NCBI GenBank assembly: GCA_041746105.1
Contig: JBGTHP010000003.1
Location: 78,163-142,162, forward strand
Reading direction: 5' to 3'
DNA from: Acidimicrobiia bacterium
Lineage (GTDB): Bacteria; Actinomycetota; Acidimicrobiia; Spongiisociales; ZC4RG35
DNA length: 64,000 bases
Shown here: positions 1 to 64,000 of the stretch, one piece after another
How the letters are laid out: every line of letters begins with the position of its first letter
Position numbering within the stretch: the stretch's first letter is position 1
The notes under the pieces: model-generated
Database searches by the model: none
Told to the model about the DNA's origin: nothing
What the model saw: the letters and a program-made list of their open reading frames with translations, nothing else
Made by a program: the position numbers and the translations under genes

Positions 1-61
1 CGAGTTCTGGACGCCACCTGACCACGGCCGGTGGCGTGTCCAGAAGACCCATGACAAGTTG

Positions 62-652
62 TCAGGTGGGAGGTTTCCAATCGGGGTCACGGCCGACGAA
101 ACCCAACAAGCGGTGTTGCAGGGGCGCTTCCGTGGCAATCGGGATCTCTGCCCCGTAGACCTCGACTCCTGGTCCTAAGGCGCCGGGAGTGCGGTATAGA
201 TCCATCAATTCGGGCGGTGTGTCGTTGGCCTCTTTCCACAAGCCCTCGACATCTTCTGGACGGATGCTGTCGTCCTGTCCGGTCGCTTTTGCCAGGTCCC
301 AGCCGTGAATCGGGAGGTCGGAGCTCACGATTCGATCGACCTGTTCCTCGAAAGTCATTCGGCCGCCCCGGGTCTCTGATTCCAGGGTGGAGATGGTCGC
401 GTCTCCTAGGGCATTCTCGATGTCTGCCCTGGCAGTGCGGAATGCGGTGAGGGGGTCGTCGCCCGTCGGCGTCGGCGCCCGTCCGGTTGTCCTCAACACC
501 ACATGGTGCATGACCACCACGTGGTCGACAACGTCTGACGCAGTCCACTTTTCACAGGGAGAACGATTGCTCCACTGGTCGGAATTGACCCCCTCGACGA
601 GGGCTTGGAATGCTTCGGCGCGACGTTGGTAACGATCGGAGATCGCGGTCAT
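62..652 (-). CDS. TIGR03086 family / DinB-like (maleylpyruvate isomerase N-terminal) metal-binding protein
   Basis: Motifs 'W.NRSPCEKWTASDVVDHV', 'HGWDLAKATGQ' and C-terminal 'RLLGFVGRDP'. Confidence 0.85.
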   Translation of the reverse strand: MTAISDRYQRRAEAFQALVEGVNSDQWSNRSPCEKWTASDVVDHVVVMHHVVLRTTGRAPTPTGDDPLTAFRTARADIENALGDATISTLESETRGGRMTFEEQVDRIVSSDLPIHGWDLAKATGQDDSIRPEDVEGLWKEANDTPPELMDLYRTPGALGPGVEVYGAEIPIATEAPLQHRLLGFVGRDPDWKPPT

Positions 653-679
653 GGCGACCCGGGAAGTCTCTGCCCGCGG

Positions 680-1189
680 CTACGCCGAGGCCACACCTTC
701 GAGGAGGAGCTCGTCGATTTGTCCGACTGCCGAGCGGAGGCCTTCCTCCACACCCATGGCAATGATCTCCTCCATCGCCTCGAGTGACGGAAACGTGCTC
801 TCCATCGTCATACGGGCACCCCCGACGACTGCGTCATCTTCAACGATTGTCACCTTGGCGGTCATGGCGGGCATTTCGAGGTTGGGAGTCCCGTCTTCGT
901 TGGAGAAGCCATCTTCGAATTCGAGATGACGTGGTGGATCGACCATCAAGACCCGCCACCAACCACCGTGCTTGTCCCCTTCTGGTCCTGTCATGAAATA
1001 GCTGACGTGACCCCCGGCCGACAGGTCATGGTCGACAAAGGTTGCCGGATAGGTCGGAGGTCCCCACCAGCGTTCGAGGAGGCGGGGGTTGGCCCACAGT
1101 TCCCAAACCCGATCGATGCCTGCGTCGAAAACCGCGGTGAGGGTCATTTTCAGGTTCTCGGGATCCTTGCGGATGTCGGTAACGGTCAT
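680..1189 (-). CDS. SRPBCC (AHSA1-like START) domain protein
   Basis: 'RVWELWANPRLLERWWGPPTYPATF..HDL..GG' motif; start MTVTD at 1189 has ATGA overlap with the ArsR stop. Confidence 0.9.
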   Translation of the reverse strand: MTVTDIRKDPENLKMTLTAVFDAGIDRVWELWANPRLLERWWGPPTYPATFVDHDLSAGGHVSYFMTGPEGDKHGGWWRVLMVDPPRHLEFEDGFSNEDGTPNLEMPAMTAKVTIVEDDAVVGGARMTMESTFPSLEAMEEIIAMGVEEGLRSAVGQIDELLLEGVASA

Positions 1190-1539
1190 GGTTCTTCTCC
1201 AGGGTCGGATTCGGAGAGAACCTCCCCGAATCGGTCGATGCGGTCGGTCCACAGATTCTCGAGCTGGCGGAGGAGCCGCTGGGCGGTCCGGACGGTGTCG
1301 GTGTTGCTACGCACGAGGTGTTCACGGCCCTGCGTGTGTTTCGTGATGAAGCCGGCCCGCTCCAGAATCGCCACATGCTTCTGAACCGCGGCAAAACTCA
1401 TCGTGTAACACCGAGCCAGGGCCGACACGGAGTAGTCGCGTCGCATGGTGCGCTTGACGATGTCCCTTCGAGTCGCGTCGGCGAGAGCCTTGAAAAGGAG
1501 GGTGGTCTCGTCCTCAGATGCCACAATTCCTACAACCAT
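1186..1539 (-). CDS. ArsR/SmtB family transcriptional regulator
   Basis: 'FKALADATRRDIV...SVSALA...MSFAAVQKHVAILERAGFI'; start uncertain (ATG 1539 or GTG 1524). Confidence 0.9.
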   Translation of the reverse strand: MVVGIVASEDETTLLFKALADATRRDIVKRTMRRDYSVSALARCYTMSFAAVQKHVAILERAGFITKHTQGREHLVRSNTDTVRTAQRLLRQLENLWTDRIDRFGEVLSESDPGEEP

Positions 1540-1548
1540 ATAGTTGTA
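1531..1548. promoter_or_regulatory. Putative ArsR autoregulatory operator TACAAC-CATATA-GTTGTA
   Basis: 6-bp perfect inverted repeat at the arsR start, next to a minus-strand TAACGT -10 element (1548-1553). Confidence 0.65.
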
Positions 1549-1631
1549 CGTTAGCCGCTCTCTTTTGCCCGCGCATTCCGAGTAGGTCTTTTTTGTTTTC
1601 AACCGATTCGGGGCGAGCCGGTCGGTTCGGC

Positions 1632-2075
1632 TCAGAAGAATTGGTCGATCAGTAAGGCGTTGCCGTCGGGGTCGACGAGGGTGATGGAGGCAGGTCCCGA
1701 GGTGGACTCGTCGACTTCTGGGTCGATGGGCAGACCCTGGGCCTTGACGTGTTTCTGAATATCCCGCACATCGGTATAGGACTCGATTCGTTCCATCCGG
1801 TTGGTGAGTCCTGGATTGAACGTGAGGATGTTTCCCTCGAACATGCCGTGAAACAGCCCGATCGTCGTCTCGCCGTTCTTGAGAATCAGATAGTTGTGGG
1901 CGACGTCACCGCCACTGACCTCGAAGCCGAGCTTCTCGTAGAAAGAGCGCGACGAAGCGAGGTCGGTGACCGATAGCGAAACCGAAAACGCACCAAGCTC
2001 CAGTCTTCCTGGTAGCGACTGGTCTGCTGAAGGGACCATCGGAAGCTGATCAAATGGGTTTTCTGTGTCGGTCAT
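1632..2075 (-). CDS. VOC/glyoxalase family protein
   Basis: '[25 protein letters not shown]' and '[20 protein letters not shown]'; start MTDTE after GGAAGG. Confidence 0.9.
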
Positions 2076-2253
2076 GGGTTCCTTCCCACCTAGGATTAGG
2101 TGACTCATTCCATCAATCCGTCTGTGTTCTTGTCAACCTGGTCGGGTACACCGAGGCCACCGGTCGTTGTTGGTTTGGAACGGATGCCGGACACAAAGTA
2201 GTGAGAGCCGGTGCTCGTACTGGGCGACGGCGCGACAAGATCGGAGATGTGTT

Positions 2254-2691
2254 GTGAAGCGTGCTCCTCTGCTGGTGATGGTCTTGATGCTCGGCGTGCT
2301 CGCGGCGGCGCCGGCGCTGGCGGCCGTGGCTCCCTCGTCGCCGTTCGAGGGGAATTGGGTCGGTCAGGACCCTGCCCCGCCTGACGGGGATGGCAGCACC
2401 TTGCACCTCGCGATCGAAGGCACGCGAAGGGTGAGAATCGGATATGTCGACGACTTCGGAAGCGTGTGTGTCAACGCCGGGTCGGAAGACACGGTGTTCA
2501 ACTCGAAGCTGACGGGCACAATTCACGGCGATTCATTGAATGCCAGGTTCCGGAGCGCGAGGTGTGGATCGGTGGTCATTCGGTTCCTCATCGGCGAGTC
2601 GTACACGCTGGAATATGACGACCACGGGACCGCAGATTTGTCCGATGACACACTCTGGGATGGCTCCGTCGTGTGGCACCGCGACAATTGA
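2254..2691 (+). CDS. Secreted hypothetical protein
   Basis: GTG start after GGAG; signal peptide 'VKRAPLLVMVLMLGVLAAAPALA'; beta-rich body with a Cys pair. Confidence 0.7.
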   Translation: MKRAPLLVMVLMLGVLAAAPALAAVAPSSPFEGNWVGQDPAPPDGDGSTLHLAIEGTRRVRIGYVDDFGSVCVNAGSEDTVFNSKLTGTIHGDSLNARFRSARCGSVVIRFLIGESYTLEYDDHGTADLSDDTLWDGSVVWHRDN

Positions 2692-2816
2692 CGGATCCCG
2701 CGTGAACGACGGTGCCGCCACGGATGGCGGCACGGGTCTGGTCCTGGTGATCCGCGCACCCCGCTGACCGAGTGGAGCGTCTCAACGCCGAATGTTGTCG
2801 AACGACCAGGCGTTGG

Positions 2817-3989
2817 TCAGGACGGGGGAAGGTCGCCGTCGATCAGGACCCAATTGGTCGCCTCGAAACCGTTGAATTTGGTGCTCATTGCGTTCGAATA
2901 GGCCCCGGTCATGCCGAACTCGATGTAGTCGCCAACTTCGACATCGCTGGGTAGGTCGAGACGAAGCGGGAGTACGTCCAGCGTGTCGCAGGTGGGACCG
3001 GCCACTCCAAAAGATCTGGAATCGAGATTTGTCACCCCGTCGACCCGGAGAAGCCGGTACGGGTAATGCACCATGTCCTTGGAGATGTCGGGTTCCTTCA
3101 AGCTCCCGTAGATGCCGTCGTTGAGGAATACGACGTCGTCTTTGATGAGTATCACCTGGGTGAGCAGAGATTGCCCCTCCGCCACCAGGGCGCGCCCCGG
3201 TTCGCAGATCAGCTGAGTATTGGTCAGTCCGATCGACTCCGCGGCCTCGGCGATCGCTTCAAAAAAAGCTTTGGGCGATGGGATGGAGAGGTTCGGATAG
3301 GGGCTGGGAAAACCTCCACCAACATCGAGGGAACTCACCGTCACCCCGGATAGGTCGAGCACTCGGCCGGCGGCGGTGATCGCTCTGCGATAGGCGTCTG
3401 GGTTGAGGCACAGCGACCCGACATTGAATGACAATCCAACGTTCGCCCTCGAGGCGGCTGCGGTGGACAACATCTCGATCGTGCCGGCTTCGTCTGCTCC
3501 AAACTTGCTCGACAATTCGTAAACCGAGTCGGGGTCCATCGCCTTCATTCTGATGTGGATCGTGGTCTCTTCGTCGGCGAAACGAAGCAGGCGCGCCAAC
3601 TCGCTTTCGTGGTCGGCTACGAAGTGTCTGACCCCGTGGTCCTCGAATGCCGATTCCGCCGAACCGATCAGTTTGCTCGGAGCCATGTAGTAACACTCGG
3701 CCTCGGGAAGTAAGGCCCGAACGAGGGTTATCTCGGCGAGAGATGCGGTGTCGAAACTGCGGACCCCGGCCTCCCACAGCTCTGACAGTACGACCGGTTC
3801 TGGGTTGGCCTTTACCGCGTATAGGACCTTGCCAGGGAACCCATCGACAAACGCTCTAGCGGTCATCCTGAGCACGTCTGGATACAGGCAATGAAACGCC
3901 ACCGACGGCCTGGTGTGCGTTGCGAAACTGCGGGAGGAGAAGAACCGTTCGATGGTCGACACGCTAGTTGGGTCTGGTGAATGGCCCAT
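2817..3989 (-). CDS. Type III PLP-dependent ornithine/lysine decarboxylase
   Basis: 'YAVKANP' PLP lysine, 'SKFGA', 'LDVGGGF', 'EPGR', 'GPTCD', 'GAYS'. Confidence 0.92.
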   Translation of the reverse strand: MGHSPDPTSVSTIERFFSSRSFATHTRPSVAFHCLYPDVLRMTARAFVDGFPGKVLYAVKANPEPVVLSELWEAGVRSFDTASLAEITLVRALLPEAECYYMAPSKLIGSAESAFEDHGVRHFVADHESELARLLRFADEETTIHIRMKAMDPDSVYELSSKFGADEAGTIEMLSTAAASRANVGLSFNVGSLCLNPDAYRRAITAAGRVLDLSGVTVSSLDVGGGFPSPYPNLSIPSPKAFFEAIAEAAESIGLTNTQLICEPGRALVAEGQSLLTQVILIKDDVVFLNDGIYGSLKEPDISKDMVHYPYRLLRVDGVTNLDSRSFGVAGPTCDTLDVLPLRLDLPSDVEVGDYIEFGMTGAYSNAMSTKFNGFEATNWVLIDGDLPPS

Positions 3990-4033
3990 TGCGAATCGGC
4001 CGGCGACTTGTGTTCTGGTGTAGCGTCAATGGG

Positions 4034-4423
4034 GTGCCGATCGGTCTCGACCACTCCATTCTCGACGTAAAAGACCTAACCGAGTCTGTGGCGTTTTACA
4101 GCAATGTCGTTGGGCTGGAGTCTCGCGGTCGGAGCAGCGGATTCGAGGTGATGCTGATCACGCCTGATCTGGCTCTTGATCTCTCGGAGGAACCGAATCC
4201 CACATCGAGGCACCTCGCGTTCTGCATGGATCGAACGACTTTCGAAGCGACATTCACCCGCATCCGAAACAGCGGGACTAGATACGGTGACGGCCCGTCA
4301 CGGGCGACCAATATGCGTGGGCCCGGACGATCGAGTGGAGTCCACGGGGCCACCGACTCGGTTTATTTCATCGATCCGAACGGTCACATTCTCGAAATCC
4401 TCACATACGACCCGGCGGAGTGA
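4034..4423 (+). CDS. VOC/glyoxalase family protein
   Basis: 'LDHSIL.VKDL..SVAFY', 'HLAF', 'SVYFIDPNGHILEI'; TAGCGT -10 element 7 nt before the GTG. Confidence 0.88.
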   Translation: MPIGLDHSILDVKDLTESVAFYSNVVGLESRGRSSGFEVMLITPDLALDLSEEPNPTSRHLAFCMDRTTFEATFTRIRNSGTRYGDGPSRATNMRGPGRSSGVHGATDSVYFIDPNGHILEILTYDPAE

Positions 4424-4435
4424 TCGCGCCGATCG

Positions 4436-4795
4436 TCATTCGTGATCGAGTCGCATCCGGGTCAGCTCGATGATCAGACGCTCGATCAATTCGTAAGGCA
4501 TGGTCTGGTTGTACGGAAACCTCAGCGTGTCTTTGGCGGACCGGTAGGGCGAGATCTGATCCTCGAGGTCCCCGGCCAGTGTCGGGATCGGATATAGCCC
4601 GATGTGTTTTTTCCACGCCCCCAAGTAAACGATATAGACGCCGTCGACCGAGAACGTAGGCATCTGGTAGCGGATCGTCTCCACCACATCAGGGGCGACA
4701 GAAGAAATGATGCGTCGAAAGCGGTTTACCACTTCCTGGACCTCGTCGGGCAAGGAACCCACATAGTCATCAACGGTGTCTGGGCTGTCAGGCAT
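4436..4795 (-). CDS. DUF1801 / YdhG-like protein
   Basis: 'TVDDYV..LP', 'E.IRYQMPTF', 'KKHIGLYP', 'TLRFPY..MPYELIERLI'. Confidence 0.88.
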   Translation of the reverse strand: MPDSPDTVDDYVGSLPDEVQEVVNRFRRIISSVAPDVVETIRYQMPTFSVDGVYIVYLGAWKKHIGLYPIPTLAGDLEDQISPYRSAKDTLRFPYNQTMPYELIERLIIELTRMRLDHE

Positions 4796-4817
4796 TCGAT
4801 CGAGCCCGCAGGTTCAT

Positions 4818-5300
4818 CTAGGCGCCCGCCAGCACATCGTCGAGGCGTTCGTACCCTTCACGCACGCCCGTTTCCATACCGGTCGCCACGAACGCGTCCC
4901 GGTCCTCGAAGCTGTCGACGAGAGATGTGCCTGTAAGTCTCGTGTGGCCGGCCCCTATCCGCTCGAATCTCATCTTCTCGAGGGCCACGCCATCGGGGAC
5001 CCCCTCGAAGGTGAACGTTTGGACGATCAGTTGGTTCGGTCGAATCTCGTGGTAGGTGCCGTTGAACCAAGCCTCAAAATCGCCTCCCCGGGCGAGCTTG
5101 TATCGGTATGACCCACCGCTGCGGCAATCGAAGTAGTCGATGGACATCGTCGTGTCCCGAGGACCGTTCCATCGCACCAGCAATTCGGGGTCTGTGTGCG
5201 CCTGAAAGACCCGCTCGGGCTCCGCCCCAAAGTCTCGGATGATCCTGACCAACGGAACTTTGGGGTCGATGATGATCTCGGTTTCGAACTTGTTGCTCAT
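4818..5300 (-). CDS. SRPBCC (AHSA1-like) domain protein
   Basis: 'RVFQAHTDPELLVRWNGP', 'QTFTFEG', 'GMETGVREGYERLD'. Confidence 0.92.
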   Translation of the reverse strand: MSNKFETEIIIDPKVPLVRIIRDFGAEPERVFQAHTDPELLVRWNGPRDTTMSIDYFDCRSGGSYRYKLARGGDFEAWFNGTYHEIRPNQLIVQTFTFEGVPDGVALEKMRFERIGAGHTRLTGTSLVDSFEDRDAFVATGMETGVREGYERLDDVLAGA

Positions 5301-5662
5301 TCTGGTTCTCTGGGCTCGGTCTGGGCGTCTTGATTCTGGTCTTCGCTGCGGTCACGGAGCAGGTCGTCGAGGCGGGAGTAACGCTCCTCGGCTTGGCGCC
5401 GGTATCGCTCGATCCATTTGGTCATCAATTCGAAAACCTCCGCCTCCAGGTGGGCGGGCCGGCGCTGGGCATCTCGGGTTCTGCTGACGAGTCCAGCGCT
5501 CTCCAATACCTTGAGATGTTTGGCCACAGCCTGGACGGTCACGTTGTAGGGTTCGGCGAGATCAACGAGGGTTGCGTCACCTTCGGCCAGACGGGCGACG
5601 ATGTCCCGTCTCGTCGGATCGGCGAGAGCCGAGAAGGCTTGCGACAGTGCGTCTTGGGCCAA
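5297..5662 (-). CDS. ArsR/SmtB family transcriptional regulator
   Basis: 'FSALADPTRRDIVARL..GDAT..DLAEPY.VTVQAVAKHLKVLESAGLVSR'; 4-nt overlap with the SRPBCC gene. Confidence 0.92.
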   Translation of the reverse strand: MAQDALSQAFSALADPTRRDIVARLAEGDATLVDLAEPYNVTVQAVAKHLKVLESAGLVSRTRDAQRRPAHLEAEVFELMTKWIERYRRQAEERYSRLDDLLRDRSEDQNQDAQTEPREPE

Positions 5663-5681
5663 GTTGTCCTCCGATCTATTA

Positions 5682-5737
5682 AACCGATTGGTTGACTAAC
5701 TCTTCCACGTTCCAACACTGTTGTCAACCGATAGGTT
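5682..5737. promoter_or_regulatory. Pair of putative ArsR operators AACCGATTGGTT (5682-5693) and AACCGATAGGTT (5726-5737)
   Basis: Two AACC-N4-GGTT palindromes 44 bp apart, directly upstream of arsR. Confidence 0.65.
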
Positions 5738-6171
5738 CAATTCGATTCGGAATCCCTGGCGTTGGCCCTGGCGTGATCGAGTATCTGTTTTTGGACGTCC
5801 GCAGCGTTGAACCAGGCGTTTTCATACGAAATGAGTCCGTCTCGCAACTCGAAGATGTGGAGCATCCGGACTTTGACCGGTGCGCCGCCACCGGGCATCC
5901 CGGCCCACTCGCCGTGGACGTGACCTGTCAGGATCGACTCGTCGACAACAAATCTGCCCTCCTCACCGGTGAACCTCTTCACCGTTTCAAGGACAACATC
6001 AGGGATTGCATCGAGGATCGACGAATAGACGGCGCCAACTTCATCCTTGCCGTGGAAAGGGGCATTGGGGTGGGTGACGTCATCCCAGACGATGTCATCG
6101 GTATACGTGTCGAGGGTGGCCTGGACGTCGTGTGCATTCTCTGCCGCGAAGTGGGCGTCGATAATGTCCAT
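5737..6171 (-). CDS. SnoaL-like / ester cyclase (NTF2 fold)
   Basis: 'HFAAENAHDVQATLDTY', 'GHVHGEWAGMPGGG..VKVRMLHIFELRDGLISYE'; AAGGAGG RBS. Confidence 0.88.
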   Translation of the reverse strand: MDIIDAHFAAENAHDVQATLDTYTDDIVWDDVTHPNAPFHGKDEVGAVYSSILDAIPDVVLETVKRFTGEEGRFVVDESILTGHVHGEWAGMPGGGAPVKVRMLHIFELRDGLISYENAWFNAADVQKQILDHARANARDSESN

Positions 6172-6357
6172 GGAAGGCCCTCCTTGTCCGGCCGAGGCGG
6201 TGTTGTGCTCTCCTGATCGAGCGCAATGATGAGGGTAACGACGGGACCCGCTTGGACACCGCCGGGGCGGGTTTTCCGAAAACTGTCGGCCGGGCGACAA
6301 TTGAGGGAAGTCGACCGTCTAGATCTGGTTGGTCTGAGGTATACCTGAGAGGAAACC

Positions 6358-6768
6358 GTGATCGATACCATCCGCCAAATATTCGACTCCATCCGCGACT
6401 ACCCGGACATCCCCCTGTTACTGGCCCGTCTAGTGGTCGGTTTTAGCTTCGCGGTTGCAGTCAAGAACAAACTGAAAGACGTCCCGGCATTCGCCAAACA
6501 CAATGGGCTCAGCGTCCCGGTGGCATGGGGGCTGACTTTCGCCGAGGCTGCAGGCGCGATCGGCCTGGTGTTTGGCATCCTCACCCAACTGGCCGCACTG
6601 GTGATCATGGGCAGCATGGCCGGCTCGATCAGCTTTCACGTCTTCAAGTGGAAGAGCAAGTATTGGGCTGCCAGTGGTGGATGGGAGTATGACCTCATGA
6701 TCTTCACCATCGCCTCATTGATCCTGGTGACGGGTGGGGGAGCAATCGCCATCTATCCAGCGCCCTGA
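6358..6768 (+). CDS. DoxX family membrane protein
   Basis: 'LLARLVVG', 'E..GAIGLVFGILTQLAAL', 'GGWEYDL'. Confidence 0.88.
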   Translation: MIDTIRQIFDSIRDYPDIPLLLARLVVGFSFAVAVKNKLKDVPAFAKHNGLSVPVAWGLTFAEAAGAIGLVFGILTQLAALVIMGSMAGSISFHVFKWKSKYWAASGGWEYDLMIFTIASLILVTGGGAIAIYPAP

Positions 6769-7130
6769 TCGGTGCTCAGGTCGGTAGGCCGTTTCGACTT
6801 GGGGAGTTTGGCGACGATCGTGGTGTAGGAGTCGTCGACTGCCGCCTTGATCTCGTCGTCTGAGATCGAGTTGTTCAGTCTCAGTGTGTTCCATCCAGAG
6901 CGCCCGATGTATGCCATGACCGCGGCGTCCTCAGGAAAGCGGAGCAGCCACTCGTCGGCCTCGTCCCGCGACGATCCGCACTTCAAACCAACTGACGCTC
7001 CGTCGCCCAGGAACGCAAAGATTTTGTCGCCCACTTTGGTGACGATGTCGCCATCCCATGGTTCGTCTTCCCACGCTCCGGGTTTGGACAGGCAATATTC
7101 GAGCAACTGGTCTGGCCTCACAGCGTCCAA
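6753..7130 (-). CDS. MmcQ/YjbR family DNA-binding protein
   Basis: 'YCLSKPGAWEDEPW....KVGDKIFAF', 'YIGRSGWNT', 'VDDSY..IVAKLPK'. Confidence 0.9.
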   Translation of the reverse strand: MDAVRPDQLLEYCLSKPGAWEDEPWDGDIVTKVGDKIFAFLGDGASVGLKCGSSRDEADEWLLRFPEDAAVMAYIGRSGWNTLRLNNSISDDEIKAAVDDSYTTIVAKLPKSKRPTDLSTDQGAG

Positions 7131-7132
7131 CT

Positions 7133-7861
7133 CTATAACAGGAGCCTCGGTGGCTCCCGGTCGGAAGCCAGAACGCCGACCAGCGCAGAAATCTGGTCGT
7201 GGGACTGGATTTCATGGGTGACTCCCGTAGAACCATCCCTTTGGTATCGATGCGGGTTGTACCAACAGGTCGCGATCCCGTAGTCAGAACCACCCCTGAT
7301 GTCGGAGGTGAGACTGTCACCGACCATGAGCGCAGCCCGCTTTTCTGGATGGCCGAGGCGATCGAACGCGACGTCGAATATCGCCTGGCCGGGTTTGGAT
7401 GCACCGACCTCGGCGGAGATCACGATTGTCTCGAATAGGTCGGCAATCTGGAGCCGATTGATTCTCGTTCGTTGGATCGCACTGATGGCGTTGGTGACGA
7501 GGGCAAGCCGCGCCTGTGATGCGAGGTGCTCGAGGACCGGGCGAGTGCCAGGGTAGAGATCGCCGTTGGCACCCAACCTGTCCGCGTAGGTGTCGGCCAT
7601 CGCCGAAGGGTCGGCTCCGATGCCGACAATCTGTATGAGCTGGTCGAACCGCTCCGTTCTGACCTGATCCGCCGTCAATTCGCCGCTCTCCACCCGGTCC
7701 CACAGTTTGCGGTTGATCCGCTGATAGGTGGTGAAATGGGCTGCCGGTTCGGTCAGACCGAACTCGAGCATCGTCTGCTCATAGGCCAGAGCCTCGGACA
7801 TGTCGGAGTCGAAGAGGGTGTGGTCGAAGTCGAACAGCAGGACCGAATACGGGGCCGTCAC
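7133..7861 (-). CDS. yjjG: YjjG-family HAD pyrimidine 5'-nucleotidase
   Basis: 'FDFDHTLFD', 'YQRINRKLW', 'VGASKP', 'MVGDSLTSDIRGG...GIATCWYNP'. Confidence 0.85.
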   Translation of the reverse strand: MTAPYSVLLFDFDHTLFDSDMSEALAYEQTMLEFGLTEPAAHFTTYQRINRKLWDRVESGELTADQVRTERFDQLIQIVGIGADPSAMADTYADRLGANGDLYPGTRPVLEHLASQARLALVTNAISAIQRTRINRLQIADLFETIVISAEVGASKPGQAIFDVAFDRLGHPEKRAALMVGDSLTSDIRGGSDYGIATCWYNPHRYQRDGSTGVTHEIQSHDQISALVGVLASDREPPRLLL

Positions 7862-7939
7862 GATCAGTCGACGACCTGGTAGATCGAAAGCGCTTTTACC
7901 TCCATCCGGTGCCCCAGACGCCAGTTTCAGATCTCGAAA

Positions 7940-8353
7940 TCATGGGGTCCATCCGACTTCCTGCAGCACCCAGCTGTTCCCGTCGGGGTCGGCGAAGTCG
8001 GCGAAGGAGGTGTAGTCGCGATGTTCTGGATCTGTCCCCGGCGTCCAGCCGCCGGCTCCCATGTGGCGTACCTCGCTCACCGTAACCCCTCGCCCTACCA
8101 GTTCCGAGCGGGCCAGATCGATGTCTGACACGACGAGGTGGATGCCTCGGGTTGAACCGGGTTCGGCATCCGTGATTCCGGTCCCGACGCTGATCGAACA
8201 GGCCGATCCGGGCGGGGTCATCTGCACGACTCTGAACTCGTCGCCGGCACGGTGGTCGACGTCGAGTCTGAACCCGGCCTTTTCGGTGTAGAACCTCTTC
8301 GCCCGATCCACGTCGGCCACCGGGATCAGGACGAGTCCGAGTTTGTAATCCAT
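7940..8353 (-). CDS. VOC/glyoxalase family protein
   Basis: 'IPVADVDRAKRFY', 'RVVQMTPPGSACSI', 'FADPDGNSWVLQE'. Confidence 0.92.
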   Translation of the reverse strand: MDYKLGLVLIPVADVDRAKRFYTEKAGFRLDVDHRAGDEFRVVQMTPPGSACSISVGTGITDAEPGSTRGIHLVVSDIDLARSELVGRGVTVSEVRHMGAGGWTPGTDPEHRDYTSFADFADPDGNSWVLQEVGWTP

Positions 8354-8549
8354 GTGCTGCTCCTGGGCCGAGTGTCGGTCCGAACATAGTCTCGACCGAA
8401 AGGCCGCAAGCGGCGCGTGTGGTCTCGAACCCTGGGTGGGGGACCTCATGGGTTTTTGTTCAGTGTTCGTTCAGGTCGGTTTCGTAGCTTCTCCTGGGAC
8501 AGACCGGCCGGTGGCAGCAGGCCCGCGAGGCCCTACCAAGGAGCGACAC

Positions 8550-9257
8550 ATGATGAAGCGAATTCTGATAGCGATGGTGGGCGTGACGATCATCGGGTTG
8601 ACATTGACCGCAGCGATGTCTCGCGAGCCTGCGGTTGAGTTCAAACGTGCGCAAATGAGAGTGGAGATCAACGCCACGGACGGCGATGCCGGCGTCCAGA
8701 TCGACCTCGATCACGAGCCCTGGCGATCCGTCACCGTACGCAACCCGCAAGGTGAGAAGATCCTCGACGTGGCCAACCGAGGCGTCCTCAAAGATTATGG
8801 ATTGACCGAGTTGTTCTCCGAGTCGAGCGAGCCCCCGTTCACCGAGTTTCCCCTCGCGGAGTTCTTGAAGCTCTTCCCCGAAGGTGATTACTTGTTCGAG
8901 GGAACCACAATCGACGGGCAACGGATGAAGAGCGCCGTGACCTTGACTCACAAATTCCCGAACGGTCCTGTGATCGTCTCGCCTAGCGACGACTCCACGG
9001 TCCGGCCGCGGAATCTCGTTGTGGGCTGGGAGCCGGTGACAACATCGGGAGGTGTCGATGTTGTGGCCTATCAGGTGCTCGTCATTTCGGAGGAGGACCC
9101 GACCAAGGTGTTTTCGGCCCATGTCCCTTCCACGGTTACGAGCGTGAGTGTGCCGGCCGAGTTCTTGGCCGTTTTGGGACCCTACAAGGCAGAGGTTCTT
9201 GCGATCGAAGTTGGCGGCAACCAGACCTTGAGCGAGGTCGCCTTCTCGGTTGGTTAG
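8550..9257 (+). CDS. Secreted hypothetical protein with C-terminal fibronectin type III-like domain
   Basis: AAGGAG RBS; signal peptide; C-terminal 'LVVGWEPVT...VVAYQVLV...YKAEVLAIEVGGNQT'. Confidence 0.75.
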   Translation: MMKRILIAMVGVTIIGLTLTAAMSREPAVEFKRAQMRVEINATDGDAGVQIDLDHEPWRSVTVRNPQGEKILDVANRGVLKDYGLTELFSESSEPPFTEFPLAEFLKLFPEGDYLFEGTTIDGQRMKSAVTLTHKFPNGPVIVSPSDDSTVRPRNLVVGWEPVTTSGGVDVVAYQVLVISEEDPTKVFSAHVPSTVTSVSVPAEFLAVLGPYKAEVLAIEVGGNQTLSEVAFSVG

Positions 9258-9278
9258 AACCAAACCACCAGAAAACGA

Positions 9279-9306
9279 TGAGCCCGGGGTTCTCTCCTCG
9301 GGCTCA
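9279..9306. terminator. Stem-loop TGAGCCCGGGG / CCTCGGGCTCA
   Basis: 11-bp stem with one G-U pair just after the 9257 stop; no U-tract on the + strand. Confidence 0.5.
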
Positions 9307-9344
9307 GTCGCGTCGACGGGACCGACGAGGTGCCCGATGTAGGA

Positions 9345-9364
9345 GTTTCAGTATATACTGAAAC
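9345..9364. promoter_or_regulatory. Perfect 20-bp palindrome GTTTCAGTATATACTGAAAC, putative operator of the downstream regulator
   Basis: Exact palindrome containing a TATACT -10 element (9354-9359) 7 nt before the ATG at 9367. Confidence 0.8.
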
Positions 9365-9366
9365 AT

Positions 9367-9831
9367 ATGAAACTAACCGAACAACAAGTCGACTTCGTCG
9401 AACGGATGGGTCGGTTTTGGGAAAGCATTTCCGGCACGAGAACCGCAGGACGAATTCTCGGCTGGCTGATGATCTGCGAGCCGGATCACCAGTCCGCCTC
9501 CGATTTGACCCTGGCCCTCGACATCAGTGGCGGCTCGGTGTCGACACAGATCCGGCTGCTCGAGCAGCTCGGTCTGGTTGAGCGCGTCACGTTCCGGGGA
9601 AATCGCGCGAGCCACTACCGCCTGCCCGATCGCGTCTGGTCTCGGAGAATGGAGCGGGAACTCGACCGGATCATCGAGATGCGCAAGATCACAGAGGCAG
9701 CCGCCGGGGTGGTGCCGGCTAACCGACCAGAACGAGTCACCGAGATGGGGCTGATCGCCGACTTCTTCGCCGACGAATGGCCCCAGCTCATGAATCGCCT
9801 GACCGACCAGATATCAAAGGACAGAGTATGA
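9367..9831 (+). CDS. GbsR/MarR family transcriptional regulator
   Basis: 'FVERMGRFW...GTRTAGRILGWLMICEP..QSASDL...L.ISGGSVST..RLL'. Confidence 0.88.
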   Translation: MKLTEQQVDFVERMGRFWESISGTRTAGRILGWLMICEPDHQSASDLTLALDISGGSVSTQIRLLEQLGLVERVTFRGNRASHYRLPDRVWSRRMERELDRIIEMRKITEAAAGVVPANRPERVTEMGLIADFFADEWPQLMNRLTDQISKDRV

Positions 9832-10742
9832 GTGACGCAGCCATCACGACACAGGGACTGACGAAACATTACGGCAGCGTCGAGGCGCTGGTCGATCTCG
9901 ACCTCGATGTGGCAAAGGGTGAGGTGTTTGGTTTCCTCGGACCCAACGGCTCCGGAAAGACCACGACCATCAGGACCATTCTGGACCTGATCCGCCCAAC
10001 CGCCGGCAGAGCGTGGATTCTGGGCATGGACACCAGGGAGAGGTCGGTCGATTTGCGCAAACACATCGGTTACGTCCCGGGCGACCTCGCCATGTATCCG
10101 AATCTGACCGGTCGCGACACCCTGAAATATTTTGCCAACCTCCGGGGAGGGGTCGATTGGGGTTTCGTGGACCAACTCGCCGAGCGGCTCGACGCCGATC
10201 TCTCGAAAAAGGTGGGCGATTACAGCACCGGGAATCGTCAGAAGGTTGGTGTGATCCAGGCATTCATGAACCGGCCCGACGTTCTGATCATGGACGAACC
10301 GAGCACAGGACTCGACCCTTTGATGCAGCGTGAGTTTCAGGTCATGATGCGCGAAGTCGCCTCAGAAGGCCGCACGGTGTTCCTGTCGAGCCACACTCTT
10401 TCTGAGGTGCAACGTGTCGCTGATCGGGTTGGTGTGATCCGCCACGGGCGTCTGGTCGATGTCGAGACCGTCCAGAGTCTGCGGTCGAAAGCGATCCGAC
10501 GTGTGGAATTCGCATTCGATGGCCCGGTCGAGGCGTCGGTTTTCACGTCCGTGCCAGGGGTTCGCGACGTCGAGGTGCGCAACCACTCCGCCCTCATGTC
10601 ATTTGACGGGCACATGGACGTTCTTCTCAAAGCCGTGACGGAGCGATATCACATTCTCGACATCAACAGCCAGGAGGCCGATCTCGAGGAGATCTTTCTC
10701 ACCTACTACCGGGATCCGGACACCGAGTTGGCAGGTGCATGA
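9828..10742 (+). CDS. ABC-2 type transporter ATP-binding protein
   Basis: Walker A GPNGSGKTT, signature YSTGNRQK, Walker B IMDEP, SSH; ATGA overlap with the regulator. Confidence 0.93.
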   Translation: MSDAAITTQGLTKHYGSVEALVDLDLDVAKGEVFGFLGPNGSGKTTTIRTILDLIRPTAGRAWILGMDTRERSVDLRKHIGYVPGDLAMYPNLTGRDTLKYFANLRGGVDWGFVDQLAERLDADLSKKVGDYSTGNRQKVGVIQAFMNRPDVLIMDEPSTGLDPLMQREFQVMMREVASEGRTVFLSSHTLSEVQRVADRVGVIRHGRLVDVETVQSLRSKAIRRVEFAFDGPVEASVFTSVPGVRDVEVRNHSALMSFDGHMDVLLKAVTERYHILDINSQEADLEEIFLTYYRDPDTELAGA

Positions 10743-12388
10743 TGCTGGCCAACGTCTTCACCAAAACGAGCAGGGATCGATTTACCGGTTTCATGATCGG
10801 CACCGTGGGCGTGGCGCTGATGCTCGTCTTCGGGTTGTACGTCTACCGCGACATCGACATCTCGTTCTACTACGAACTTGGTCCCGAGATCCTGGACCTC
10901 ATGGGTATACCCCAGGAGGGCGATGTCGCCGGCCTCGGATTTGGTGCGATGTACAACCTGATGGGGGCTTTGACGCTGGCCGGTCTTGCGATATCGATGG
11001 GAGCTTCTGCGATCGCCGGCGAAGAGGCGGGCGGAACTTTGGGTCTGCTGCTCGCCAATCCTCGTAGCCGAAGCCAGTTGCTGTTCTCCAAGGCAGGGTC
11101 GATGGTGGCTCTGGTCGGGTTGGCCTCCCTGGCGTTGTGGGGGGCTGGTGTGGCCGTGCCGTCAATGCTTCAGATCAATATGACCGGCGTCCATGTCGCC
11201 GCTGTCATTCTGTACCTCTTCGTCAACTCTCTGTTCTACGGAATGCTGGCGCTCGCGATCGGGGCCTGGACCGGACGAAGAACCCTCGCGTCCGGAACCG
11301 CGGTGGCGGTGATGATGGTGTCCTATCTCGCGGCCGGGATCCTCCCACTGGTTGAGAGCCTGAAGGGTCTCGCTCGAATCTTTCCGTGGTATTACTTCAG
11401 TGGCAACCAACCGGTCGTCAACGGAGCCGCCGCGTCCGATATCGCAGTCCTCGGTGGGGCGGCGGCCGGTTTCCTTGTTCTGTCCTACGTGGGTGTGAAC
11501 CGTCGTGACCTGAGAGGCCAGAGCATCGGCGTCACGACGCTCGACCGGCTGCGAGCGCACCCTCTGACGAAGAGGGCGATGGAGAAAATCGCCGGCTCGG
11601 CTCGGGTTTCGAGCATCGCCGTCAAGTCGGCCTCCGACCACCAGGGTTTGCTTGTGATCACCGCGGCGATCATGTTCTACATGGGTCTGATGATCGGACC
11701 GATCTATGGATTGATCCCGGACTCCTTCACCGAGTTCGTCAAAGACTTCCCTGACGCCATGTTGGCGATGATCGGGTCTGCCGACATGTCCACGCCCGCC
11801 GGTTTCTTCCAAGCGGAGATCTTTTCCTTGGTAGGCCCAATCACATTTGTCGTGTTGACGGCTCTCCTCGGTTCCCGGGCGCTGGCGGGGGAGGAGGAAG
11901 ACCGGACGATGGATCTCCTGCTCACCAATCCGGTCAGCCGCACCAGAGTTCTGATCGAAAAGGCCCTCGCCATGGTGGCGTACGCCGTTCTGTTGGGACT
12001 TGTCACATTTGTTGGCACCTGGGCGGGAGTCGCCGTCGGGGGCGTGGACCTCTCGGTCACGAATATCGCAGCCACGACCGTGCTGCTCACGCTGCTCGGC
12101 TTGGTGCTGGGCGGAGTGGCGCTATTGGTCGGCGCCGCCACCGGACGTTCGCGGGTGGCCGCTTACAGCGCCACCGGGACAACCGTGGTGGCGTATTTCA
12201 TGTTTGCGTTTCTTCCGCTATCAGAGAGTTTTGCCTCGTTGGCGCGATGGTCACCCTTTCACTACTACCTGGGCAGTGACCCGTTGGTGAACGGGATGAA
12301 CTGGGGTCACGCATCGGTCCTGCTGATGATGTTCGTAATCCTGGTCGGAGTGGCGATTCCGCTCTTCGGACGACGCGATCTTCGCTGA
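10739..12388 (+). CDS. ABC-2 permease, internally duplicated (two fused permease units)
   Basis: Repeated 'AGEE..GTLGLLLANPRSR' / 'AGEEEDRTMDLLLTNPVSR' and two 'RRDLR' ends. Confidence 0.9.
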   Translation: MMLANVFTKTSRDRFTGFMIGTVGVALMLVFGLYVYRDIDISFYYELGPEILDLMGIPQEGDVAGLGFGAMYNLMGALTLAGLAISMGASAIAGEEAGGTLGLLLANPRSRSQLLFSKAGSMVALVGLASLALWGAGVAVPSMLQINMTGVHVAAVILYLFVNSLFYGMLALAIGAWTGRRTLASGTAVAVMMVSYLAAGILPLVESLKGLARIFPWYYFSGNQPVVNGAAASDIAVLGGAAAGFLVLSYVGVNRRDLRGQSIGVTTLDRLRAHPLTKRAMEKIAGSARVSSIAVKSASDHQGLLVITAAIMFYMGLMIGPIYGLIPDSFTEFVKDFPDAMLAMIGSADMSTPAGFFQAEIFSLVGPITFVVLTALLGSRALAGEEEDRTMDLLLTNPVSRTRVLIEKALAMVAYAVLLGLVTFVGTWAGVAVGGVDLSVTNIAATTVLLTLLGLVLGGVALLVGAATGRSRVAAYSATGTTVVAYFMFAFLPLSESFASLARWSPFHYYLGSDPLVNGMNWGHASVLLMMFVILVGVAIPLFGRRDLR

Positions 12389-12488
12389 GCGCAACCTCTA
12401 GCAATGTGCCGCCGGGAACGCGGACGTTTCTCTCGGCCATCGTGCTCCTGGCGTAGGTAGGCTTCCGGACGACCCCTGGGAGGTTGCT

Positions 12489-12926
12489 GTGAGCACCGTA
12501 TGGCGCTGGGCAGATCGCTTGCTGGTCGTCCACCCCATTATTTGGGGACTGCTGGTGGGGGCGGCGATCTGGTTCGTGACCAGATCTCTCGGTGACGCGT
12601 CCGGTGGCTGTGTCGGCTGCTGGATCGACTCGGTCGGCGGTTCGGACGAGGCTGCCGCGATCGGGGCCGCGGGCGCTTCGATCGGAGGCAAAGTCGTCAA
12701 GGATGCCATCGACAAAAAGGTCGGTGGACCAATCACATCGCTGAAAGACATGTACGACATTGCTTCTCAGGACACACCGGAGAAACAAGCAGAAAAGGCG
12801 TTTGAGGTCTACAAGAACACCATCATGACCGACAATGCTCCTCCCGACAGCCCAGGAGGACAGCTCAACGCGGCGATGGACCGGTTCCTCGACTTCGCCA
12901 CCGGCAAGATCGATCTCGATGATTGA
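12489..12926 (+). CDS. Hypothetical membrane-anchored protein (one TM, CxxC, Gly/Ala-rich segment)
   Basis: GGAGG RBS before GTG; TM 'IIWGLLVGAAIWFV'; 'CVGC'; overlaps the prsW start. Confidence 0.7.
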   Translation: MSTVWRWADRLLVVHPIIWGLLVGAAIWFVTRSLGDASGGCVGCWIDSVGGSDEAAAIGAAGASIGGKVVKDAIDKKVGGPITSLKDMYDIASQDTPEKQAEKAFEVYKNTIMTDNAPPDSPGGQLNAAMDRFLDFATGKIDLDD

Positions 12927-14199
12927 GTCGGTGGGTTCTTCGAGTCCCGTGCGTCGTATTCTCGACAAGGGCCCGGTCTCGTTGGTCTTGTGGGCAGTTG
13001 GTCTTGCTGCGTGGATCTATTTGGTGATTGCCACAAGTGGTCGGCTTCTCCAGGTGACTGTGTGGTCCGTTCCTTTCTTCCTGATGTTGGTAGGGCTTTC
13101 GCTTCCCTGGCGAACGGTTTCCTGGCGCACAGCAGCCGGCTTTTTCCTCCTTGGAATGGGCCCGGTGTTTGTGCTGGTTGCTCTGTCGCAGGTAGCGCTC
13201 TCTCCGCTCGATGGCTGGGTCCGTGGGGTGCTGGGGGGGCTCGGCGTGAACTACATCCGTCGTGACATTTGGGCACCGCTGACCGAGGAGTTTTTCAAGA
13301 TCATGCCTTTGCTGGTCTTGGTCCGCTGGCGAGGGAGTGGTTTCAAGGATCTGGCGGGGCCGCTCGACTATGCAGTTGTGGCCGGGGCCACCGGCGTCGG
13401 GATGGGCTTTGCAGAAGACATCTTGGTGATGATCGGTGGCGGGCTTGCGGGTCCACCGAGTGGCGCTTTCGGCCTCGGTCTGGGACGTTTTTATCAGGCC
13501 ATGGTGGGGGCGGAGTCGTCTGGCTTTTTGCTCTCCGGGCGCTCGAAGTTCGCCGACGTCGGGAGTTTTCTGTTCCCGGAGATGCAGGAGTTCTACGGTG
13601 TCATATGGATTGGACACGGGGCTTTGGCCATGGGTATCGGTATTGCCTGCGGGCTCGCCGTCTGGCAGGTTCGGCGCTCGGGCAAGCGGATCTTCTACCT
13701 GATCCCTGTCGGGGTCTATGCCTGGGCAGTGTTCGAACACATGATGACGAACTGGTATGGCGGGGGAGGTTGCGGCCGCGATTCGTCTCCGTTGTGCCTG
13801 CTCGCTTCGTTAGATTTCCGAGGCAGGTTGTTCCCGCTCGCGGTGATTCTGGGCTGGGCTTTTGCGATCTATCTGTCTCGCAACGCGATCAAAGAACACC
13901 GGGTCGCCGACCCGCTGCTGGCTCGCAAGCCGAGCTGGTCCGGTCGTGTCGATGGTCCGCTCTGGCGGCGTTTTTTCGGTCGGATCCGCGATCAATTCGA
14001 AGTCCGGCGATGGCGGCGGAGAACGGCATTCGGCGCATTCCATCTGGAGAACTCAGGCCGGCTCCGCCCTGGCCAAGACTGGGCGGTTCTCGCCAGTCGC
14101 ACCAGAACCCTCATCTTGTACCAGCGGCTGGCCGGGGAGCCGACGGTGGTACCGGCGTCGGTCGAGGCCGCGCTGGAGGCGCTGGTACCGCTGGACTGA
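12919..14199 (+). CDS. PrsW family intramembrane glutamic/metallo protease
   Basis: 'APLTEEFFK' EExxK motif, 'GVGMGFAED', two conserved His ('WIGH', 'FEHMMTN'), multiple TMs. Confidence 0.85.
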   Translation: MIESVGSSSPVRRILDKGPVSLVLWAVGLAAWIYLVIATSGRLLQVTVWSVPFFLMLVGLSLPWRTVSWRTAAGFFLLGMGPVFVLVALSQVALSPLDGWVRGVLGGLGVNYIRRDIWAPLTEEFFKIMPLLVLVRWRGSGFKDLAGPLDYAVVAGATGVGMGFAEDILVMIGGGLAGPPSGAFGLGLGRFYQAMVGAESSGFLLSGRSKFADVGSFLFPEMQEFYGVIWIGHGALAMGIGIACGLAVWQVRRSGKRIFYLIPVGVYAWAVFEHMMTNWYGGGGCGRDSSPLCLLASLDFRGRLFPLAVILGWAFAIYLSRNAIKEHRVADPLLARKPSWSGRVDGPLWRRFFGRIRDQFEVRRWRRRTAFGAFHLENSGRLRPGQDWAVLASRTRTLILYQRLAGEPTVVPASVEAALEALVPLD

Positions 14200-14295
14200 G
14201 CCTCTGTCGGGCCGGCACACCCCGGTGGCCGTTCAAGGAGCAATCTCGTCGGGACCGGTAGGGTTGGTACCTGGAATTGAAGTGAGGGAGGATGG

Positions 14296-14649
14296 ATGAA
14301 CGAAACTTTGAGACCGGTCGAGCGCAGAGTTCTGGCGATGGCGGGCCAAGGCCACGATTCCGGCGAGATCGCCCGGCGACTGAAGTGTTCTCCTGGTCAT
14401 GTCGAACGAATGATGGCCTGGACCAAGCTACCGAGGAACGGCTCACCCGCCAGGACGTTCCCGCGACCGCTCGAACGGCGAGTGTTGGCGCTGCGAGCAG
14501 AGGGAGTGGACTATGAGGAGATCGGGTCTCGCTTCAACAAGAGCCCTGGGTTCATCCGACGAGTTGATGGTCTTGCTCATTATCAGATGGCGCTGGCTTT
14601 GCTGACCGAACCTGATTCGAACAACCTTGCAAGGAGTGCTGTCACGTGA
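14296..14649 (+). CDS. Small protein with two tandem HTH (sigma region-4/LuxR-like) repeats
   Basis: 'RPVERRVLAM..QG....EIARRL..SPG' repeated as 'RPLERRVLAL..EG....EIGSRF..SPG'; GGAGG RBS. Confidence 0.78.
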   Translation: MNETLRPVERRVLAMAGQGHDSGEIARRLKCSPGHVERMMAWTKLPRNGSPARTFPRPLERRVLALRAEGVDYEEIGSRFNKSPGFIRRVDGLAHYQMALALLTEPDSNNLARSAVT

Positions 14650-14966
14650 AAACCACAAAGTTGATGGTCTGGATCGATCAGGATCTGTGCACCGGGGACG
14701 GGATATGTGAAGAGATCGCTCCGGATGTTTTTGTGGGGCGAGACGATGGTTTGTGGGTGGTCAAAGAGGAAGCTTCTCATTTCGAGAAGTCGATCGTGTT
14801 CGATGCGTTGGAAGGCGACGGCCACGGGCCGGAGGGGGCACGAGGCGTGGCCCGCGTGCCCGACGCTCAGATCGACGTCGTGATCGAGGCAGCCGAGGAG
14901 TGTCCGGGTGAGTGCATCATGATCGAGCCCTACAACCCGGCGGCGATGAGCGAGCGAGGCGCCTAG
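14646..14966 (+). CDS. Monocluster ferredoxin (CxxDxxC...CP)
   Basis: 'WIDQDLCTGDGICEEIAPDVF' and 'AAEECPGECI'. Confidence 0.92.
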   Translation: MKTTKLMVWIDQDLCTGDGICEEIAPDVFVGRDDGLWVVKEEASHFEKSIVFDALEGDGHGPEGARGVARVPDAQIDVVIEAAEECPGECIMIEPYNPAAMSERGA

Positions 14967-14976
14967 CCGCCCTGTC

Positions 14977-17900
14977 TCAAAGCAGGGCTGCGGCCTCGAC
15001 CCGGCAGACGCCAACCGGTCGCAATGCGGCCTCAGGGCCTTCATCGAACAAGATTGCCCAGTGCCTCGTTTCGTCGCTAACGACTTGTGCATGAAAGTTG
15101 CGGAACTCTATCGGGATTTCAGGCCGTGGTCCGCGAGGCTCCAGACGGCCGAAAGCCTCTATCAGTTCCATGCTCTCGCCCGAGCCTCGATCCATGATCT
15201 GGTTGATAACTGCGTCGATCTGGCCCTGAGGCACAACCTGCATTTCGTCACCGAGTACGAGATAAAAGCCTCGGTCCGATATGAGAGGAGCGATCGGCCG
15301 GTCCTGGGAGATGTCCTCGGCCACCGATTGGGCCATAACCCTCATCTCATTGCGTCGGTCGTCGGTATTCGAGGCCGAAGTGAGATAACGAGCCTCAACC
15401 CACGCGTCTCCGTTCGGGGTGGCGATTTCAATCCATAATGTCCCGTTCATCATTACCGAGTTTCCAGTGCCAGAGATACCGGTCGTGCCGGGCTCGAGGG
15501 TGTGGATCGCGCCATAGTGATGGTCCGGTCCGGACAAAGCGGGCAACCTGTCGTGGGGTCCGACCAAAACAACCGCCCAGGTCGTCTTCCGCTCGGAGGG
15601 CAGCGCTACTGGACGGATTGCCATCAGAAACGGACGTCTTAGCGTCAGCAACAACGTGACTAGAGAGACCAGGACGAACAGAATCAGCGGAGTCCTGACA
15701 GCCCATGTCGCGGCAAGAATCTCGGAGCCGATGAGGCCGAAGAATGAGATGCCGAAGAAGACCCGTTCCTCATCGCCGATCGATCCCGACCCGCCCGATC
15801 CGCCTTGGTCGACCGATGAACCAATGTCGAGGATTCTGACCGATACCGTCTCGCCGTCGATGACGACCTCGATCACGATCAACCCCGCCCCGACTGCTCC
15901 GTGCTCGTCGGTGACGTATAGCCGGATCGTGTCTTTGCCTTGAAAGCCATCCTCAGGGACGTAGACGATCGAACCATCTTCGATGGTGGCGGTCCCGTGA
16001 CCGGGTTGGGTTATCCGGATAGTGAAGCTGTCGCCCTCCATGTCGACGATCTCTGGAATCGGGATTTCGATCCAGTCGCCGGAGGACACGGTCGTGGAGT
16101 CGGATCCCGCCTCGATCCTCGGTGCATCATTCACCGGGGCGACGCTGAATGTCACTGTTGCGGTTGCGCTTCCACCGCGACCGTCGCTGATTCGGTAGGT
16201 GGCGCTGTCTGTGCCATTCCAGTCCGGGTCGGGTACGAACCAGAGGCCACCGGCCGTGTCGATGGTCCCATTCGATGGCAGGGTCAGCCATATCAGTGTG
16301 AGTGGATCCCCGTCCAAGTCGAAGTCGTTGGCCAGAGGCGCAAAGGCAACTTTTTGGTCTTCCAACCCTGAAACCTGGTCGTCAATGGCGCGTGGTGGCC
16401 TGTTGATCGGTGGCACCGGTGCCACCTGGGGGCCCGCCAAGATGGTCACGTTGATCGATGCGGTCGATCGGAGACCTCCGCTGTCGGTGACGGTCACAGT
16501 GAATCCGATGGTCATACCCGCATGAGCGCCGAGGCCCGACGCCACCGTCAGGCGACCGGTTGCGTCGATCTGGAACAGGCCCGTCCCGGAAAGCGAGAAG
16601 GTGATGGGGTTTTGGTCGGGGTCGCCGGCTGCGATCACACCCAGCAACTGTCCGATCTGGGCGGCGGAGGCGATGGTGAACGCCTGTCCGGTCACGACCG
16701 GCGGAGAGTTGACCGCGGAGATCGTGACGGTGACAGGGGCAGAAGCGCTGGAGCCTGACGAATCGGTGACTGTGGCCGTAGCTCGCAAGACCTCACCTCG
16801 GTTGACTTGTCCGACAAGGGTGACGGTGCCGGTTCCGGCGTTGATGGATAGGCGCGGGTCTCCGCTGAGGCCAAACGTCACCGGACCATCGGGATCTGAT
16901 GCCGAAACAGTTCCCAGCACCGTCCCACTGGTTGTCGTTTCCGGGACCGTGACTGTGAATGGCTGAATCACCGGAGGGTTGTTGGTGGGAACGACAATGG
17001 CAGCGACCACGTTCATGGAAGCGGTGGCGGTGTCGCTGAGCGAACCGTCGGTGATGGTGTACGTGAAGGTGTCCGGCCCCGCGAATCCGGGATTGGGTGT
17101 ATACGTGACCGTGGTGCCGTTGGTCGTCACACCGCCATTGGCTCCCTGGGTCACCGACTGAATGGTCAGCGGGTCGCCGTTGGGGTCAGAGTCGTTGGAT
17201 AAAACGGCAATCGTTCTGGCGAGGCCTTGACCCGTCGATGCATTGTCGTCGACTGCAACGGGGGCAGAGTTGCCCGATGCCGCAACCACAGCCAGTGAAA
17301 ACTCAGAAGTCGCCCCAAAGGTGCCCGCTCCCAGGTCCATAGTGGCAGTTGCGGTGATGGTGTCGCCGGGGTTGCCTGACATGATCGCGACCAGCCCCGA
17401 GCCGGCGGTTGCCGTCACGCCAGACAGGAACGAACCGCCTTCTCCGTGTCCGCTCGGGTCTGCGGCGGCCGAAGAAAAGAACTCAACCCGGTAGTTTCCG
17501 GGCGGAACGTCGAGATCAAAGGTCGCCGTCATCGTCCCGCCCCAGGCAAATGCCGAGGTGATGGCAGGGAAGTTGAGCAGGTCATTGGCGCCGGAGTCGG
17601 CGTCACCGGGGTCATTGGTGTTGACTCCGTTGATGCCGAGGTCGATGCCAAGGCCTCCGTTCGAGTAGATCGAGTTACCGAGGATCGAGTTGCCCGATGC
17701 CGTCGTTGCTTCGAGATGGATACCGTCGCCGATATTGAAGGCGATCACGTTCCGATCGCTCGGTGACAGGCCGCCGATTCGAGTGCCAGACACCAGGTCG
17801 TGGATCCGGATTCCGGGTCCTCCGTTTGGCATTGCCGTGACCCCGTCGGGAGCGACACCGATCGAGTTGCCAACAACGACGGTGTTGTGGCTGGCCAGGC

Positions 17901-19074
17901 GGATGAGGAGGCCGGCGTTCCTGCTGCTGACGACCACGTTCGAGTCGACGACGTTGCCGGTTGAATCGCTCGTGATGAGGATGCCGACGTCATTGTTTCC
18001 GCGGGCCGTCCCGGCGGCATCGAGTCCGACCCAGTTCCCGACGAGCGTGTTGTTGTCGCCGTATCCGCTGACTCCTGCGATTTCGAGGCCGTCGTCGGGG
18101 AAACTGTGGACGATGAAGCCGGCGATCGTGCTGTTGCTCGTGTGCAAGAGGAGGCCTGCAGTTGAACCGATTGCGCCGATGCCGTCGAGTTGGATGACCG
18201 GGTTCCCGGAGTAGCCGGGTTGCGTGGTGGCGTCGACGTCTACCGGTTCCGTCATGGCGGCATACCCGGAAGCCGGAGTAAAGGTCCAGATTCCACCGAC
18301 GTGGCCGGGGTCGCTCGTCGGAATGTCGAAGTGGATCGTGTCGGTGCCGGGCCAGGCGTTTGCCTCTTGGATCGCGGCGCGGAGGGTGCACTGTCCGGTG
18401 ATCGCGGTTTCACACAGTCCGTCCCCGCGGTTGGCGTCTCCGCTGTCGGAGGTCGAGTTGACGATCAGCGCATCCTCGACCTCGATTCGAATGTCATCGA
18501 GTCTGAGGGCGCCTGCCCCAGAAGTTGTCGTCGCGAATCGAATCTGGGTGGTAGCCGACCGAAAAGTCGAAATATCGATCGACTCGGTTCCATATACGTC
18601 GGCCGTCGAGTAGGTGCGCAAGGTCGTCCAACCAAGGCCACCGTTGTCGGAAAGCTGCAGTTCCACGACGCCTGCTGTGATCTCGTTGTGGAATTGGTAC
18701 GAGAGGGTGGTGGCTCCGGCCGCCTGGAGGTCGGCCTGGCGAGCCACCGATTGCCCGGAGTTATCTGGAATCACCACAAGGGCAAAGGTGTTGGCGGTTG
18801 GGTTCATGGCGTGGGCTTCGACGACGATGCTGCCGGTGGATGGGCTTCCATCGTCCCCGGTTTCGGTCCATGGGTTGACGGTCCAGTCGACGGTCCCGTC
18901 GCTGCCGGTGTATGAACTCGATGAAAACACGTCGAGATATGGTGTGGTCGGGGCGGCCCATGCCCTTTGTTCGAAGCCGATGGGGGCGACACTGAGCGCG
19001 ATCGTCATTGCGAGACCGAGGTAGAAGCAACGACTGGGGCGCCGCTGGATCGTGGGAACCAGCGCTCCGGTCAT
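14977..19074 (-). CDS. Large surface protein/adhesin: signal peptide, CSLREA-type motif, parallel beta-helix, Ig/cadherin-like repeats, TM, C-terminal SH3-like domain
   Basis: 'VNSTSD..D...GDGLC......CTLRAAIQEAN', 'GN.IG' beta-helix repeats, 'N.APVAVDD', 'L.ND.DP.GD.L', 'Y.P..GF.G.D.F.Y' repeats, hydrophobic segment ending LRR. Confidence 0.88.
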   Translation of the reverse strand: MTGALVPTIQRRPSRCFYLGLAMTIALSVAPIGFEQRAWAAPTTPYLDVFSSSSYTGSDGTVDWTVNPWTETGDDGSPSTGSIVVEAHAMNPTANTFALVVIPDNSGQSVARQADLQAAGATTLSYQFHNEITAGVVELQLSDNGGLGWTTLRTYSTADVYGTESIDISTFRSATTQIRFATTTSGAGALRLDDIRIEVEDALIVNSTSDSGDANRGDGLCETAITGQCTLRAAIQEANAWPGTDTIHFDIPTSDPGHVGGIWTFTPASGYAAMTEPVDVDATTQPGYSGNPVIQLDGIGAIGSTAGLLLHTSNSTIAGFIVHSFPDDGLEIAGVSGYGDNNTLVGNWVGLDAAGTARGNNDVGILITSDSTGNVVDSNVVVSSRNAGLLIRLASHNTVVVGNSIGVAPDGVTAMPNGGPGIRIHDLVSGTRIGGLSPSDRNVIAFNIGDGIHLEATTASGNSILGNSIYSNGGLGIDLGINGVNTNDPGDADSGANDLLNFPAITSAFAWGGTMTATFDLDVPPGNYRVEFFSSAAADPSGHGEGGSFLSGVTATAGSGLVAIMSGNPGDTITATATMDLGAGTFGATSEFSLAVVAASGNSAPVAVDDNASTGQGLARTIAVLSNDSDPNGDPLTIQSVTQGANGGVTTNGTTVTYTPNPGFAGPDTFTYTITDGSLSDTATASMNVVAAIVVPTNNPPVIQPFTVTVPETTTSGTVLGTVSASDPDGPVTFGLSGDPRLSINAGTGTVTLVGQVNRGEVLRATATVTDSSGSSASAPVTVTISAVNSPPVVTGQAFTIASAAQIGQLLGVIAAGDPDQNPITFSLSGTGLFQIDATGRLTVASGLGAHAGMTIGFTVTVTDSGGLRSTASINVTILAGPQVAPVPPINRPPRAIDDQVSGLEDQKVAFAPLANDFDLDGDPLTLIWLTLPSNGTIDTAGGLWFVPDPDWNGTDSATYRISDGRGGSATATVTFSVAPVNDAPRIEAGSDSTTVSSGDWIEIPIPEIVDMEGDSFTIRITQPGHGTATIEDGSIVYVPEDGFQGKDTIRLYVTDEHGAVGAGLIVIEVVIDGETVSVRILDIGSSVDQGGSGGSGSIGDEERVFFGISFFGLIGSEILAATWAVRTPLILFVLVSLVTLLLTLRRPFLMAIRPVALPSERKTTWAVVLVGPHDRLPALSGPDHHYGAIHTLEPGTTGISGTGNSVMMNGTLWIEIATPNGDAWVEARYLTSASNTDDRRNEMRVMAQSVAEDISQDRPIAPLISDRGFYLVLGDEMQVVPQGQIDAVINQIMDRGSGESMELIEAFGRLEPRGPRPEIPIEFRNFHAQVVSDETRHWAILFDEGPEAALRPVGVCRVEAAALL

Positions 19075-20492
19075 GTTGCGTTGCTGATGGCGAGCGGATG
19101 TTCGGCCGTGCCGCCTTGACGCGTCGGGGCAAGGGGAATGTTGACTGCGAAGATCGTCTCTCCCAAGACTCGGCGGTATTCAACGCTGCCACCCATTCCC
19201 TCGATCAATGACTTCACGATCGAGAGGCCGAGACCCACGCCGCCGACAACGGCCTGCTGGAACGTGAGTGAATGGATATAACGCTGGAAGATGCGATCCT
19301 CGAGGTCCTTGGGAATGCCTGGCCCGTTGTCAACCACCAGCCACTGATAGTTGTCGCCCACCACCCATCCTCGAAGCTCCAGACGACCGCCTCCATACTT
19401 GACTCCGTTCGAAAGGAGGTTGCGGAGGACCTGGCGGAGACGGAGACGGTCGACCCACAACTCGGCGTCCGCGACGTCGATCACGATTTCGTGGCCGTTC
19501 TGCACGAACGGAGTGGTTACGGCCTCCGCTTCTTCGACTGCCGCAACGACCCTTGGCTCGAACCGGAGCTGGCCGGCCGCGAGGCGAGAAGTTGTGAGCA
19601 GGTCTTCGACCATTCTGGCGAGGTCGCTCGCCTCGCTATTGATCAACCCCAGCATTTCGCGGCTGTCTTCTGACAGAGTCCCGTCTTCCTCCAACATCTG
19701 ACCCAAACCGATGATCGCCGTGAGCGGGGTTCGGAGTTCGTGAGAGGTGTTGGCGACGAACTCATCACGCGCCTTGCCCAGTTCCTGTTCGGCCTGAAGT
19801 CTGAGCTCGAGTTCTCGCGAGCGCAACTGTCTTGCCACGAGCTCTCGATATATCAAGACCAGGGCGAGCGGGACGACCAGGGCAACGGCGAATCTGGAAA
19901 TGTCGCCGAGGCGGGCGCTGAGGGAGTCGGTGGCAAGAATCCGATCGAGGACCACGGAGCGGCGTTCTTCGATCTCTTGGGCAGCCACGTTGAAAGCAGT
20001 CACCAACCCTTCCTCGGCAATGGTCTGGCCGGCGGGATCATTGGCATTCACCAATCCCACGACCTTCTCTGCGAGGTCGATGAACTCGCGAGTTGCCCCA
20101 AGATCTTCCGAAGGAATGTCGGCGAGGTATCGCCTCAGCGACTGGATGACTTCCGTGGTCGACGCCGTCGCCTGGGCCGTGGAGTCTCCGATGTCCAAAC
20201 CGAGGTTGCGTTCGAGCGAATCGAAATGAACCGCATTGGCGCTTCCCGACCTTACGACCGTGATGAGGCGGAGGGCTTCTCCGTATCCGTGGAGTTCCTT
20301 GCTGTCTCCCGAAATCCTGGCGGTGGCGGTGGTGATGGCAAAAACCGCGGCGGAGATCGCAAGAAGGGTCATGCCGACCAGGGTCGTGATGAGCCAGGCT
20401 CGTTGCTGTTTCGAATTACTCAACGTATCCGCCGTTTCACTGTCGGCCGGCCTGCCCGCCGTTCTTATCGGCACCGAGGGGGCAAAGGTCAA
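19071..20492 (-). CDS. Membrane sensor histidine kinase (2 TM, HisKA, HATPase), orphan in this window
   Basis: H-box 'SHELRTPLT', N-box 'NLLSNGVKY', 'DNGPGI', 'GVGLGL'. Confidence 0.92.
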   Translation of the reverse strand: MTFAPSVPIRTAGRPADSETADTLSNSKQQRAWLITTLVGMTLLAISAAVFAITTATARISGDSKELHGYGEALRLITVVRSGSANAVHFDSLERNLGLDIGDSTAQATASTTEVIQSLRRYLADIPSEDLGATREFIDLAEKVVGLVNANDPAGQTIAEEGLVTAFNVAAQEIEERRSVVLDRILATDSLSARLGDISRFAVALVVPLALVLIYRELVARQLRSRELELRLQAEQELGKARDEFVANTSHELRTPLTAIIGLGQMLEEDGTLSEDSREMLGLINSEASDLARMVEDLLTTSRLAAGQLRFEPRVVAAVEEAEAVTTPFVQNGHEIVIDVADAELWVDRLRLRQVLRNLLSNGVKYGGGRLELRGWVVGDNYQWLVVDNGPGIPKDLEDRIFQRYIHSLTFQQAVVGGVGLGLSIVKSLIEGMGGSVEYRRVLGETIFAVNIPLAPTRQGGTAEHPLAISNAT

Positions 20493-20969
20493 GTGATGGT
20501 GGTGACTATTGGTGACGGTCTACGAAGTAGCTAGTCCGAAGACAGTGTAGTGACAGTGTATATACATAAATCAGGGTTCAGCAGTGCAAATAGGCTGGAT
20601 TTCGGGCCCTCAACCGAGTTTGAACCAGAATTGCGTCACCGTCGACATGAGCGCTTCGGCGTCATATCGAGATCATGACCACCAACAGCCATGCGCTGGC
20701 GTTTTCAATCATGCCAACTAGAGGGCCTGGGTCCGATCCGAATCCATGGTCTTCGAGGCCCCCTGTACGGGTGTGATGTCGTCGCAATCGTCGAGGTGTC
20801 AGTCACCAAACCCCTTGATCCAGTCCTGAGCGAGGGACTCGCGCACCTTGGCACTACCGAATCCCGGCAACCAGAGCCATAGACAGAATCTCGGGAGGGG
20901 CGGAACCTTTCGACGTCGGTTCGCATCTCATCTGAAGAACTACATTGTCGAACAGGATGAGGTTTGGTA

Positions 20970-21767
20970 ATGACTAGGCGGCTTGCTCTGCTCGCTTTGG
21001 CACTGATGGTTGCCGCGTGTGGACCCGGATCGATTGCGACAACCCAGCCCCAGCCTCCCTCCTCCTCGGTTCCGGCTCCGGGATCGACCACAACTGTCGA
21101 CCCCCCCGGCGTCGGCGTCCCCACTCTGACGGTTTGGGGTAGCTCGCAGCGGCTCACTCGCACCGGGGCCGTTCGTATTTCTGGCACAGTGAGCGAGCCG
21201 GCGGTGATATCGATATCCGACGGCGCCGTGCTCACGGACTCCGACCAGTGGTGGGCCGATCTCGAGCTCGAACCAGGTGCACACGAGGTCGTGATCGCTG
21301 CCGAAGATGTCGACGGAAATCAAGTCGAGGCCACAGTCGATGTTGTCGTCGACCCGAGCCTGGAAGAAGTTCTCGCCTATATCGGTGACTTTGACGGTGA
21401 AAAGCTGATGGCGGACGTCGTCGAGTGGTTCACCGGCGACGAGGCAACGGCCGCGGCACGAGAAGATGGTGTCATCGGAGAGGGAGAGACCGTCCCCAAC
21501 GACTTCTACATCCGCAATTCGGATCCATCCCTCGTATCGATCGAAGTGGCGCCGACTGCTCCCGTCGTCCTCCAAACCTGTTTCATCGACGGACCTTGCG
21601 TTGTCGAGACACCGGTTGACCTCGACCAATGGGCGCGCCTCCTGGCGGAGGACGCACCCGGAGGTCTTGCGGAAAACTGGCAGTGGTATGGCGGCGGAGC
21701 CCTGCCCTACTGGCTCGTCTTGAGTGATGGAGTTGTAGTCCAGGTGACGGAGCAATACCTGCCCTGA
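20970..21767 (+). CDS. Lipoprotein of unknown function
   Basis: Lipobox 'MVAAC'; Pro/Thr linker; Ig-like segment; 'NDFYIRN' and C-terminal 'EQYLP' motifs seen in actinobacterial lipoproteins. Confidence 0.8.
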   Translation: MTRRLALLALALMVAACGPGSIATTQPQPPSSSVPAPGSTTTVDPPGVGVPTLTVWGSSQRLTRTGAVRISGTVSEPAVISISDGAVLTDSDQWWADLELEPGAHEVVIAAEDVDGNQVEATVDVVVDPSLEEVLAYIGDFDGEKLMADVVEWFTGDEATAAAREDGVIGEGETVPNDFYIRNSDPSLVSIEVAPTAPVVLQTCFIDGPCVVETPVDLDQWARLLAEDAPGGLAENWQWYGGGALPYWLVLSDGVVVQVTEQYLP

Positions 21768-21777
21768 TCGGTTTTTG

Positions 21778-21990
21778 TCACTCGCCGATGAGGCGCAGCG
21801 TCTCGATGGCCGCGTCGCGAGTCACTCGCGAGATGGCGTATCCCGAGTGGACAACGACGTAATCGCCGACCTCGACTTCCGGCAACATCACCAAACTCAC
21901 CAACACGGTTCGATCAGGCGAAAATCTGACCGTGGCCAACGCGTTCTCTGGATCGGCATCGAGCACTTCGCCGGGGATGGCAACACACAT
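21778..21990 (-). CDS. hypC: Hydrogenase maturation chaperone HypC/HupF
   Basis: 'MCVAIPG' (Cys2) and 'VGDYVVVHSGYAI'. Confidence 0.93.
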   Translation of the reverse strand: MCVAIPGEVLDADPENALATVRFSPDRTVLVSLVMLPEVEVGDYVVVHSGYAISRVTRDAAIETLRLIGE

Positions 21991-22421
21991 CATCGGGTCC
22001 CTGATTCGAGATCCGATATCACCGACTCAACCGCCCGCTTGACCGGATTCGTAATTGCGACGCCCCACTCGAAGGTGCCGGCTTCGATGGCGATGATCGT
22101 CAGTTTGCCGGGCAGTCTGCCGAGCCGGCGTGCGATTTCTACGGTTTCTGACACGCCGAACCCGTGTGTCGATGAGGGTGTGTTGGCTGGGAGCGGATCG
22201 ACCAGCGCATTCAACCGGACAACTGTTCCCGGCGGTCGCCCCGATTTCATGGCGTCAACCACCACAACGTCGTCACTGAGTTCGAACAACTCGAGGAGGT
22301 CAGAACAGTCTCGCCTGTCGAGCGCACCCTGGGAGTCGAGTCCTCGTGCCACCATGACCCCGGCTCCGTCGTCACCCCGGTCCACGTTGCCAATCCCGAC
22401 CACCAGGCGCGACGCTTTCAC
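21990..22421 (-). CDS. Hydrogenase maturation endopeptidase
   Basis: 'VGIGNVDRGDDGAG', 'VVVDA', 'STHGFG'; GTGA overlap with the large subunit. Confidence 0.92.
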   Translation of the reverse strand: MKASRLVVGIGNVDRGDDGAGVMVARGLDSQGALDRRDCSDLLELFELSDDVVVVDAMKSGRPPGTVVRLNALVDPLPANTPSSTHGFGVSETVEIARRLGRLPGKLTIIAIEAGTFEWGVAITNPVKRAVESVISDLESGTR

Positions 22422-23710
22422 AACCTCTCCACGGACAGGTCTAGGAAGTGGGTGGCACATGAGATGCAGGGGTCGTAGTTGCGGATTGCCTGCTCCAACT
22501 GCCATTTCAAATCGGCGTCGCTCAGTTGGGTCCTTCCGGGGACGTACGCCCTCAGGTCCTCTTCGATGCTGAGTTGATTCTGGGAGGTGGGTGGAACTAT
22601 TTGGGCTTTTCTGATCAGGCCTGCGTCGTCGATTTCGTAGCGGTGGTACAAGAGTCCGCGAGGCGCCTCGGATACTCCGTGACCGACGCTCGCCCGTGGG
22701 CGTACCTCAACGGATGGTTGGTCAGGCCGGCTGTAGCTCTCGATGATGGCCACGGCCTCTTCGAAGGCAAAGACCAGCTCAACCGCCCTCACCACAATGC
22801 TCTTGTAGGGATTGGTGCAGGTAGCGCCGAGTCCTGCTTGTTCCGCTGCCTCTTTGGCTCTTGGGGTCAGCTGTGAGGAGTTGAGGCTGTAGCGCGCCAT
22901 CGGCCCGACGTGATAAGAACCGCGTTGCTTGATTCGGGCATGGAGCGCATTCGACCATTCAACGTGCTCCTCCTCGAACGTCTCTGGCCATTCCTCGGCG
23001 GAGATGTCCATGCCGAAATTCGAGATGATTCGGCCCTGGTGGATCGCGTACTCGTCGCGATGGTGCAGGGCCACGTACTCGTATTGGCGCTCGAATTTGG
23101 GAAATGGGAAGCCTGCGACCCAGTTGACCGTCTGAACCGCGGCCTCGAGACCCCAGCGCAGGTCGTCGAGAAGAGCCCCGAGTTCTGTCCTGGTGGGGAC
23201 TCTAAAGAAGCCGCCCACTTTGACGTTGACTGGGTGGATCTCCCTGCCCCCCAGGACCGTCATGAGGTGGTTGCCGATCTTCTTCAGGCGTAGACCGTCG
23301 GCGATCTGTTGGGGAAAATCCTCGGCCATGGCGATGCCGCTCTCGTAGCCAAGGAAGTCAGGGGCGTGGAGAAAGTAGATGTGGAGTCCATGACTCTCGA
23401 TCCACTCGCCGCAGTACAGAAGCCGACGCAGGCGTTGCAGGGCAGGCGGTATCTCGACACCGGCGGCGGCCTCCATCGCGTTGCACGAACTCGTCTGATA
23501 GGCGACGGGGCAGATTCCACAAATACGAGCGGTGATGTCTGGCGCTTCGGTTGAATGGCGGCCTTCTAGCAGAGCTTCGAAGAATCTAGGGGGCTCGAAG
23601 ATCTTGAATCGGAGGTCAACCACCTCGTCGTCCTTGAGTTTGAGATACATCGCTCCTTCGCCTTCGACGCGGGCGAGATAGTCGACAGCCAGCTCTCTTT
23701 CATTGTGCAT
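22418..23710 (-). CDS. hyhL: Group 3b [NiFe]-hydrogenase large (alpha) subunit
   Basis: 'ARVEGEG', L1 'RICGIC', L2 '[10 protein letters not shown]' plus short cleavable tail. Confidence 0.95.
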
Positions 23711-24473
23711 AACGTTCGCTGGCCTCTCTGAACTCGGGGGCGTAGGCGTTGAATGTGCGCAAACTCCTCACCAGGTCGGGGACCGGAACTCCGAGATCGC
23801 CCCACCAGTCGGCGAGGGCGGTCACGTTGGGGGACTCGGCCGGTCCAAAACATCCGTAACAACCGCGGTCGTACGCCGGGCAGATTGCTCCACACCCGGC
23901 CTGGGTGACAGGGCCGAGACATGGGATCCCTTCCCTCACCATCACGCACGGGGTACCTCGCGCCTTGCATTCCATGCAAACGCTGTCGGTAGCGATCGCC
24001 GGTCGACGTTCTTGGAGAAAAGCGAGCAGGACTTCTATCAGCTGAGCCTTGGAAATCGGGCAGCCCCTCAGTTCGAAGTCCACTACGACGTGATCCGAGA
24101 TCGGGGTCGAAGTATCGAGGGTGCTGATGTATGCCGGCTCCGCATAAACGATGGAGGTGAACTCGCTCACATCTGCCCAGTTGCGGAGAGCCTGGATGCC
24201 CCCTGCCGTTGCGCAGGCGCCGATGGTGACAAGGTGTTTGGACTGGACTCGGATGTCCTGGATCCTTTCCGCGTCGTGAGGGGTTGTGATCGAGCCTTCG
24301 ACTAGAGAAAGGTCATACGGACCAGCAAGCTCTGCTCTGGTGGCTTCGGGGAAATAGGCGATTTCGACCGCTCCGGCAATGGCCAGGAGTTCGTCTTCGC
24401 AGTCGAGCAGGCTGAGCTGGCAGCCGTCACACGATGCAAACTTCCAAACGGCGAGCTTTGGTTTGTTCGTCAT
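23700..24473 (-). CDS. hyhS: Group 3b [NiFe]-hydrogenase small (delta) subunit
   Basis: 'KFASCDGCQ', 'GACA..GG', 'GCP', 'CLGPVT.AGC...CP....GCYGC'. Confidence 0.95.
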
Positions 24474-25318
24474 ATTTCGTCCACGGTCAAACGGTTGCCA
24501 AAAGCGGAGAACGAGCCGATCGGGCCGCTCTTGCATATGAAGTCAGAACCGTATTGACAGTGACCGCAGAAGCCGACACCACATTTCATGTTGCGTTCGA
24601 TACTCATGAAGATCCGATCGGGAGCCACACCGACATCCCGCATTTCGCGGGCAACCACCCGCATCATCACTTCCGGTCCGCACACGAAGGCCGTCGTCAG
24701 TGGTGGATCGAATCCGACTCGAGGGAGGAGTCTGGTCACGACCCCGACGTCCCCCCACCAATCAGACGGAGCCCGGTCCACGGTCACTTCGACCTCGATC
24801 TCGGAAGACGCCTCCCATCCGAGCAAATCGTCCTTGTAGAGGATATCGGCCGGGGTCCGAGCGCCGTACAGGAGCGAAAGGTTCCGAATCTCGGAGCGAC
24901 GAGCCAGGGCTTCGATGATTGCAGGACGGAGCGGGGCGAGGCCAATACCTCCGGCAACGATGACCAGGTCGCGTCCCACCGCCTCATCCAGCGGCCAGCC
25001 GGTTCCATATGGTCCGCGGATTCCGACAACGTCGGGGGGTTGGAGGCCGCAGATCGCGTTGGTTACTGCCCCGACCGCACGTACCGTTTGCACGAGAGTG
25101 CGAGGGACGCGGGGATTCCCGCTTATCGAGATCGGGACTTCACCCACCCCGAAAACGTACATCATCATGAACTGGCCTGGTTCGAACCGGGTGGGCGCCC
25201 CGTTCATCGCTTCCAACACGAGTGTGACCGTGTCGGATGTTTCTTTCGAGACGGAGATCACCCTGAACGGGATCGGGAGCATGGCTTCGATGGGTGCCAG
25301 AGGTGCCAGGGCGGTCAT
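24470..25318 (-). CDS. hyhG: Group 3b hydrogenase gamma subunit (FAD/NAD(P)-binding, 2Fe-2S)
   Basis: 'PGQF.M....[10 protein letters not shown]', 'RGPYG', 'AGGIGLAP', 'CGP', '[14 protein letters not shown]'. Confidence 0.93.
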
Positions 25319-25776
25319 TCGTCGCCGCCCGGGTAGATATCGAGGAGGCGCATCCGGGTGGCATGAAGCCTGCGCACGGCTTCGGCGGCCACCGCTTGGT
25401 ACATATGGAGAGCCAGATCGGCGTCTGAGGCGCACCTATTCCGAAGTGATTCTGCATCGAACGCGAGAAGGGTTGTGTGTGTCAGTGAGCGCGCACGCCA
25501 ACTCCACCTATGTGGTGGAAAGAGCCAGCTCAATCCGAGCATGTCGCCGGAGCCGAGGGTTTCGATGAGCGCGGGCGGGCCGGTATGGAGAGATATCTCC
25601 AGACCTACCTTCCCAGAAGCCACCAGGTAGAACGTGTCTGCCGGGCCGTCCTCTTCGAAGATCAAGGATCCCGGTTCGAATGTCGTTTCTCGTCCTACCG
25701 CCTCCATGAACGAAGCGCTTGATGGTGGGAGCCCGCGGAGGATCGGTGAGTTACGTTTGAGTTCTTGAACGGTCAT
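25315..25776 (-). CDS. Stand-alone cyclic nucleotide-binding (cNMP/Crp effector) domain protein
   Basis: '[25 protein letters not shown]', '[11 protein letters not shown]'; no HTH; 4-nt overlaps on both sides. Confidence 0.88.
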
Positions 25777-26882
25777 GCCAGAAGCTCCTCGCCTATTGCG
25801 GCCACCTCTTCTCTGATATCGATGCCGACAGGGCACCACGTGATGCATCGCCCGCAACCGACACATCCCGACGTACCGAATTGGTCGTGCCAGGTGGCGA
25901 GCTTGTGGGTCATCCACTGCCGATAGCGCGAAAGGGATGATGAACGCACTGCGTGGCCATGGAGGCCAGAGAAGTCCAGGCTGAAACATGAGTCCCACTT
26001 GCGGGTTCGGATTGCTTCTCCATCCAGCGTCACGGCGTCGGTGGTGGTGGTGCAGAAGCACGTCGGGCAGGCCATTGTGCAATTTCCACAAGTGAGGCAC
26101 CGTTGCGCGACTTCGGCCCAACGCGGATGATCGGGTTGGTTGACCAAGAGGTCGCGGATGCCTGAAGTAGACATCGCCCGTCCCATCATTTTTTCGGCTT
26201 TGGTGACTGCGAGATCGGCGTTGGTCTTGTCTTCGGGCTGGGGGACCCGACCGTCGAGCCTGGTCAATAGTTCAATCCCCGCCAGGCTTCCAGATTCGAT
26301 CAGATATTCGACGCGATCGCCATCGATGATCTCCGTCACGACCAGGTCAAATCCAGACATGCAACGAGGACCAGTGCCCATCGATGCGCAAAAACAGTTT
26401 GCTCCGGCAACGCCACAATTGACCGCCACGATGAGCAGGTCGTTTCGGCGTGCCGAGTACGTGCGGTCGACCGTTCGAGAGCCGAGAAATACTTCGTCCT
26501 GGATCGCAATGGCCGCCAGTTCGCACGCCCTGACACCGATGAAAGCCATGCGATGGGTTTCCGGGTCACTCTGGGAGAACTGGAGTGTGCCGTCCCGTCG
26601 TCGGATTCTGACCAGCTCGACGGCGGGCGGGTGGAGGAACCGTTTCCAGCTGGTTGGACCGACGTTGTATGAAAAGCGGGAGGAGTCCCCGGTCTTCTCC
26701 AAGCGGTAGGAGCCCGGTCCCTGGACGTCGGTCCAGCCGAGAGGAAGGTCTGACCCCGAATCGATTCGGGCGAGGACGATGGCGTTGTCGGTGAGGCTGG
26801 GCCCGATCACCGAGTAGCCGTCGTCCTTGAGAGTTCGGATCAGGTCGTCTAAGCCCTTCGCGGATACGACTAGAGCCGTCAT
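25773..26882 (-). CDS. hyhB: Group 3b hydrogenase beta subunit (4Fe-4S dicluster)
   Basis: '[16 protein letters not shown]' and '[16 protein letters not shown]'. Confidence 0.94.
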
Positions 26883-26889
26883 GATCTCG

Positions 26890-26935
26890 ACGCTACGAGA
26901 GACCAGGTCGGTTGATTAGGGCCTAACGACTCTCC
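26890..26935 (-). promoter_or_regulatory. DosR/DevR-like box (+ strand TTAGGGCCTAACGACTCTCC, 26916-26935) plus leaderless -10 TAGCGT (26890-26895)
   Basis: Resembles the DosR consensus TTSGGGACTWWAGTCCCSAA; centred about 43 nt upstream of the hyhB ATG; the -10 lies 7 nt before the ATG. Confidence 0.6.
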
Positions 26936-26967
26936 ACACCCGAGCGTCTCTGATGTGGAATGTGGCC

Positions 26968-27900
26968 ATGGCAACCAATAGATCGTCGCGGCGGACGGGG
27001 TTGATTTGGGCGTCGCTCACCGCTGTCATCAGCGGTGTTGCGGTGTTCTTCAACGGCTACGGAGTTCGGGCATGGGCCGAGGTCGCCGATGCCACCACTT
27101 ATACGACCGTCAAGAATGTCGTCGCAGCGCTCGCGATTGTCATCATTGGTCTGCTTTCGAAAAAACCTCGATCAGAGGTGGCGCACAAGGGCGTGCCGAC
27201 CGGGTGCGACAAGCTGATGCTGCTCCTGATAGCCGTGGTCGGCGGGGCTGTTCCGTTTGTGCTCTTCTTCGAAGGCCTTGCTCAGGCGACAGCGACTCAG
27301 GCTGCCTTCATCCACAAGTCGTTGGTGATCTGGGTTGCGATTCTTGCCTCGGTGTTTCTGCGCGAGAAGCTGGGGCCCGTTCAGTTGGTTGCAATCGGAT
27401 TGCTGATTGGTGGTCAGATCGCGATGGTCGGTGACTTGGGGGCCATTGCCTGGGCGAGAGGCGAGTGGATGATTCTTGCTGCCACCCTGATGTGGTCGGT
27501 TGAAGTGGTTGTTGCCAAGAGGGTCCTGACCAGAGTGCCTGCCCGAACCGTTGCGGCGGCTCGAATGATCGGAGGTTCGGTGCTCCTCATCGGATATGTC
27601 ATCGTCCGCGGCGTCGCAGTAGACGTCGCCGCGCTTAGAGCAGAAGATTGGGGATGGGTTCTCATCGCCGCCGGATTCCTTGCTGCATATGTCATGACCT
27701 GGTTGATGGCGCTCTCGCTGGCACCGGCGGTCGATGTCACCGCTGTGCTTGTTGCCGGCGCGGTCATTACGGCGGCGCTGCAGACCGCGGTTCGCGGTGC
27801 GGCCCTGCCGAACCCCGTGGGGCTGGTCTTGCTGATCATTGGTGTCTTTTTGGTGGCGGTCCCCTGGGTATGGCGGACACCTCGACGGCTCCCTCGATGA
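26968..27900 (+). CDS. EamA/DMT family membrane transporter
   Basis: About 10 TMs; 'LFFEGL....ATQAAFIHKSLVIWVAILA..FLREK'; start at 26953 or 26968. Confidence 0.88.
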   Translation: MATNRSSRRTGLIWASLTAVISGVAVFFNGYGVRAWAEVADATTYTTVKNVVAALAIVIIGLLSKKPRSEVAHKGVPTGCDKLMLLLIAVVGGAVPFVLFFEGLAQATATQAAFIHKSLVIWVAILASVFLREKLGPVQLVAIGLLIGGQIAMVGDLGAIAWARGEWMILAATLMWSVEVVVAKRVLTRVPARTVAAARMIGGSVLLIGYVIVRGVAVDVAALRAEDWGWVLIAAGFLAAYVMTWLMALSLAPAVDVTAVLVAGAVITAALQTAVRGAALPNPVGLVLLIIGVFLVAVPWVWRTPRRLPR

Positions 27901-28643
27901 TTTCGGGCGCCGAGCTTTTCTGCCGTTACGCCTATCCACCCAATCTCCTGGGCTACTGCGGCCCCGATGACCACAAGTTGGTGGCGGCGGTGGCCACCGG
28001 TGGGGAGATCGATCATGCCGAGATCACTCGGCTCGCAACCCGATTCGAAGGGGCATGGCCATATCTGGAGTTGATCGGGCGGGAACTAGGCCGGCCGCCG
28101 CTGAACAGGTCCGTGGTCGAGACCTATTGGATCGGGTCACCGGTCATCGGCCAGGTCGACACTCACAACTGGGGAACATCGGTTGCCGATCGCTTCAGGA
28201 AGCGGTCAGGCGGCGGGTGGGCACACGCTTCGAATGCTGTGTCGGCAGGAGGTAGTCCCAGCCATGCTTTTCACGTGTTCTGTGTGTACCCATGGGTGGG
28301 GCTGCTTCGGGGTGGTCGAGTCGGGCCTGCGCTGGAGGTTCTCGACCGCTGCCGAATCAGCTCGGGAGTTGTAGAGGCGGTCTTACCGGGGTCGGCACTG
28401 GTGCGGCGTTCGCCGCTGGAGTGGCAAAACGGCGAGCTGGTCGCCGGCACCTCGAAGGTCGAGGACTTCTACGTCCATGCAGGGACGCGCTTGGATCGAG
28501 GAGACATCGTGTCGCTTCATTGGAGGTTCGTCTGCGATCGTCTTGACCGACGCAGGATGGACTACCTCGAACGAGTCAATGATTTTCACATGGCGGTCGC
28601 CAACTCGGAGTTGCGTGTAGCGCGATTGGAGCCGGCAGGCTGA
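27897..28643 (+). CDS. DUF6390-like protein (hydrogenase-cluster associated, uncharacterised)
   Basis: 'GAELFCRYAYPPNLLGYCGP', 'FEGAWPYL', 'VVETYWIG', 'PSHAFHVFCVYPW', 'GDIVSLHW..VCD'; ATGA overlap with EamA. Confidence 0.8.
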   Translation: MISGAELFCRYAYPPNLLGYCGPDDHKLVAAVATGGEIDHAEITRLATRFEGAWPYLELIGRELGRPPLNRSVVETYWIGSPVIGQVDTHNWGTSVADRFRKRSGGGWAHASNAVSAGGSPSHAFHVFCVYPWVGLLRGGRVGPALEVLDRCRISSGVVEAVLPGSALVRRSPLEWQNGELVAGTSKVEDFYVHAGTRLDRGDIVSLHWRFVCDRLDRRRMDYLERVNDFHMAVANSELRVARLEPAG

Positions 28644-28687
28644 ACGACGGGCTACGGCTACCGCACCCACCGTTGTACGGTTGGAGC

Positions 28688-30154
28688 GTGTCGAAGCCCA
28701 GAACTCTCGTAACCGGGGCCACCGGATATATCGGCGGCCGCCTGGTGGCGCGATTGGTCGAGATGGGTCACCAGGTTCGATGTCTCACCCGCGACGCCTC
28801 CAAGCTCGAACTCGACCCCTGGCGTGAACTGGTCGAGGTTGTCGAAGGCGACGTACTACAACCGGAAACGCTGACTGCGGCTCTCGACGGCTGTGACTTC
28901 GCCTACTACCTGGTCCACTCGATGGGCCAGGCCGACGATTTCGGTGATACGGATCGGACCGCTGCGATGAATTTCCAGACGGCAGCGGATGTTTCAGGGC
29001 TCAAGCGCTTGATCTACCTGGGCGGGTTGGGCCGGGAACAGGATGGCGATCTGTCAAAACACCTCGAGTCCCGCCAGGAAGTAGGTCGTCTTCTGGCTGC
29101 GGGCACGACGCCAGTGACAGAGCTGCGTGCGGCAGTGATCATCGGCTCAGGGTCGGTCAGTTTCGAGATGCTCAGGTATTTGACCGAGGTACTGCCGGTG
29201 ATGACGACCCCGCGCTGGGTACGGACCCGATGCCAGCCGATCGCGATTCGCGATGTCCTGGAGATCCTCACGGCCGTGCTTGATGACGAAGGCGGAAGTC
29301 GAATTCGGGAGATCGGCGGTCCCGAGATCCTGACCTATGAACAGATGATGCAGATCTATGCAGAAGAGGCGGGCTTACGGCGGCGGCTGATCATCCCGGT
29401 ACCGGTGCTCAGCCCGGGTCTGTCGTCCCGGTGGGTCGGATTGGTCACACCACTTCCCAGCGGCGTAGCCCGACCTCTCGTCGACAGTCTTCGCAACGAG
29501 GTGATCGTGCACGACACATCAGCCATGGTTCTCTTCAAGCAACCACCAATTTCTTACCGTGAGGCGGTTCATCTGGCTCTGGAGAATACGCGAACTGGCA
29601 TGGTTGAAACCCGATGGAGCGATGCCGCAACCAGCCCTGCTCATCCGCTACCGAGCGACCCGGCCTGGGCGGGAGGAGCGAGATTCGAGGATCGCCAGGT
29701 GGTCGAGGTGGCTGCCGCGGCCGCCGATGTCTATATGGCCTTCGCTCGAATCGGTGGGGCCGTTGGTTACTACGCCTACGACTGGGCCTGGCGTCTTCGC
29801 GGCTTTTTGGACAGTCTGGTCGGCGGTGTCGGTCTGCGGCGGGGGAGGAGGCATCCGCAGGATCTGCGACCGGGAGAGGCGCTCGATTTCTGGCGGGTCA
29901 GGCGAGTTGAGCCAGGAAAAAGCCTGCTGCTCCAAGCCGAGATGAAGCTGCCCGGTGAGGCATGGCTGGAATGGAGGCTGGAGCCAAGTGGTGACAAAAC
30001 TCGCCTTGTGCAAACCGCGACCTTCGTGCCACGCGGTTTGCCTGGCCGGTTGTATTGGTATTCCTTGGCACCGTTTCACACCCTCATCTTCGGAACCATG
30101 GCGCGTCGCATCGCCGAACAGGGTGAAAGAACTGCCGCTGAATTGGTCGCCTAG
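28688..30154 (+). CDS. YbjT-like atypical SDR oxidoreductase with C-terminal DUF2867
   Basis: 'TGATGYIGG', 'YYLVHSM', 'HL.SR.EVG', 'DFWRV', 'AEMKLPG.AWL'. Confidence 0.92.
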   Translation: MSKPRTLVTGATGYIGGRLVARLVEMGHQVRCLTRDASKLELDPWRELVEVVEGDVLQPETLTAALDGCDFAYYLVHSMGQADDFGDTDRTAAMNFQTAADVSGLKRLIYLGGLGREQDGDLSKHLESRQEVGRLLAAGTTPVTELRAAVIIGSGSVSFEMLRYLTEVLPVMTTPRWVRTRCQPIAIRDVLEILTAVLDDEGGSRIREIGGPEILTYEQMMQIYAEEAGLRRRLIIPVPVLSPGLSSRWVGLVTPLPSGVARPLVDSLRNEVIVHDTSAMVLFKQPPISYREAVHLALENTRTGMVETRWSDAATSPAHPLPSDPAWAGGARFEDRQVVEVAAAAADVYMAFARIGGAVGYYAYDWAWRLRGFLDSLVGGVGLRRGRRHPQDLRPGEALDFWRVRRVEPGKSLLLQAEMKLPGEAWLEWRLEPSGDKTRLVQTATFVPRGLPGRLYWYSLAPFHTLIFGTMARRIAEQGERTAAELVA

Positions 30155-30305
30155 GTAACCGGGTTCATCGCAACCGGGTTCACCGATCCGTTCGCGTCAA
30201 CCAGACCCTATGGTTCGTCCACTCCGCACCGCACAACGAACGCCGTATACCGAAACTGCCCACTTTTATGTCGGCGGCAATCGGTACGCTTGCTAGGCCC
30301 GCATT

Positions 30306-30330
30306 GGAACTGCCAGGTTCCGAGTCCGTT
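30306..30330 (+). promoter_or_regulatory. ECF sigma (SigH/SigE/SigR-type) promoter GGAAC-N16-CGTT
   Basis: Matches the actinobacterial ECF consensus about 70 nt upstream of drrA. Confidence 0.6.
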
Positions 30331-30398
30331 CCAAACATGCAATAGAACCTGCGTCCAGAAACTTGTATTCAAAGCCAATCAAAAAGGGAGACGAGCTG

Positions 30399-31385
30399 TT
30401 GGGGAATATCATCGAAGCGACCGGTTTGGTCAAGCGTTACAAAGACGTGACCGCGTTGGCCGGCCTGGATCTCGCGGTTGAGGAGGGGACCGTTCTCGGG
30501 TTGCTCGGGCCGAACGGTGCCGGAAAAACGACAGCGGTGTCGATCCTTGCGACCTTGCTGGAACCGGACGAAGGCCAGGCAGTCATTGCCGGCATAGACC
30601 TCAAAACCGATCCCAAGGGGGTTCGGCGCAAGATAGGTCTGTCGGGCCAGTTCGCGGCAGTCGACGAATATCTGACAGGTTTTGAGAACCTCGACATGAT
30701 CGGTCGCCTCTATCACCTGGGGCGGGGTCCGGCGAGGGTTCGTGCGCGAGAGTTGCTCGACCGGTTTGACCTGACCGATGCCGCCGACCGCCCGGTCAAG
30801 ACCTACTCGGGAGGCATGCGGAGGCGTCTCGACCTGGCCGGCGCCCTGATCGCCGAGCCTCCGGTCCTTTTCATGGACGAACCGACGTCCGGTCTCGACC
30901 CTCGCAGCCGAACCGACCTGTGGACCGTGATCAGAGAACTCGTCGGGAGGGGGACGACCCTGCTGCTGACAACCCAGTATCTGGAGGAGGCCGACCAACT
31001 CGCCGACGACATAGTGGTCATCGACCACGGGCGCGAGATCGCCCATGGAACGGCCGACCAACTCAAGACCCAGGTCGGTGGGGAGCGGATCGAAGTCACC
31101 GTTGCCGATGCCGCCGATGTGCCCCGCGCCCACGAGGTTCTACGGAAGTTTGCGGTCGGTGAGATCCAAACGGATCAGCGAAGCCGTCTGCTGACGGCGC
31201 CGATCAGCGGAGGTGCTCCAGTCCTGACCCAGGCGCTGCGCGAACTCGACTCGGCCGGAGTCGGCATCGGCGATGTCGGGCTGAGGCGGCCCACACTCGA
31301 CGATGTCTTCCTTACGCTCACCGGCCACGTGGCCGAACCCGGGTCTGAGAATGGCGGCACCGACAAGGAAAAGGTGAAGAAATGA
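30399..31385 (+). CDS. drrA: DrrA-family ABC transporter ATP-binding protein
   Basis: GPNGAGKTT, 'YSGGMRRRLDLA', 'LLTTQYLEEADQLAD', 'RRPTLDDVFL.LTG'. Confidence 0.92.
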   Translation: MGNIIEATGLVKRYKDVTALAGLDLAVEEGTVLGLLGPNGAGKTTAVSILATLLEPDEGQAVIAGIDLKTDPKGVRRKIGLSGQFAAVDEYLTGFENLDMIGRLYHLGRGPARVRARELLDRFDLTDAADRPVKTYSGGMRRRLDLAGALIAEPPVLFMDEPTSGLDPRSRTDLWTVIRELVGRGTTLLLTTQYLEEADQLADDIVVIDHGREIAHGTADQLKTQVGGERIEVTVADAADVPRAHEVLRKFAVGEIQTDQRSRLLTAPISGGAPVLTQALRELDSAGVGIGDVGLRRPTLDDVFLTLTGHVAEPGSENGGTDKEKVKK

Positions 31386-32188
31386 ATCCGCTGTTCTACG
31401 CGCTGTCAGACGGGGCTGTTGTCGCAAAACGAAACCTCATCAAGATCAAGCGGGTTCCAGAGATCCTGGTGTTTGTCCTGCTGTCTCCGATCATGTTCGT
31501 GTTGTTGTTCTCATATGTGTTCGGCAGTTCGATCGATGTTGGTGGCGGAGGGTCCTACCGTGAGTTCCTGATTGCAGGGATCCTGGCGCAGACCGTGATC
31601 TTCGGCGCCACGTTCACCGGCGCCGGTCTGGCAGAGGACATGCAGAAGGGGATCATCGACCGGTTTCGATCGTTGCCGATGTCCCGCTCGGCGGTCCTGG
31701 TCGGGCGGACCACCAGCGACATCGTGTACAACCTTGCGTCGATTGCCATCATGTCCCTCACCGGTCTGGTGGTGGGGTGGCGGATTCGAACCTCGTTTTT
31801 GGATGCCATCGCCGGGTTTGCGCTCTTGTTGGTGTTTGCCTACTCCTTCTCGTGGGTGATGGCGTACATCGGCCTGCTGGTGCCAAGCGTCGAGGTGATC
31901 AACAACGCGTCGTTCATGGTGATTTTCCCGTTGACGTTCGTGGCCAACACCTTCGTTCCTGCCGAGAACTTGCCCTCGGTGTTGAGGACGTTTGCCGAAT
32001 GGAACCCTGTTTCCTCGGTGACGCAGGCTGCCAGAGAGTTGTTCGGCAACATCCCGCCCGGCGTTCCAGAGCCCTCCGCCTGGCCGCTGCGCAATCCCGA
32101 GATCTATACGTTGATCTGGGCTGCGATCATCATCTCGATTTTTGCCCCGCTGTCGGTGTGGCAGTACAAGCGGGCGGCCAAGCGATAG
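31382..32188 (+). CDS. drrB: DrrB-family ABC-2 permease
   Basis: 'PIMFVLLFSYVFG', 'GIIDRFRSLPMSRSAVLVGR', 'AEWNPVS'. Confidence 0.92.
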   Translation: MNPLFYALSDGAVVAKRNLIKIKRVPEILVFVLLSPIMFVLLFSYVFGSSIDVGGGGSYREFLIAGILAQTVIFGATFTGAGLAEDMQKGIIDRFRSLPMSRSAVLVGRTTSDIVYNLASIAIMSLTGLVVGWRIRTSFLDAIAGFALLLVFAYSFSWVMAYIGLLVPSVEVINNASFMVIFPLTFVANTFVPAENLPSVLRTFAEWNPVSSVTQAARELFGNIPPGVPEPSAWPLRNPEIYTLIWAAIIISIFAPLSVWQYKRAAKR

Positions 32189-32293
32189 TCGTTCAGTCGC
32201 CAAGAGTGGATCCAGGCGGCGCCGAAACAAACCATTAAGTCGAACACGGGTAGCTAGCTCTTGTCGCCTGTGATGTCCTACCTTGGACCTCGC

Positions 32294-33721
32294 ATGCGTG
32301 GAAAGCTGTCAGGTGGGTTTCGTTTTTGGTCGGTTCTCATCTCCGGGGCCGTTCTGATGTCGGCGTGTTCGGCCACACCGGTCGGGGATGCCGCTGCGGT
32401 GGATTCAAGCGACTCGGGTCGGCTGGTGGGCGCCCGTGGCTATGAGTTTCCACCGGCGCCTGCGGTGCCGTCGGGTTCACTCGACGCACAAACCTCAGCG
32501 GCGGTCGACCGACTGGTCGAGAGCGCCCAGTCCGGTCTCGATTTCGGGCTGCTGGAGGAAGTTGCTGCATCAGGAGATGCTCGCCTCGCCTGGGTGGTCG
32601 CCGACCTGATGCGGTTTCTTCAAGGAGGAGAGGGCGGGGATCGGTTGGTTGTGGCGTTCGAGGCACTTACCGGTGTATCGCTGGCCGCGGATCCGACCAG
32701 CTTCGAAAGCCCGTGGAGGTCTGTCACGGACCACCTGATTGCGTGGGATCTACCAGCGCCGCCCGGCTACCAGGAGATGAAAGCCGAATTGTTCTTGCTG
32801 GTGGAGCCTGGTTGGGCTCCGTTTTTTGCTGACGTCGACTCCGAAATCGACTGGCGGTTGGTGAGCTGGGGTGGTGTCCTCATCGACGACCGGACCCTCG
32901 GCGATCCCAATCCCTGTGAGCGCGGGTGCATCCCGGCGCTCGATGACCCGCCCTTGACGGGGGCCGCCGAAGGCGACTGGTACCCCGATGATGCCATCGT
33001 TTTTGGTTTGGTGGTCGGGGATGAGGCCGTCGCCCTTCCCCAGAACATGATGGAGGTCCACGAGATGGTCAACATCAGTCTGGGCGGCCGCCGGATCGGG
33101 ATCCCCTATTGCACCCTTTGTGGCTCCGCCCAGGCCTACTTCCTCGATTCGATCTCGGGATGGCAAGAGCAGGTGGTGTTGAGGACGAGCGGGTTGTTGG
33201 CAAGGTCGAACAAGGTGATGTATGACCTCACCACCAAGTCGGTTTTGGACACGTTCACCGGAGTGGCACTGTCGGGGCCGCTCAGAGAAGCGGGTGTGCG
33301 TCTCGAACAGACGACCGTGGTCGGAAGTTCTTGGGGCGATTGGAAGAAGGAGCATCCCGCTACTCAGATCATTGCCCAGTCCGGGGGGTTGGGTCGGTCC
33401 TACGAGGATGATCCCCTTGGCGGCCGGGACGACAACGGCCCGATCTTTCCCGTCGGTGACGTCGATCTGCGTCTCGATGCCCAGGCACGAGTGGTGGGGG
33501 TGATCGACGTTGCAGGTGAAGCCGTCGCATTCCCGCTCGCTGCGGCCCTCGAAGCCGACGCGGCCGGGTCCGAAGTCGTGCTCGGTTCCGTCACTCTGGT
33601 CCGGGACGGGGGAGGGTTCAGGGCGATAGGTGATGACGGGGCTGAACTGGCCGCCCACCAGGCATTCTGGTTCGCATGGAGCCAATTCCATCCAGCGACC
33701 AAGCTCTGGTCAGGGCCGTAA
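32294..33721 (+). CDS. DUF3179 domain lipoprotein
   Basis: Lipobox 'LMSAC'; 'IPALDDP', 'HEMVN', 'YCTLCGS', 'TSGLL..SN.VMYD', 'FWFAW..FHP.T'. Confidence 0.88.
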   Translation: MRGKLSGGFRFWSVLISGAVLMSACSATPVGDAAAVDSSDSGRLVGARGYEFPPAPAVPSGSLDAQTSAAVDRLVESAQSGLDFGLLEEVAASGDARLAWVVADLMRFLQGGEGGDRLVVAFEALTGVSLAADPTSFESPWRSVTDHLIAWDLPAPPGYQEMKAELFLLVEPGWAPFFADVDSEIDWRLVSWGGVLIDDRTLGDPNPCERGCIPALDDPPLTGAAEGDWYPDDAIVFGLVVGDEAVALPQNMMEVHEMVNISLGGRRIGIPYCTLCGSAQAYFLDSISGWQEQVVLRTSGLLARSNKVMYDLTTKSVLDTFTGVALSGPLREAGVRLEQTTVVGSSWGDWKKEHPATQIIAQSGGLGRSYEDDPLGGRDDNGPIFPVGDVDLRLDAQARVVGVIDVAGEAVAFPLAAALEADAAGSEVVLGSVTLVRDGGGFRAIGDDGAELAAHQAFWFAWSQFHPATKLWSGP

Positions 33722-33726
33722 CCGCC

Positions 33727-34110
33727 TCAGGAGGCCGGCAGCGGATTCTTGATTCGTCCGTACGCGAGGTATCCGAGAACAGCGGCCAACACGATGTTTT
33801 GGGCGATCTGCTGTCCCTCGCCGCGACTCGCGTGCCAAGTGACGGCGCCGATCATCACCGCAATCAGTCCCAACGCCGCCAGCACGGTGAGCCGGGGTTG
33901 AATCTTGGTCAGCCCCGGAAGGATGAGGCCCAAACCACCGAGAATCTCTGCGGTTCCGCTCACCATGTGCAGCGTGTCGCTCAGGTCATACATCCAGCTC
34001 ATCGGCCCGGGCAATCCTTCAGGAACTATGAAATGGGTGATTCCGACCAACACGAAATAGATCCCAAACACCCACTGCAATATCCATAGAGTGCGATTGC
34101 GTTTTTCCAC
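33727..34110 (-). CDS. DoxX-like family membrane protein
   Basis: 'LWILQ', 'G.AEILGGLGLILP', 'LAALGL..VMIGA..WH'. Confidence 0.88.
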   Translation of the reverse strand: MEKRNRTLWILQWVFGIYFVLVGITHFIVPEGLPGPMSWMYDLSDTLHMVSGTAEILGGLGLILPGLTKIQPRLTVLAALGLIAVMIGAVTWHASRGEGQQIAQNIVLAAVLGYLAYGRIKNPLPAS

Positions 34111-34157
34111 TTTTCGGTGTTCCTTTCGCCCTTTCTCCTAACCCGGACCATACGGGA

Positions 34158-34934
34158 TCATTCGTCGTCCTGCTGAAGGCGCGCGGTTGGGGGTCGGACT
34201 CTAAAGTGGCCGGGATCAAATCCGCGAGGCAATTCGAGCCGATGTGCCCGCATCAGCCGATCGTCGGAAAGCAGGTCAGCGGTGGGTCCATCGGCGACGA
34301 TGCGGCCGCCATTCATCACCACCGAACGTTCACAAAGTTCGGCTGCGTACGGAAGATCATGGGTGACGAGCAACAGGGTTGTTTCCAATGATTGCAACAC
34401 ATCTGCCAGCTCGCGCCGGCCGGCCGGATCGAGATTGGAGGAAGGCTCGTCGAGGACCAGGATCTCCGGTCTACATGCCAGAACCGTGGCCAGCGCCACC
34501 CGACGGCGTTCTCCACCAGAGAGATGATGGGGCGCTCGATCACCGGCTCCTTGCATGCCGACGTCGATCAACGCCTGGCTGACCCGTTCTTCGAGCTGGG
34601 CCCCACTAGCTCCGAAATTGGCGGGACCGAACGCGACGTCTTCGTACACGGTTGGCATGAACAACTGATCGTCTGGATCCTGGAATACCAGGCCAACTCG
34701 GCGGCGAACCTCGAGCAGGGTTTCGTCGGCCAATTCCAACCCGGCCACCGACACCGACCCGGCGTGACCGGTGAGGATCCCGATCAGGTGCAGCAGGAGG
34801 GTGGTCTTTCCCGCCCCGTTGGGGCCGAGCAGAGCCACCCTCTCACCCCGACCGATGACAAGATCGACGCCGGTGAGAACCGAAGTTCCATCGGGGTAAC
34901 TGAACTCGAGGCCCTTCACCTCGAGCGCGGTCAC
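34158..34934 (-). CDS. nikO: ECF transporter ATPase NikO/CbiO
   Basis: GPNGAGKTT, 'VFQDPDDQLFMPTV.EDVAFGP', 'LSGGERRR'. Confidence 0.92.
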   Translation of the reverse strand: MTALEVKGLEFSYPDGTSVLTGVDLVIGRGERVALLGPNGAGKTTLLLHLIGILTGHAGSVSVAGLELADETLLEVRRRVGLVFQDPDDQLFMPTVYEDVAFGPANFGASGAQLEERVSQALIDVGMQGAGDRAPHHLSGGERRRVALATVLACRPEILVLDEPSSNLDPAGRRELADVLQSLETTLLLVTHDLPYAAELCERSVVMNGGRIVADGPTADLLSDDRLMRAHRLELPRGFDPGHFRVRPPTARLQQDDE

Positions 34935-35692
34935 GAGAGAACCGCCGCAATAGTGATGATCCAGGCGGCAATGGGCACCGAGAGGCCGAGAAGCCAAACG
35001 CCGCCAGAACTCGACTCTGGTTGAAGTAACGGCATCGTTCCGTTAAAACCCCTTGCCAGCATGGCCTGATGGACCCGCTCTCCACGCTCGTATGAGCGGA
35101 TGAACATGGCGCCACCGGCAATGGCGAGGGCCTTGGTCTGTCCCAACCGGCTTGGCGCATACCCGCGGGCGGCCATGGCAGTTCGCAGACGGCGCATCTC
35201 GCCTGCGATCAAATCCAGGTATCTGACCATGAAACCTGCAATCGCGACCATTACCCTGGGTACCCCCAATTGTCCCAGTCCTCGGAGCAGGTGGGGGATT
35301 TCGGTCGTGCTCACCAGCATGACCGATGCCAGAACCCCGAGCGTGCCCTTGACGATGATGTTCGACGCCGCCCAGAGTCCATCCTGCGAAAGCGACAACC
35401 CCGCCACATCGACATCGGGGCCGCCCCCGAGAAACGGGAGGAACACTGCAAACAGGACGAACGGAATCTCGATTCCGACTCGCTTGACCACGTGGAGTAA
35501 CGGGAGTTCTGCGGTTACGAGGACCACTGCGAGAAGCAATGCGTGGACCGCAAATGCCCAAAGCTGCTCGCGCGGGGTGGCCACGACCGCAACCAAGAAG
35601 ACCAGTAGTCCTGCCAGTTTGACCCTGGCAGGAAGTTCGTGCACCGGGCTGTGTCCATGGACGACGAGGGTGTGAACGTGAGGTTGGCTCAT
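34931..35692 (-). CDS. nikQ: ECF transporter T component NikQ/CbiQ
   Basis: 'SPVH.LP...KL', two ARG motifs 'AMAARG' and 'RS.ERGERV..AMLARG'. Confidence 0.92.
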   Translation of the reverse strand: MSQPHVHTLVVHGHSPVHELPARVKLAGLLVFLVAVVATPREQLWAFAVHALLLAVVLVTAELPLLHVVKRVGIEIPFVLFAVFLPFLGGGPDVDVAGLSLSQDGLWAASNIIVKGTLGVLASVMLVSTTEIPHLLRGLGQLGVPRVMVAIAGFMVRYLDLIAGEMRRLRTAMAARGYAPSRLGQTKALAIAGGAMFIRSYERGERVHQAMLARGFNGTMPLLQPESSSGGVWLLGLSVPIAAWIITIAAVLS

Positions 35693-36684
35693 TGCTGCGG
35701 TGCCGGGTGAGCGGGTCTTCGCTTGCGCCTGGCGGCCGAGACCAATATCAAGCCCAAGGCGAACGTCACGACCAACCCGACCATCCCTGAAATTATCGTG
35801 CCCATCGTTTCGTCGCTCACTCCGGCGAGGCCGTAGTCGGATAGCGGACCACCAATCGGATTGGCCTTGGCCGCGTCCAAGATGCCGGTGTCGGCTGCCA
35901 CTCGCTCCAATCCGTCGGGAGCCGAACTCGCCAAAGGTGCAACCAGCACGACGAGGGTGGTTGCGGCGAGGATCCCGGCGGCGACGAAGCCCGAAATCGC
36001 CCGGCGGCTTGGACCGTGTTGCATTTCTCGTCGGAGGTCGTAGCTGGCGGTGGCGGTCACCAAGTCGGGGCGGACCGCCAGAACTGCCCCAACCACCGTG
36101 GCGGTGATGAGACCCTCTCCGATTCCGATCAGGCCGTGTACGCCGATCATGGCCGTGAATACAACTCCGAGATCAACGCCTCCTTGGCCTCCCAGTCCGT
36201 ACTCAAAGACGAACCCGAGCGAGGACATGACGACCGAGGCCCATGCCGCAATCATGGTTGCGACCATGACCGAGGCGTTGTGTTTTGGCAAAAAGCGCAT
36301 CAGTGATCTGAACACGAACCAACCGCTGAGCGCCGTGATCAGCGCCATGTTGAAGACGTTGAGGCCAATCGCAGACAGCCCGCCGTCGGCGAATAAGAGT
36401 GCTTGCACAAACACAACTACAGACAAGACCGTGATTCCGAGAGCACGGCCCAAGAGCAGTGCGGCCAGCGCTCCACCGAGAAGGTGACCCGATGTCCCGG
36501 CCGCGACTGGAAAGTTGAGCATCTGCAGGGCAAAGATGAATGCAGCTGTCAGCCCCGCCAGGGGGATCTGACGGTCCTTCATGGTACGTGCCCCGGTTTT
36601 GAGGGCGGCACCCACACCACCGGCCGCGACAACGACGGCACCGGCGGATGTGGCGCCGTTGATGAATCCGTCGGGGATGTGCAC
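35689..36684 (-). CDS. nikMN: ECF nickel S component fused to PDGLE domain (NikMN)
   Basis: GTG start gives 'MHIPDG' (NikM-type rather than CbiM MHIMEG); 'GTSGHLLGG'; 'ASSAPDGLERVA'. Confidence 0.9.
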   Translation of the reverse strand: MHIPDGFINGATSAGAVVVAAGGVGAALKTGARTMKDRQIPLAGLTAAFIFALQMLNFPVAAGTSGHLLGGALAALLLGRALGITVLSVVVFVQALLFADGGLSAIGLNVFNMALITALSGWFVFRSLMRFLPKHNASVMVATMIAAWASVVMSSLGFVFEYGLGGQGGVDLGVVFTAMIGVHGLIGIGEGLITATVVGAVLAVRPDLVTATASYDLRREMQHGPSRRAISGFVAAGILAATTLVVLVAPLASSAPDGLERVAADTGILDAAKANPIGGPLSDYGLAGVSDETMGTIISGMVGLVVTFALGLILVSAARRKRRPAHPAPQQ

Positions 36685-36694
36685 TAGCCCTCCT

Positions 36695-36718
36695 AGTTGC
36701 AAGCTGTTCGCAACTGTA
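36695..36718 (-). promoter_or_regulatory. Nur-like box TTGCAA-N5-TCGCAA overlapping -10 TACAGT
   Basis: One mismatch to the Streptomyces Nur box TTGCAA-N5-TTGCAA; lies between the -10 and RBS of nikMN. Confidence 0.7.
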
Positions 36719-36855
36719 ATCTGGTGTCCGCTTATCGGAAATGGAGACATCGCGGATCTCCTACAGGTGTGTTCGGCGCAAGAGAAGATTTGGATGGCGT
36801 TTTGGTGCAGTTCCCCCGGCCGACACCCGCCTCGGTATCGTTGGGGTGGGTGACA

Positions 36856-37410
36856 ATGAGCAATTCTGTTCCACGCCGCCTTGCCGACGGGCTGACACTG
36901 GCTCGGTTTCCGATCGCGATGACAGTGTTCGTGATGTTCGAGCGGCAGAACCTCGCATGGGCAGGATTGTTCCTCGTCCTGGGATGGTTCACCGATTTCT
37001 GGGACGGGCGGTTGGCCAGATTCGCACCCGGCAGCACACGACTCGGGCCCTTCGACGTGGTGGCAGATGTCGTCCTGGCTTCAGGTGTTGGTCTTGGCCT
37101 GGTTGAGTCGTTGGGGTCCTCTCTGGCCGTGACCATTGTTGCGAGCGGGGTGTTGGCGGCAGCGCTCCACGGGAACCACTCGCCCGCGATGCTCTTCATC
37201 TCGGGTGCTTATGGGGCTGGGATCTGGGTGATCCTTGCAGGCGGCGTGTGGTCTGGGTCGATCGTGATTGGCGGGCTGATCGCGATATTCGTCCTGGACT
37301 TCGATCGCCTGGTCCGCGAGCTCATCCCGGCATTTTTCTTCGGGTTGGGTCTAGGGCGCGGACGTGGTCATGACCAACGGCCCCATCGGGTCGCCGGAGG
37401 CAACAAATAG
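36856..37410 (+). CDS. CDP-alcohol phosphatidyltransferase family protein
   Basis: 'TDFWDGRLAR......LGPFDVVAD' signature. Confidence 0.85.
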   Translation: MSNSVPRRLADGLTLARFPIAMTVFVMFERQNLAWAGLFLVLGWFTDFWDGRLARFAPGSTRLGPFDVVADVVLASGVGLGLVESLGSSLAVTIVASGVLAAALHGNHSPAMLFISGAYGAGIWVILAGGVWSGSIVIGGLIAIFVLDFDRLVRELIPAFFFGLGLGRGRGHDQRPHRVAGGNK

Positions 37411-37413
37411 GCG

Positions 37414-37459
37414 TTTTAGCGCGTTCAGCGGAGCCCTGGGCCCCGCTGAACTCATAAAA
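37414..37459. terminator. Stem-loop GTTCAGCGG/CCGCTGAAC with outer TTTTA/TAAAA arms
   Basis: Inverted repeat immediately after the 37410 stop. Confidence 0.45.
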
Positions 37460-37569
37460 GCGGTATCAGGGGGGTTCCAATGTGATCTGGTTTGGGGCCT
37501 ACCCGGAAACACCCGGGAAAGTGCGGCCGGATGACGGCCGGACCATCGAGCATCCAGAAGGGGGATCTC

Positions 37570-39594
37570 ATGGCTACACAGAAGAAGCCGCCTGCGGCAA
37601 AGTCCATCAAGAGGCGAGCGAGCCGGAAAAAGGATCAGGCTCATGTAATCGACCTCAACCCTGACGAGCGGGCGATCACCCTTCGGCAGGCTGCATACCT
37701 CGCCGACATCACCCGAGTCGAGGGCGAATTGCTCGTGGGAAAAAGGCTGGGCGACCTAGGAGAACTCCTTGAGTGGCGCATCGACCGTTTCTCGTTGTTT
37801 TATCGCAAGGTCTGCGGCCGAGTGGTCAAGACCGACGCTGCCACCGGGATCGTGCACGGGGTTCCCGGTGCCACCGTCCACGTGATGGACACCGACTGTT
37901 CTTTCCTTGGTTACTTCCCGGTGGAACACCCGAACTGGTGGTGGCTGTGGTTGATCAATTGCAAGGAAGAAGAAATCGCGACCACCGTTACCGACGAGTG
38001 CGGGAACTTCTGCGTGTGGATCCCGCGCTGGGACATCGATCGGCTGTTGCGCTGGCGTAAGGAGAGAATCTGTCTGCCCGAGGTCTATCGACCGAATCTG
38101 GGAGATCTGGTCGCGGTGCTGGACCGGCCGCCATTTCCTCAGCCGCCAGAACCGCCCTTTGATCGCGAACACCTTGTGCGCGCGGCCGAGGTCATGGGCA
38201 GTGGCATCGCAGGGCGGGTCGAGTTATTGGCCGGTGACCGAGCCTTTGGCTCCGTCGACGCGATTGCGCCGCTGCTGGAACTGCCGGCGTTTGGTGCCGG
38301 AGAGTTCCCGCCGCCTTTGACCCCGGAGGCAGTGGAGCGTCTAGACGTTCTCCGGTACGAGAAGATTCCTCAGCCGTACGATTCGTTGGCGCTTGGCCCG
38401 TTCTTCCGCTGTCACGACATCTTTGTGCCGGAGTGGACGACGATCTTCGACATCCCGGACATCAACTTCAAGGTGACCCAGGATGTCGACGAGGACGACG
38501 ACGAAGAGACCATCTACGACGAAGGTATCTTCGACGTCCGCTGGAACGCCGGTGACATTCCGAACGTGGTTCTGGAGGCATGGCCGGGGGCGAGGGTCTC
38601 TCACATATGCGACGGACCCGACATCCCTTGTGAAACGGTGCCAAGTATTGAAACCGTGGGCTTGATGCCGCTCCAGCCGTCACACCACGATGCGGACGGG
38701 TATTCGACCAGGGTCAATCGGCCGCGACCCAGCGGGTTGAGCACCGGGCCACAGGCTCCAGGAGAGAGCGCACAGGCGCCGTACGCGGGAACGCTTCAGC
38801 TTCACGGCTGCCATCACATCGCCGGAAAGTCGTTCTACCGATTGGTCTACCGCCATCGGCCAACGCTCACGGGAACGCTGACGTCAGAGGTGCCGTTCAC
38901 CGCGCTCTCGTGGTGGGCGCCCCGGATCGGGACCGGTCCGGTTCATGTCGTGCCGGACGCCGATGGCTGGTATCCGATCCTCAATGCGCCGGACATGGTG
39001 TTTCCGCATTGGCTCTTGAACTGGCCGACCACGAGCTTTCCGCACGGTCAGTATGAAGTGCGGCTGCAAGTGGCGAACGCAGCCAAAGCTGCGATCGTGT
39101 CGAGTGCGCCCATCGCATTCGTGGTCGACAACCGGAGTCCCAACGCCGGTTTCACCCAGTTGAGGTGGCGGGTGGGCGGTTCCCCTACGTGGGAGACGCT
39201 TCCGGCCGTGTGCCCCGTCATCGACAGACCCACCGGCAGCAAGATCGAGATCGAAGCGAGTTGGTATGCGAACGCCGTCCACTTCCGCAACGCCTTGTTG
39301 ACGGCCGGCGGTTGTGGCAGCTCGTCGCCGGTGAGGCTGGATGGCCCGCCACCGGCGTCGCCGTCCGATTTCGATCATTGGCACACCGGGGACACCGACA
39401 ATTCGATCGTCAGGGTTGGGATTTTCGAGATTCCGGCCGGTGCTCTGGCCGGGTGTTACTCGTTGGCCATCGACGCTCATACCAGAGCCTTCAACCCGGC
39501 CGGCGACGGCGGAGGACCGGGGACCAATTGGCTCGAGAACTATGCATATTCACACCTCCACCCGAGTGTTTCGGTGTCGGTGGTCGACGTCTGA
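37570..39594 (+). CDS. Large Cys/Pro/Trp-rich hypothetical protein (N-terminal transthyretin/carboxypeptidase-regulatory-like segment)
   Basis: Long ORF with AAGGGGG RBS and its own terminator; 'VCGRV.K....VPGATVHV.DTD' and 'TTVTDECGNFCV'. Confidence 0.8.
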   Translation: MATQKKPPAAKSIKRRASRKKDQAHVIDLNPDERAITLRQAAYLADITRVEGELLVGKRLGDLGELLEWRIDRFSLFYRKVCGRVVKTDAATGIVHGVPGATVHVMDTDCSFLGYFPVEHPNWWWLWLINCKEEEIATTVTDECGNFCVWIPRWDIDRLLRWRKERICLPEVYRPNLGDLVAVLDRPPFPQPPEPPFDREHLVRAAEVMGSGIAGRVELLAGDRAFGSVDAIAPLLELPAFGAGEFPPPLTPEAVERLDVLRYEKIPQPYDSLALGPFFRCHDIFVPEWTTIFDIPDINFKVTQDVDEDDDEETIYDEGIFDVRWNAGDIPNVVLEAWPGARVSHICDGPDIPCETVPSIETVGLMPLQPSHHDADGYSTRVNRPRPSGLSTGPQAPGESAQAPYAGTLQLHGCHHIAGKSFYRLVYRHRPTLTGTLTSEVPFTALSWWAPRIGTGPVHVVPDADGWYPILNAPDMVFPHWLLNWPTTSFPHGQYEVRLQVANAAKAAIVSSAPIAFVVDNRSPNAGFTQLRWRVGGSPTWETLPAVCPVIDRPTGSKIEIEASWYANAVHFRNALLTAGGCGSSSPVRLDGPPPASPSDFDHWHTGDTDNSIVRVGIFEIPAGALAGCYSLAIDAHTRAFNPAGDGGGPGTNWLENYAYSHLHPSVSVSVVDV

Positions 39595-39610
39595 GTCGAA
39601 TCAGGCCACG

Positions 39611-39639
39611 AAGGGGCGGGCTCTGTTCCGCCCCTTTTT
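39611..39639 (+). terminator. Intrinsic terminator AAGGGGCGG-loop-CCGCCCCTT-TTT
   Basis: GC stem plus T-tract between convergent genes. Confidence 0.8.
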
Positions 39640-39662
39640 GGTGTCTGGAGAGTCAATCGATG

Positions 39663-40400
39663 TCACCCCCGCCGGCGATGGCTGAAGCGATCGGCGGCGG
39701 CGGTCACATGTTGGGTGATCTCTTCCTTCCGCTGCGCTGGAAAACGGTACGACGGGCCGTGAACCGATATGGCGCCGATCACGGTGTCATCGGAAAAAAC
39801 GGGAGCAGCCATCGAAGTGAGCCCTTCTGCGAACTCTTCGAACGCCCAGTGGTATCCGACCGATCGAGTCCGTTCCAGTCGCTCTCTGATCAAATCCGGC
39901 TCGACGACCGAGTTGGTTGTGTAGCGAGCCAGATCCATCTCGAGATAGGCGTTGATCTTCTCGTCGGGCCAATGCGCCATGATCGCAACACCGGCAGAAG
40001 CGATATGCATGGGCGCAAGATTGCCGGTGTAGTCCTTGACCTGGACCGCATTGGCTGCTTCCTCCTGGACGGCATGCTGGACATGGTTACCGACCTGAAT
40101 CGCGAAGCCTGCGGCCTCGGCAACGTGGGCCGAGAGTTCGATCAGGTGGGGGCGAACCGTAACGATCAGCGCAGCAGTCGAATCGTCAGAACGGGCAAGC
40201 TCGTCGACACCGCGACCGATCGTGTATGACCCCCACTGGTCCTTGCGGACGGCATCGAGGCGTTCGAGGGTTGCCAGAAGCCTGACAACGGTGGACTTGG
40301 CCAGGCCCGTGCTGTCTGCGACGTTGCTCAGGGTCGCCGGACCAAGCGCGACATGGCGCAGGACCTCAAAGGCCCTTTCGATCGAGCGTACCGTTTCCAT
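39663..40400 (-). CDS. IclR family transcriptional regulator
   Basis: 'VRSIERAFEVL...GLAKSTVVRLLATL', 'PMHIASAG', 'EEFAEGLTSMAAPV'. Confidence 0.92.
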   Translation of the reverse strand: METVRSIERAFEVLRHVALGPATLSNVADSTGLAKSTVVRLLATLERLDAVRKDQWGSYTIGRGVDELARSDDSTAALIVTVRPHLIELSAHVAEAAGFAIQVGNHVQHAVQEEAANAVQVKDYTGNLAPMHIASAGVAIMAHWPDEKINAYLEMDLARYTTNSVVEPDLIRERLERTRSVGYHWAFEEFAEGLTSMAAPVFSDDTVIGAISVHGPSYRFPAQRKEEITQHVTAAADRFSHRRRG

Positions 40401-40453
40401 GGTCTGCAGCGCCTCGGTCTGACTATGCGAGAGAGTGGTCCTCTCGACCCGGC

Positions 40454-42502
40454 TCAAGTTTCGGCTTGAGCTGCCGTTCCTTCGTCCATCGCCTGAAGAC
40501 GACGCAACTCGTCCAGCGGGATGTGACAGGACATACGATGGTTGTCCTCTACATAAACGATTGGCGGCTCGGTCACGTCGCACACGCCTTCGATGAAACG
40601 GTGACAGCGGGTGTGGAATACACAACCGGACGGCGGGTTGGCGGGACTTGGAATCTCGCCATGGAGTCTGATACGAACCGCGGTGGATCCGTCGACCGAG
40701 GGCACGGCCGACAGCAGCGCTTCGGTATAGGGGTGGTGAGGGCCGTTGAATATCTGGTCGGTCGTCCCGACTTCCATAAAACGCCCGAGGTACATCACGG
40801 CGATGCGATCCGCCAGGTAGCGGACAACCCCGAGATCGTGGCTGATGAACAGGTAGCTGGTCTTCTCCTGGGTTTGGAGATCCGCGAGGAGGTTGAGAAT
40901 CGCCGCCTGGACCGACACGTCGAGTGCACTGGTTGGCTCATCACAAACAACTACCCGCGGGTCACCGGCAAAAGCGCGAGCGATCGCAACCCGCTGTTTG
41001 AGCCCGCCGGATAGCTGGCGTGGACGCATGTCGAGATGGCGGGGGGTCAGTCGAAGGGCAGCAGCGAGCGTCTCCACCTTCTCGTCGGCGGCCTTCCCCG
41101 AAAGGCCGGTGAGCTTGGTCACTGTCCGCTTCAGGATTCTCCGCACGGTCCACATCTTGTTGAGAGCCGAATCCGGATTCTGAAAAACGATCTGCATGGC
41201 GCCCATCTCCGCAGCAGACCGTGCCGAAGAGAGTCCGGCGAGGGCTTCGTCGTCGAGGCTTATGGTGCTGCCCTCGTCCGGCGCGTGAATACCCAGGATG
41301 GCCTTGGCGAGGGTGCTCTTGCCTGACCCGGACTCGCCCACCAGACCCAGCGTCTCGCCGTTCTCCAGCCGCATGTCGATGCCAACAAGGGCGGGAACCT
41401 CGTGACGTTGCTGCTTGAAAGTTTTTGAGACTTGATGGAGTTTGATGACGATGCGTCCATCCAGTGTCCTGTCGGAGTCGTCGGCGGGCGGCTCCGGAAT
41501 TTCGTCGAGGCGATCGACGTGGTGACAGCGAGTGAAGTGCCCGTCTCTGACATCGACCACCGGCGGCTCTTCGGTCCGGCACAGGTCGTCGGCGATGACA
41601 CAGCGGTCCACGAACACGCAGGTCGGGAGGGGTGTCCCGATCTGGGGTAGCGTTCCCGGAATGCTGAACAGCGCCCGCTCGGTCTTCCGCACCCCATGGC
41701 GTGGCAGGGAACGGAGAAGCCCGACGGTGTAGGGATGTTGCGGGTCTTCGAAGACCTGCACCGCGTTGCCTTCTTCGACGATCTTGCCCGCGTACATCAC
41801 ACCGACTCGGTCGCACATGGTCCGGATGACGCCGAGGTTGTGGGCGATCAGGAGAACGGCCGAGCGATGATCATTGCGAAGCGCCCTGATCAGGTCCAGA
41901 ACTTCGGCTTCCACCGTCGCGTCGAGACCGGTCGTTGGTTCATCGAGGATGAGCAACTCCGGATCTGAGGCCAAGGCCATCGCGATGACAACTCTCTGTT
42001 GCATTCCGCCGGACAACTGATGGGGGTAACGGTCCATGACCCGGTCGGGGTCGGCGATCCGCACCTCGTCGAGTGCCTTGCGGGCGAGTTGGCGGGCCTT
42101 TTCTTTGTCGTGGCCGAGCACGGTGAAGCACTCCACCACCTGGCGGCCGATCTTGAGCGTCGGGTTCAGTGCCCCGCTTGGGTCCTGGTAGACCATGGAG
42201 GCGTGTTTCGTTCGAAGGGTGCGTATGTCGGAGGTGGACATCTTGGTGACGTCCTCTCCACCGACGTTTATCTGGCCGCCGGTGATGACGCCGTTGGATG
42301 GGAGATAACGGACGGCGGCATAGGCGGTGGTGCTCTTCCCGCATCCGGACTCGCCCACCAATCCATACGCCTCTCCCGGAGCGACCGAGAAGTCGACACC
42401 CCGAAGCACTGCACGGGGGATTCCGCGTACGTTGTATGCCAGATGGAGGTCCTTGACCTCGAGCGCCGGCTGGATCGGTTCGAAGCTGGGTTGTGCTGTC
42501 AT
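40454..42502 (-). CDS. Fused double ATP-binding subunit (DppD+DppF type) of a peptide-family ABC importer
   Basis: Two Walker A (GESGCGKST, GESGSGKST), two LSGG signatures, two C-terminal Cys-rich domains. Confidence 0.93.
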   Translation of the reverse strand: MTAQPSFEPIQPALEVKDLHLAYNVRGIPRAVLRGVDFSVAPGEAYGLVGESGCGKSTTAYAAVRYLPSNGVITGGQINVGGEDVTKMSTSDIRTLRTKHASMVYQDPSGALNPTLKIGRQVVECFTVLGHDKEKARQLARKALDEVRIADPDRVMDRYPHQLSGGMQQRVVIAMALASDPELLILDEPTTGLDATVEAEVLDLIRALRNDHRSAVLLIAHNLGVIRTMCDRVGVMYAGKIVEEGNAVQVFEDPQHPYTVGLLRSLPRHGVRKTERALFSIPGTLPQIGTPLPTCVFVDRCVIADDLCRTEEPPVVDVRDGHFTRCHHVDRLDEIPEPPADDSDRTLDGRIVIKLHQVSKTFKQQRHEVPALVGIDMRLENGETLGLVGESGSGKSTLAKAILGIHAPDEGSTISLDDEALAGLSSARSAAEMGAMQIVFQNPDSALNKMWTVRRILKRTVTKLTGLSGKAADEKVETLAAALRLTPRHLDMRPRQLSGGLKQRVAIARAFAGDPRVVVCDEPTSALDVSVQAAILNLLADLQTQEKTSYLFISHDLGVVRYLADRIAVMYLGRFMEVGTTDQIFNGPHHPYTEALLSAVPSVDGSTAVRIRLHGEIPSPANPPSGCVFHTRCHRFIEGVCDVTEPPIVYVEDNHRMSCHIPLDELRRLQAMDEGTAAQAET

Positions 42503-43395
42503 GAGGAGACCACCGATTCGATCGAGTCTGCGATGAGATTGGCCGCGATGACCAGGCTGGCAATGGCGAGAGCGGGGAACAACGTCGGCCACCATTGTCC
42601 GGCTTGGATGAGGCCGTAGTTGTCGGCGATGGCCAGACCCCAGTCCGGAGCGGGAGGCTGGATACCGGCCCCCAGGAAGGAGAGGGTTGCCACGGTGAAG
42701 ACCGCATACGCGATACGGACGGTGAGCTCGACGATGATGACGCCGGTGATGTTGGGCAATATCTCTCTGAACATGATGAAGGTGGCGCCTTCGCCGCGCA
42801 GCCTCGCCGACTCGACATAGTCGAGTCGACTCTCGGTGATAACCGCGGTTCGAATCGTTCTGGTCACCACCGGTGTGAAAAGCACGGCGATGGTTCCAAT
42901 CACAACCGGCCTCGAGTTCCCCACCGCCACGACCACGAGAAGAGCCAGCAGGACGGCCGGCAACGACAGGATGGCTTCGATGAAACGGCCGATGATCTCG
43001 TCGACGGCACCGCGGAAGTAGCCCGTGACCAGCCCGAGAACGGTGCCGGTGATGATCGCCAGAACTGCCGCAAGCGGTGCAAGCACCAGGACGTCTCGAG
43101 CGCCTGCCATGACCCGAGATAAAACGTCACGCCCAAGCACATCAGTCCCAAACCAGTGAGCGGCGTTGGGTCGCTGGCTCGAAACGTCGAAGTCACTCAG
43201 GGGGTGATAAGGCGTGATGGCAGAACCAAAGACGGCGCAGACCACCCAGAAGAGCAGGATCACTGAACCGATGATGAAGCTGGGCCGTCGCAGCAGCAAC
43301 CTGAGTCTTTCACGGCGAGCCTGCTTTTTCTCCGAGCGCATATCGATCACTTCAGGTTGAGCCGCTCCACTTTCCGGAGGCGTTTCGATTGTCAT
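42499..43395 (-). CDS. ABC permease (DppC type)
   Basis: 'HWFGTD.LGRDVLSRV', 'YVESARLRG', 'LSFLG.G..PP.PDWG'. Confidence 0.93.
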   Translation of the reverse strand: MTIETPPESGAAQPEVIDMRSEKKQARRERLRLLLRRPSFIIGSVILLFWVVCAVFGSAITPYHPLSDFDVSSQRPNAAHWFGTDVLGRDVLSRVMAGARDVLVLAPLAAVLAIITGTVLGLVTGYFRGAVDEIIGRFIEAILSLPAVLLALLVVVAVGNSRPVVIGTIAVLFTPVVTRTIRTAVITESRLDYVESARLRGEGATFIMFREILPNITGVIIVELTVRIAYAVFTVATLSFLGAGIQPPAPDWGLAIADNYGLIQAGQWWPTLFPALAIASLVIAANLIADSIESVVSS

Positions 43396-44345
43396 GTACC
43401 GGCCCCCTGACGTGAGCGTGGGTTCATCCAGGAAACGGTCAGGTCGGCGAGCAACGTGAAGACCATGTAGACGAGGGCGATCAGGATCACTCCCGCCGTC
43501 AAAATGGGGTAATCCTTGTCTCCGGCGGCCACGAAGATGCGGCGTCCGAGGCCGGGATAGTTGAAAACAATTTCGAGAGCAACCAGACCTCCGAACAGAT
43601 AACCCACTGCCACCCCGATCACCGTCACAGTTTCCTGGAGCGCGTTGCGCAGGACATGACGCCGAACAACTTGGCGCGGAGCCAATCCCTTCATATAGGC
43701 GGTTCTGGTGTAGTCGCTGGCAAACGCCTTGATGGCGCCGTTACGAGTGATGCGGGCGATATAGCCGAAGTAGACAACGGCAAGTGCTATCCCCGGCAGC
43801 AGGAGGTGTTCGAGCTCGACCAAAAAACTGGAACCAGATGGGGCCAAGGCCAATGCAGGGAGCCAGCCCAATTCGACCCCGATCAGGTATTGGAGCACGG
43901 CCGCCGAGACGAATTCGGGGATGGAGGCACTTGCCAGACCCATGGTCACGACGGCGCGATCGGCAAAGGTGTCCTTTCGTCTGGCGGCGTATATGCCGGC
44001 GGCGATGCTGATCGGGATCGTGAGAATGAGTGCGAGGATGACGAGCTTGGCCGAACGCCACAGATCTGGGAAAAGGATCTCCCTCACAGGCTTGTTGAAG
44101 GTGAAAGAAGTGCCGAAGTCGAAGGTGGCGGTGTTCTTCAGAACGCGCCAGTATTGGGTGGCGAGAGGGTCGTTCGACCCGATCCGCGCGGCGATGATGT
44201 CGACTTGTTCTTGTTGTGCGAATGGTCCCGCAATCCGGCGGGCGGGATCCCCGGGAAGCACGTTGAGGATGAAGAACACCGCGGTGATTATCAAGATCAA
44301 CGTGATCACGGCGAGACCCAACCGGCGTGCGATAAACCTCCCCAT
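43392..44345 (-). CDS. ABC permease (DppB type)
   Basis: 'LPGDPA', 'DYTRTAYMKGL', 'HVLRNA', 'E.VFNYPGLG', 'DYP'. Confidence 0.93.
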   Translation of the reverse strand: MGRFIARRLGLAVITLILIITAVFFILNVLPGDPARRIAGPFAQQEQVDIIAARIGSNDPLATQYWRVLKNTATFDFGTSFTFNKPVREILFPDLWRSAKLVILALILTIPISIAAGIYAARRKDTFADRAVVTMGLASASIPEFVSAAVLQYLIGVELGWLPALALAPSGSSFLVELEHLLLPGIALAVVYFGYIARITRNGAIKAFASDYTRTAYMKGLAPRQVVRRHVLRNALQETVTVIGVAVGYLFGGLVALEIVFNYPGLGRRIFVAAGDKDYPILTAGVILIALVYMVFTLLADLTVSWMNPRSRQGAGT

Positions 44346-44392
44346 TATTGGGTTCCCTCCATTCGCATCTGTCTCCTTGGGTTGTGGTGTCG

Positions 44393-44430
44393 GTTGGCGG
44401 GAGCGCCCTGAGACGCCCCCGCCCTCCAAC
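44393..44430 (-). other. Intercistronic stem-loop after the SBP gene (mRNA stabiliser/attenuator)
   Basis: Minus strand GGCGGGGGCG-8nt-CGCTCCCGCC right after the SBP stop. Confidence 0.55.
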
Positions 44431-44432
44431 AA

Positions 44433-46133
44433 TCATCCAACCTTTGAGGCCTTGCCCAGGTACGGGTGGCCAAGTGCCGACACCTGGATTCCGGTGAAGT
44501 CCTTGCTGTGGGCCGACAAGTAGTTGTAGAAATACGCCAACCCGACCGGAACCTCGTCCGTGAGGAGACGCTGGATCTTGCCCAGTGCCGTGGTTTTGGC
44601 CGACACATCGGCGGCGGCCGAGTATTCATCGACCAGGCCGTCGAATTCGGAACTCGCATATTGCGACGAGTTCCATATGGCATTGCTGGTGAGAGCATTG
44701 TTGAAATAGACGTCGGGGGTAGGCCGATGCCCGTAGTCGACGATGCCCAACTCTGTCGCACCAGAGCACGGCGGACTTGCTGGTTCTCCCGGGCACCATG
44801 CATTTCCGTAGAAGGTGTCGAGGCTTTCACCGGCCAGGGTGAGATTGATCCCCGCTTCTGCCGCTCCGGCCTGAATCAGCTGTGCCAGCTGCGGGATCTC
44901 CTGGAAGTCCGCATGGTTGAGCGTCGCCGAGAATCCGTCGGGCAGCCCGGCGTCCGCCAGCAACTGCTTCGCCATCTCGATGTCGCGAGGGCGCTGTTCT
45001 TGGGAGGCGTCGAAGCCCTCAAAGAATGGTGCAACGACGTGATCGTTGGCGACCACTGCCTTGCCCTTGTAGAGCACCTCGACCATCTTGGGCCGGTCGA
45101 AGGTGTACGCCAGGGCCTGGCGGACGCGCTTGTCGGTGAACTGCCCCTGATCGACCCGCATCCAGATTTCGCGGTGGTTGGCGGTTGGCGTCTCGAGGAC
45201 AACGAAGTTGGAATCGTTGAGTAATGCATCGCCGCCGATCACTTGGAACTGGATCACACCGTCCACGGCGCCCGAGACGGCAGCGCTGATGTTGGTGGCC
45301 AGGTCGTCGAAGAACTGGAACTCCACGGTGTCGAGGCTGGGATTGCCGCCCCACCAGTCTGGGTTCTTCTCGTAGGTGGCACCAGTTGATGCGTCGAAGT
45401 CGACGAGTTTGAACGGACCGGTTCCGTTCTTCACCGCGTCGAGGGTGGTGCCGATCTCGTAGTTCACCGGTGTGATCGGCGTCTGCGCGTTGTAAAGCGA
45501 GAGAAGGGCGGGAAGGTTTCCGTTGGGCTTGTTCAGCTGAACGACGGCGACCGCCGGGTCGCTCGCATCGACTGCCCCTGCTGCCAGGAATCCGCCGGCC
45601 GTTAGGCCTCCGATGTTGCCTTCGGCGATGCGATCCATCGTGGCCGCCACATCGGCGGAGGTGAAGTCGCTGCCGTCGTGCCACTTGACCCCCTGGCGGA
45701 GGTTGAAGGTCCAGATGGTGGCGTCGTCGTTGGCCGACCAACTTTCGGCGAGGCCGGGGGCGAGCCCACCGTCGTCGGCGAGGGCGAGAAGGTACTCGAA
45801 TGACATCGCAATGAGGCCGTAGGTGCCGAGGTCCTGCATCAGAATCGGGTCGAGGGCGCTTGCCGGTGTCTGGGTGCCCATCCTGAACAAACCACCGGCC
45901 TGCGGGGTGCCGCCGCCCTGGGTGGTTGCGACCCCACCGGCAGTTGTGGTTGTGGCGGTGTCGCCGCCGCAGGCGGCGATGACGGCAGACATCGAGGTCA
46001 TTCCGAGACCGAGGATTGTTCCGCGGCGGATGAAATCGCGGCGGGAGATCTTGTTCGCTGCGTAGTGATCAATCAGATCGACTTCGAGTGGCGTAGAGTT
46101 CCGCCGAACTCGGTCGAGTAGGTTCCAGTTCAT
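44433..46133 (-). CDS. Family 5 substrate-binding protein, Tat-exported lipoprotein
   Basis: 'SRRDFIRR' twin-arginine motif, lipobox 'IAAC', 'LAESW......WTFNLRQGVKWHDG'; start at 46133 or 46139. Confidence 0.93.
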   Translation of the reverse strand: MNWNLLDRVRRNSTPLEVDLIDHYAANKISRRDFIRRGTILGLGMTSMSAVIAACGGDTATTTTAGGVATTQGGGTPQAGGLFRMGTQTPASALDPILMQDLGTYGLIAMSFEYLLALADDGGLAPGLAESWSANDDATIWTFNLRQGVKWHDGSDFTSADVAATMDRIAEGNIGGLTAGGFLAAGAVDASDPAVAVVQLNKPNGNLPALLSLYNAQTPITPVNYEIGTTLDAVKNGTGPFKLVDFDASTGATYEKNPDWWGGNPSLDTVEFQFFDDLATNISAAVSGAVDGVIQFQVIGGDALLNDSNFVVLETPTANHREIWMRVDQGQFTDKRVRQALAYTFDRPKMVEVLYKGKAVVANDHVVAPFFEGFDASQEQRPRDIEMAKQLLADAGLPDGFSATLNHADFQEIPQLAQLIQAGAAEAGINLTLAGESLDTFYGNAWCPGEPASPPCSGATELGIVDYGHRPTPDVYFNNALTSNAIWNSSQYASSEFDGLVDEYSAAADVSAKTTALGKIQRLLTDEVPVGLAYFYNYLSAHSKDFTGIQVSALGHPYLGKASKVG

Positions 46134-46262
46134 GCTCACCTCTCCGTGGGTTCAGGCGCGAACACGTCGCGCCTCGGTCAGTTGAATCCTGGCACGGTTT
46201 CCCGGGGAATGCACCGAAGGCCGGTTTTGATGTCCGCCGATTGCCCGCGCCCTGACTCAACG

Positions 46263-46297
46263 ATTCCACCATACAGAACAGTTCCACCTCGTGGCAC
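46263..46297. promoter_or_regulatory. Putative IclR operator pair ATTCCACCATACAGAAC / GTTCCACCTCGTGGCAC
   Basis: Tandem imperfect 17-bp palindromes sharing TTCCACC in the divergent intergenic region. Confidence 0.4.
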
Positions 46298-46481
46298 GCG
46301 GAATCGGGTTTTTCTTCTTGAGGGTGTGCACGGCATCCGTCGCCCACGGACAGCCCTGAAACTGGTGCGATCGACTCAGACCCCTCCGGCGCGACGTTTA
46401 TACTCGCTGCCCCATGAGGGCCCCGTTCGAATGTGAATGTTCCCAGTCCGGCTTCGGTCTGGTCGGCGCCGGAGAAGACCG

Positions 46482-47576
46482 TTGACGGCCCTGGCGCGCA
46501 CTGCCCGTTTACGGGTCACTCCATATACGAGCAGGGTCGAGGCGGCCGGCGTGAAGGCATATTCGGTGTACAACCACATGTTATTGCCTGGCAGCTTTCG
46601 GGGTCTCGAGAATGATTACTGGCACCTACGGTCCTCCGTGCAGATCTGGGATGTCAGCTGTCAGCGCCAAATCGAGATCAGCGGGGTGGAAGCCGATCAA
46701 CTTGCTCAACTGCTCACAGTCAGGGATATCCGCAACGTTGCCGTCGGCCGGTGCGTTTACGCCCCGGTTGTGGACTTTGACGGTGGATTGATCAACGACC
46801 CCGTTGTTATACATGCCGGTCCCGACCGGTGGTGGTTCTCCCTCGCCGATTCCGACCTCGGACTTTGGGCCGAAGGCCTGGCGCGGGGTTATGGCATGGA
46901 GGTTCGGGTCGCCGAGTTGGATGTCTGGCCTCTTGCGATCCAAGGACCCAAATCAGAGGACGTGATGTCTCTCGTGTTTGGTGAGGCCGTCCGATCAATC
47001 CGGTTCTTCCAATTCGAGCGGCTCGAGTTCGAGGGTCGATCCATGATCGTGGCGCGTTCCGGTTGGTCGGCTCAAGGCGGTTTTGAGGTCTACGTGGACG
47101 ATGCCGACGTCGGCGTTGCGTTGTACGACGCCTTGATGGAAGCGGGGGGAGCTTTCGACATCGGACCGGGCGGACCCAATCTCATCGAGCGGATCGAGGC
47201 AGGATTGTTGTCCTACGGCGGCGACATGACCCGAGACAACAACCCGCTCGAATGCGGTCTGGATCAATATTGCTCCTTGTCCTCCGACATGGAGGCGATC
47301 GGACTGTCGGCGCTGAGGGCTCACTCAGAGCGGCCATTGGCTCGTCGGATCCGAGGGTTGACCATCGAGGGACCGCCACTTGAACCTCTGGTTGCGAGAT
47401 GGCCGCTCCGCGGTGATCAGGGTCCGATCGGTGCGGTGACTTCAGCTGCATGGTCGCCTCGCCTGAAGAAGAACATCGCTCTGGCGATGGTGGACACGGG
47501 AGCACCGGATCTGGTCGAGGTCGAAACCCCGAGCGGGTCCAGAAGCGCAGAAGTGGGTGCGCCCCGGTTCCCTTGA
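46482..47576 (+). CDS. dmdA: GcvT-family THF-dependent demethylase, DmdA (DMSP demethylase)-like
   Basis: Blocks 'VEAAGVK.Y.VYNHMLLP', 'WDVSCQRQ', 'VFGEAVR.IRFF', 'ARSGWS.QGGFE', 'PN.IER.E.GLLSYG.DMTR.N' match DmdA as I recall it; TTG start after GGAG. Confidence 0.75.
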   Translation: MTALARTARLRVTPYTSRVEAAGVKAYSVYNHMLLPGSFRGLENDYWHLRSSVQIWDVSCQRQIEISGVEADQLAQLLTVRDIRNVAVGRCVYAPVVDFDGGLINDPVVIHAGPDRWWFSLADSDLGLWAEGLARGYGMEVRVAELDVWPLAIQGPKSEDVMSLVFGEAVRSIRFFQFERLEFEGRSMIVARSGWSAQGGFEVYVDDADVGVALYDALMEAGGAFDIGPGGPNLIERIEAGLLSYGGDMTRDNNPLECGLDQYCSLSSDMEAIGLSALRAHSERPLARRIRGLTIEGPPLEPLVARWPLRGDQGPIGAVTSAAWSPRLKKNIALAMVDTGAPDLVEVETPSGSRSAEVGAPRFP

Positions 47577-47935
47577 CGGACCTCGACCTAGACCGAGGGA
47601 GGGGCGCGCCGTTCATATCGGACACCTTTCAACCGCCAGCGGTCGCCACGATCTCCTGCAACGGTGAGTTCACGACGTCGTCGGCGGTTCGGTTGAAAAC
47701 GTCGGCCACGCGAGAACAAAAATCTGTCAAAACCGTGCAGAGTTGGATACCGCCTTCTATCCGATCGCGGCCGGTTACAAGAACGTCGACCGTGGGGGGT
47801 CCCACCGGGCTGTCGATCGATCCGGTTTGGTCGACCGAACAGCCGCCAGGAGCGATCCTCCGACGAAACACAAAAGTGCCGGAAAGGCAGTGCTGCTCCT
47901 CGAGGCCAGAGCACAGGGCGACTTGCGGGGCGAGA

Positions 47936-49510
47936 TTACCCCGCGCGTTGGTGGGTCTCGGCCACGAGCGGAAGCCGGAGTCGGAATACGCTCCAGCCGT
48001 GGTGGTAGTCATAGGCGAGGGAGCCGCCCATGGCCCGCGCCAGTGAGCTCGAAACATAAAGTCCCAGCCCAAACCCGTCCGGGCTGGAACGCTGTCCGAC
48101 CTGGAAGTAGGGCGAGAACAGACGGTGGCGTTGCGCCTTTGGAATTCCGGCACCGTCATCTCTGACGTCGAGACAACCCCACCCCTCCTGAGCGTAGATG
48201 TGGACTTCGATTCTGGGACCGCCGTACTTTCTGGCATTGGAGACGAGGTTGCGGACGATCTGCCTTGTTCGCGTCCTGTCGCCGGCAACGGTGGTGGCAT
48301 CGCCGATCACCTCGATCGATCTGGTTCGTCGGCTCATTCCCCTGACCACCTGGTCGGCGTCCGTCATCAGGTTGAGGTGGTCGTTCCCTATCCGAAGTTC
48401 ACCCATCTCGTGCCGGGTGGCAACCAGCAGGTCTTCGACGATGTCGGCCGCCTCGCGTGCTTGTTCTGTGAGGATCGCCAGATACTCGTCGACGTCGGCC
48501 GAGATCCCGCCGATCTCCGGTTCCAACTGGTCGGCGAAGCCGAGCACAGCAGTCAAGGGAGTCCTTATCTCGTGGCTGACGGTTGCGATGAAGTTGGTCT
48601 TCCAGCGCGACTCTTCTGTTGCTCGCCGACTCGCATGGACCGGCTCGGTGATGTCTGACACAGCAAGTGAAATCACGGGGAGGCGGTCGAGTTCGTCGGA
48701 CCTCGATGCCACCACGCTGAGGACTCGCTCGCCGTCGATTACCGACGCGTGCACCTCGCTCTCGTCGAGGGCAATCTCCACTATCGAAACGATGGTCGGA
48801 AACGACTCGAGGACTTGCCGATAGTCCTGTCCCATCGAGATATCCAACGTGGACCAGCCGGCGCTCGAGAGGACCGTTCCCCCTGCGTCGATGACCATCA
48901 GAGAGATCTTGCTCATATTCAGCGTCGCCGTGAGGGAGGCGCGAGCCAGATCGCGTTCGATCCTCAAACTTGCCGCCGTCTGACGCAGCAGCCACAGGAC
49001 ACCGATGATGATGACGATGAATACCGACACGATCACCAGGACAACCACCAGGGCAATTGAGACGCGGCTTGCCTCGGCCCGTTGGATCGGCAGCGACAGG
49101 TTGAGGGCGAGTCCGATGGTCAGGGCGGTGGCGGTGTGGGCGACAAATCCCTTCGTGACTCTGGGCAAGACGACCCAGGCCACGCAAAATGTTCCGAGCA
49201 CGGCTGCGGGAACCGACAGGAGAGTGGCGGCAACAGCCGCGGTCAGCGCCGCCGCATAGAGGTCGATCGTGAGCGAGGTCCGTGGACTCATCTTGATGAG
49301 GCCAAGGATGCGGCATCCGGTGGTGACAACTTCCACGACTGCTGCCGCGATCGCCAGCCAGAGCCAGTCCGGTCTGAGGCCGAATCGGAAGGCGGCACCG
49401 ACGCCGACAAGCCATCCGACGAGCCTCATCCAATCATGGGCAACGTGGAATCTGTCGCTTTCGGCGAAATCGGGAAGAGACAGAGAAATCTTCGGTTGGT
49501 CGGGTTCCAA
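47936..49510 (-). CDS. Multi-TM sensor histidine kinase with PAS-like linker, orphan in this window
   Basis: 'SHEIRTPLT', 'NLVSNARKY', 'DDGAGI', 'GFGLGL'; 5-6 N-terminal TMs. Confidence 0.9.
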   Translation of the reverse strand: MEPDQPKISLSLPDFAESDRFHVAHDWMRLVGWLVGVGAAFRFGLRPDWLWLAIAAAVVEVVTTGCRILGLIKMSPRTSLTIDLYAAALTAAVAATLLSVPAAVLGTFCVAWVVLPRVTKGFVAHTATALTIGLALNLSLPIQRAEASRVSIALVVVLVIVSVFIVIIIGVLWLLRQTAASLRIERDLARASLTATLNMSKISLMVIDAGGTVLSSAGWSTLDISMGQDYRQVLESFPTIVSIVEIALDESEVHASVIDGERVLSVVASRSDELDRLPVISLAVSDITEPVHASRRATEESRWKTNFIATVSHEIRTPLTAVLGFADQLEPEIGGISADVDEYLAILTEQAREAADIVEDLLVATRHEMGELRIGNDHLNLMTDADQVVRGMSRRTRSIEVIGDATTVAGDRTRTRQIVRNLVSNARKYGGPRIEVHIYAQEGWGCLDVRDDGAGIPKAQRHRLFSPYFQVGQRSSPDGFGLGLYVSSSLARAMGGSLAYDYHHGWSVFRLRLPLVAETHQRAG

Positions 49511-49607
49511 GGCTATTACATCGGTCTAAAACGATTCCGACCTGAGCCGGACTCGGGGTCGGCGGTCGGTGCGTCCTTGTGCAAGACGATGACCTCGTCG
49601 GCTCCGC

Positions 49608-50396
49608 TTACGAGAATTTGGGCGGTCGCTTGGCCTTGGCGGCGGCGACCCCTTCTGCTGCGTCCGGCAGGCCCCAACCCATGAATTCGAGGGCGAGCCC
49701 TGCATCAAAAGCCGGGTACGCAGAGCGCAACCAGTGGTTGAGGCTGTGTTTGGTCCACCGAATCGCACTCTGGCTGCCCGAAGCCAGCGAACGGGCAACG
49801 CTCAGAGCCTCGGCAAGGAGTTCGGTGTCGTCGACGGTCTTCGAAACGAGGCCAATGCGCTCGGCTTCTGCTCCGTCCATCGGGTCGTTGGTCAGGAGGT
49901 GATACTTGGCCTTGGCCATTCCAACCAGCAGCGGCCAGATCAACACGGCGTGATCTCCGGCCGCGACTCCGATGCGGACGTGGCCGTCGATGATTTTTGC
50001 CGACCGGCCGGCAATTGAGATGTCCGCCAGGAGTGCGGCCGCCAGTCCAGCACCAACCGCGACTCCATTGATCGCACTCACTATCGGTTTCGAGCATTCG
50101 ACGATATTGCGGACGAGATCGCGGGCTTCGCTCAGGGTTCGTTCTCTGGCGTGCGGCTCGAGGATGATCTCCTCGAGCATCGAGAAGTCGCCACCCGCGC
50201 TGAAGAAGGGGCCGTCTGCTCGAAGAAGTGCGACGCGGACTCGATCGTCTCGTTCGACATCGAGCCAGATGTCGGCGAGTTGGCGGTGCCCTTCGGCGTC
50301 GACCGTGTTGGCCGGAGGGTTGGACAAGACAATCTCCAGGACGCCATCTGAGTGCAGATCACATCGAAGTTTGTCGTAGCTCGCCCAGTCGAACAC
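49608..50396 (-). CDS. Enoyl-CoA hydratase/isomerase (crotonase) family protein
   Basis: 'FSAGGD', 'KPIVSAINGVAVGAG', 'DGHVRIGVAAGDH'. Confidence 0.92.
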   Translation of the reverse strand: MFDWASYDKLRCDLHSDGVLEIVLSNPPANTVDAEGHRQLADIWLDVERDDRVRVALLRADGPFFSAGGDFSMLEEIILEPHARERTLSEARDLVRNIVECSKPIVSAINGVAVGAGLAAALLADISIAGRSAKIIDGHVRIGVAAGDHAVLIWPLLVGMAKAKYHLLTNDPMDGAEAERIGLVSKTVDDTELLAEALSVARSLASGSQSAIRWTKHSLNHWLRSAYPAFDAGLALEFMGWGLPDAAEGVAAAKAKRPPKFS

Positions 50397-50422
50397 CGCT
50401 TCACCCTAGTTCCGGAAAGGCG

Positions 50423-50450
50423 CCAATCCACGGCCCCACCGGTTCCGAAC
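50423..50450 (+). promoter_or_regulatory. SigK-type ECF promoter CCAATCC-N15-CCGAAC
   Basis: Close to the mycobacterial SigK consensus (CCATCC-N15-CCGAAT); ends 37 nt before the DUF4331 start. Confidence 0.65.
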
Positions 50451-50487
50451 TGCCTGTGACGCAGAAGACGAGAGAGAGGAGTGCGTC

Positions 50488-51624
50488 ATGAACAGAGAAG
50501 GAATACTCCTTCGAAGGCGAGGAAAGTCTCGCCGTATGACCGGCCTGCTGGTCGTAGGAGCCGTTGTTGCGGTACTGGGTCCCTTGGGGGCGGCAAGTGC
50601 GGCGGATCACCTCGACGCTCCAGGGCTGATGTCACCATCCGAAAGGACGGATCTGGATATCAACGACGTCTATGTGTTCGCCGGGAGTGGCGACACGACG
50701 GTCCTCGCGGTGACTGTGTCGCCGCTGGCCGGCGTCGACTCGAGATTCGCCGACCGTCGCGACGGGGTCTACCACTTGCGGGTCGACACCAACGGCGACG
50801 CGGTGGCGGACATTGCATATGCCTTCGAGTTCAGCGGAGACAAGGTCAAGGTGCGAAGGGCAGAAGGCGACTCGGCGGACGAGGCGAGAGCACGGGGACG
50901 GGTAATAGGTCAGGCGAGGCTCGAGACCATGAGCGAGCTACGGGATGGGACCAAGGTCTTTGCCGGGCTGCGATCCGATCCCTTCTTCTTCGATCTGTCG
51001 GGGTTCCTTGGAACGGTCGAAGGCAAAGGCACCGACGGGCTGGGTCAGGAACCGACGGACTTCTTCGTCGACCTGAACACTCTGGCCATCGTCATCGAGG
51101 TGCCTGACGCGAAGCTGGCGCCGTCGATTGGTGTTTGGGCATCAACCGAGATGCGCACCCGTGATGGATGGCAGCAGGTCGATCGGATGGGTCGGCCAGC
51201 GATCAACACCGTCGTGAACAGTTCTGGTCCGATCGTTGGAGCCTCCAGCGACGCCAAGAATGTGTTCAACGCCTCGGTGCCGGCCAACGATGGCCAGTTC
51301 CGTGACGGTGTCATCAGCGCTCTGCTGGCATTCAGCTCGCTCGATGCAGAGGGTCCTTACGCTGTCGAGCAGGCCGGTGCTCTGGCCGACGTTCTGCTCC
51401 CGGATGTTCTGGCCTTCGACAAGTCGTCGTCCTTGCCGGCCCCACTCAATGGGCGCCAGCTGACCGACGACGTGATCGACACCGAGCTCCGAATAGTCAC
51501 CGGTGGCGATCCGCTGGGGTTGTTTGCAGATCGAGACGCCGATGGCGGCGTCAACTCGGACGGAGTTGGCCCCCACGGGGATTACCTGTCGGTCTTCCCC
51601 TATCTGGGCGAGCCGCATCATTGA
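50488..51624 (+). CDS. DUF4331 family secreted protein
   Basis: Signal peptide ending ASA then 'ADHLDAP', 'DINDVYVF', 'FAGLRSDPFFFD', 'QVDRMGRPAIN', 'NGRQLTDDVID', 'FPYLG.PH'. Confidence 0.9.
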   Translation: MNREGILLRRRGKSRRMTGLLVVGAVVAVLGPLGAASAADHLDAPGLMSPSERTDLDINDVYVFAGSGDTTVLAVTVSPLAGVDSRFADRRDGVYHLRVDTNGDAVADIAYAFEFSGDKVKVRRAEGDSADEARARGRVIGQARLETMSELRDGTKVFAGLRSDPFFFDLSGFLGTVEGKGTDGLGQEPTDFFVDLNTLAIVIEVPDAKLAPSIGVWASTEMRTRDGWQQVDRMGRPAINTVVNSSGPIVGASSDAKNVFNASVPANDGQFRDGVISALLAFSSLDAEGPYAVEQAGALADVLLPDVLAFDKSSSLPAPLNGRQLTDDVIDTELRIVTGGDPLGLFADRDADGGVNSDGVGPHGDYLSVFPYLGEPHH

Positions 51625-51631
51625 CGGCCGA

Positions 51632-51664
51632 TTGGGTGGGGTGGCCTTGGGCCGCCCCACCCAA
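51632..51664 (+). other. Strong intercistronic hairpin TTGGGTGGGGTGGCC-TTG-GGCCGCCCCACCCAA
   Basis: 15-bp stem (one G-U) between the DUF4331 and TPR genes. Confidence 0.7.
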
Positions 51665-51688
51665 ATCCGGCGGGGAAAGGTACCCAAC

Positions 51689-52960
51689 ATGAGACGAACT
51701 GTCCGCTGGCTCGTGGTTGGATCGTTGTCGTTGCTGACGGCGTTCGCCGCACAGTCGGTCTTCACCAACAACTCTGCGCCGCTGCCCATGGTCCCCCGGT
51801 CGCCCGCCGAGACCCAGCGCTTGATTGAGGTCTTCTCGAACCGGGTGTCGGTTTCGGCGGGTTATCCCGACTTGATGACGCTTGGAACCCTCTACCTGGA
51901 GCGAGCCAGAGTGGACGGCGACCTCGCCGACTACGAATCGGCGCGGGCGACCGGCTACCAGTTGCTCGACACCGACCGAGATGACCCTGATGCCTTGATC
52001 CTGACGGCTCAATCCGAGCTGGCGCTCCACCAGTTCGAAATGGCGCGAAATCTCGGAATGCAAGCTGTGGCCGCCGAACCAGAAAACGGACCAGCACTGG
52101 CGGTGAGTGTCGATGCCCTCCTCGCCCTCGGCGATGTTCAGACGTCTCGCACTTTTCTCGATCGGCTGGAACGACTTGTCACTGGGGACCCCGGTGTTTT
52201 GTTGCGCAAGGCCGAATTCCAATGGCTTGTAGGCGACGTCGAGGCGGCAGCCGCTTCGAGTCGTTCAGCACTCGAATTGGCAAAGGAGTTGGTGGCGGAC
52301 GAGGCAGCTCTCGGCATCTACTTCTCACACGCGGCTCGCATTGCAGGAGCGACGGGTTACCATCTCGATGCCATCGAGATTCTCGAGGACGCACCGCCAA
52401 TCGCCACCGTGTTGCACCAACGCGCCAGGGCGATGGCCGCGACCGGTGATCTGGTGGGCGCGATCTCCGTCCTGGAGGAAGCGGTTGCGCTACGTCCCGA
52501 CCCGTCCTTCCTGATGGATCTGGGGCTGGCATACGAGATCGCCGGTGACTACGAAAGAGCTGCCGCCATCGATGCCACCATGGATGCCATCGGCCGGCTC
52601 GACTCTGCCGGCGTGTATGACAGGGTGATCTCCCAATGGCTCTCCGATCGTGGTCTCGACCCGGCGAGGGCTCTGGCCCTGGCCGAATCCGATCCGCGCC
52701 GGGACCCCGGTTCGTTCGACACCCTGGCGTGGGCATTGTTGAGGGCAGGAAGGGCGGAGGATGCACGCGAGGCGTCGGACGAGGCCCTGGCCTCGGGGTC
52801 TGCCGACCCATCCATCTTGCTCCACTCGGCCTTGATCTGGTCGGCACTCGGTGAAGATGAGAAGGCAGGGGCCGCGCTCGCCACTGTCGCTGCGCTCGAT
52901 CCGCCGTTCCCGCCCAAGGTGGCCCGTGAAGCGCTCGAAGGTTGGGAGGCTGAGGAATGA
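51689..52960 (+). CDS. Membrane-anchored/exported tetratricopeptide repeat protein
   Basis: N-terminal hydrophobic segment; Ala-rich helical repeats; 'LYLERARVDGD', 'LALHQFE', 'DTLAWALLRAGR'. Confidence 0.88.
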   Translation: MRRTVRWLVVGSLSLLTAFAAQSVFTNNSAPLPMVPRSPAETQRLIEVFSNRVSVSAGYPDLMTLGTLYLERARVDGDLADYESARATGYQLLDTDRDDPDALILTAQSELALHQFEMARNLGMQAVAAEPENGPALAVSVDALLALGDVQTSRTFLDRLERLVTGDPGVLLRKAEFQWLVGDVEAAAASSRSALELAKELVADEAALGIYFSHAARIAGATGYHLDAIEILEDAPPIATVLHQRARAMAATGDLVGAISVLEEAVALRPDPSFLMDLGLAYEIAGDYERAAAIDATMDAIGRLDSAGVYDRVISQWLSDRGLDPARALALAESDPRRDPGSFDTLAWALLRAGRAEDAREASDEALASGSADPSILLHSALIWSALGEDEKAGAALATVAALDPPFPPKVAREALEGWEAEE

Positions 52961-54423
52961 GGAAGCTCCTGGCTCTTGTCGGGTTCCTGACTGTCATGAC
53001 GATGGCCGTCCCCGCCCTGGCTCATCCACTGGGTAACTACACGATCAACCACCACGTTGGGTTATCGGCTTCTGACGGTTCCCTGCAGGTGGTCTACGTG
53101 TCCGATCTGGCCGAGATTCCGACCGTTCGCGAACTGGCGACGGTTTCGGATGAACCACCAACGGATGAAGAGGTTTCGGCCTACGCGAGGACCTATTGCC
53201 GCCGGTCTCAGGAGGCGTTGGAGATACGTCTCGACGACGTACCCGCCGATCTGCTCATGCTCGGGGCAACGGCTCTGGTCAGATCCGGCGAGGCGGGTCT
53301 GCCGATCTTGAGGGTCGAGTGTGAATACTCCCTAGAGCTCGATCGGTTTCCGGTCCAGCTATCGGTGAACCAACAGAACCACGCGGGACGGCTGGGATGG
53401 AACGAGGTGGTGGTTGACCGGTCGATCGTCACAGACGACCCGGTGACTCGAGTTTCTCCTTCTGAGGTTCTCCGTGCTTATCCGGACGGTGAATTACTCG
53501 ATTCGCGCAGCGCAGCTTTCTCGATCCGGCGAACGGGTGATCAGTCCACCGTCCAAAACCCAGATGCACTGGCACTCGTCGGCGGTGGGGGCCTTCCCGC
53601 CGTGATCGGTGCTGCTTTGGGCGGAGAAAGCGGGGGAGGGGGAATGTGGCCGGCGATGATCGCGGCGCTCGCCTTGGGGGCGATTCACGCGCTTGCGCCC
53701 GGCCACGGCAAGACCCTGATGGCTGCCTATTTGATCGGGGAGCGGGGCCGCCCCCGGCATGCCGTGGGATTGGGGCTCGCCACGGCGGTGTCGCACACCA
53801 CCGGAGTTGCCGTCCTCGGCGCGGTGACACTGGCGGCGTCGGCCACTTTTGCCCCTGAGCGGGTTTACCCGATCCTCAGTGCAATCTCGGGTTTGACCAT
53901 CACCGGCATCGGGCTTGGTCTCTTGTGGAGAGTGCTGAAGAGCAGGCATGGCCATTCACATGGCCACCCCGACGAACATCCCCATTCCGGCCCACACCAG
54001 CATCCCGGGTTCCACGAGCACCACAGAGACCACGACCATCATCCGACCGGTGCCTCGGGAGACCCGGATGTCACAAGTAGCGGACACACAACAACAAGGT
54101 CCGTTGGGTGGAAGATGCTCGCTGCGTTGGGCCTCGCCGGCGGCCTGGTTCCATCGGCCAGCGCAGTGGTTCTACTGCTCGGCGCCGTCCACTTCGGAAG
54201 GGCTGCGTTCGGAATGTGGTTGGTACTCCTGTTCGGTCTGGGGATGTCCGTCGTGCTTGTGACTTCCGGTCTGGCCGTGCTCTACGCCAAGGGAGCGGCG
54301 GATCGGCTGATGTCGGCGAGGGGTTTCGCAAGCAACGCCCTCATGTTTGCGCGGCCTCTGGCCGCTGTCGTCGTGATCGTCGTAGGCACTGTCATGTCGG
54401 TAGGTGCTGTGAGCGGCCTCTAG
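52957..54423 (+). CDS. RcnA/NiCoT-like Ni/Co transporter fused to an N-terminal exported domain
   Basis: Signal peptide then 'HPLGNYTINH'; 'GAIHALAPGHGKTLMAAYL', 'SHT', His-rich loop, 'GGLVPS'. Confidence 0.87.
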   Translation: MRKLLALVGFLTVMTMAVPALAHPLGNYTINHHVGLSASDGSLQVVYVSDLAEIPTVRELATVSDEPPTDEEVSAYARTYCRRSQEALEIRLDDVPADLLMLGATALVRSGEAGLPILRVECEYSLELDRFPVQLSVNQQNHAGRLGWNEVVVDRSIVTDDPVTRVSPSEVLRAYPDGELLDSRSAAFSIRRTGDQSTVQNPDALALVGGGGLPAVIGAALGGESGGGGMWPAMIAALALGAIHALAPGHGKTLMAAYLIGERGRPRHAVGLGLATAVSHTTGVAVLGAVTLAASATFAPERVYPILSAISGLTITGIGLGLLWRVLKSRHGHSHGHPDEHPHSGPHQHPGFHEHHRDHDHHPTGASGDPDVTSSGHTTTRSVGWKMLAALGLAGGLVPSASAVVLLLGAVHFGRAAFGMWLVLLFGLGMSVVLVTSGLAVLYAKGAADRLMSARGFASNALMFARPLAAVVVIVVGTVMSVGAVSGL

Positions 54424-54499
54424 GCCAGTTCGGAATTTGGTGGACATCGGGACGGTTGGCATAGGCTGACACCAGGTTTCAGAAAGGAGCGGCCAGGCA

Positions 54500-55531
54500 A
54501 TGTCGCAACCTGTCATTGAGGTTTTCGATCAAGCGTTCCCCTGGAGCGGGCTCGACCCCTTCATCTTCACCGTTCATCACACTGACGAATATCCGGCGGG
54601 CAACGGTGAACTCGGACCAGCGGTTTCGCTGAGTGGTCGCAGGCTGGGAATGGACTTCTCGTATCTTGACGGCTGGAGCATGTACCACGGCGACAGGGTT
54701 CCCGGATTCCCGGAACATCCACATCGCGGGTTCGAGACGGTGACGGTCGTCCGGCGAGGTTACGTCGACCACTCGGATTCTCTAGGCGCCACGGCTCGGT
54801 ACGGCGAAGGTGACGTCCAGTGGCTGACCGCCGGTGCCGGCATCGTCCACGCCGAGATGTTCCCGCTGATCGATACCGAGCGCGACAACCCTCTCGAGTT
54901 GTTCCAGATCTGGCTCAACCTCCCGCCTGCTTCGAAGATGGTTCCTGCCCATTTCTCGATGTTGTGGTCAGAGGAAATCCCGACGATCGCGGTGGCCCCC
55001 GGCGTGTTGGTCGATGTCGTGGCGGGAGAATTGGACGGGGTGATCGGTCCACCGGGACCTCCCGACTCCTGGGCGTCGCACCTCGACGCCGAGTTGTCGA
55101 TATGGGTGATCGAGATGATGCCCGACTCTGTTTGGGAGATGCCGGCCGGCCGGCCGGGGCTGAATCGGATGCTCCACGTTGCGTCCGGGGCCGAAATCCG
55201 GGTGGGTGGGCAAGCGCTCGATGACACCAAAGGTGTACGGCTGAATTCCGATGTTGCGGTCACGATCGAAACCGGAGGCGGGCCGGCGAGTTTCTTGATG
55301 CTGCAGGGGCGGCCCATCGGAGCTCCTGTCATCCAGATGGGCCCGTTCGTGATGAACTCTGCCGACGAGATCCAGGCCGCCATCGACGACTATCGATCTA
55401 CCGGTTTTGGCGGTTGGCCCTGGTCTACGCGGAGTCCGGTCCATCCACCGTCGGCGGGGCGATTTGCCCTTCATGCCGATGGCAGGGTGGAGCATCGGGA
55501 TCGTATCGACGTTGGCAGACGCCAAGGCTGA
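54500..55531 (+). CDS. Pirin family protein
   Basis: 'DPF', 'HPHRGFETVT', 'VQWLTAGAGIVHAE', 'QIWLNLP', 'GPFVMN'. Confidence 0.94.
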   Translation: MSQPVIEVFDQAFPWSGLDPFIFTVHHTDEYPAGNGELGPAVSLSGRRLGMDFSYLDGWSMYHGDRVPGFPEHPHRGFETVTVVRRGYVDHSDSLGATARYGEGDVQWLTAGAGIVHAEMFPLIDTERDNPLELFQIWLNLPPASKMVPAHFSMLWSEEIPTIAVAPGVLVDVVAGELDGVIGPPGPPDSWASHLDAELSIWVIEMMPDSVWEMPAGRPGLNRMLHVASGAEIRVGGQALDDTKGVRLNSDVAVTIETGGGPASFLMLQGRPIGAPVIQMGPFVMNSADEIQAAIDDYRSTGFGGWPWSTRSPVHPPSAGRFALHADGRVEHRDRIDVGRRQG

Positions 55532-55558
55532 GTGGTCAACGGTCCGGGTCTACCGCAC

Positions 55559-56098
55559 TCAGCCGACCGGGTTTTTGTCTGGTGAATTCACAGGTTCGGC
55601 CACGAGACCGCCGCCTCTGACAGTCGCTCCGATCGCGATTCCGGCCGAGATCAACACCAGATTCTTGATGATGTACTGGCCCTCCAACGTCGGAACCAAG
55701 GGCGCATGTCTCCAAGTGAGTTCGGGGAAGATCACCAATGGGGTGATCGTGCCCGCCATCTGACCGAACAAGAGGAGGAGGACGAGTCTCAACGCCTTCC
55801 CGGTCACGAGGCCGAGGCCGATGACCGTCTCCAGAACCGCCAGCATGAGGCGGGCGGTGTCACCTTTGATCAAGCCCAACGTGAGGACTTCAACGGTGTC
55901 GGTGGCCAATCGATCGGCAGGGCTCAGCCCAGCGGTGAACTTCAGGACACCAAACCACAGGAACACCAGGCCGATCGATATCCGAAGCAATGCGACGCCG
56001 TGCGCCGCCATCCACGCGGTCAACATCCGATCCAAGTGCGCCCACTTCGGCCCAAACGCCCTCCGACCGTCAATGCCTCGATCCGATGTCACGGCCAA
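55559..56098 (-). CDS. DoxX family membrane protein
   Basis: 'LLRISIGLVFLWFGVLKF..GLSPA', 'PTLEGQYIIKNLV'; start uncertain. Confidence 0.85.
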   Translation of the reverse strand: MAVTSDRGIDGRRAFGPKWAHLDRMLTAWMAAHGVALLRISIGLVFLWFGVLKFTAGLSPADRLATDTVEVLTLGLIKGDTARLMLAVLETVIGLGLVTGKALRLVLLLLFGQMAGTITPLVIFPELTWRHAPLVPTLEGQYIIKNLVLISAGIAIGATVRGGGLVAEPVNSPDKNPVG

Positions 56099-56190
56099 AG
56101 GCTAAAAACGTTTTGTCGAAATGACGAGTTGTCGTCGCGGGGTGTAGCCCCGCCGGTTCGTGTCCTATCGTGCCTTTTGTGGCAGTTGAC

Positions 56191-57021
56191 ATGGCTCACT
56201 CGTCGGGTGGCTCTGGCGGTGCCGGACCGAACCCTGGAATCATTATGGGTCTCACCTTCCCTGTTGTCTTCGGCCTGCTGGGGTTGGTAGGTCTTCTTCA
56301 GGTTCTGATCGGAGATCTCGCGGCATCGGCGATTGGTGTGGCCATTGGTTTGGTTGTGCTGGTTTTGATGGAGCGGTTCGACATCGGATCCGATCCTGGG
56401 TTGCGAAGTTTCCGCAGCGGGTCGGTGGTGGCTGGAGTTCTCGGGGGCCTGGCGTTGGCGAGCGCTGTGACCGCCTTCATCTGGGCGCTCGGCTTCATCC
56501 AGTTCTCGGCTCGGTCCGGTACCGATGGAAAGATCGTCGTCGTGATGATTTCGGTTCTGCTTGCTGCGTTGTTCGAGGAGATCTTGTTTCGTTCGATCTG
56601 TTTTTTTGGCATCGAACCGGTTGTGGGTTCGTGGCTCACTCTTGCGACCTCGGCCGTCGTGTTCGGGGGCGTCCATGCATTCAACCCCGGCGCCGGTCTT
56701 GTTTCTACGGTCGCGATCGTTCTAACCGCCGGACTGCTTCTCGGCGCGGTGTTCCTGTTGACGCGGAGTCTGTGGGTGGTGACTGGTGTTCATTTCGGTT
56801 GGAACGCATGCATTGGGTTATTGGGCCTCGGCGTGTCTGGTTCGGCACGAGACGGAGCATTGTTCACCGCAGCGGTCGACGGCCCGTCCCTCTTGACCGG
56901 CGGCGCATTTGGCCCTGAGGCATCGGTCGTCACGATTGTGGTGGTCGGCGGTGCCGGTGTCCTTGCCGTGTCGAGGGCGCGTGCCGGAGCCGGTATCACC
57001 CCCCCGTTGTGGTCCCGGTGA
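56191..57021 (+). CDS. CPBP (CAAX/Abi) family intramembrane protease
   Basis: 'EEILFR', 'FGGVH..NP', 'H.GWN', 'LTGG.FGPEAS'. Confidence 0.9.
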   Translation: MAHSSGGSGGAGPNPGIIMGLTFPVVFGLLGLVGLLQVLIGDLAASAIGVAIGLVVLVLMERFDIGSDPGLRSFRSGSVVAGVLGGLALASAVTAFIWALGFIQFSARSGTDGKIVVVMISVLLAALFEEILFRSICFFGIEPVVGSWLTLATSAVVFGGVHAFNPGAGLVSTVAIVLTAGLLLGAVFLLTRSLWVVTGVHFGWNACIGLLGLGVSGSARDGALFTAAVDGPSLLTGGAFGPEASVVTIVVVGGAGVLAVSRARAGAGITPPLWSR

Positions 57022-57033
57022 TCGGGGCGGGTT

Positions 57034-58668
57034 TCAGCCCCGGATCACCTTGGAGACCGTTCCACCGAGCGACACGACGTACAACTCTCCGAATCCATCC
57101 GTTCCAAATGACGTGAGCGACCCAACCGAGAACGGCCAGTTCTTGGCGTCGGCAATCCCTCCGGTGTATCGGAAGGAGCGGATGAACCCGCTACAGAAAT
57201 CACCGTAGAAATAATGGCCTGTCAGCTCGGGGATCGCACTACCGCGGTAAACGTAGCCACCGGTGATCGAACAGCCCTCTGAATGGGTGTACTCCGTCAC
57301 CGGAAGCACGAGGCCGGCAGAATTGCAGTTACTCGACCCGAAGCACAATGACCCTTCCATGATCGACCAGCCGAGATTTGCTCCTGCTTCGTAGATGGAA
57401 ATGACATCAACTTCTTCACGAGCGCCCTGCCCTACGTCGGCGATGTAGAAACGATCTCCATCCACCGCGAAGCGCCAAGGATTTCGCACTCCGTATGCCA
57501 GAAGGCTGGTCTGGCCGGAGTCGACGTCGATCGCCGTGATGGTCGCCAGAAGGGTTTCTGGCCGTTGACCGTGATTGAAGGTGTCTCCTCCTCCGCCTCC
57601 ATCGCCAAGGCCAACGTAGAGATCGCCGTCCGGTCCAAACGCGATCATCCCGCCGTTGTGATTGGAGGCGGGTTGGTCGACAAACAGGAGCGGCCGGGCA
57701 GAGGTCGCATCGGCGAGCGCGGGATCGCCGGAAACGGCATATTCGACGACCCGGGAGTCGCCATTCTTGTCGGTGTAGGAGACGAAGAAGCGGCCGTTCG
57801 AGGCGTACCCGGGGTGGAACGCCATGCCGAGCAGCCCCCCCTCTCCCGCCGTCCCCACCAGGCCAGTGATGTCCAGGAATGGTTGTGCCAGCACCGCACC
57901 CTGCTGCAAGATTTTTATCTTCCCCGCCCGTTCGATGACAAACAACCGGCTATCTCCGGCCGGTGTGTCTACAAACATGGGTGAATCGAGCCCGGTGGCG
58001 ACCGGCTGCAGGGCAAGCGTGAGATTCTGGACAGAGGGGCGCGGGGGAGGTGGGATCAGCTGTAGCGCAAACGCGCGAGCCAAAAACGAAGCCATTTCAG
58101 CTCGGCTGACGGCGCCAAGCGGACAATATCGGAGCGGGTTGGTTGCGCAGCCGGTGGTTATTCCCATTTCAAGGAGACGGGCGGCGTAACCGGCGTACCA
58201 GGAGTCCGAGGGGACGTCGGTGAATGCGTCTGTGGAATTCGATTCCGACTCGTTCAGCGCCCTGATCAGGAATGCGGCCATCTCGGCCCTGGTCACGAGC
58301 CCATTGGGATTGAACTGTCCATTGCCGACGCCGTTGCTGATTCCGAGATTGGCGATTCTCTCCACCGACGCCGAATAGAAGGGCCCAGACGGCACATCGG
58401 AAAACAGACCCTGATATGCACCTGTGGTTTCTCCCAGTGCCCTGACCAAAAAGACGGCCATTTCTCCTCGCGTCACCGGAGCCGCCGGACAAAAGCGGTC
58501 TCCGACAGGGTCACACCCGGTTGTGATCGAAGCAGCAAAAATCGCCTCGATTGCACCCTCGTGGGGTGATCCGTCATCGTCGATGAATGTGCCGCCAGGA
58601 CCGAGAGCGGCTCCGGCGGCCAGAGCCGGCACCATCAACATGGCAAGGATTGGAATCCAGCGCTTCAA
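57034..58668 (-). CDS. PQQ-dependent sugar dehydrogenase (sGDH/YliI type) with N-terminal SLH domains
   Basis: Three SLH repeats ('VTRGEMAVFL.RAL', 'VTRAEMAAFL.RAL', 'VSRAEMASFL.RAF'); 'GLLGMAFHP', 'NHNGG', 'G.RNPWR', 'DVGQ..REE'. Confidence 0.92.
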   Translation of the reverse strand: MKRWIPILAMLMVPALAAGAALGPGGTFIDDDGSPHEGAIEAIFAASITTGCDPVGDRFCPAAPVTRGEMAVFLVRALGETTGAYQGLFSDVPSGPFYSASVERIANLGISNGVGNGQFNPNGLVTRAEMAAFLIRALNESESNSTDAFTDVPSDSWYAGYAARLLEMGITTGCATNPLRYCPLGAVSRAEMASFLARAFALQLIPPPPRPSVQNLTLALQPVATGLDSPMFVDTPAGDSRLFVIERAGKIKILQQGAVLAQPFLDITGLVGTAGEGGLLGMAFHPGYASNGRFFVSYTDKNGDSRVVEYAVSGDPALADATSARPLLFVDQPASNHNGGMIAFGPDGDLYVGLGDGGGGGDTFNHGQRPETLLATITAIDVDSGQTSLLAYGVRNPWRFAVDGDRFYIADVGQGAREEVDVISIYEAGANLGWSIMEGSLCFGSSNCNSAGLVLPVTEYTHSEGCSITGGYVYRGSAIPELTGHYFYGDFCSGFIRSFRYTGGIADAKNWPFSVGSLTSFGTDGFGELYVVSLGGTVSKVIRG

Positions 58669-58826
58669 CGTTTCCCCCGAATCTCGATTGAACACAAAAC
58701 TAGCTCCTCCCACCGATCAATCGGTGCAGCCGTTCGAGGCATGAGCCGCCTGCCGCCACCCACAGAACCCGGAACTTCCGACGCGCGGACGCCAGTTCAT
58801 CTATGTTTCTTGGAAGGAAACGATCA

Positions 58827-59210
58827 ATGCAAGTGCGGACCATCGACGAGTTGTTGGAGGAGGCGCGGAGTCTCCTGGTCAGAGTCGACCCTTCCCAGCT
58901 TGATGCCGCGGTTGCCGCCGGCGCCCTCCTCGTCGACATCCGACCATGGGAACAACGTGCCAGGGACGGCTCGATGCCGGGCGCAATTCAAGTCGACCGC
59001 AATGTGCTCGAGTGGAGGCTGACTCCGAGCTGTCCTCATCGGCTCCCGGAGGTGGATGAGGCCAGGACGGTCATCGTGATCTGCAACGAGGGATATAGCT
59101 CCAGCCTGGCGGCGGCCGAACTCCAGAGCCTCGGCCTGGCGGGCGCAACCGACCTGATTGGCGGATTCCAGGGCTGGCTCGCATGGAAGGCGCAGTCAGC
59201 AGAGGTTTGA
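58827..59210 (+). CDS. Rhodanese-like domain protein
   Basis: 'LVDIRP', 'RNVLEWRL.P', 'ICNEGYSSSLAA', 'GGFQGW'. Confidence 0.9.
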   Translation: MQVRTIDELLEEARSLLVRVDPSQLDAAVAAGALLVDIRPWEQRARDGSMPGAIQVDRNVLEWRLTPSCPHRLPEVDEARTVIVICNEGYSSSLAAAELQSLGLAGATDLIGGFQGWLAWKAQSAEV

Positions 59211-59255
59211 TTCCAGCAGCGCAGATCGGGCAGGCGGCCGGTTAACGTCGCAAGC

Positions 59256-60464
59256 GTGACTCGTTGGACCAACTGGGTAGGCAATCAGAGTTTCGAACCC
59301 CGCCAGTCGATCAGCGCAGCGACCGAGGAAGACGTTCTGAATGCGGTGCGGCGCGCGTTTGATGAAGGTGTGGGGATTCGCACCGCGGGGACGGGTCATT
59401 CGTTCACGCCGATCGTCGCGACCGATGGATACTTGCTCGACACCGAGGCGATGCGAGGTGTGATCGATGTAGACCCGGTCAAGAGACTGGTGAAGGCGCT
59501 TCCCAAGACCACCATCGGCGACTTCGGCGAGCCGCTTTGGACACAAGGGCTGGCCCTCGCCAACCAGGGCGACATCGACACCCAGGCCATCGCCGGGGCG
59601 ATCGCAACCGCCACACACGGTTCCGGAATGAAACATCCGTGTTTTTCTGCAACGCTCGAGGCTGCTCGAATCGTCGACGGTTCTGGCAATCTCGTCGAAG
59701 TAACTCGAGAGAACCCTGATGAGCTCGCCGCGCTTCAGACTTCGATTGGCCTACTCGGGATCATGACCGAGGTGACGATCAGGGCGGTCCCCGCCTATAA
59801 CCTCCATGCACGGACAGACGTCCTCCCCTTCGATCGTGTGATGGAGTCTTTCGAGACGGATGTCGACGAGTACCGGCATTACGGGTTGTTCTGGATGCCG
59901 ACCGACGAGTCGGCCAAGCTCTACAACCTCAAGGAGGCAGGGGCCGACCATTGCGTTGTCAAACGGTATCGGGAGGTGCCGGCGGACACACCCGCCCACG
60001 GGTTGGCCGAAAACGAACGAGTGGGACGGTCCTATCACATCTACCCGATGGTGTACGACCCGAACTTTCACGAGGTCGAGTACTTCCTTCCGATCGGCGA
60101 GGCGCGTCCGATCCTCGAAGAAATGCGCAAATTGATGTTGAGATGGCTTCCGCTGAGTATCTACCCGTTGGAGGTGCGAGTGGTGGCGGCGGACAACTCC
60201 TGGATGAGTCCCAACTACCAACAGGACAACCTCGTCATCTCGATCTCGGGACAACCAGGAACGGAATACTGGCCGTACCTCCGCGCCTGCGACAGCCTTT
60301 TTGCGGAGTTCCGAGGGAGGCCTCACTGGGGCAAGCTCCATTTCATGACGCCGGATCGGGTGGCGCGTTTGTTTCCTCGTTACGACGACTTCGTGGCGAT
60401 GCGCAGGAAGTTCGATCCAAAAGGGACGTTTCTGAACGATCACACCAGGGAGCTCTTTGCCTGA
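59256..60464 (+). CDS. FAD-linked sugar-1,4-lactone/alditol oxidase (ALO family)
   Basis: 'WTNWVGN', 'GTGHSF', 'QAIAGAIATATHGSG', 'RPHWGK', 'DPKG.FLN'. Confidence 0.92.
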   Translation: MTRWTNWVGNQSFEPRQSISAATEEDVLNAVRRAFDEGVGIRTAGTGHSFTPIVATDGYLLDTEAMRGVIDVDPVKRLVKALPKTTIGDFGEPLWTQGLALANQGDIDTQAIAGAIATATHGSGMKHPCFSATLEAARIVDGSGNLVEVTRENPDELAALQTSIGLLGIMTEVTIRAVPAYNLHARTDVLPFDRVMESFETDVDEYRHYGLFWMPTDESAKLYNLKEAGADHCVVKRYREVPADTPAHGLAENERVGRSYHIYPMVYDPNFHEVEYFLPIGEARPILEEMRKLMLRWLPLSIYPLEVRVVAADNSWMSPNYQQDNLVISISGQPGTEYWPYLRACDSLFAEFRGRPHWGKLHFMTPDRVARLFPRYDDFVAMRRKFDPKGTFLNDHTRELFA

Positions 60465-60466
60465 GT

Positions 60467-61642
60467 TCAAACAGGCGGCGAGTCGATCCCGGTTAGGTCG
60501 GCCACGACGCCGAGGTGTTCCATCATGCCGCTGATCTCGGTGTTGTAGATCGGATTCATGGACACGATCAACTCGACACCGCTTCCGGCAAGGGCGTCAG
60601 GTGGCATGACTCGCATTCCCGACCCCGGCAAAAAAGCATGGTGTTTGGATGGATTGATGTCGACGACCGTTGAGATAGGCATGTCCTCGAGGTGGCCGAG
60701 ACCCGAGAGGAAACCGACCGTTTTGCTGCTGGCTCCCCACAGGGCCACCTTCCGACCGGCGCCGCCAAGACGCTCCAACGCTTCTCTCCACCGGCTGAGA
60801 GAATCAGCCGCATTCGTCTGAAACGACCGGCTGAGGTCCACGACCGATCGCGGGTCCAAGTGCGGGCGAGGCGGATGTTGGTGGGTAGCCTCGACCAGCA
60901 GGTATTGATCCCCGTAATCGAGCCGCAGATCGGCGATTCCCAGGCCAGAGGACGTGATGAGATTGGAAAGCGAAACATCGGTGAAATAGGAACAGTGCTC
61001 GTAATAGACATCCCAGAAGGCACCGTCCGCCAGGATGCGGCGGCTGTCGGGCAGCTCCAAGAAGAGAACAGACCCAGGGGTGTGGCTCGTCGACCGAGCC
61101 AGCCATCCCATGAATTCCGCGGTGTTGGCGACATGTTCGAGGGTATGACGGCAAGCGATCAATGGAGCCGTGAGGTGGGTCTTGGACTCATCGAAGTAAT
61201 CGGTCAAGACCGATAAGCGGGCCGAGTCGACAGGGTCGACCCTCCCGGCGATATAGGCGGGATCGATTCCAACCCCGGTCGCTCCAACGGACGCACAGAA
61301 CAAAGCGAGCCACTCTGCCTTGCCGCAACCGACTTCGAACACGGATTTTCCGGCGAGCCCATGACTGGAAGCAAGTCTCTCGATAGTGCGGCGGGCGAAT
61401 TGTTGGAAGGTGGGAGACGCCGCCTGGCTCTCCTCGTACGGCATCGAATAGTCGACGAGGCGAGGATCGAAGGCGTGGTTGTGGATGAACCCACATGCCT
61501 GACACACCACAAGGTCGATCGAGCCGGTGGCGAAGTTGCGGGCCGAATCCAGATCGGTGAGAAGGACACAGGAACTCACCGGCACGTTGGATGCGGTGTA
61601 GAAACTTTCCAGCTCCGTGCCGCCACAAGACGGGCACGTCAC
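60467..61642 (-). CDS. SAM-dependent NDP-sugar C-methyltransferase-like protein
   Basis: Zn motif 'CPSC...CQACG', 'EVGCGK', 'RHTLEH', 'YYEH.SYF', C-terminal 'WGA.SK', 'VDINP.K'; GTGA overlap. Confidence 0.88.
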   Translation of the reverse strand: MTCPSCGGTELESFYTASNVPVSSCVLLTDLDSARNFATGSIDLVVCQACGFIHNHAFDPRLVDYSMPYEESQAASPTFQQFARRTIERLASSHGLAGKSVFEVGCGKAEWLALFCASVGATGVGIDPAYIAGRVDPVDSARLSVLTDYFDESKTHLTAPLIACRHTLEHVANTAEFMGWLARSTSHTPGSVLFLELPDSRRILADGAFWDVYYEHCSYFTDVSLSNLITSSGLGIADLRLDYGDQYLLVEATHQHPPRPHLDPRSVVDLSRSFQTNAADSLSRWREALERLGGAGRKVALWGASSKTVGFLSGLGHLEDMPISTVVDINPSKHHAFLPGSGMRVMPPDALAGSGVELIVSMNPIYNTEISGMMEHLGVVADLTGIDSPPV

Positions 61643-62268
61643 CGCAAGGTCACCGTGCGGCACACGAATGCCTCGGCCGAGGGCGTGTTGCATTGGACAC
61701 CTCTCAAGGCCATCACTCCTGCAAAAACCGCCCGCCCATACCAGCCACGGTGTTGCTGGCTGGGAAAATGCCCATCGAGATGCGCCAGCTTCGACTCGAC
61801 CTCGCCTGGATCCAGAGGCACAAAAACGTTGGGAGTGGGTGGATCCGCTTCGTACTTCGGTATCTCGTACTCGAATATCGGTGTTTCGCGATAGAGCTGG
61901 TGGGCCATCTCGGCCAGGAAGCGGTGGTCCTGGTGGGCGTCGCCGAGGTTGGGCGCCAAAACCAGGTCGGGCCGAAAACCGTCGGTGGCCGCCCGCAGCT
62001 GATCCTTGGCCTCACCCGGCCGGTCATACGGCAGGTGACCGTCACGGTGGTCGAGGCACACCACTTCGGTCGGTTTGCCGCACAGATCGGCGGCGCTCGC
62101 CTTGGCCTCCGACCATCTCGTTTCGTCTCCGGTCATCACCACGAAGAGCACATTGGCGCCGTTCCTGGCCAACCTCGCGACAAGGGCCCCGCCGCCGATC
62201 TCGACATCGTCGGCGTGTGCGCTCAGGCAAAGCACTCTTTTCGGTGTGGGGTCGATGACAAATGCCAC
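61639..62268 (-). CDS. PIG-L/LmbE family deacetylase-like protein
   Basis: 'AHADDVEIG.G', 'DAHQDH', 'YEIPKY', 'FPSQ', 'AEAF'. Confidence 0.88.
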   Translation of the reverse strand: MAFVIDPTPKRVLCLSAHADDVEIGGGALVARLARNGANVLFVVMTGDETRWSEAKASAADLCGKPTEVVCLDHRDGHLPYDRPGEAKDQLRAATDGFRPDLVLAPNLGDAHQDHRFLAEMAHQLYRETPIFEYEIPKYEADPPTPNVFVPLDPGEVESKLAHLDGHFPSQQHRGWYGRAVFAGVMALRGVQCNTPSAEAFVCRTVTLR

Positions 62269-62269
62269 G

Positions 62270-63040
62270 TCAGTCCCAGAGCACCCAGGGAGCTTTGTCG
62301 GATTGGTACAACTCCTCGAGAAACTGCTTCTCTTTGAAGGTGTCCATCGGCGACCAAAAACCTTCGAACCTGTTGGCAGCGAGGTCTCCGGATTGGAGCA
62401 GACGTGCGAACGGTTCCGACAGAAGATCCTCACCGGGCTCGATTGCGTCAAAAACCTTCTGATTGAAAACGAAGTACCCGGCATTGAGCCATAGGTCGGC
62501 ATCGCCGATCGGACCCACGCTGGTGACCCGGTCGGCCCCGTTGAGGGTTATCACGTGATAACTCTGCGGGGGCCTAACGGCCAGGAACGAGGCCGTCGCT
62601 CCGGACTCTTTGAAATGGTCGACGTGGGCGTTGAGATCGAGGTCCGTCAGTCCGTCGGCGTAGTTCGCGAGGAAGACCTCGTCCTCACCGATGTGGGCTT
62701 TCACCCGGCGCAGACGTTCACCGATCTGGGTGTTGAGACCGGTGTCGACAAAAGTGATGCTCCAGTCGTCGATGTCCGAACTCAGAAGCACCTTGTCCCG
62801 TCCGCCGTCGCGGAGAACGAAATCGTTCGACATCTCTTCTTGGTATTCGAGGAAAAAACGCTTGACGGTGTCGGCGCGGTAGCCGAGACAGAGGATGAAT
62901 TCGGTATGTCCGAAGTGTGCGTAGTACTTCATTACGTGCCAGAGGATTGGGCGGAAACCGATTGGGACCATGGGTTTCGGCACTTCCGAATAGTCGCGGA
63001 TCCGCAGACCCTGGCCACCGCAGAACAGGACGACCTTCAC
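62270..63040 (-). CDS. rfbF: Glucose-1-phosphate cytidylyltransferase-like protein
   Basis: 'LFCGGQGLR', 'PKPMVPIG', 'LCLGY', 'VDTG', 'FW..MDTFKE'. Confidence 0.88.
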   Translation of the reverse strand: MKVVLFCGGQGLRIRDYSEVPKPMVPIGFRPILWHVMKYYAHFGHTEFILCLGYRADTVKRFFLEYQEEMSNDFVLRDGGRDKVLLSSDIDDWSITFVDTGLNTQIGERLRRVKAHIGEDEVFLANYADGLTDLDLNAHVDHFKESGATASFLAVRPPQSYHVITLNGADRVTSVGPIGDADLWLNAGYFVFNQKVFDAIEPGEDLLSEPFARLLQSGDLAANRFEGFWSPMDTFKEKQFLEELYQSDKAPWVLWD

Positions 63041-64000
63041 GGCGCAATCACCTCGACCTCCGGTATCGGGATCACGAATTTTCCGCCCCACTCTTTGATG
63101 TAGTCGAGTTGGTTCATGATCTCGGCTTTCAGGTTCCATGGGAGGATCAATACGTAGTCAGGCCTGGTTTGGGCGATGTGCTCTGGCGGGAAGATCGGTA
63201 TGTGGGTCCCTGGGGTCAGCCTGCCATGTTTGTAGGGGTTGCGGTCGACCGCGTAGTCGACGAAGTCCGTCCTGATCCCACAGAAGTTCAGAAGGGTGTT
63301 CCCCTTGCCGGGAGCCCCGTATGCAGCGATGGTGGCCCCTGCCTCTTTCGCCGAGATCAAAAACGCGAGCAACTTCCTCTTGGTCTCTTCGACCTGCGAA
63401 CCGAAGCCTTCATAGGTGGACAAATCGAACAGACCGAAACGTTCTTCCTCTGCGAGCAACTTCTCGACGGCTGGTGTCAATGCCAATGTGTCGTTCTCCC
63501 GGTGCCGTAGGTAAACCCGAAGCGATCCGCCGTGAGTCCACAACTCTTCTACGTCGAACACCGTCAGGCCATGGGCCTCGGCGATGCGGCTCGTTGTCCC
63601 GAGCGAGAAGTACGAGAAATGCTCGTGATAGATGGTGTCAAACTGGTTCTCGATCATCAATCGCATCACATGAGGAAACTCGATGGTGACAACCCCGGAT
63701 GGGGACAACACCAGCTTCAAACCACCTACAAACGAATTGATGTCTGGCACCTGCGCCAAGACATTGTTGGCCGCGATCAAATCGGCTTGTATCCCCTCTG
63801 CCAGCAGCCGGTTTGCGGAGTCAACATCGAAGAACTCGACCCTCGTGGGAATGCCTGCCTCGATGGCCGCATCTGCCACGGTTTTGGCCGGCTCGATCCC
63901 AAGGCACGGTATTCCCCGCTCGACGAAATTCCTCAGTAGGTAGCCGTCGTTGCTTGCAACCTCTATCACCATCGAGTCGGTGTCCAATTTCCAGCGCTCG
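63037..64000 (-). CDS. NDP-hexose C-methyltransferase (5' end lies outside the window)
   Basis: 'EVASNDGYLL', 'FDTIYHEH.SYFS', 'HGGSLR', 'YGAPGKGNTLLN', 'ILPWN'. Confidence 0.93.
   Translation of the reverse strand, partial: ERWKLDTDSMVIEVASNDGYLLRNFVERGIPCLGIEPAKTVADAAIEAGIPTRVEFFDVDSANRLLAEGIQADLIAANNVLAQVPDINSFVGGLKLVLSPSGVVTIEFPHVMRLMIENQFDTIYHEHFSYFSLGTTSRIAEAHGLTVFDVEELWTHGGSLRVYLRHRENDTLALTPAVEKLLAEEERFGLFDLSTYEGFGSQVEETKRKLLAFLISAKEAGATIAAYGAPGKGNTLLNFCGIRTDFVDYAVDRNPYKHGRLTPGTHIPIFPPEHIAQTRPDYVLILPWNLKAEIMNQLDYIKEWGGKFVIPIPEVEVIAP

Follow-up and report, generated by a model that had tools for sequence, protein, structure and literature searches.

The Prb system of Sinorhizobium meliloti, reportedly described by Alloing and colleagues in 2006, is said to take up proline betaine by means of an Opp-like ABC transporter, and we know of no link between Prb and an enzyme of the DmdA family. 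The dimethylsulfoniopropionate (DMSP) demethylase DmdA is represented by the P. ubique structure 3tfh, and in the account of PMC7487153 its residues E178 and Y180 bind folate, while W171 is key for DMSP. Validated DmdAs are characterized as highly specific for DMSP by PMC5395565, and the published DMSP importers treated in PMC10030565 are BCCT carriers and OpuAC-type ABC systems. The gene itself has been seen in related lineages: dmdA assigned to Acidimicrobiia has already been reported from metagenomes (PMC13280387), and actinobacterial dmdA is credited to Mizuno 2015 by PMC6309047, which also states that no functional dmdA is known in any gram-positive bacterium. The original prediction that DmdA would be unexpected in this lineage is therefore not upheld.

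The stretch of DNA analyzed here (“the window,” 64,000 nucleotides on contig C3 in the genome of an uncultured Acidimicrobiia bacterium) carries a GcvT-fold gene on the plus strand, divergent from minus-strand genes for a family-5 substrate-binding protein (SBP), two permeases, a fused ATPase and an IclR regulator (Table 1), and both open reading frames and Pfam domains agree with the gene order first proposed. Several reading frames leave a choice of start: the IclR frame extends to 40625 with a probable start at 40400 (245 aa), the ATPase frame extends to 42595 with a likely ATG at 42502 that overlaps the stop of permease C, the permease B frame extends to 44432 with a probable start at 44345, and the DmdA-family gene has an alternative TTG start at 46482. 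We read the locus as a putative IclR-controlled module for the uptake and tetrahydrofolate (THF)-dependent demethylation of DMSP, with a probability of roughly 0.55.

Table 1. Features of the putative uptake and demethylation locus (positions in the window).
Feature	Position	Strand	Remarks
IclR-family regulator	39663..40400	-	end gene of importer operon; HTH_IclR + IclR_C
Fused double ATPase (OppD/OppF-like halves in one protein)	40454..42502	-	ABC_tran x2 + oligo_HPY x2
Permease C (OppC/DppC-like)	42499..43395	-	BPD_transp_1 + OppC_N
Permease B (OppB/DppB-like)	43392..44345	-	BPD_transp_1 + BPD_transp_1_N
Family-5 substrate-binding protein	44433..46139	-	SBP_bac_5, 239 bits
Divergent control region	46140..46436	.	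TTCCACC direct repeat (46263, 46281) + imperfect palindrome GTTCCAC-CTC-GTGGCAC
Predicted DmdA-family THF-dependent methyltransferase	46437..47576	+	GCV_T + GCV_T_C, 379 aa

The predicted methyltransferase consists of PF01571 and PF08669 only, i.e., it is a stand-alone protein without an FAD domain. It reaches 474.4 bits against NF009133, the equivalog profile “dimethylsulfoniopropionate demethylase” (cut-off 410; profile positions 5-364 of 369), and of the 12 GcvT-fold matches in the genome no other passes. Its best PDB match is 3tfh (E 1.8e-103, 349.8 bits), at a score close to that of the proteobacterial subclades (L072, 353 bits), and the resemblance to DmdA noted at the outset is thereby borne out. 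The conserved W, E and Y are present in the motif ...GWS.QGG.EVY (window ARSGWSAQGGFEVY, 3tfh ARSGWSKQGGYEVY), yet these residues do not discriminate inside the DmdA family, because a subclade linked to FMN, TPP and transthyretin-like genes has them too. Among 103 columns that are invariant in six SAR11- and Ruegeria-type rows, the window protein keeps 91, vs. 57-75 in outer Acidimicrobiia paralogues. Its GCV_T and GCV_T_C domains would also be compatible with a glycine cleavage T protein, but this reading is scarcely credible: the scores stay below the cut-offs of TIGR00528 (123.5 bits, cut-off 235.85) and NF001567 (158.5 bits, cut-off 300), another GcvT-fold gene lies near gcvH on contig C35, and a branch of 100% support parts the window protein from its paralogues. 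Profile matches across the genome contigs place GCV_H on C35 and C17 and GDC-P on C12, with neither gcvH nor gcvP on the window contig C3, in line with the earlier remark that both are missing nearby. These results support assignment of the enzyme to the DmdA family, not to glycine cleavage.

Paralogue-rooted trees (57 rows hand-picked from 109; FastTree and IQ-TREE with a mixture model) place the window protein inside the core DmdA clade with 100% support, where rows of the SAR11 type and one row of the Ruegeria type also fall. In the IQ-TREE phylogeny, the better of the two, its Acidimicrobiia subclade branches as the sister group (support 94) of the proteobacterial crown, to which both validated types belong; FastTree puts it at another position, still inside the core. 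Bracketing does not fix the substrate, because in the IQ-TREE phylogeny the subclade is sister to the validated types rather than nested between them. The SAR11-type row L056 matches 3tfh with 577.7 bits, the Ruegeria-type row L059 belongs to a dmdA-acuI-like gene pair, and other members of the window subclade have roseobacter-like neighbors (PpoB2, DUF1326, an AcuI-like Zn-ADH and an alpha/beta hydrolase). NF009133 is also passed by a 44-row subclade tied to an operon for an FMN dehydrogenase, a TPP enzyme and a transthyretin-like protein, and the substrate of this subclade may differ. Adjoining pairs of DmdA-family paralogues on some contigs (L082, L202, L228) argue that the family is not functionally uniform.

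The proximity of importer and demethylase genes recurs in other genomes. In a genome of the same genus (G001), genes in the order SBP-permease-permease-ATPase (48-69% identical) lead, without a change of strand, into a DmdA gene from another subclade (53% identical to that of the window, 510 bits); in G367, also from the Acidimicrobiia, 5 kb separates an ABC orthologue from a divergent DmdA gene (58% identical). Among 80 proteobacterial DmdA loci, 12 have a fused-ATPase family-5 ABC system within 10 kb, with an SBP 28-32% identical to that of the window and co-linear with DmdA in four cases (L060, L065, L072, L074), and two more loci have a weaker counterpart (SBP 23-24%). Each of five such proteobacterial genomes has 8-16 matches to the SBP of the window, and the DmdA-adjacent SBP ranks first in four of them and second in the fifth. 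These neighborhoods, which arose independently, support a link beyond mere adjacency; we came across no published account of a DmdA–family-5 ABC link. Coincidence would provide another explanation: the ABC system might take up peptides or an unrelated solute under IclR control, while DMSP reaches DmdA via another carrier, e.g., the OpuAC-type system on contig C11. Indeed, family-5 systems typically import peptides, nickel or opines, judged by NCBIfam names and PDB neighbors, peptidases lie near the ABC loci L159 and L150, and 19 of 22 ABC-orthologue loci are not beside DmdA. Against the favored reading, none of the closest DmdA relatives (L028-L055) has an ABC system of this kind within reach, only three of the six DmdA-positive genomes among 401 Acidimicrobiia have an SBP orthologue, and the single OpuAC-type SBP of the genome could import DMSP. 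We nevertheless consider coincidence improbable, given three separate juxtapositions in Acidimicrobiia with differing DmdA subclades and gene orders, the recurrence in Proteobacteria with its best-hit relation, an SBP that scores far below every peptide, nickel and opine equivalog cut-off, and the position of the genome's three other family-5 systems (C9, C26, C41), none of which is near a GcvT or MttB match.

The importer combines an SBP_bac_5 protein with two BPD_transp_1 permeases and fused ATPase halves carrying oligo_HPY, and the N-terminal part of the SBP contains both a lipobox-like IAAC and a signal that resembles the twin-arginine type (SRRDFIRRG). Against the NCBIfam equivalogs for peptides, nickel and opines, this SBP misses every cut-off by a wide margin: Opp5A_nikA (141, cut-off 600), GsiB (116 bits, cut-off 594), DppA (84.5 bits, cut-off 1005), OppA (64.9 bits, cut-off 947) and CntA (90 bits, cut-off 800). 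Its best PDB sequence match is YliB (118.7 bits), and the top paralogue in the same genome is merely 21% identical. The known class of DMSP importers does not apply either, as the SBP contains SBP_bac_5 only, without BCCT or OpuAC (PF04069). The suggestion of an unexpected transporter class holds with respect to the BCCT- and OpuAC-type DMSP importers in print, but loses force in view of the published report of Prb as an Opp-like betaine importer.

Further indications of substrate class come from relatives of the importer. A search of 401 Acidimicrobiia genomes recovered SBP orthologues (46-63% identity) in 21 further genomes, and the fused ATPase is 66-75% identical across the orthologous operons. 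At 14 of 22 ABC-orthologue loci examined (those of the window and G001, plus 20 from the 48 remaining genomes that gave a match), methyl-onium or methyl-transfer genes lie within ~10 kb, and at the remaining eight none is onium-related. The neighbors include DmdA (three loci), the MttB family (five), DAO+GcvT fusions (four), a choline-sulfatase equivalog (741 bits), a butyrobetaine/TmpA-like dioxygenase, and an S-methyltransferase with RACo. The genes flanking the closest plasmid homologue (36% identical, from Mesorhizobium) encode an MttB-family protein, a Rieske oxygenase and a LysR regulator. Because relatives of the importer in many genomes adjoin genes for the breakdown of methylated ammonium and sulfonium compounds, uptake and demethylation of DMSP, or of a compound closely resembling it, is the probable role of the pair, and the wider formulation of the original prediction, “DMSP or related methyl-sulfonium/amine,” fits these neighbors well.

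The same neighbors, most of which are quaternary-amine genes, on the Mesorhizobium plasmid as well, are also what would be expected if architecture and mechanism were as proposed and the substrate were a different methyl-onium compound that can be obtained from non-marine water, such as the sulfoniums S-methylmethionine, DMSHB or dimethylsulfonioacetate, or a quaternary ammonium betaine. This is the main rival, because sequencing runs (a possible source and a second study, at 0.41 of words) are labeled “hot springs metagenome,” and the nearest relatives are from lakes; the record titles of many relatives name lake or stream MAGs. DMSP is not known to be abundant in hot springs, lakes or streams. 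The sister position of the subclade, the paired paralogues and the existence of Prb would likewise suit a different substrate. Still, we hold a substrate other than DMSP to be less likely than DMSP, since the window protein matches P. ubique DmdA as closely as the proteobacterial subclades (L072) do, retains 91 of the 103 invariant columns, the Trp described as DMSP-specific among them, and belongs to a family whose validated members are described as highly specific. In addition, we know of no GcvT-fold enzyme that passes a methyl group directly from a quaternary ammonium compound to THF.

According to the favored reading, i.e., DMSP uptake and demethylation, the locus would be a two-transcript module for a methyl-onium carboxylate, most likely DMSP. 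The lipoprotein SBP would capture the compound extracellularly, and the two permeases and the fused double ATPase would carry it inward, the presumed direction of flux. The divergent DmdA-family enzyme would then move one methyl group to THF, yielding 5-methyl-THF together with, in the case of DMSP, methylmercaptopropionate. The latter could be processed by enzymes encoded elsewhere in the genome, which has a DmdB-like ligase (245 bits to 6IHK) that adjoins an enoyl-CoA hydratase on contig C36, and a DmdC-like dehydrogenase (483 bits to 6IJC) on contig C21, although DmdB- and DmdC-like enzymes are described as generic (PMC5395565). Searches of the genome, which is 98.5% complete, returned neither a BCCT transporter nor a methanethiol oxidase of the SBP56/MtoX type. 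The proposal of a DMSP uptake and demethylation locus is consequently sustained for the enzyme family and the recurrent importer link, while DMSP itself is unproven and the subclade is sister to the validated types.

The IclR regulator, encoded last in the importer operon, probably acts on both promoters through the spacer they share. Its domains score 47.7 bits (PF09339) and 91 bits (PF01614), and no NCBIfam equivalog cut-off is reached; the top match is BhcR (135.8 bits), and because this is below the cut-off of 350, the protein is classified as a generic IclR only. Within the genome, the nearest IclR paralogue (47% identity) is encoded on contig C11, next to MttB-like and MTHFR genes. Tandem imperfect palindromes had been proposed for the 342-bp spacer, but the count of seven imperfect 7-nt palindromes is within chance (4.0 ± 2.6 in 500 shuffles, 89 of which reach at least seven). 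The two TTCCACC copies are 18 bp apart, and the second falls within GTTCCAC-CTC-GTGGCAC; this element is at most a candidate operator. Searches of the control region returned no Rfam family match and no sigma-70-like consensus.

Compared with known systems, the enzyme shares with the DmdAs of P. ubique (3tfh) and Ruegeria pomeroyi the two-domain GcvT fold of ~370 aa, the core clade and the W/E/Y residues, while about half of the residues differ. The gene neighborhood is distinct as well, with an ABC importer and IclR in the window, dmdB/dmdC in the SAR11 type (L056) and acuI in the Ruegeria type (L059). For the proposed importer role, Prb is, by analogy, the closest precedent, as an ABC system of the oligopeptide-permease family that reportedly carries a quaternary ammonium compound instead of peptides. 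DmpXWV, the DMSP-specific system of Ruegeria pomeroyi and SAR11, is also a binding-protein-dependent ABC importer with the same proposed substrate. However, DmpX is OpuAC-type (pfam04069), as described in PMC10030565, and not homologous to the SBP_bac_5 family of the window SBP with its Opp-type permeases and fused oligo_HPY ATPase. Related SBP and DmdA genes are combined, as in the window, in the proteobacterial operons of the order SBP5-permeases-fused ATPase-FMN dehydrogenase-TPP enzyme-transthyretin-like-DmdA (L060, L072). The window lacks the FMN dehydrogenase, TPP enzyme and transthyretin-like genes: the best matches of the genome to the first two lie elsewhere (34 and 25%, respectively), and it has no transthyretin-like match. 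The regulators differ, too, with LysR in these operons and IclR in the window.

Judging from its gene content, the locus at 39663-47576 would be a module that imports and demethylates its substrate, most likely DMSP, under IclR control, a reading to which we assign a probability of about 0.55. The layout claimed in the original prediction, a GcvT-family gene divergent from genes for a substrate-binding protein (SBP), two permeases, a fused ATPase and an IclR regulator, is real according to ORF calling and Pfam domains: importer and regulator are encoded by five co-directional minus-strand genes (see table). For the DmdA-family gene, the homologue alignment agrees better with a start at the alternative TTG, 46482. 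The SBP N-terminus carries a twin-arginine-like motif and a lipobox-like IAAC, putative signals as expected of an anchored actinobacterial binding protein. GC content is uniform over the locus region. The genome (3.25 Mb in 47 contigs, 98.5% complete) encodes proteins whose nearest relatives belong to MAGs titled Acidimicrobiales, Ilumatobacteraceae or Acidimicrobiia.

Coordinates of features in the window, in loci compared with it (L-numbers) and on contigs of its own genome (C-numbers)
Feature	Location	Position	Strand	Remarks
700-aa ORF, putative gene	window	37492-39594	+	adjoins IclR gene; proline-, alanine- and glycine-rich
IclR-family regulator	window	likely 39663-40400	-	53-bp gap after ATPase gene
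Single ATPase, both ABC halves fused	window		-	two oligo_HPY tails
Two Opp-type permeases	window	between SBP and ATPase genes	-	Pfam domains
Family-5 SBP	window	44433-46139	-	SBP_bac_5
DmdA-family protein, 379 aa	window	46437-47576	+	GCV_T and GCV_T_C; faces importer operon across 297-bp spacer
Sensor histidine kinase	window	47936-49510	-	convergent to DmdA gene
Enoyl-CoA hydratase	window	49608-50396	-	2 kb from DmdA gene, upstream of kinase on the same strand
Histidine kinase	L109 (same-genus G002)	3596-4252		42% identical to window kinase
Histidine kinase	L113 (G031)	7492-8292		32% identical to window kinase
Enolase-superfamily gene	L108	8419-9606	+
Enolase-superfamily gene	L145	8221-9441	+
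Enolase-superfamily gene	L148	1-1062	+
Enolase-superfamily gene	L157	3986-5311	-
Enolase-superfamily gene	L162	1085-2227	-
Two DmdA-family genes	L082	575-1609, 3599-4621
PpoB2/DUF1326 block	L153	15065-16540
Methylamine-gene island	C11 (L168, L169)	about 14000-60000
Methylamine-gene island	C17 (L170)	226000-246000

The tandem imperfect palindromes reported for the spacer do not hold up as an operator signal: seven were observed against 4.0 ± 2.6 in shuffled sequence, and 89 of 500 shuffles reach seven. A direct repeat of TTCCACC, 18 bp apart, is a candidate operator. No sigma-70-like promoters were found at the locus, terminator-like sites occur at shuffle level, and an Rfam search of the spacer for riboswitches or other RNAs returned no match at E ≤ 1. 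Phylogenetic footprinting of the spacer found no relative above 57% identity in metagenome_contigs and none above 65% in genome_contigs. Outside the locus, neither Pfam nor NCBIfam matches the 700-aa ORF, and none of the compared loci holds a relative. The histidine kinase has counterparts in G002, where the convergent neighbour is a DmdA paralogue not belonging to the core clade (the DmdA-family clade described below), and in G031 in the corresponding arrangement; its position beside a GcvT-fold gene may be conserved while the GcvT-fold occupant differs. The enoyl-CoA hydratase passes the NF005595 subfamily model (388.9 bits vs 292) and is dissimilar to the hydratase directly 3' of DmdA in the related locus L028.

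The resemblance of the GcvT-fold protein to DmdA is borne out by model score, structure and phylogeny. On NF009133, the NCBIfam equivalog model for DMSP demethylase, it reaches 474.4 bits against a cut-off of 410; of the 12 GcvT-fold matches in the genome, no other passes. Its best solved relative is 3tfh (E 1.8e-103, 349.8 bits), the P. ubique DmdA (PMC7487153). The window protein carries Trp, Glu and Tyr corresponding to residues named there for DMSP and folate contacts. Of the 103 columns invariant in six SAR11- and Ruegeria-type rows it retains 91; outer paralogues retain 57-75. A glycine-cleavage function of the GcvT-fold gene is effectively excluded: the protein falls short of the NCBIfam GcvT models, and gcvH and gcvP, correctly noted as absent nearby, both lie on other contigs of the genome.

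Paralogue-rooted trees were built from DmdA-like ORFs of the compared loci, with FastTree (109 rows) and with an IQ-TREE mixture model (57 rows, hand-picked so that every clade is represented). Both recover a core clade with 100% support, which includes SAR11-type rows (L056 matches 3tfh over its full length with 577.7 bits), a gammaproteobacterial group, a large subclade tied to an operon of FMN-dehydrogenase, TPP-enzyme and transthyretin-like genes, and an Acidimicrobiia subclade containing the window protein. It also includes the Ruegeria-type row L059, whose DmdA gene is followed by an AcuI-like Zn-dehydrogenase, an arrangement described for roseobacter dmdA in a review (PMC5395565). Acidimicrobiia paralogues at 300-390 bits fall outside this clade; of the eight outer rows, L017 and L021 stem from genomes flagged unpublished (G039, G034), and the conclusions rest on the other six, which show the same pattern. 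Every core subclade passes NF009133, the operon-linked one included. IQ-TREE does not nest the Acidimicrobiia subclade between the validated types but makes it the sister group (94) of the proteobacterial crown, a placement that FastTree does not share, so phylogenetic bracketing leaves the substrate unfixed.

No such ABC system lies near the DmdA gene in its closest relatives (L028-L055, 53-65% identical), and the adjacency in the window could be due to chance, which we consider distinctly unlikely in view of where else the two genes meet. In the same-genus genome G001, the orthologous ABC operon (SBP 51%, ATPase 69% identical) leads, without change of strand, to a DmdA gene only 53% identical to the window's and from another part of the core clade; in G367, 5 kb separate the ABC orthologue from a divergent DmdA gene that is 58% identical. 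Among 80 genome_contigs DmdA loci, 12 have a fused-ATPase family-5 ABC within 10 kb (SBP 28-32% identical to the window's) and two more a weaker one (23-24%), fractions that should not be read as natural frequencies, since the pattern scans were queried with window-protein peptides and so favour some subclades. At L060, L065, L072 and L074 the DmdA gene or its operon follows directly on the ABC genes. Ranked against all matches to the window SBP in the same genome (8-16 of them), the SBP next to DmdA comes first in four of five such proteobacterial genomes, and in the fifth it ranks second of 13; in the window's own genome, SBP paralogues reach at most 21% identity. Among 401 sampled Acidimicrobiia genomes, six pass the DmdA cut-off, 22 hold an SBP orthologue that is 46% identical or more, and three hold both, as neighbours in two, counts that are not independent because the genomes are related. 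By these comparisons, the juxtapositions beyond the window look to have arisen independently.

What the importer carries has to be read from its relatives. The SBP scores far below every NCBIfam equivalog for peptide, nickel, glutathione and opine binding proteins, its best solved relative, YliB (118.7 bits), is not close, and the 120 listed homologues bear generic names only. Its neighbourhood was compared at 22 ABC loci: the window, G001 and 20 of 48 other Acidimicrobiia genomes with a match (the 17 best-scoring except G372, G143, G117 and G228, together with three that are 40-43% identical). Methyl-onium or methyl-transfer genes lie within about 10 kb at 14 of the 22: DmdA (window, L108, L153), MttB-family methyltransferases below the trimethylamine equivalog cut-off (L145, L146, L155, L157, L163), DAO+GcvT fusions (L145, L155, L157, L162), a Fer2_4+GcvT protein (L163), a choline-sulfatase equivalog at 741 bits (L161), other sulfatases (L153, L160), a butyrobetaine/TmpA-like dioxygenase (L148), a GMC oxidoreductase with divergent IclR (L154), and homocysteine S-methyltransferase with RACo (L164); the assignment of L155 comes from its clustering with scanned proteins. 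No such genes were found within that distance at the other eight (L147, L149, L150, L151, L152, L156, L158, L159), two of which have peptidases. The best plasmid homologue (36% identical), from Mesorhizobium, is preceded by genes for an MttB-family protein, a 2OG oxygenase and a Rieske oxygenase, with a LysR regulator, and the closest IclR paralogue in the window's genome (47% identical, C11) adjoins MttB-like and MTHFR genes. Taken together, these sequence relationships point to an importer of onium compounds rather than of peptides.

An enolase-superfamily (MR_MLE) gene stands beside the ABC orthologue in at least five loci. Its identification as a proline/hydroxyproline betaine epimerase (enzymes named in PMC5144071) is not supported: its best PDB relatives (4e4u, 4e5t; about 550 bits) are uncharacterised structural-genomics entries, followed by acid-sugar dehydratases. 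A recurrent, family-less 404-aa frame beside the ABC genes ("orf404") proved to be its antisense shadow.

Elsewhere in the genome, C36 encodes a CoA ligase with 245 bits to DmdB (6IHK) adjoining an enoyl-CoA hydratase, C21 an acyl-CoA dehydrogenase with 483 bits to DmdC (6IJC; both structures, PMC6850173), and an AcuI-like gene is 52% identical to that of Ruegeria. These candidates belong to broad families, so they are compatible with a demethylation route and fall short of proving it. No BCCT carrier and no SBP56 methanethiol oxidase were found in this 98.5% complete genome, which has one OpuAC-type SBP. That SBP and the 47%-identical IclR paralogue lie in islands on C11 and C17 rich in methylamine genes, with three MttB-family genes, several DAO+GcvT fusions and an MTHFR-like gene.

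Habitat speaks less for DMSP. The window's DNA occurs in runs labelled hot springs metagenome, of which two belong to a possible source study and the third to a different one (0.41 of words); runs with small shares (0.20 marine, 0.15 and 0.10) were left out, and no RNA run is listed among those holding this DNA. The titles of many relatives name lake and stream MAGs. DMSP becomes less plausible as the natural substrate in such settings, and it is chiefly on this ground that import and demethylation of another methyl-onium compound, if somewhat unlikely, is a serious rival. The predicted uptake and demethylation of DMSP or a related onium is upheld in part, by the DmdA-family enzyme, the recurrent ABC link and the onium-gene neighbours; phylogeny and habitat leave DMSP itself unfixed.

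The operon-linked subclade (44 rows) belongs to a tightly conserved four-gene cluster made up, in this order, of an FMN-dependent 2-hydroxyacid dehydrogenase (PF01070), a TPP enzyme (64-87% identical across classes), a transthyretin/HIUase-like protein and the DmdA-family gene. It occurs in genome_contigs loci L060, L062, L063, L066, L069-L073, L076-L080, L083-L107 and others, and in 56 of the 80 metagenome loci L172-L251, in taxa including Pelagibacteraceae, Rhodobacterales, Comamonadaceae, Rubrivivax, Gammaproteobacteria and SAR324; frequent companions are LysR, Peptidase_S51, homocysteine S-methyltransferase and family-5 ABC genes. No description of dmdA with a transthyretin-like operon was found in the literature searched. 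The four genes may together form a pathway acting on an onium compound of the hydroxy-acid type. L082, L202 and L228 each carry, a few kb apart on one contig, a stand-alone DmdA-family gene (gammaproteobacterial-type clade) and one attached to this cluster, which suggests different roles within the "DmdA" equivalog; because both kinds co-occur, the operon-linked subclade may differ in function. Another block, of PpoB2 (copper chaperone family) and DUF1326 genes upstream of DmdA, with an AcuI-like Zn-dehydrogenase and an alpha/beta hydrolase close by, appears common to different phyla: it is present in the Ruegeria MAG L059 and in Acidimicrobiia (L049 and L055, Ilumatobacteraceae-type lake MAGs, and L153).

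A wider proposal is tentative and rather doubtful: family-5 ABC systems of this subfamily and DmdA-family methyltransferases would form an unrecognised, horizontally shuffled methyl-onium uptake-and-demethylation system of Actinomycetota and Proteobacteria, extending into lakes and hot springs, whose substrate in non-marine lineages would be something other than DMSP; the widespread operon of SBP5-ABC, FMN-dependent 2-hydroxyacid dehydrogenase, TPP enzyme, transthyretin-like protein and DmdA would then encode a pathway, so far undescribed, that acts on a sulfonium or betaine of the hydroxy-acid type, e.g., DMSHB-like. If so, part of the surveyed "dmdA" would have a different activity. Counts of dmdA are widely used in estimates of the amount of DMSP sulfur that escapes conversion to DMS, a climate-active gas. 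With a substrate other than DMSP, NF009133 and the "dmdA" label would over-call DMSP demethylation in lake, stream and hot-spring genomes and in the large operon-linked proteobacterial subclade.

The lineage is not the unexpected one it was taken for: dmdA has been assigned to Acidimicrobiia (PMC13280387) and reported from actinobacteria (Mizuno 2015, cited in PMC6309047), and as of 2018 no gram-positive DmdA had been shown to be functional (PMC6309047). The DMSP importers published so far comprise BCCT carriers and ABC systems of the OpuAC type, DmpXWV among them, and according to the same paper further DMSP transporters must exist (PMC10030565). The novelty is the importer class newly tied to a known enzyme family, in a lineage already known for dmdA. 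Should the Opp-like system carry DMSP, it would be a third importer class beside BCCT and OpuAC-type systems and a handle on DMSP use by Acidimicrobiia, where the genes are known from sequence. The transporter class is unexpected insofar as the literature searched yielded no paper that connects dmdA with an Opp-like ABC system; nevertheless, an Opp-like importer of an onium compound has a published precedent in Prb of S. meliloti, which reportedly transports proline betaine.
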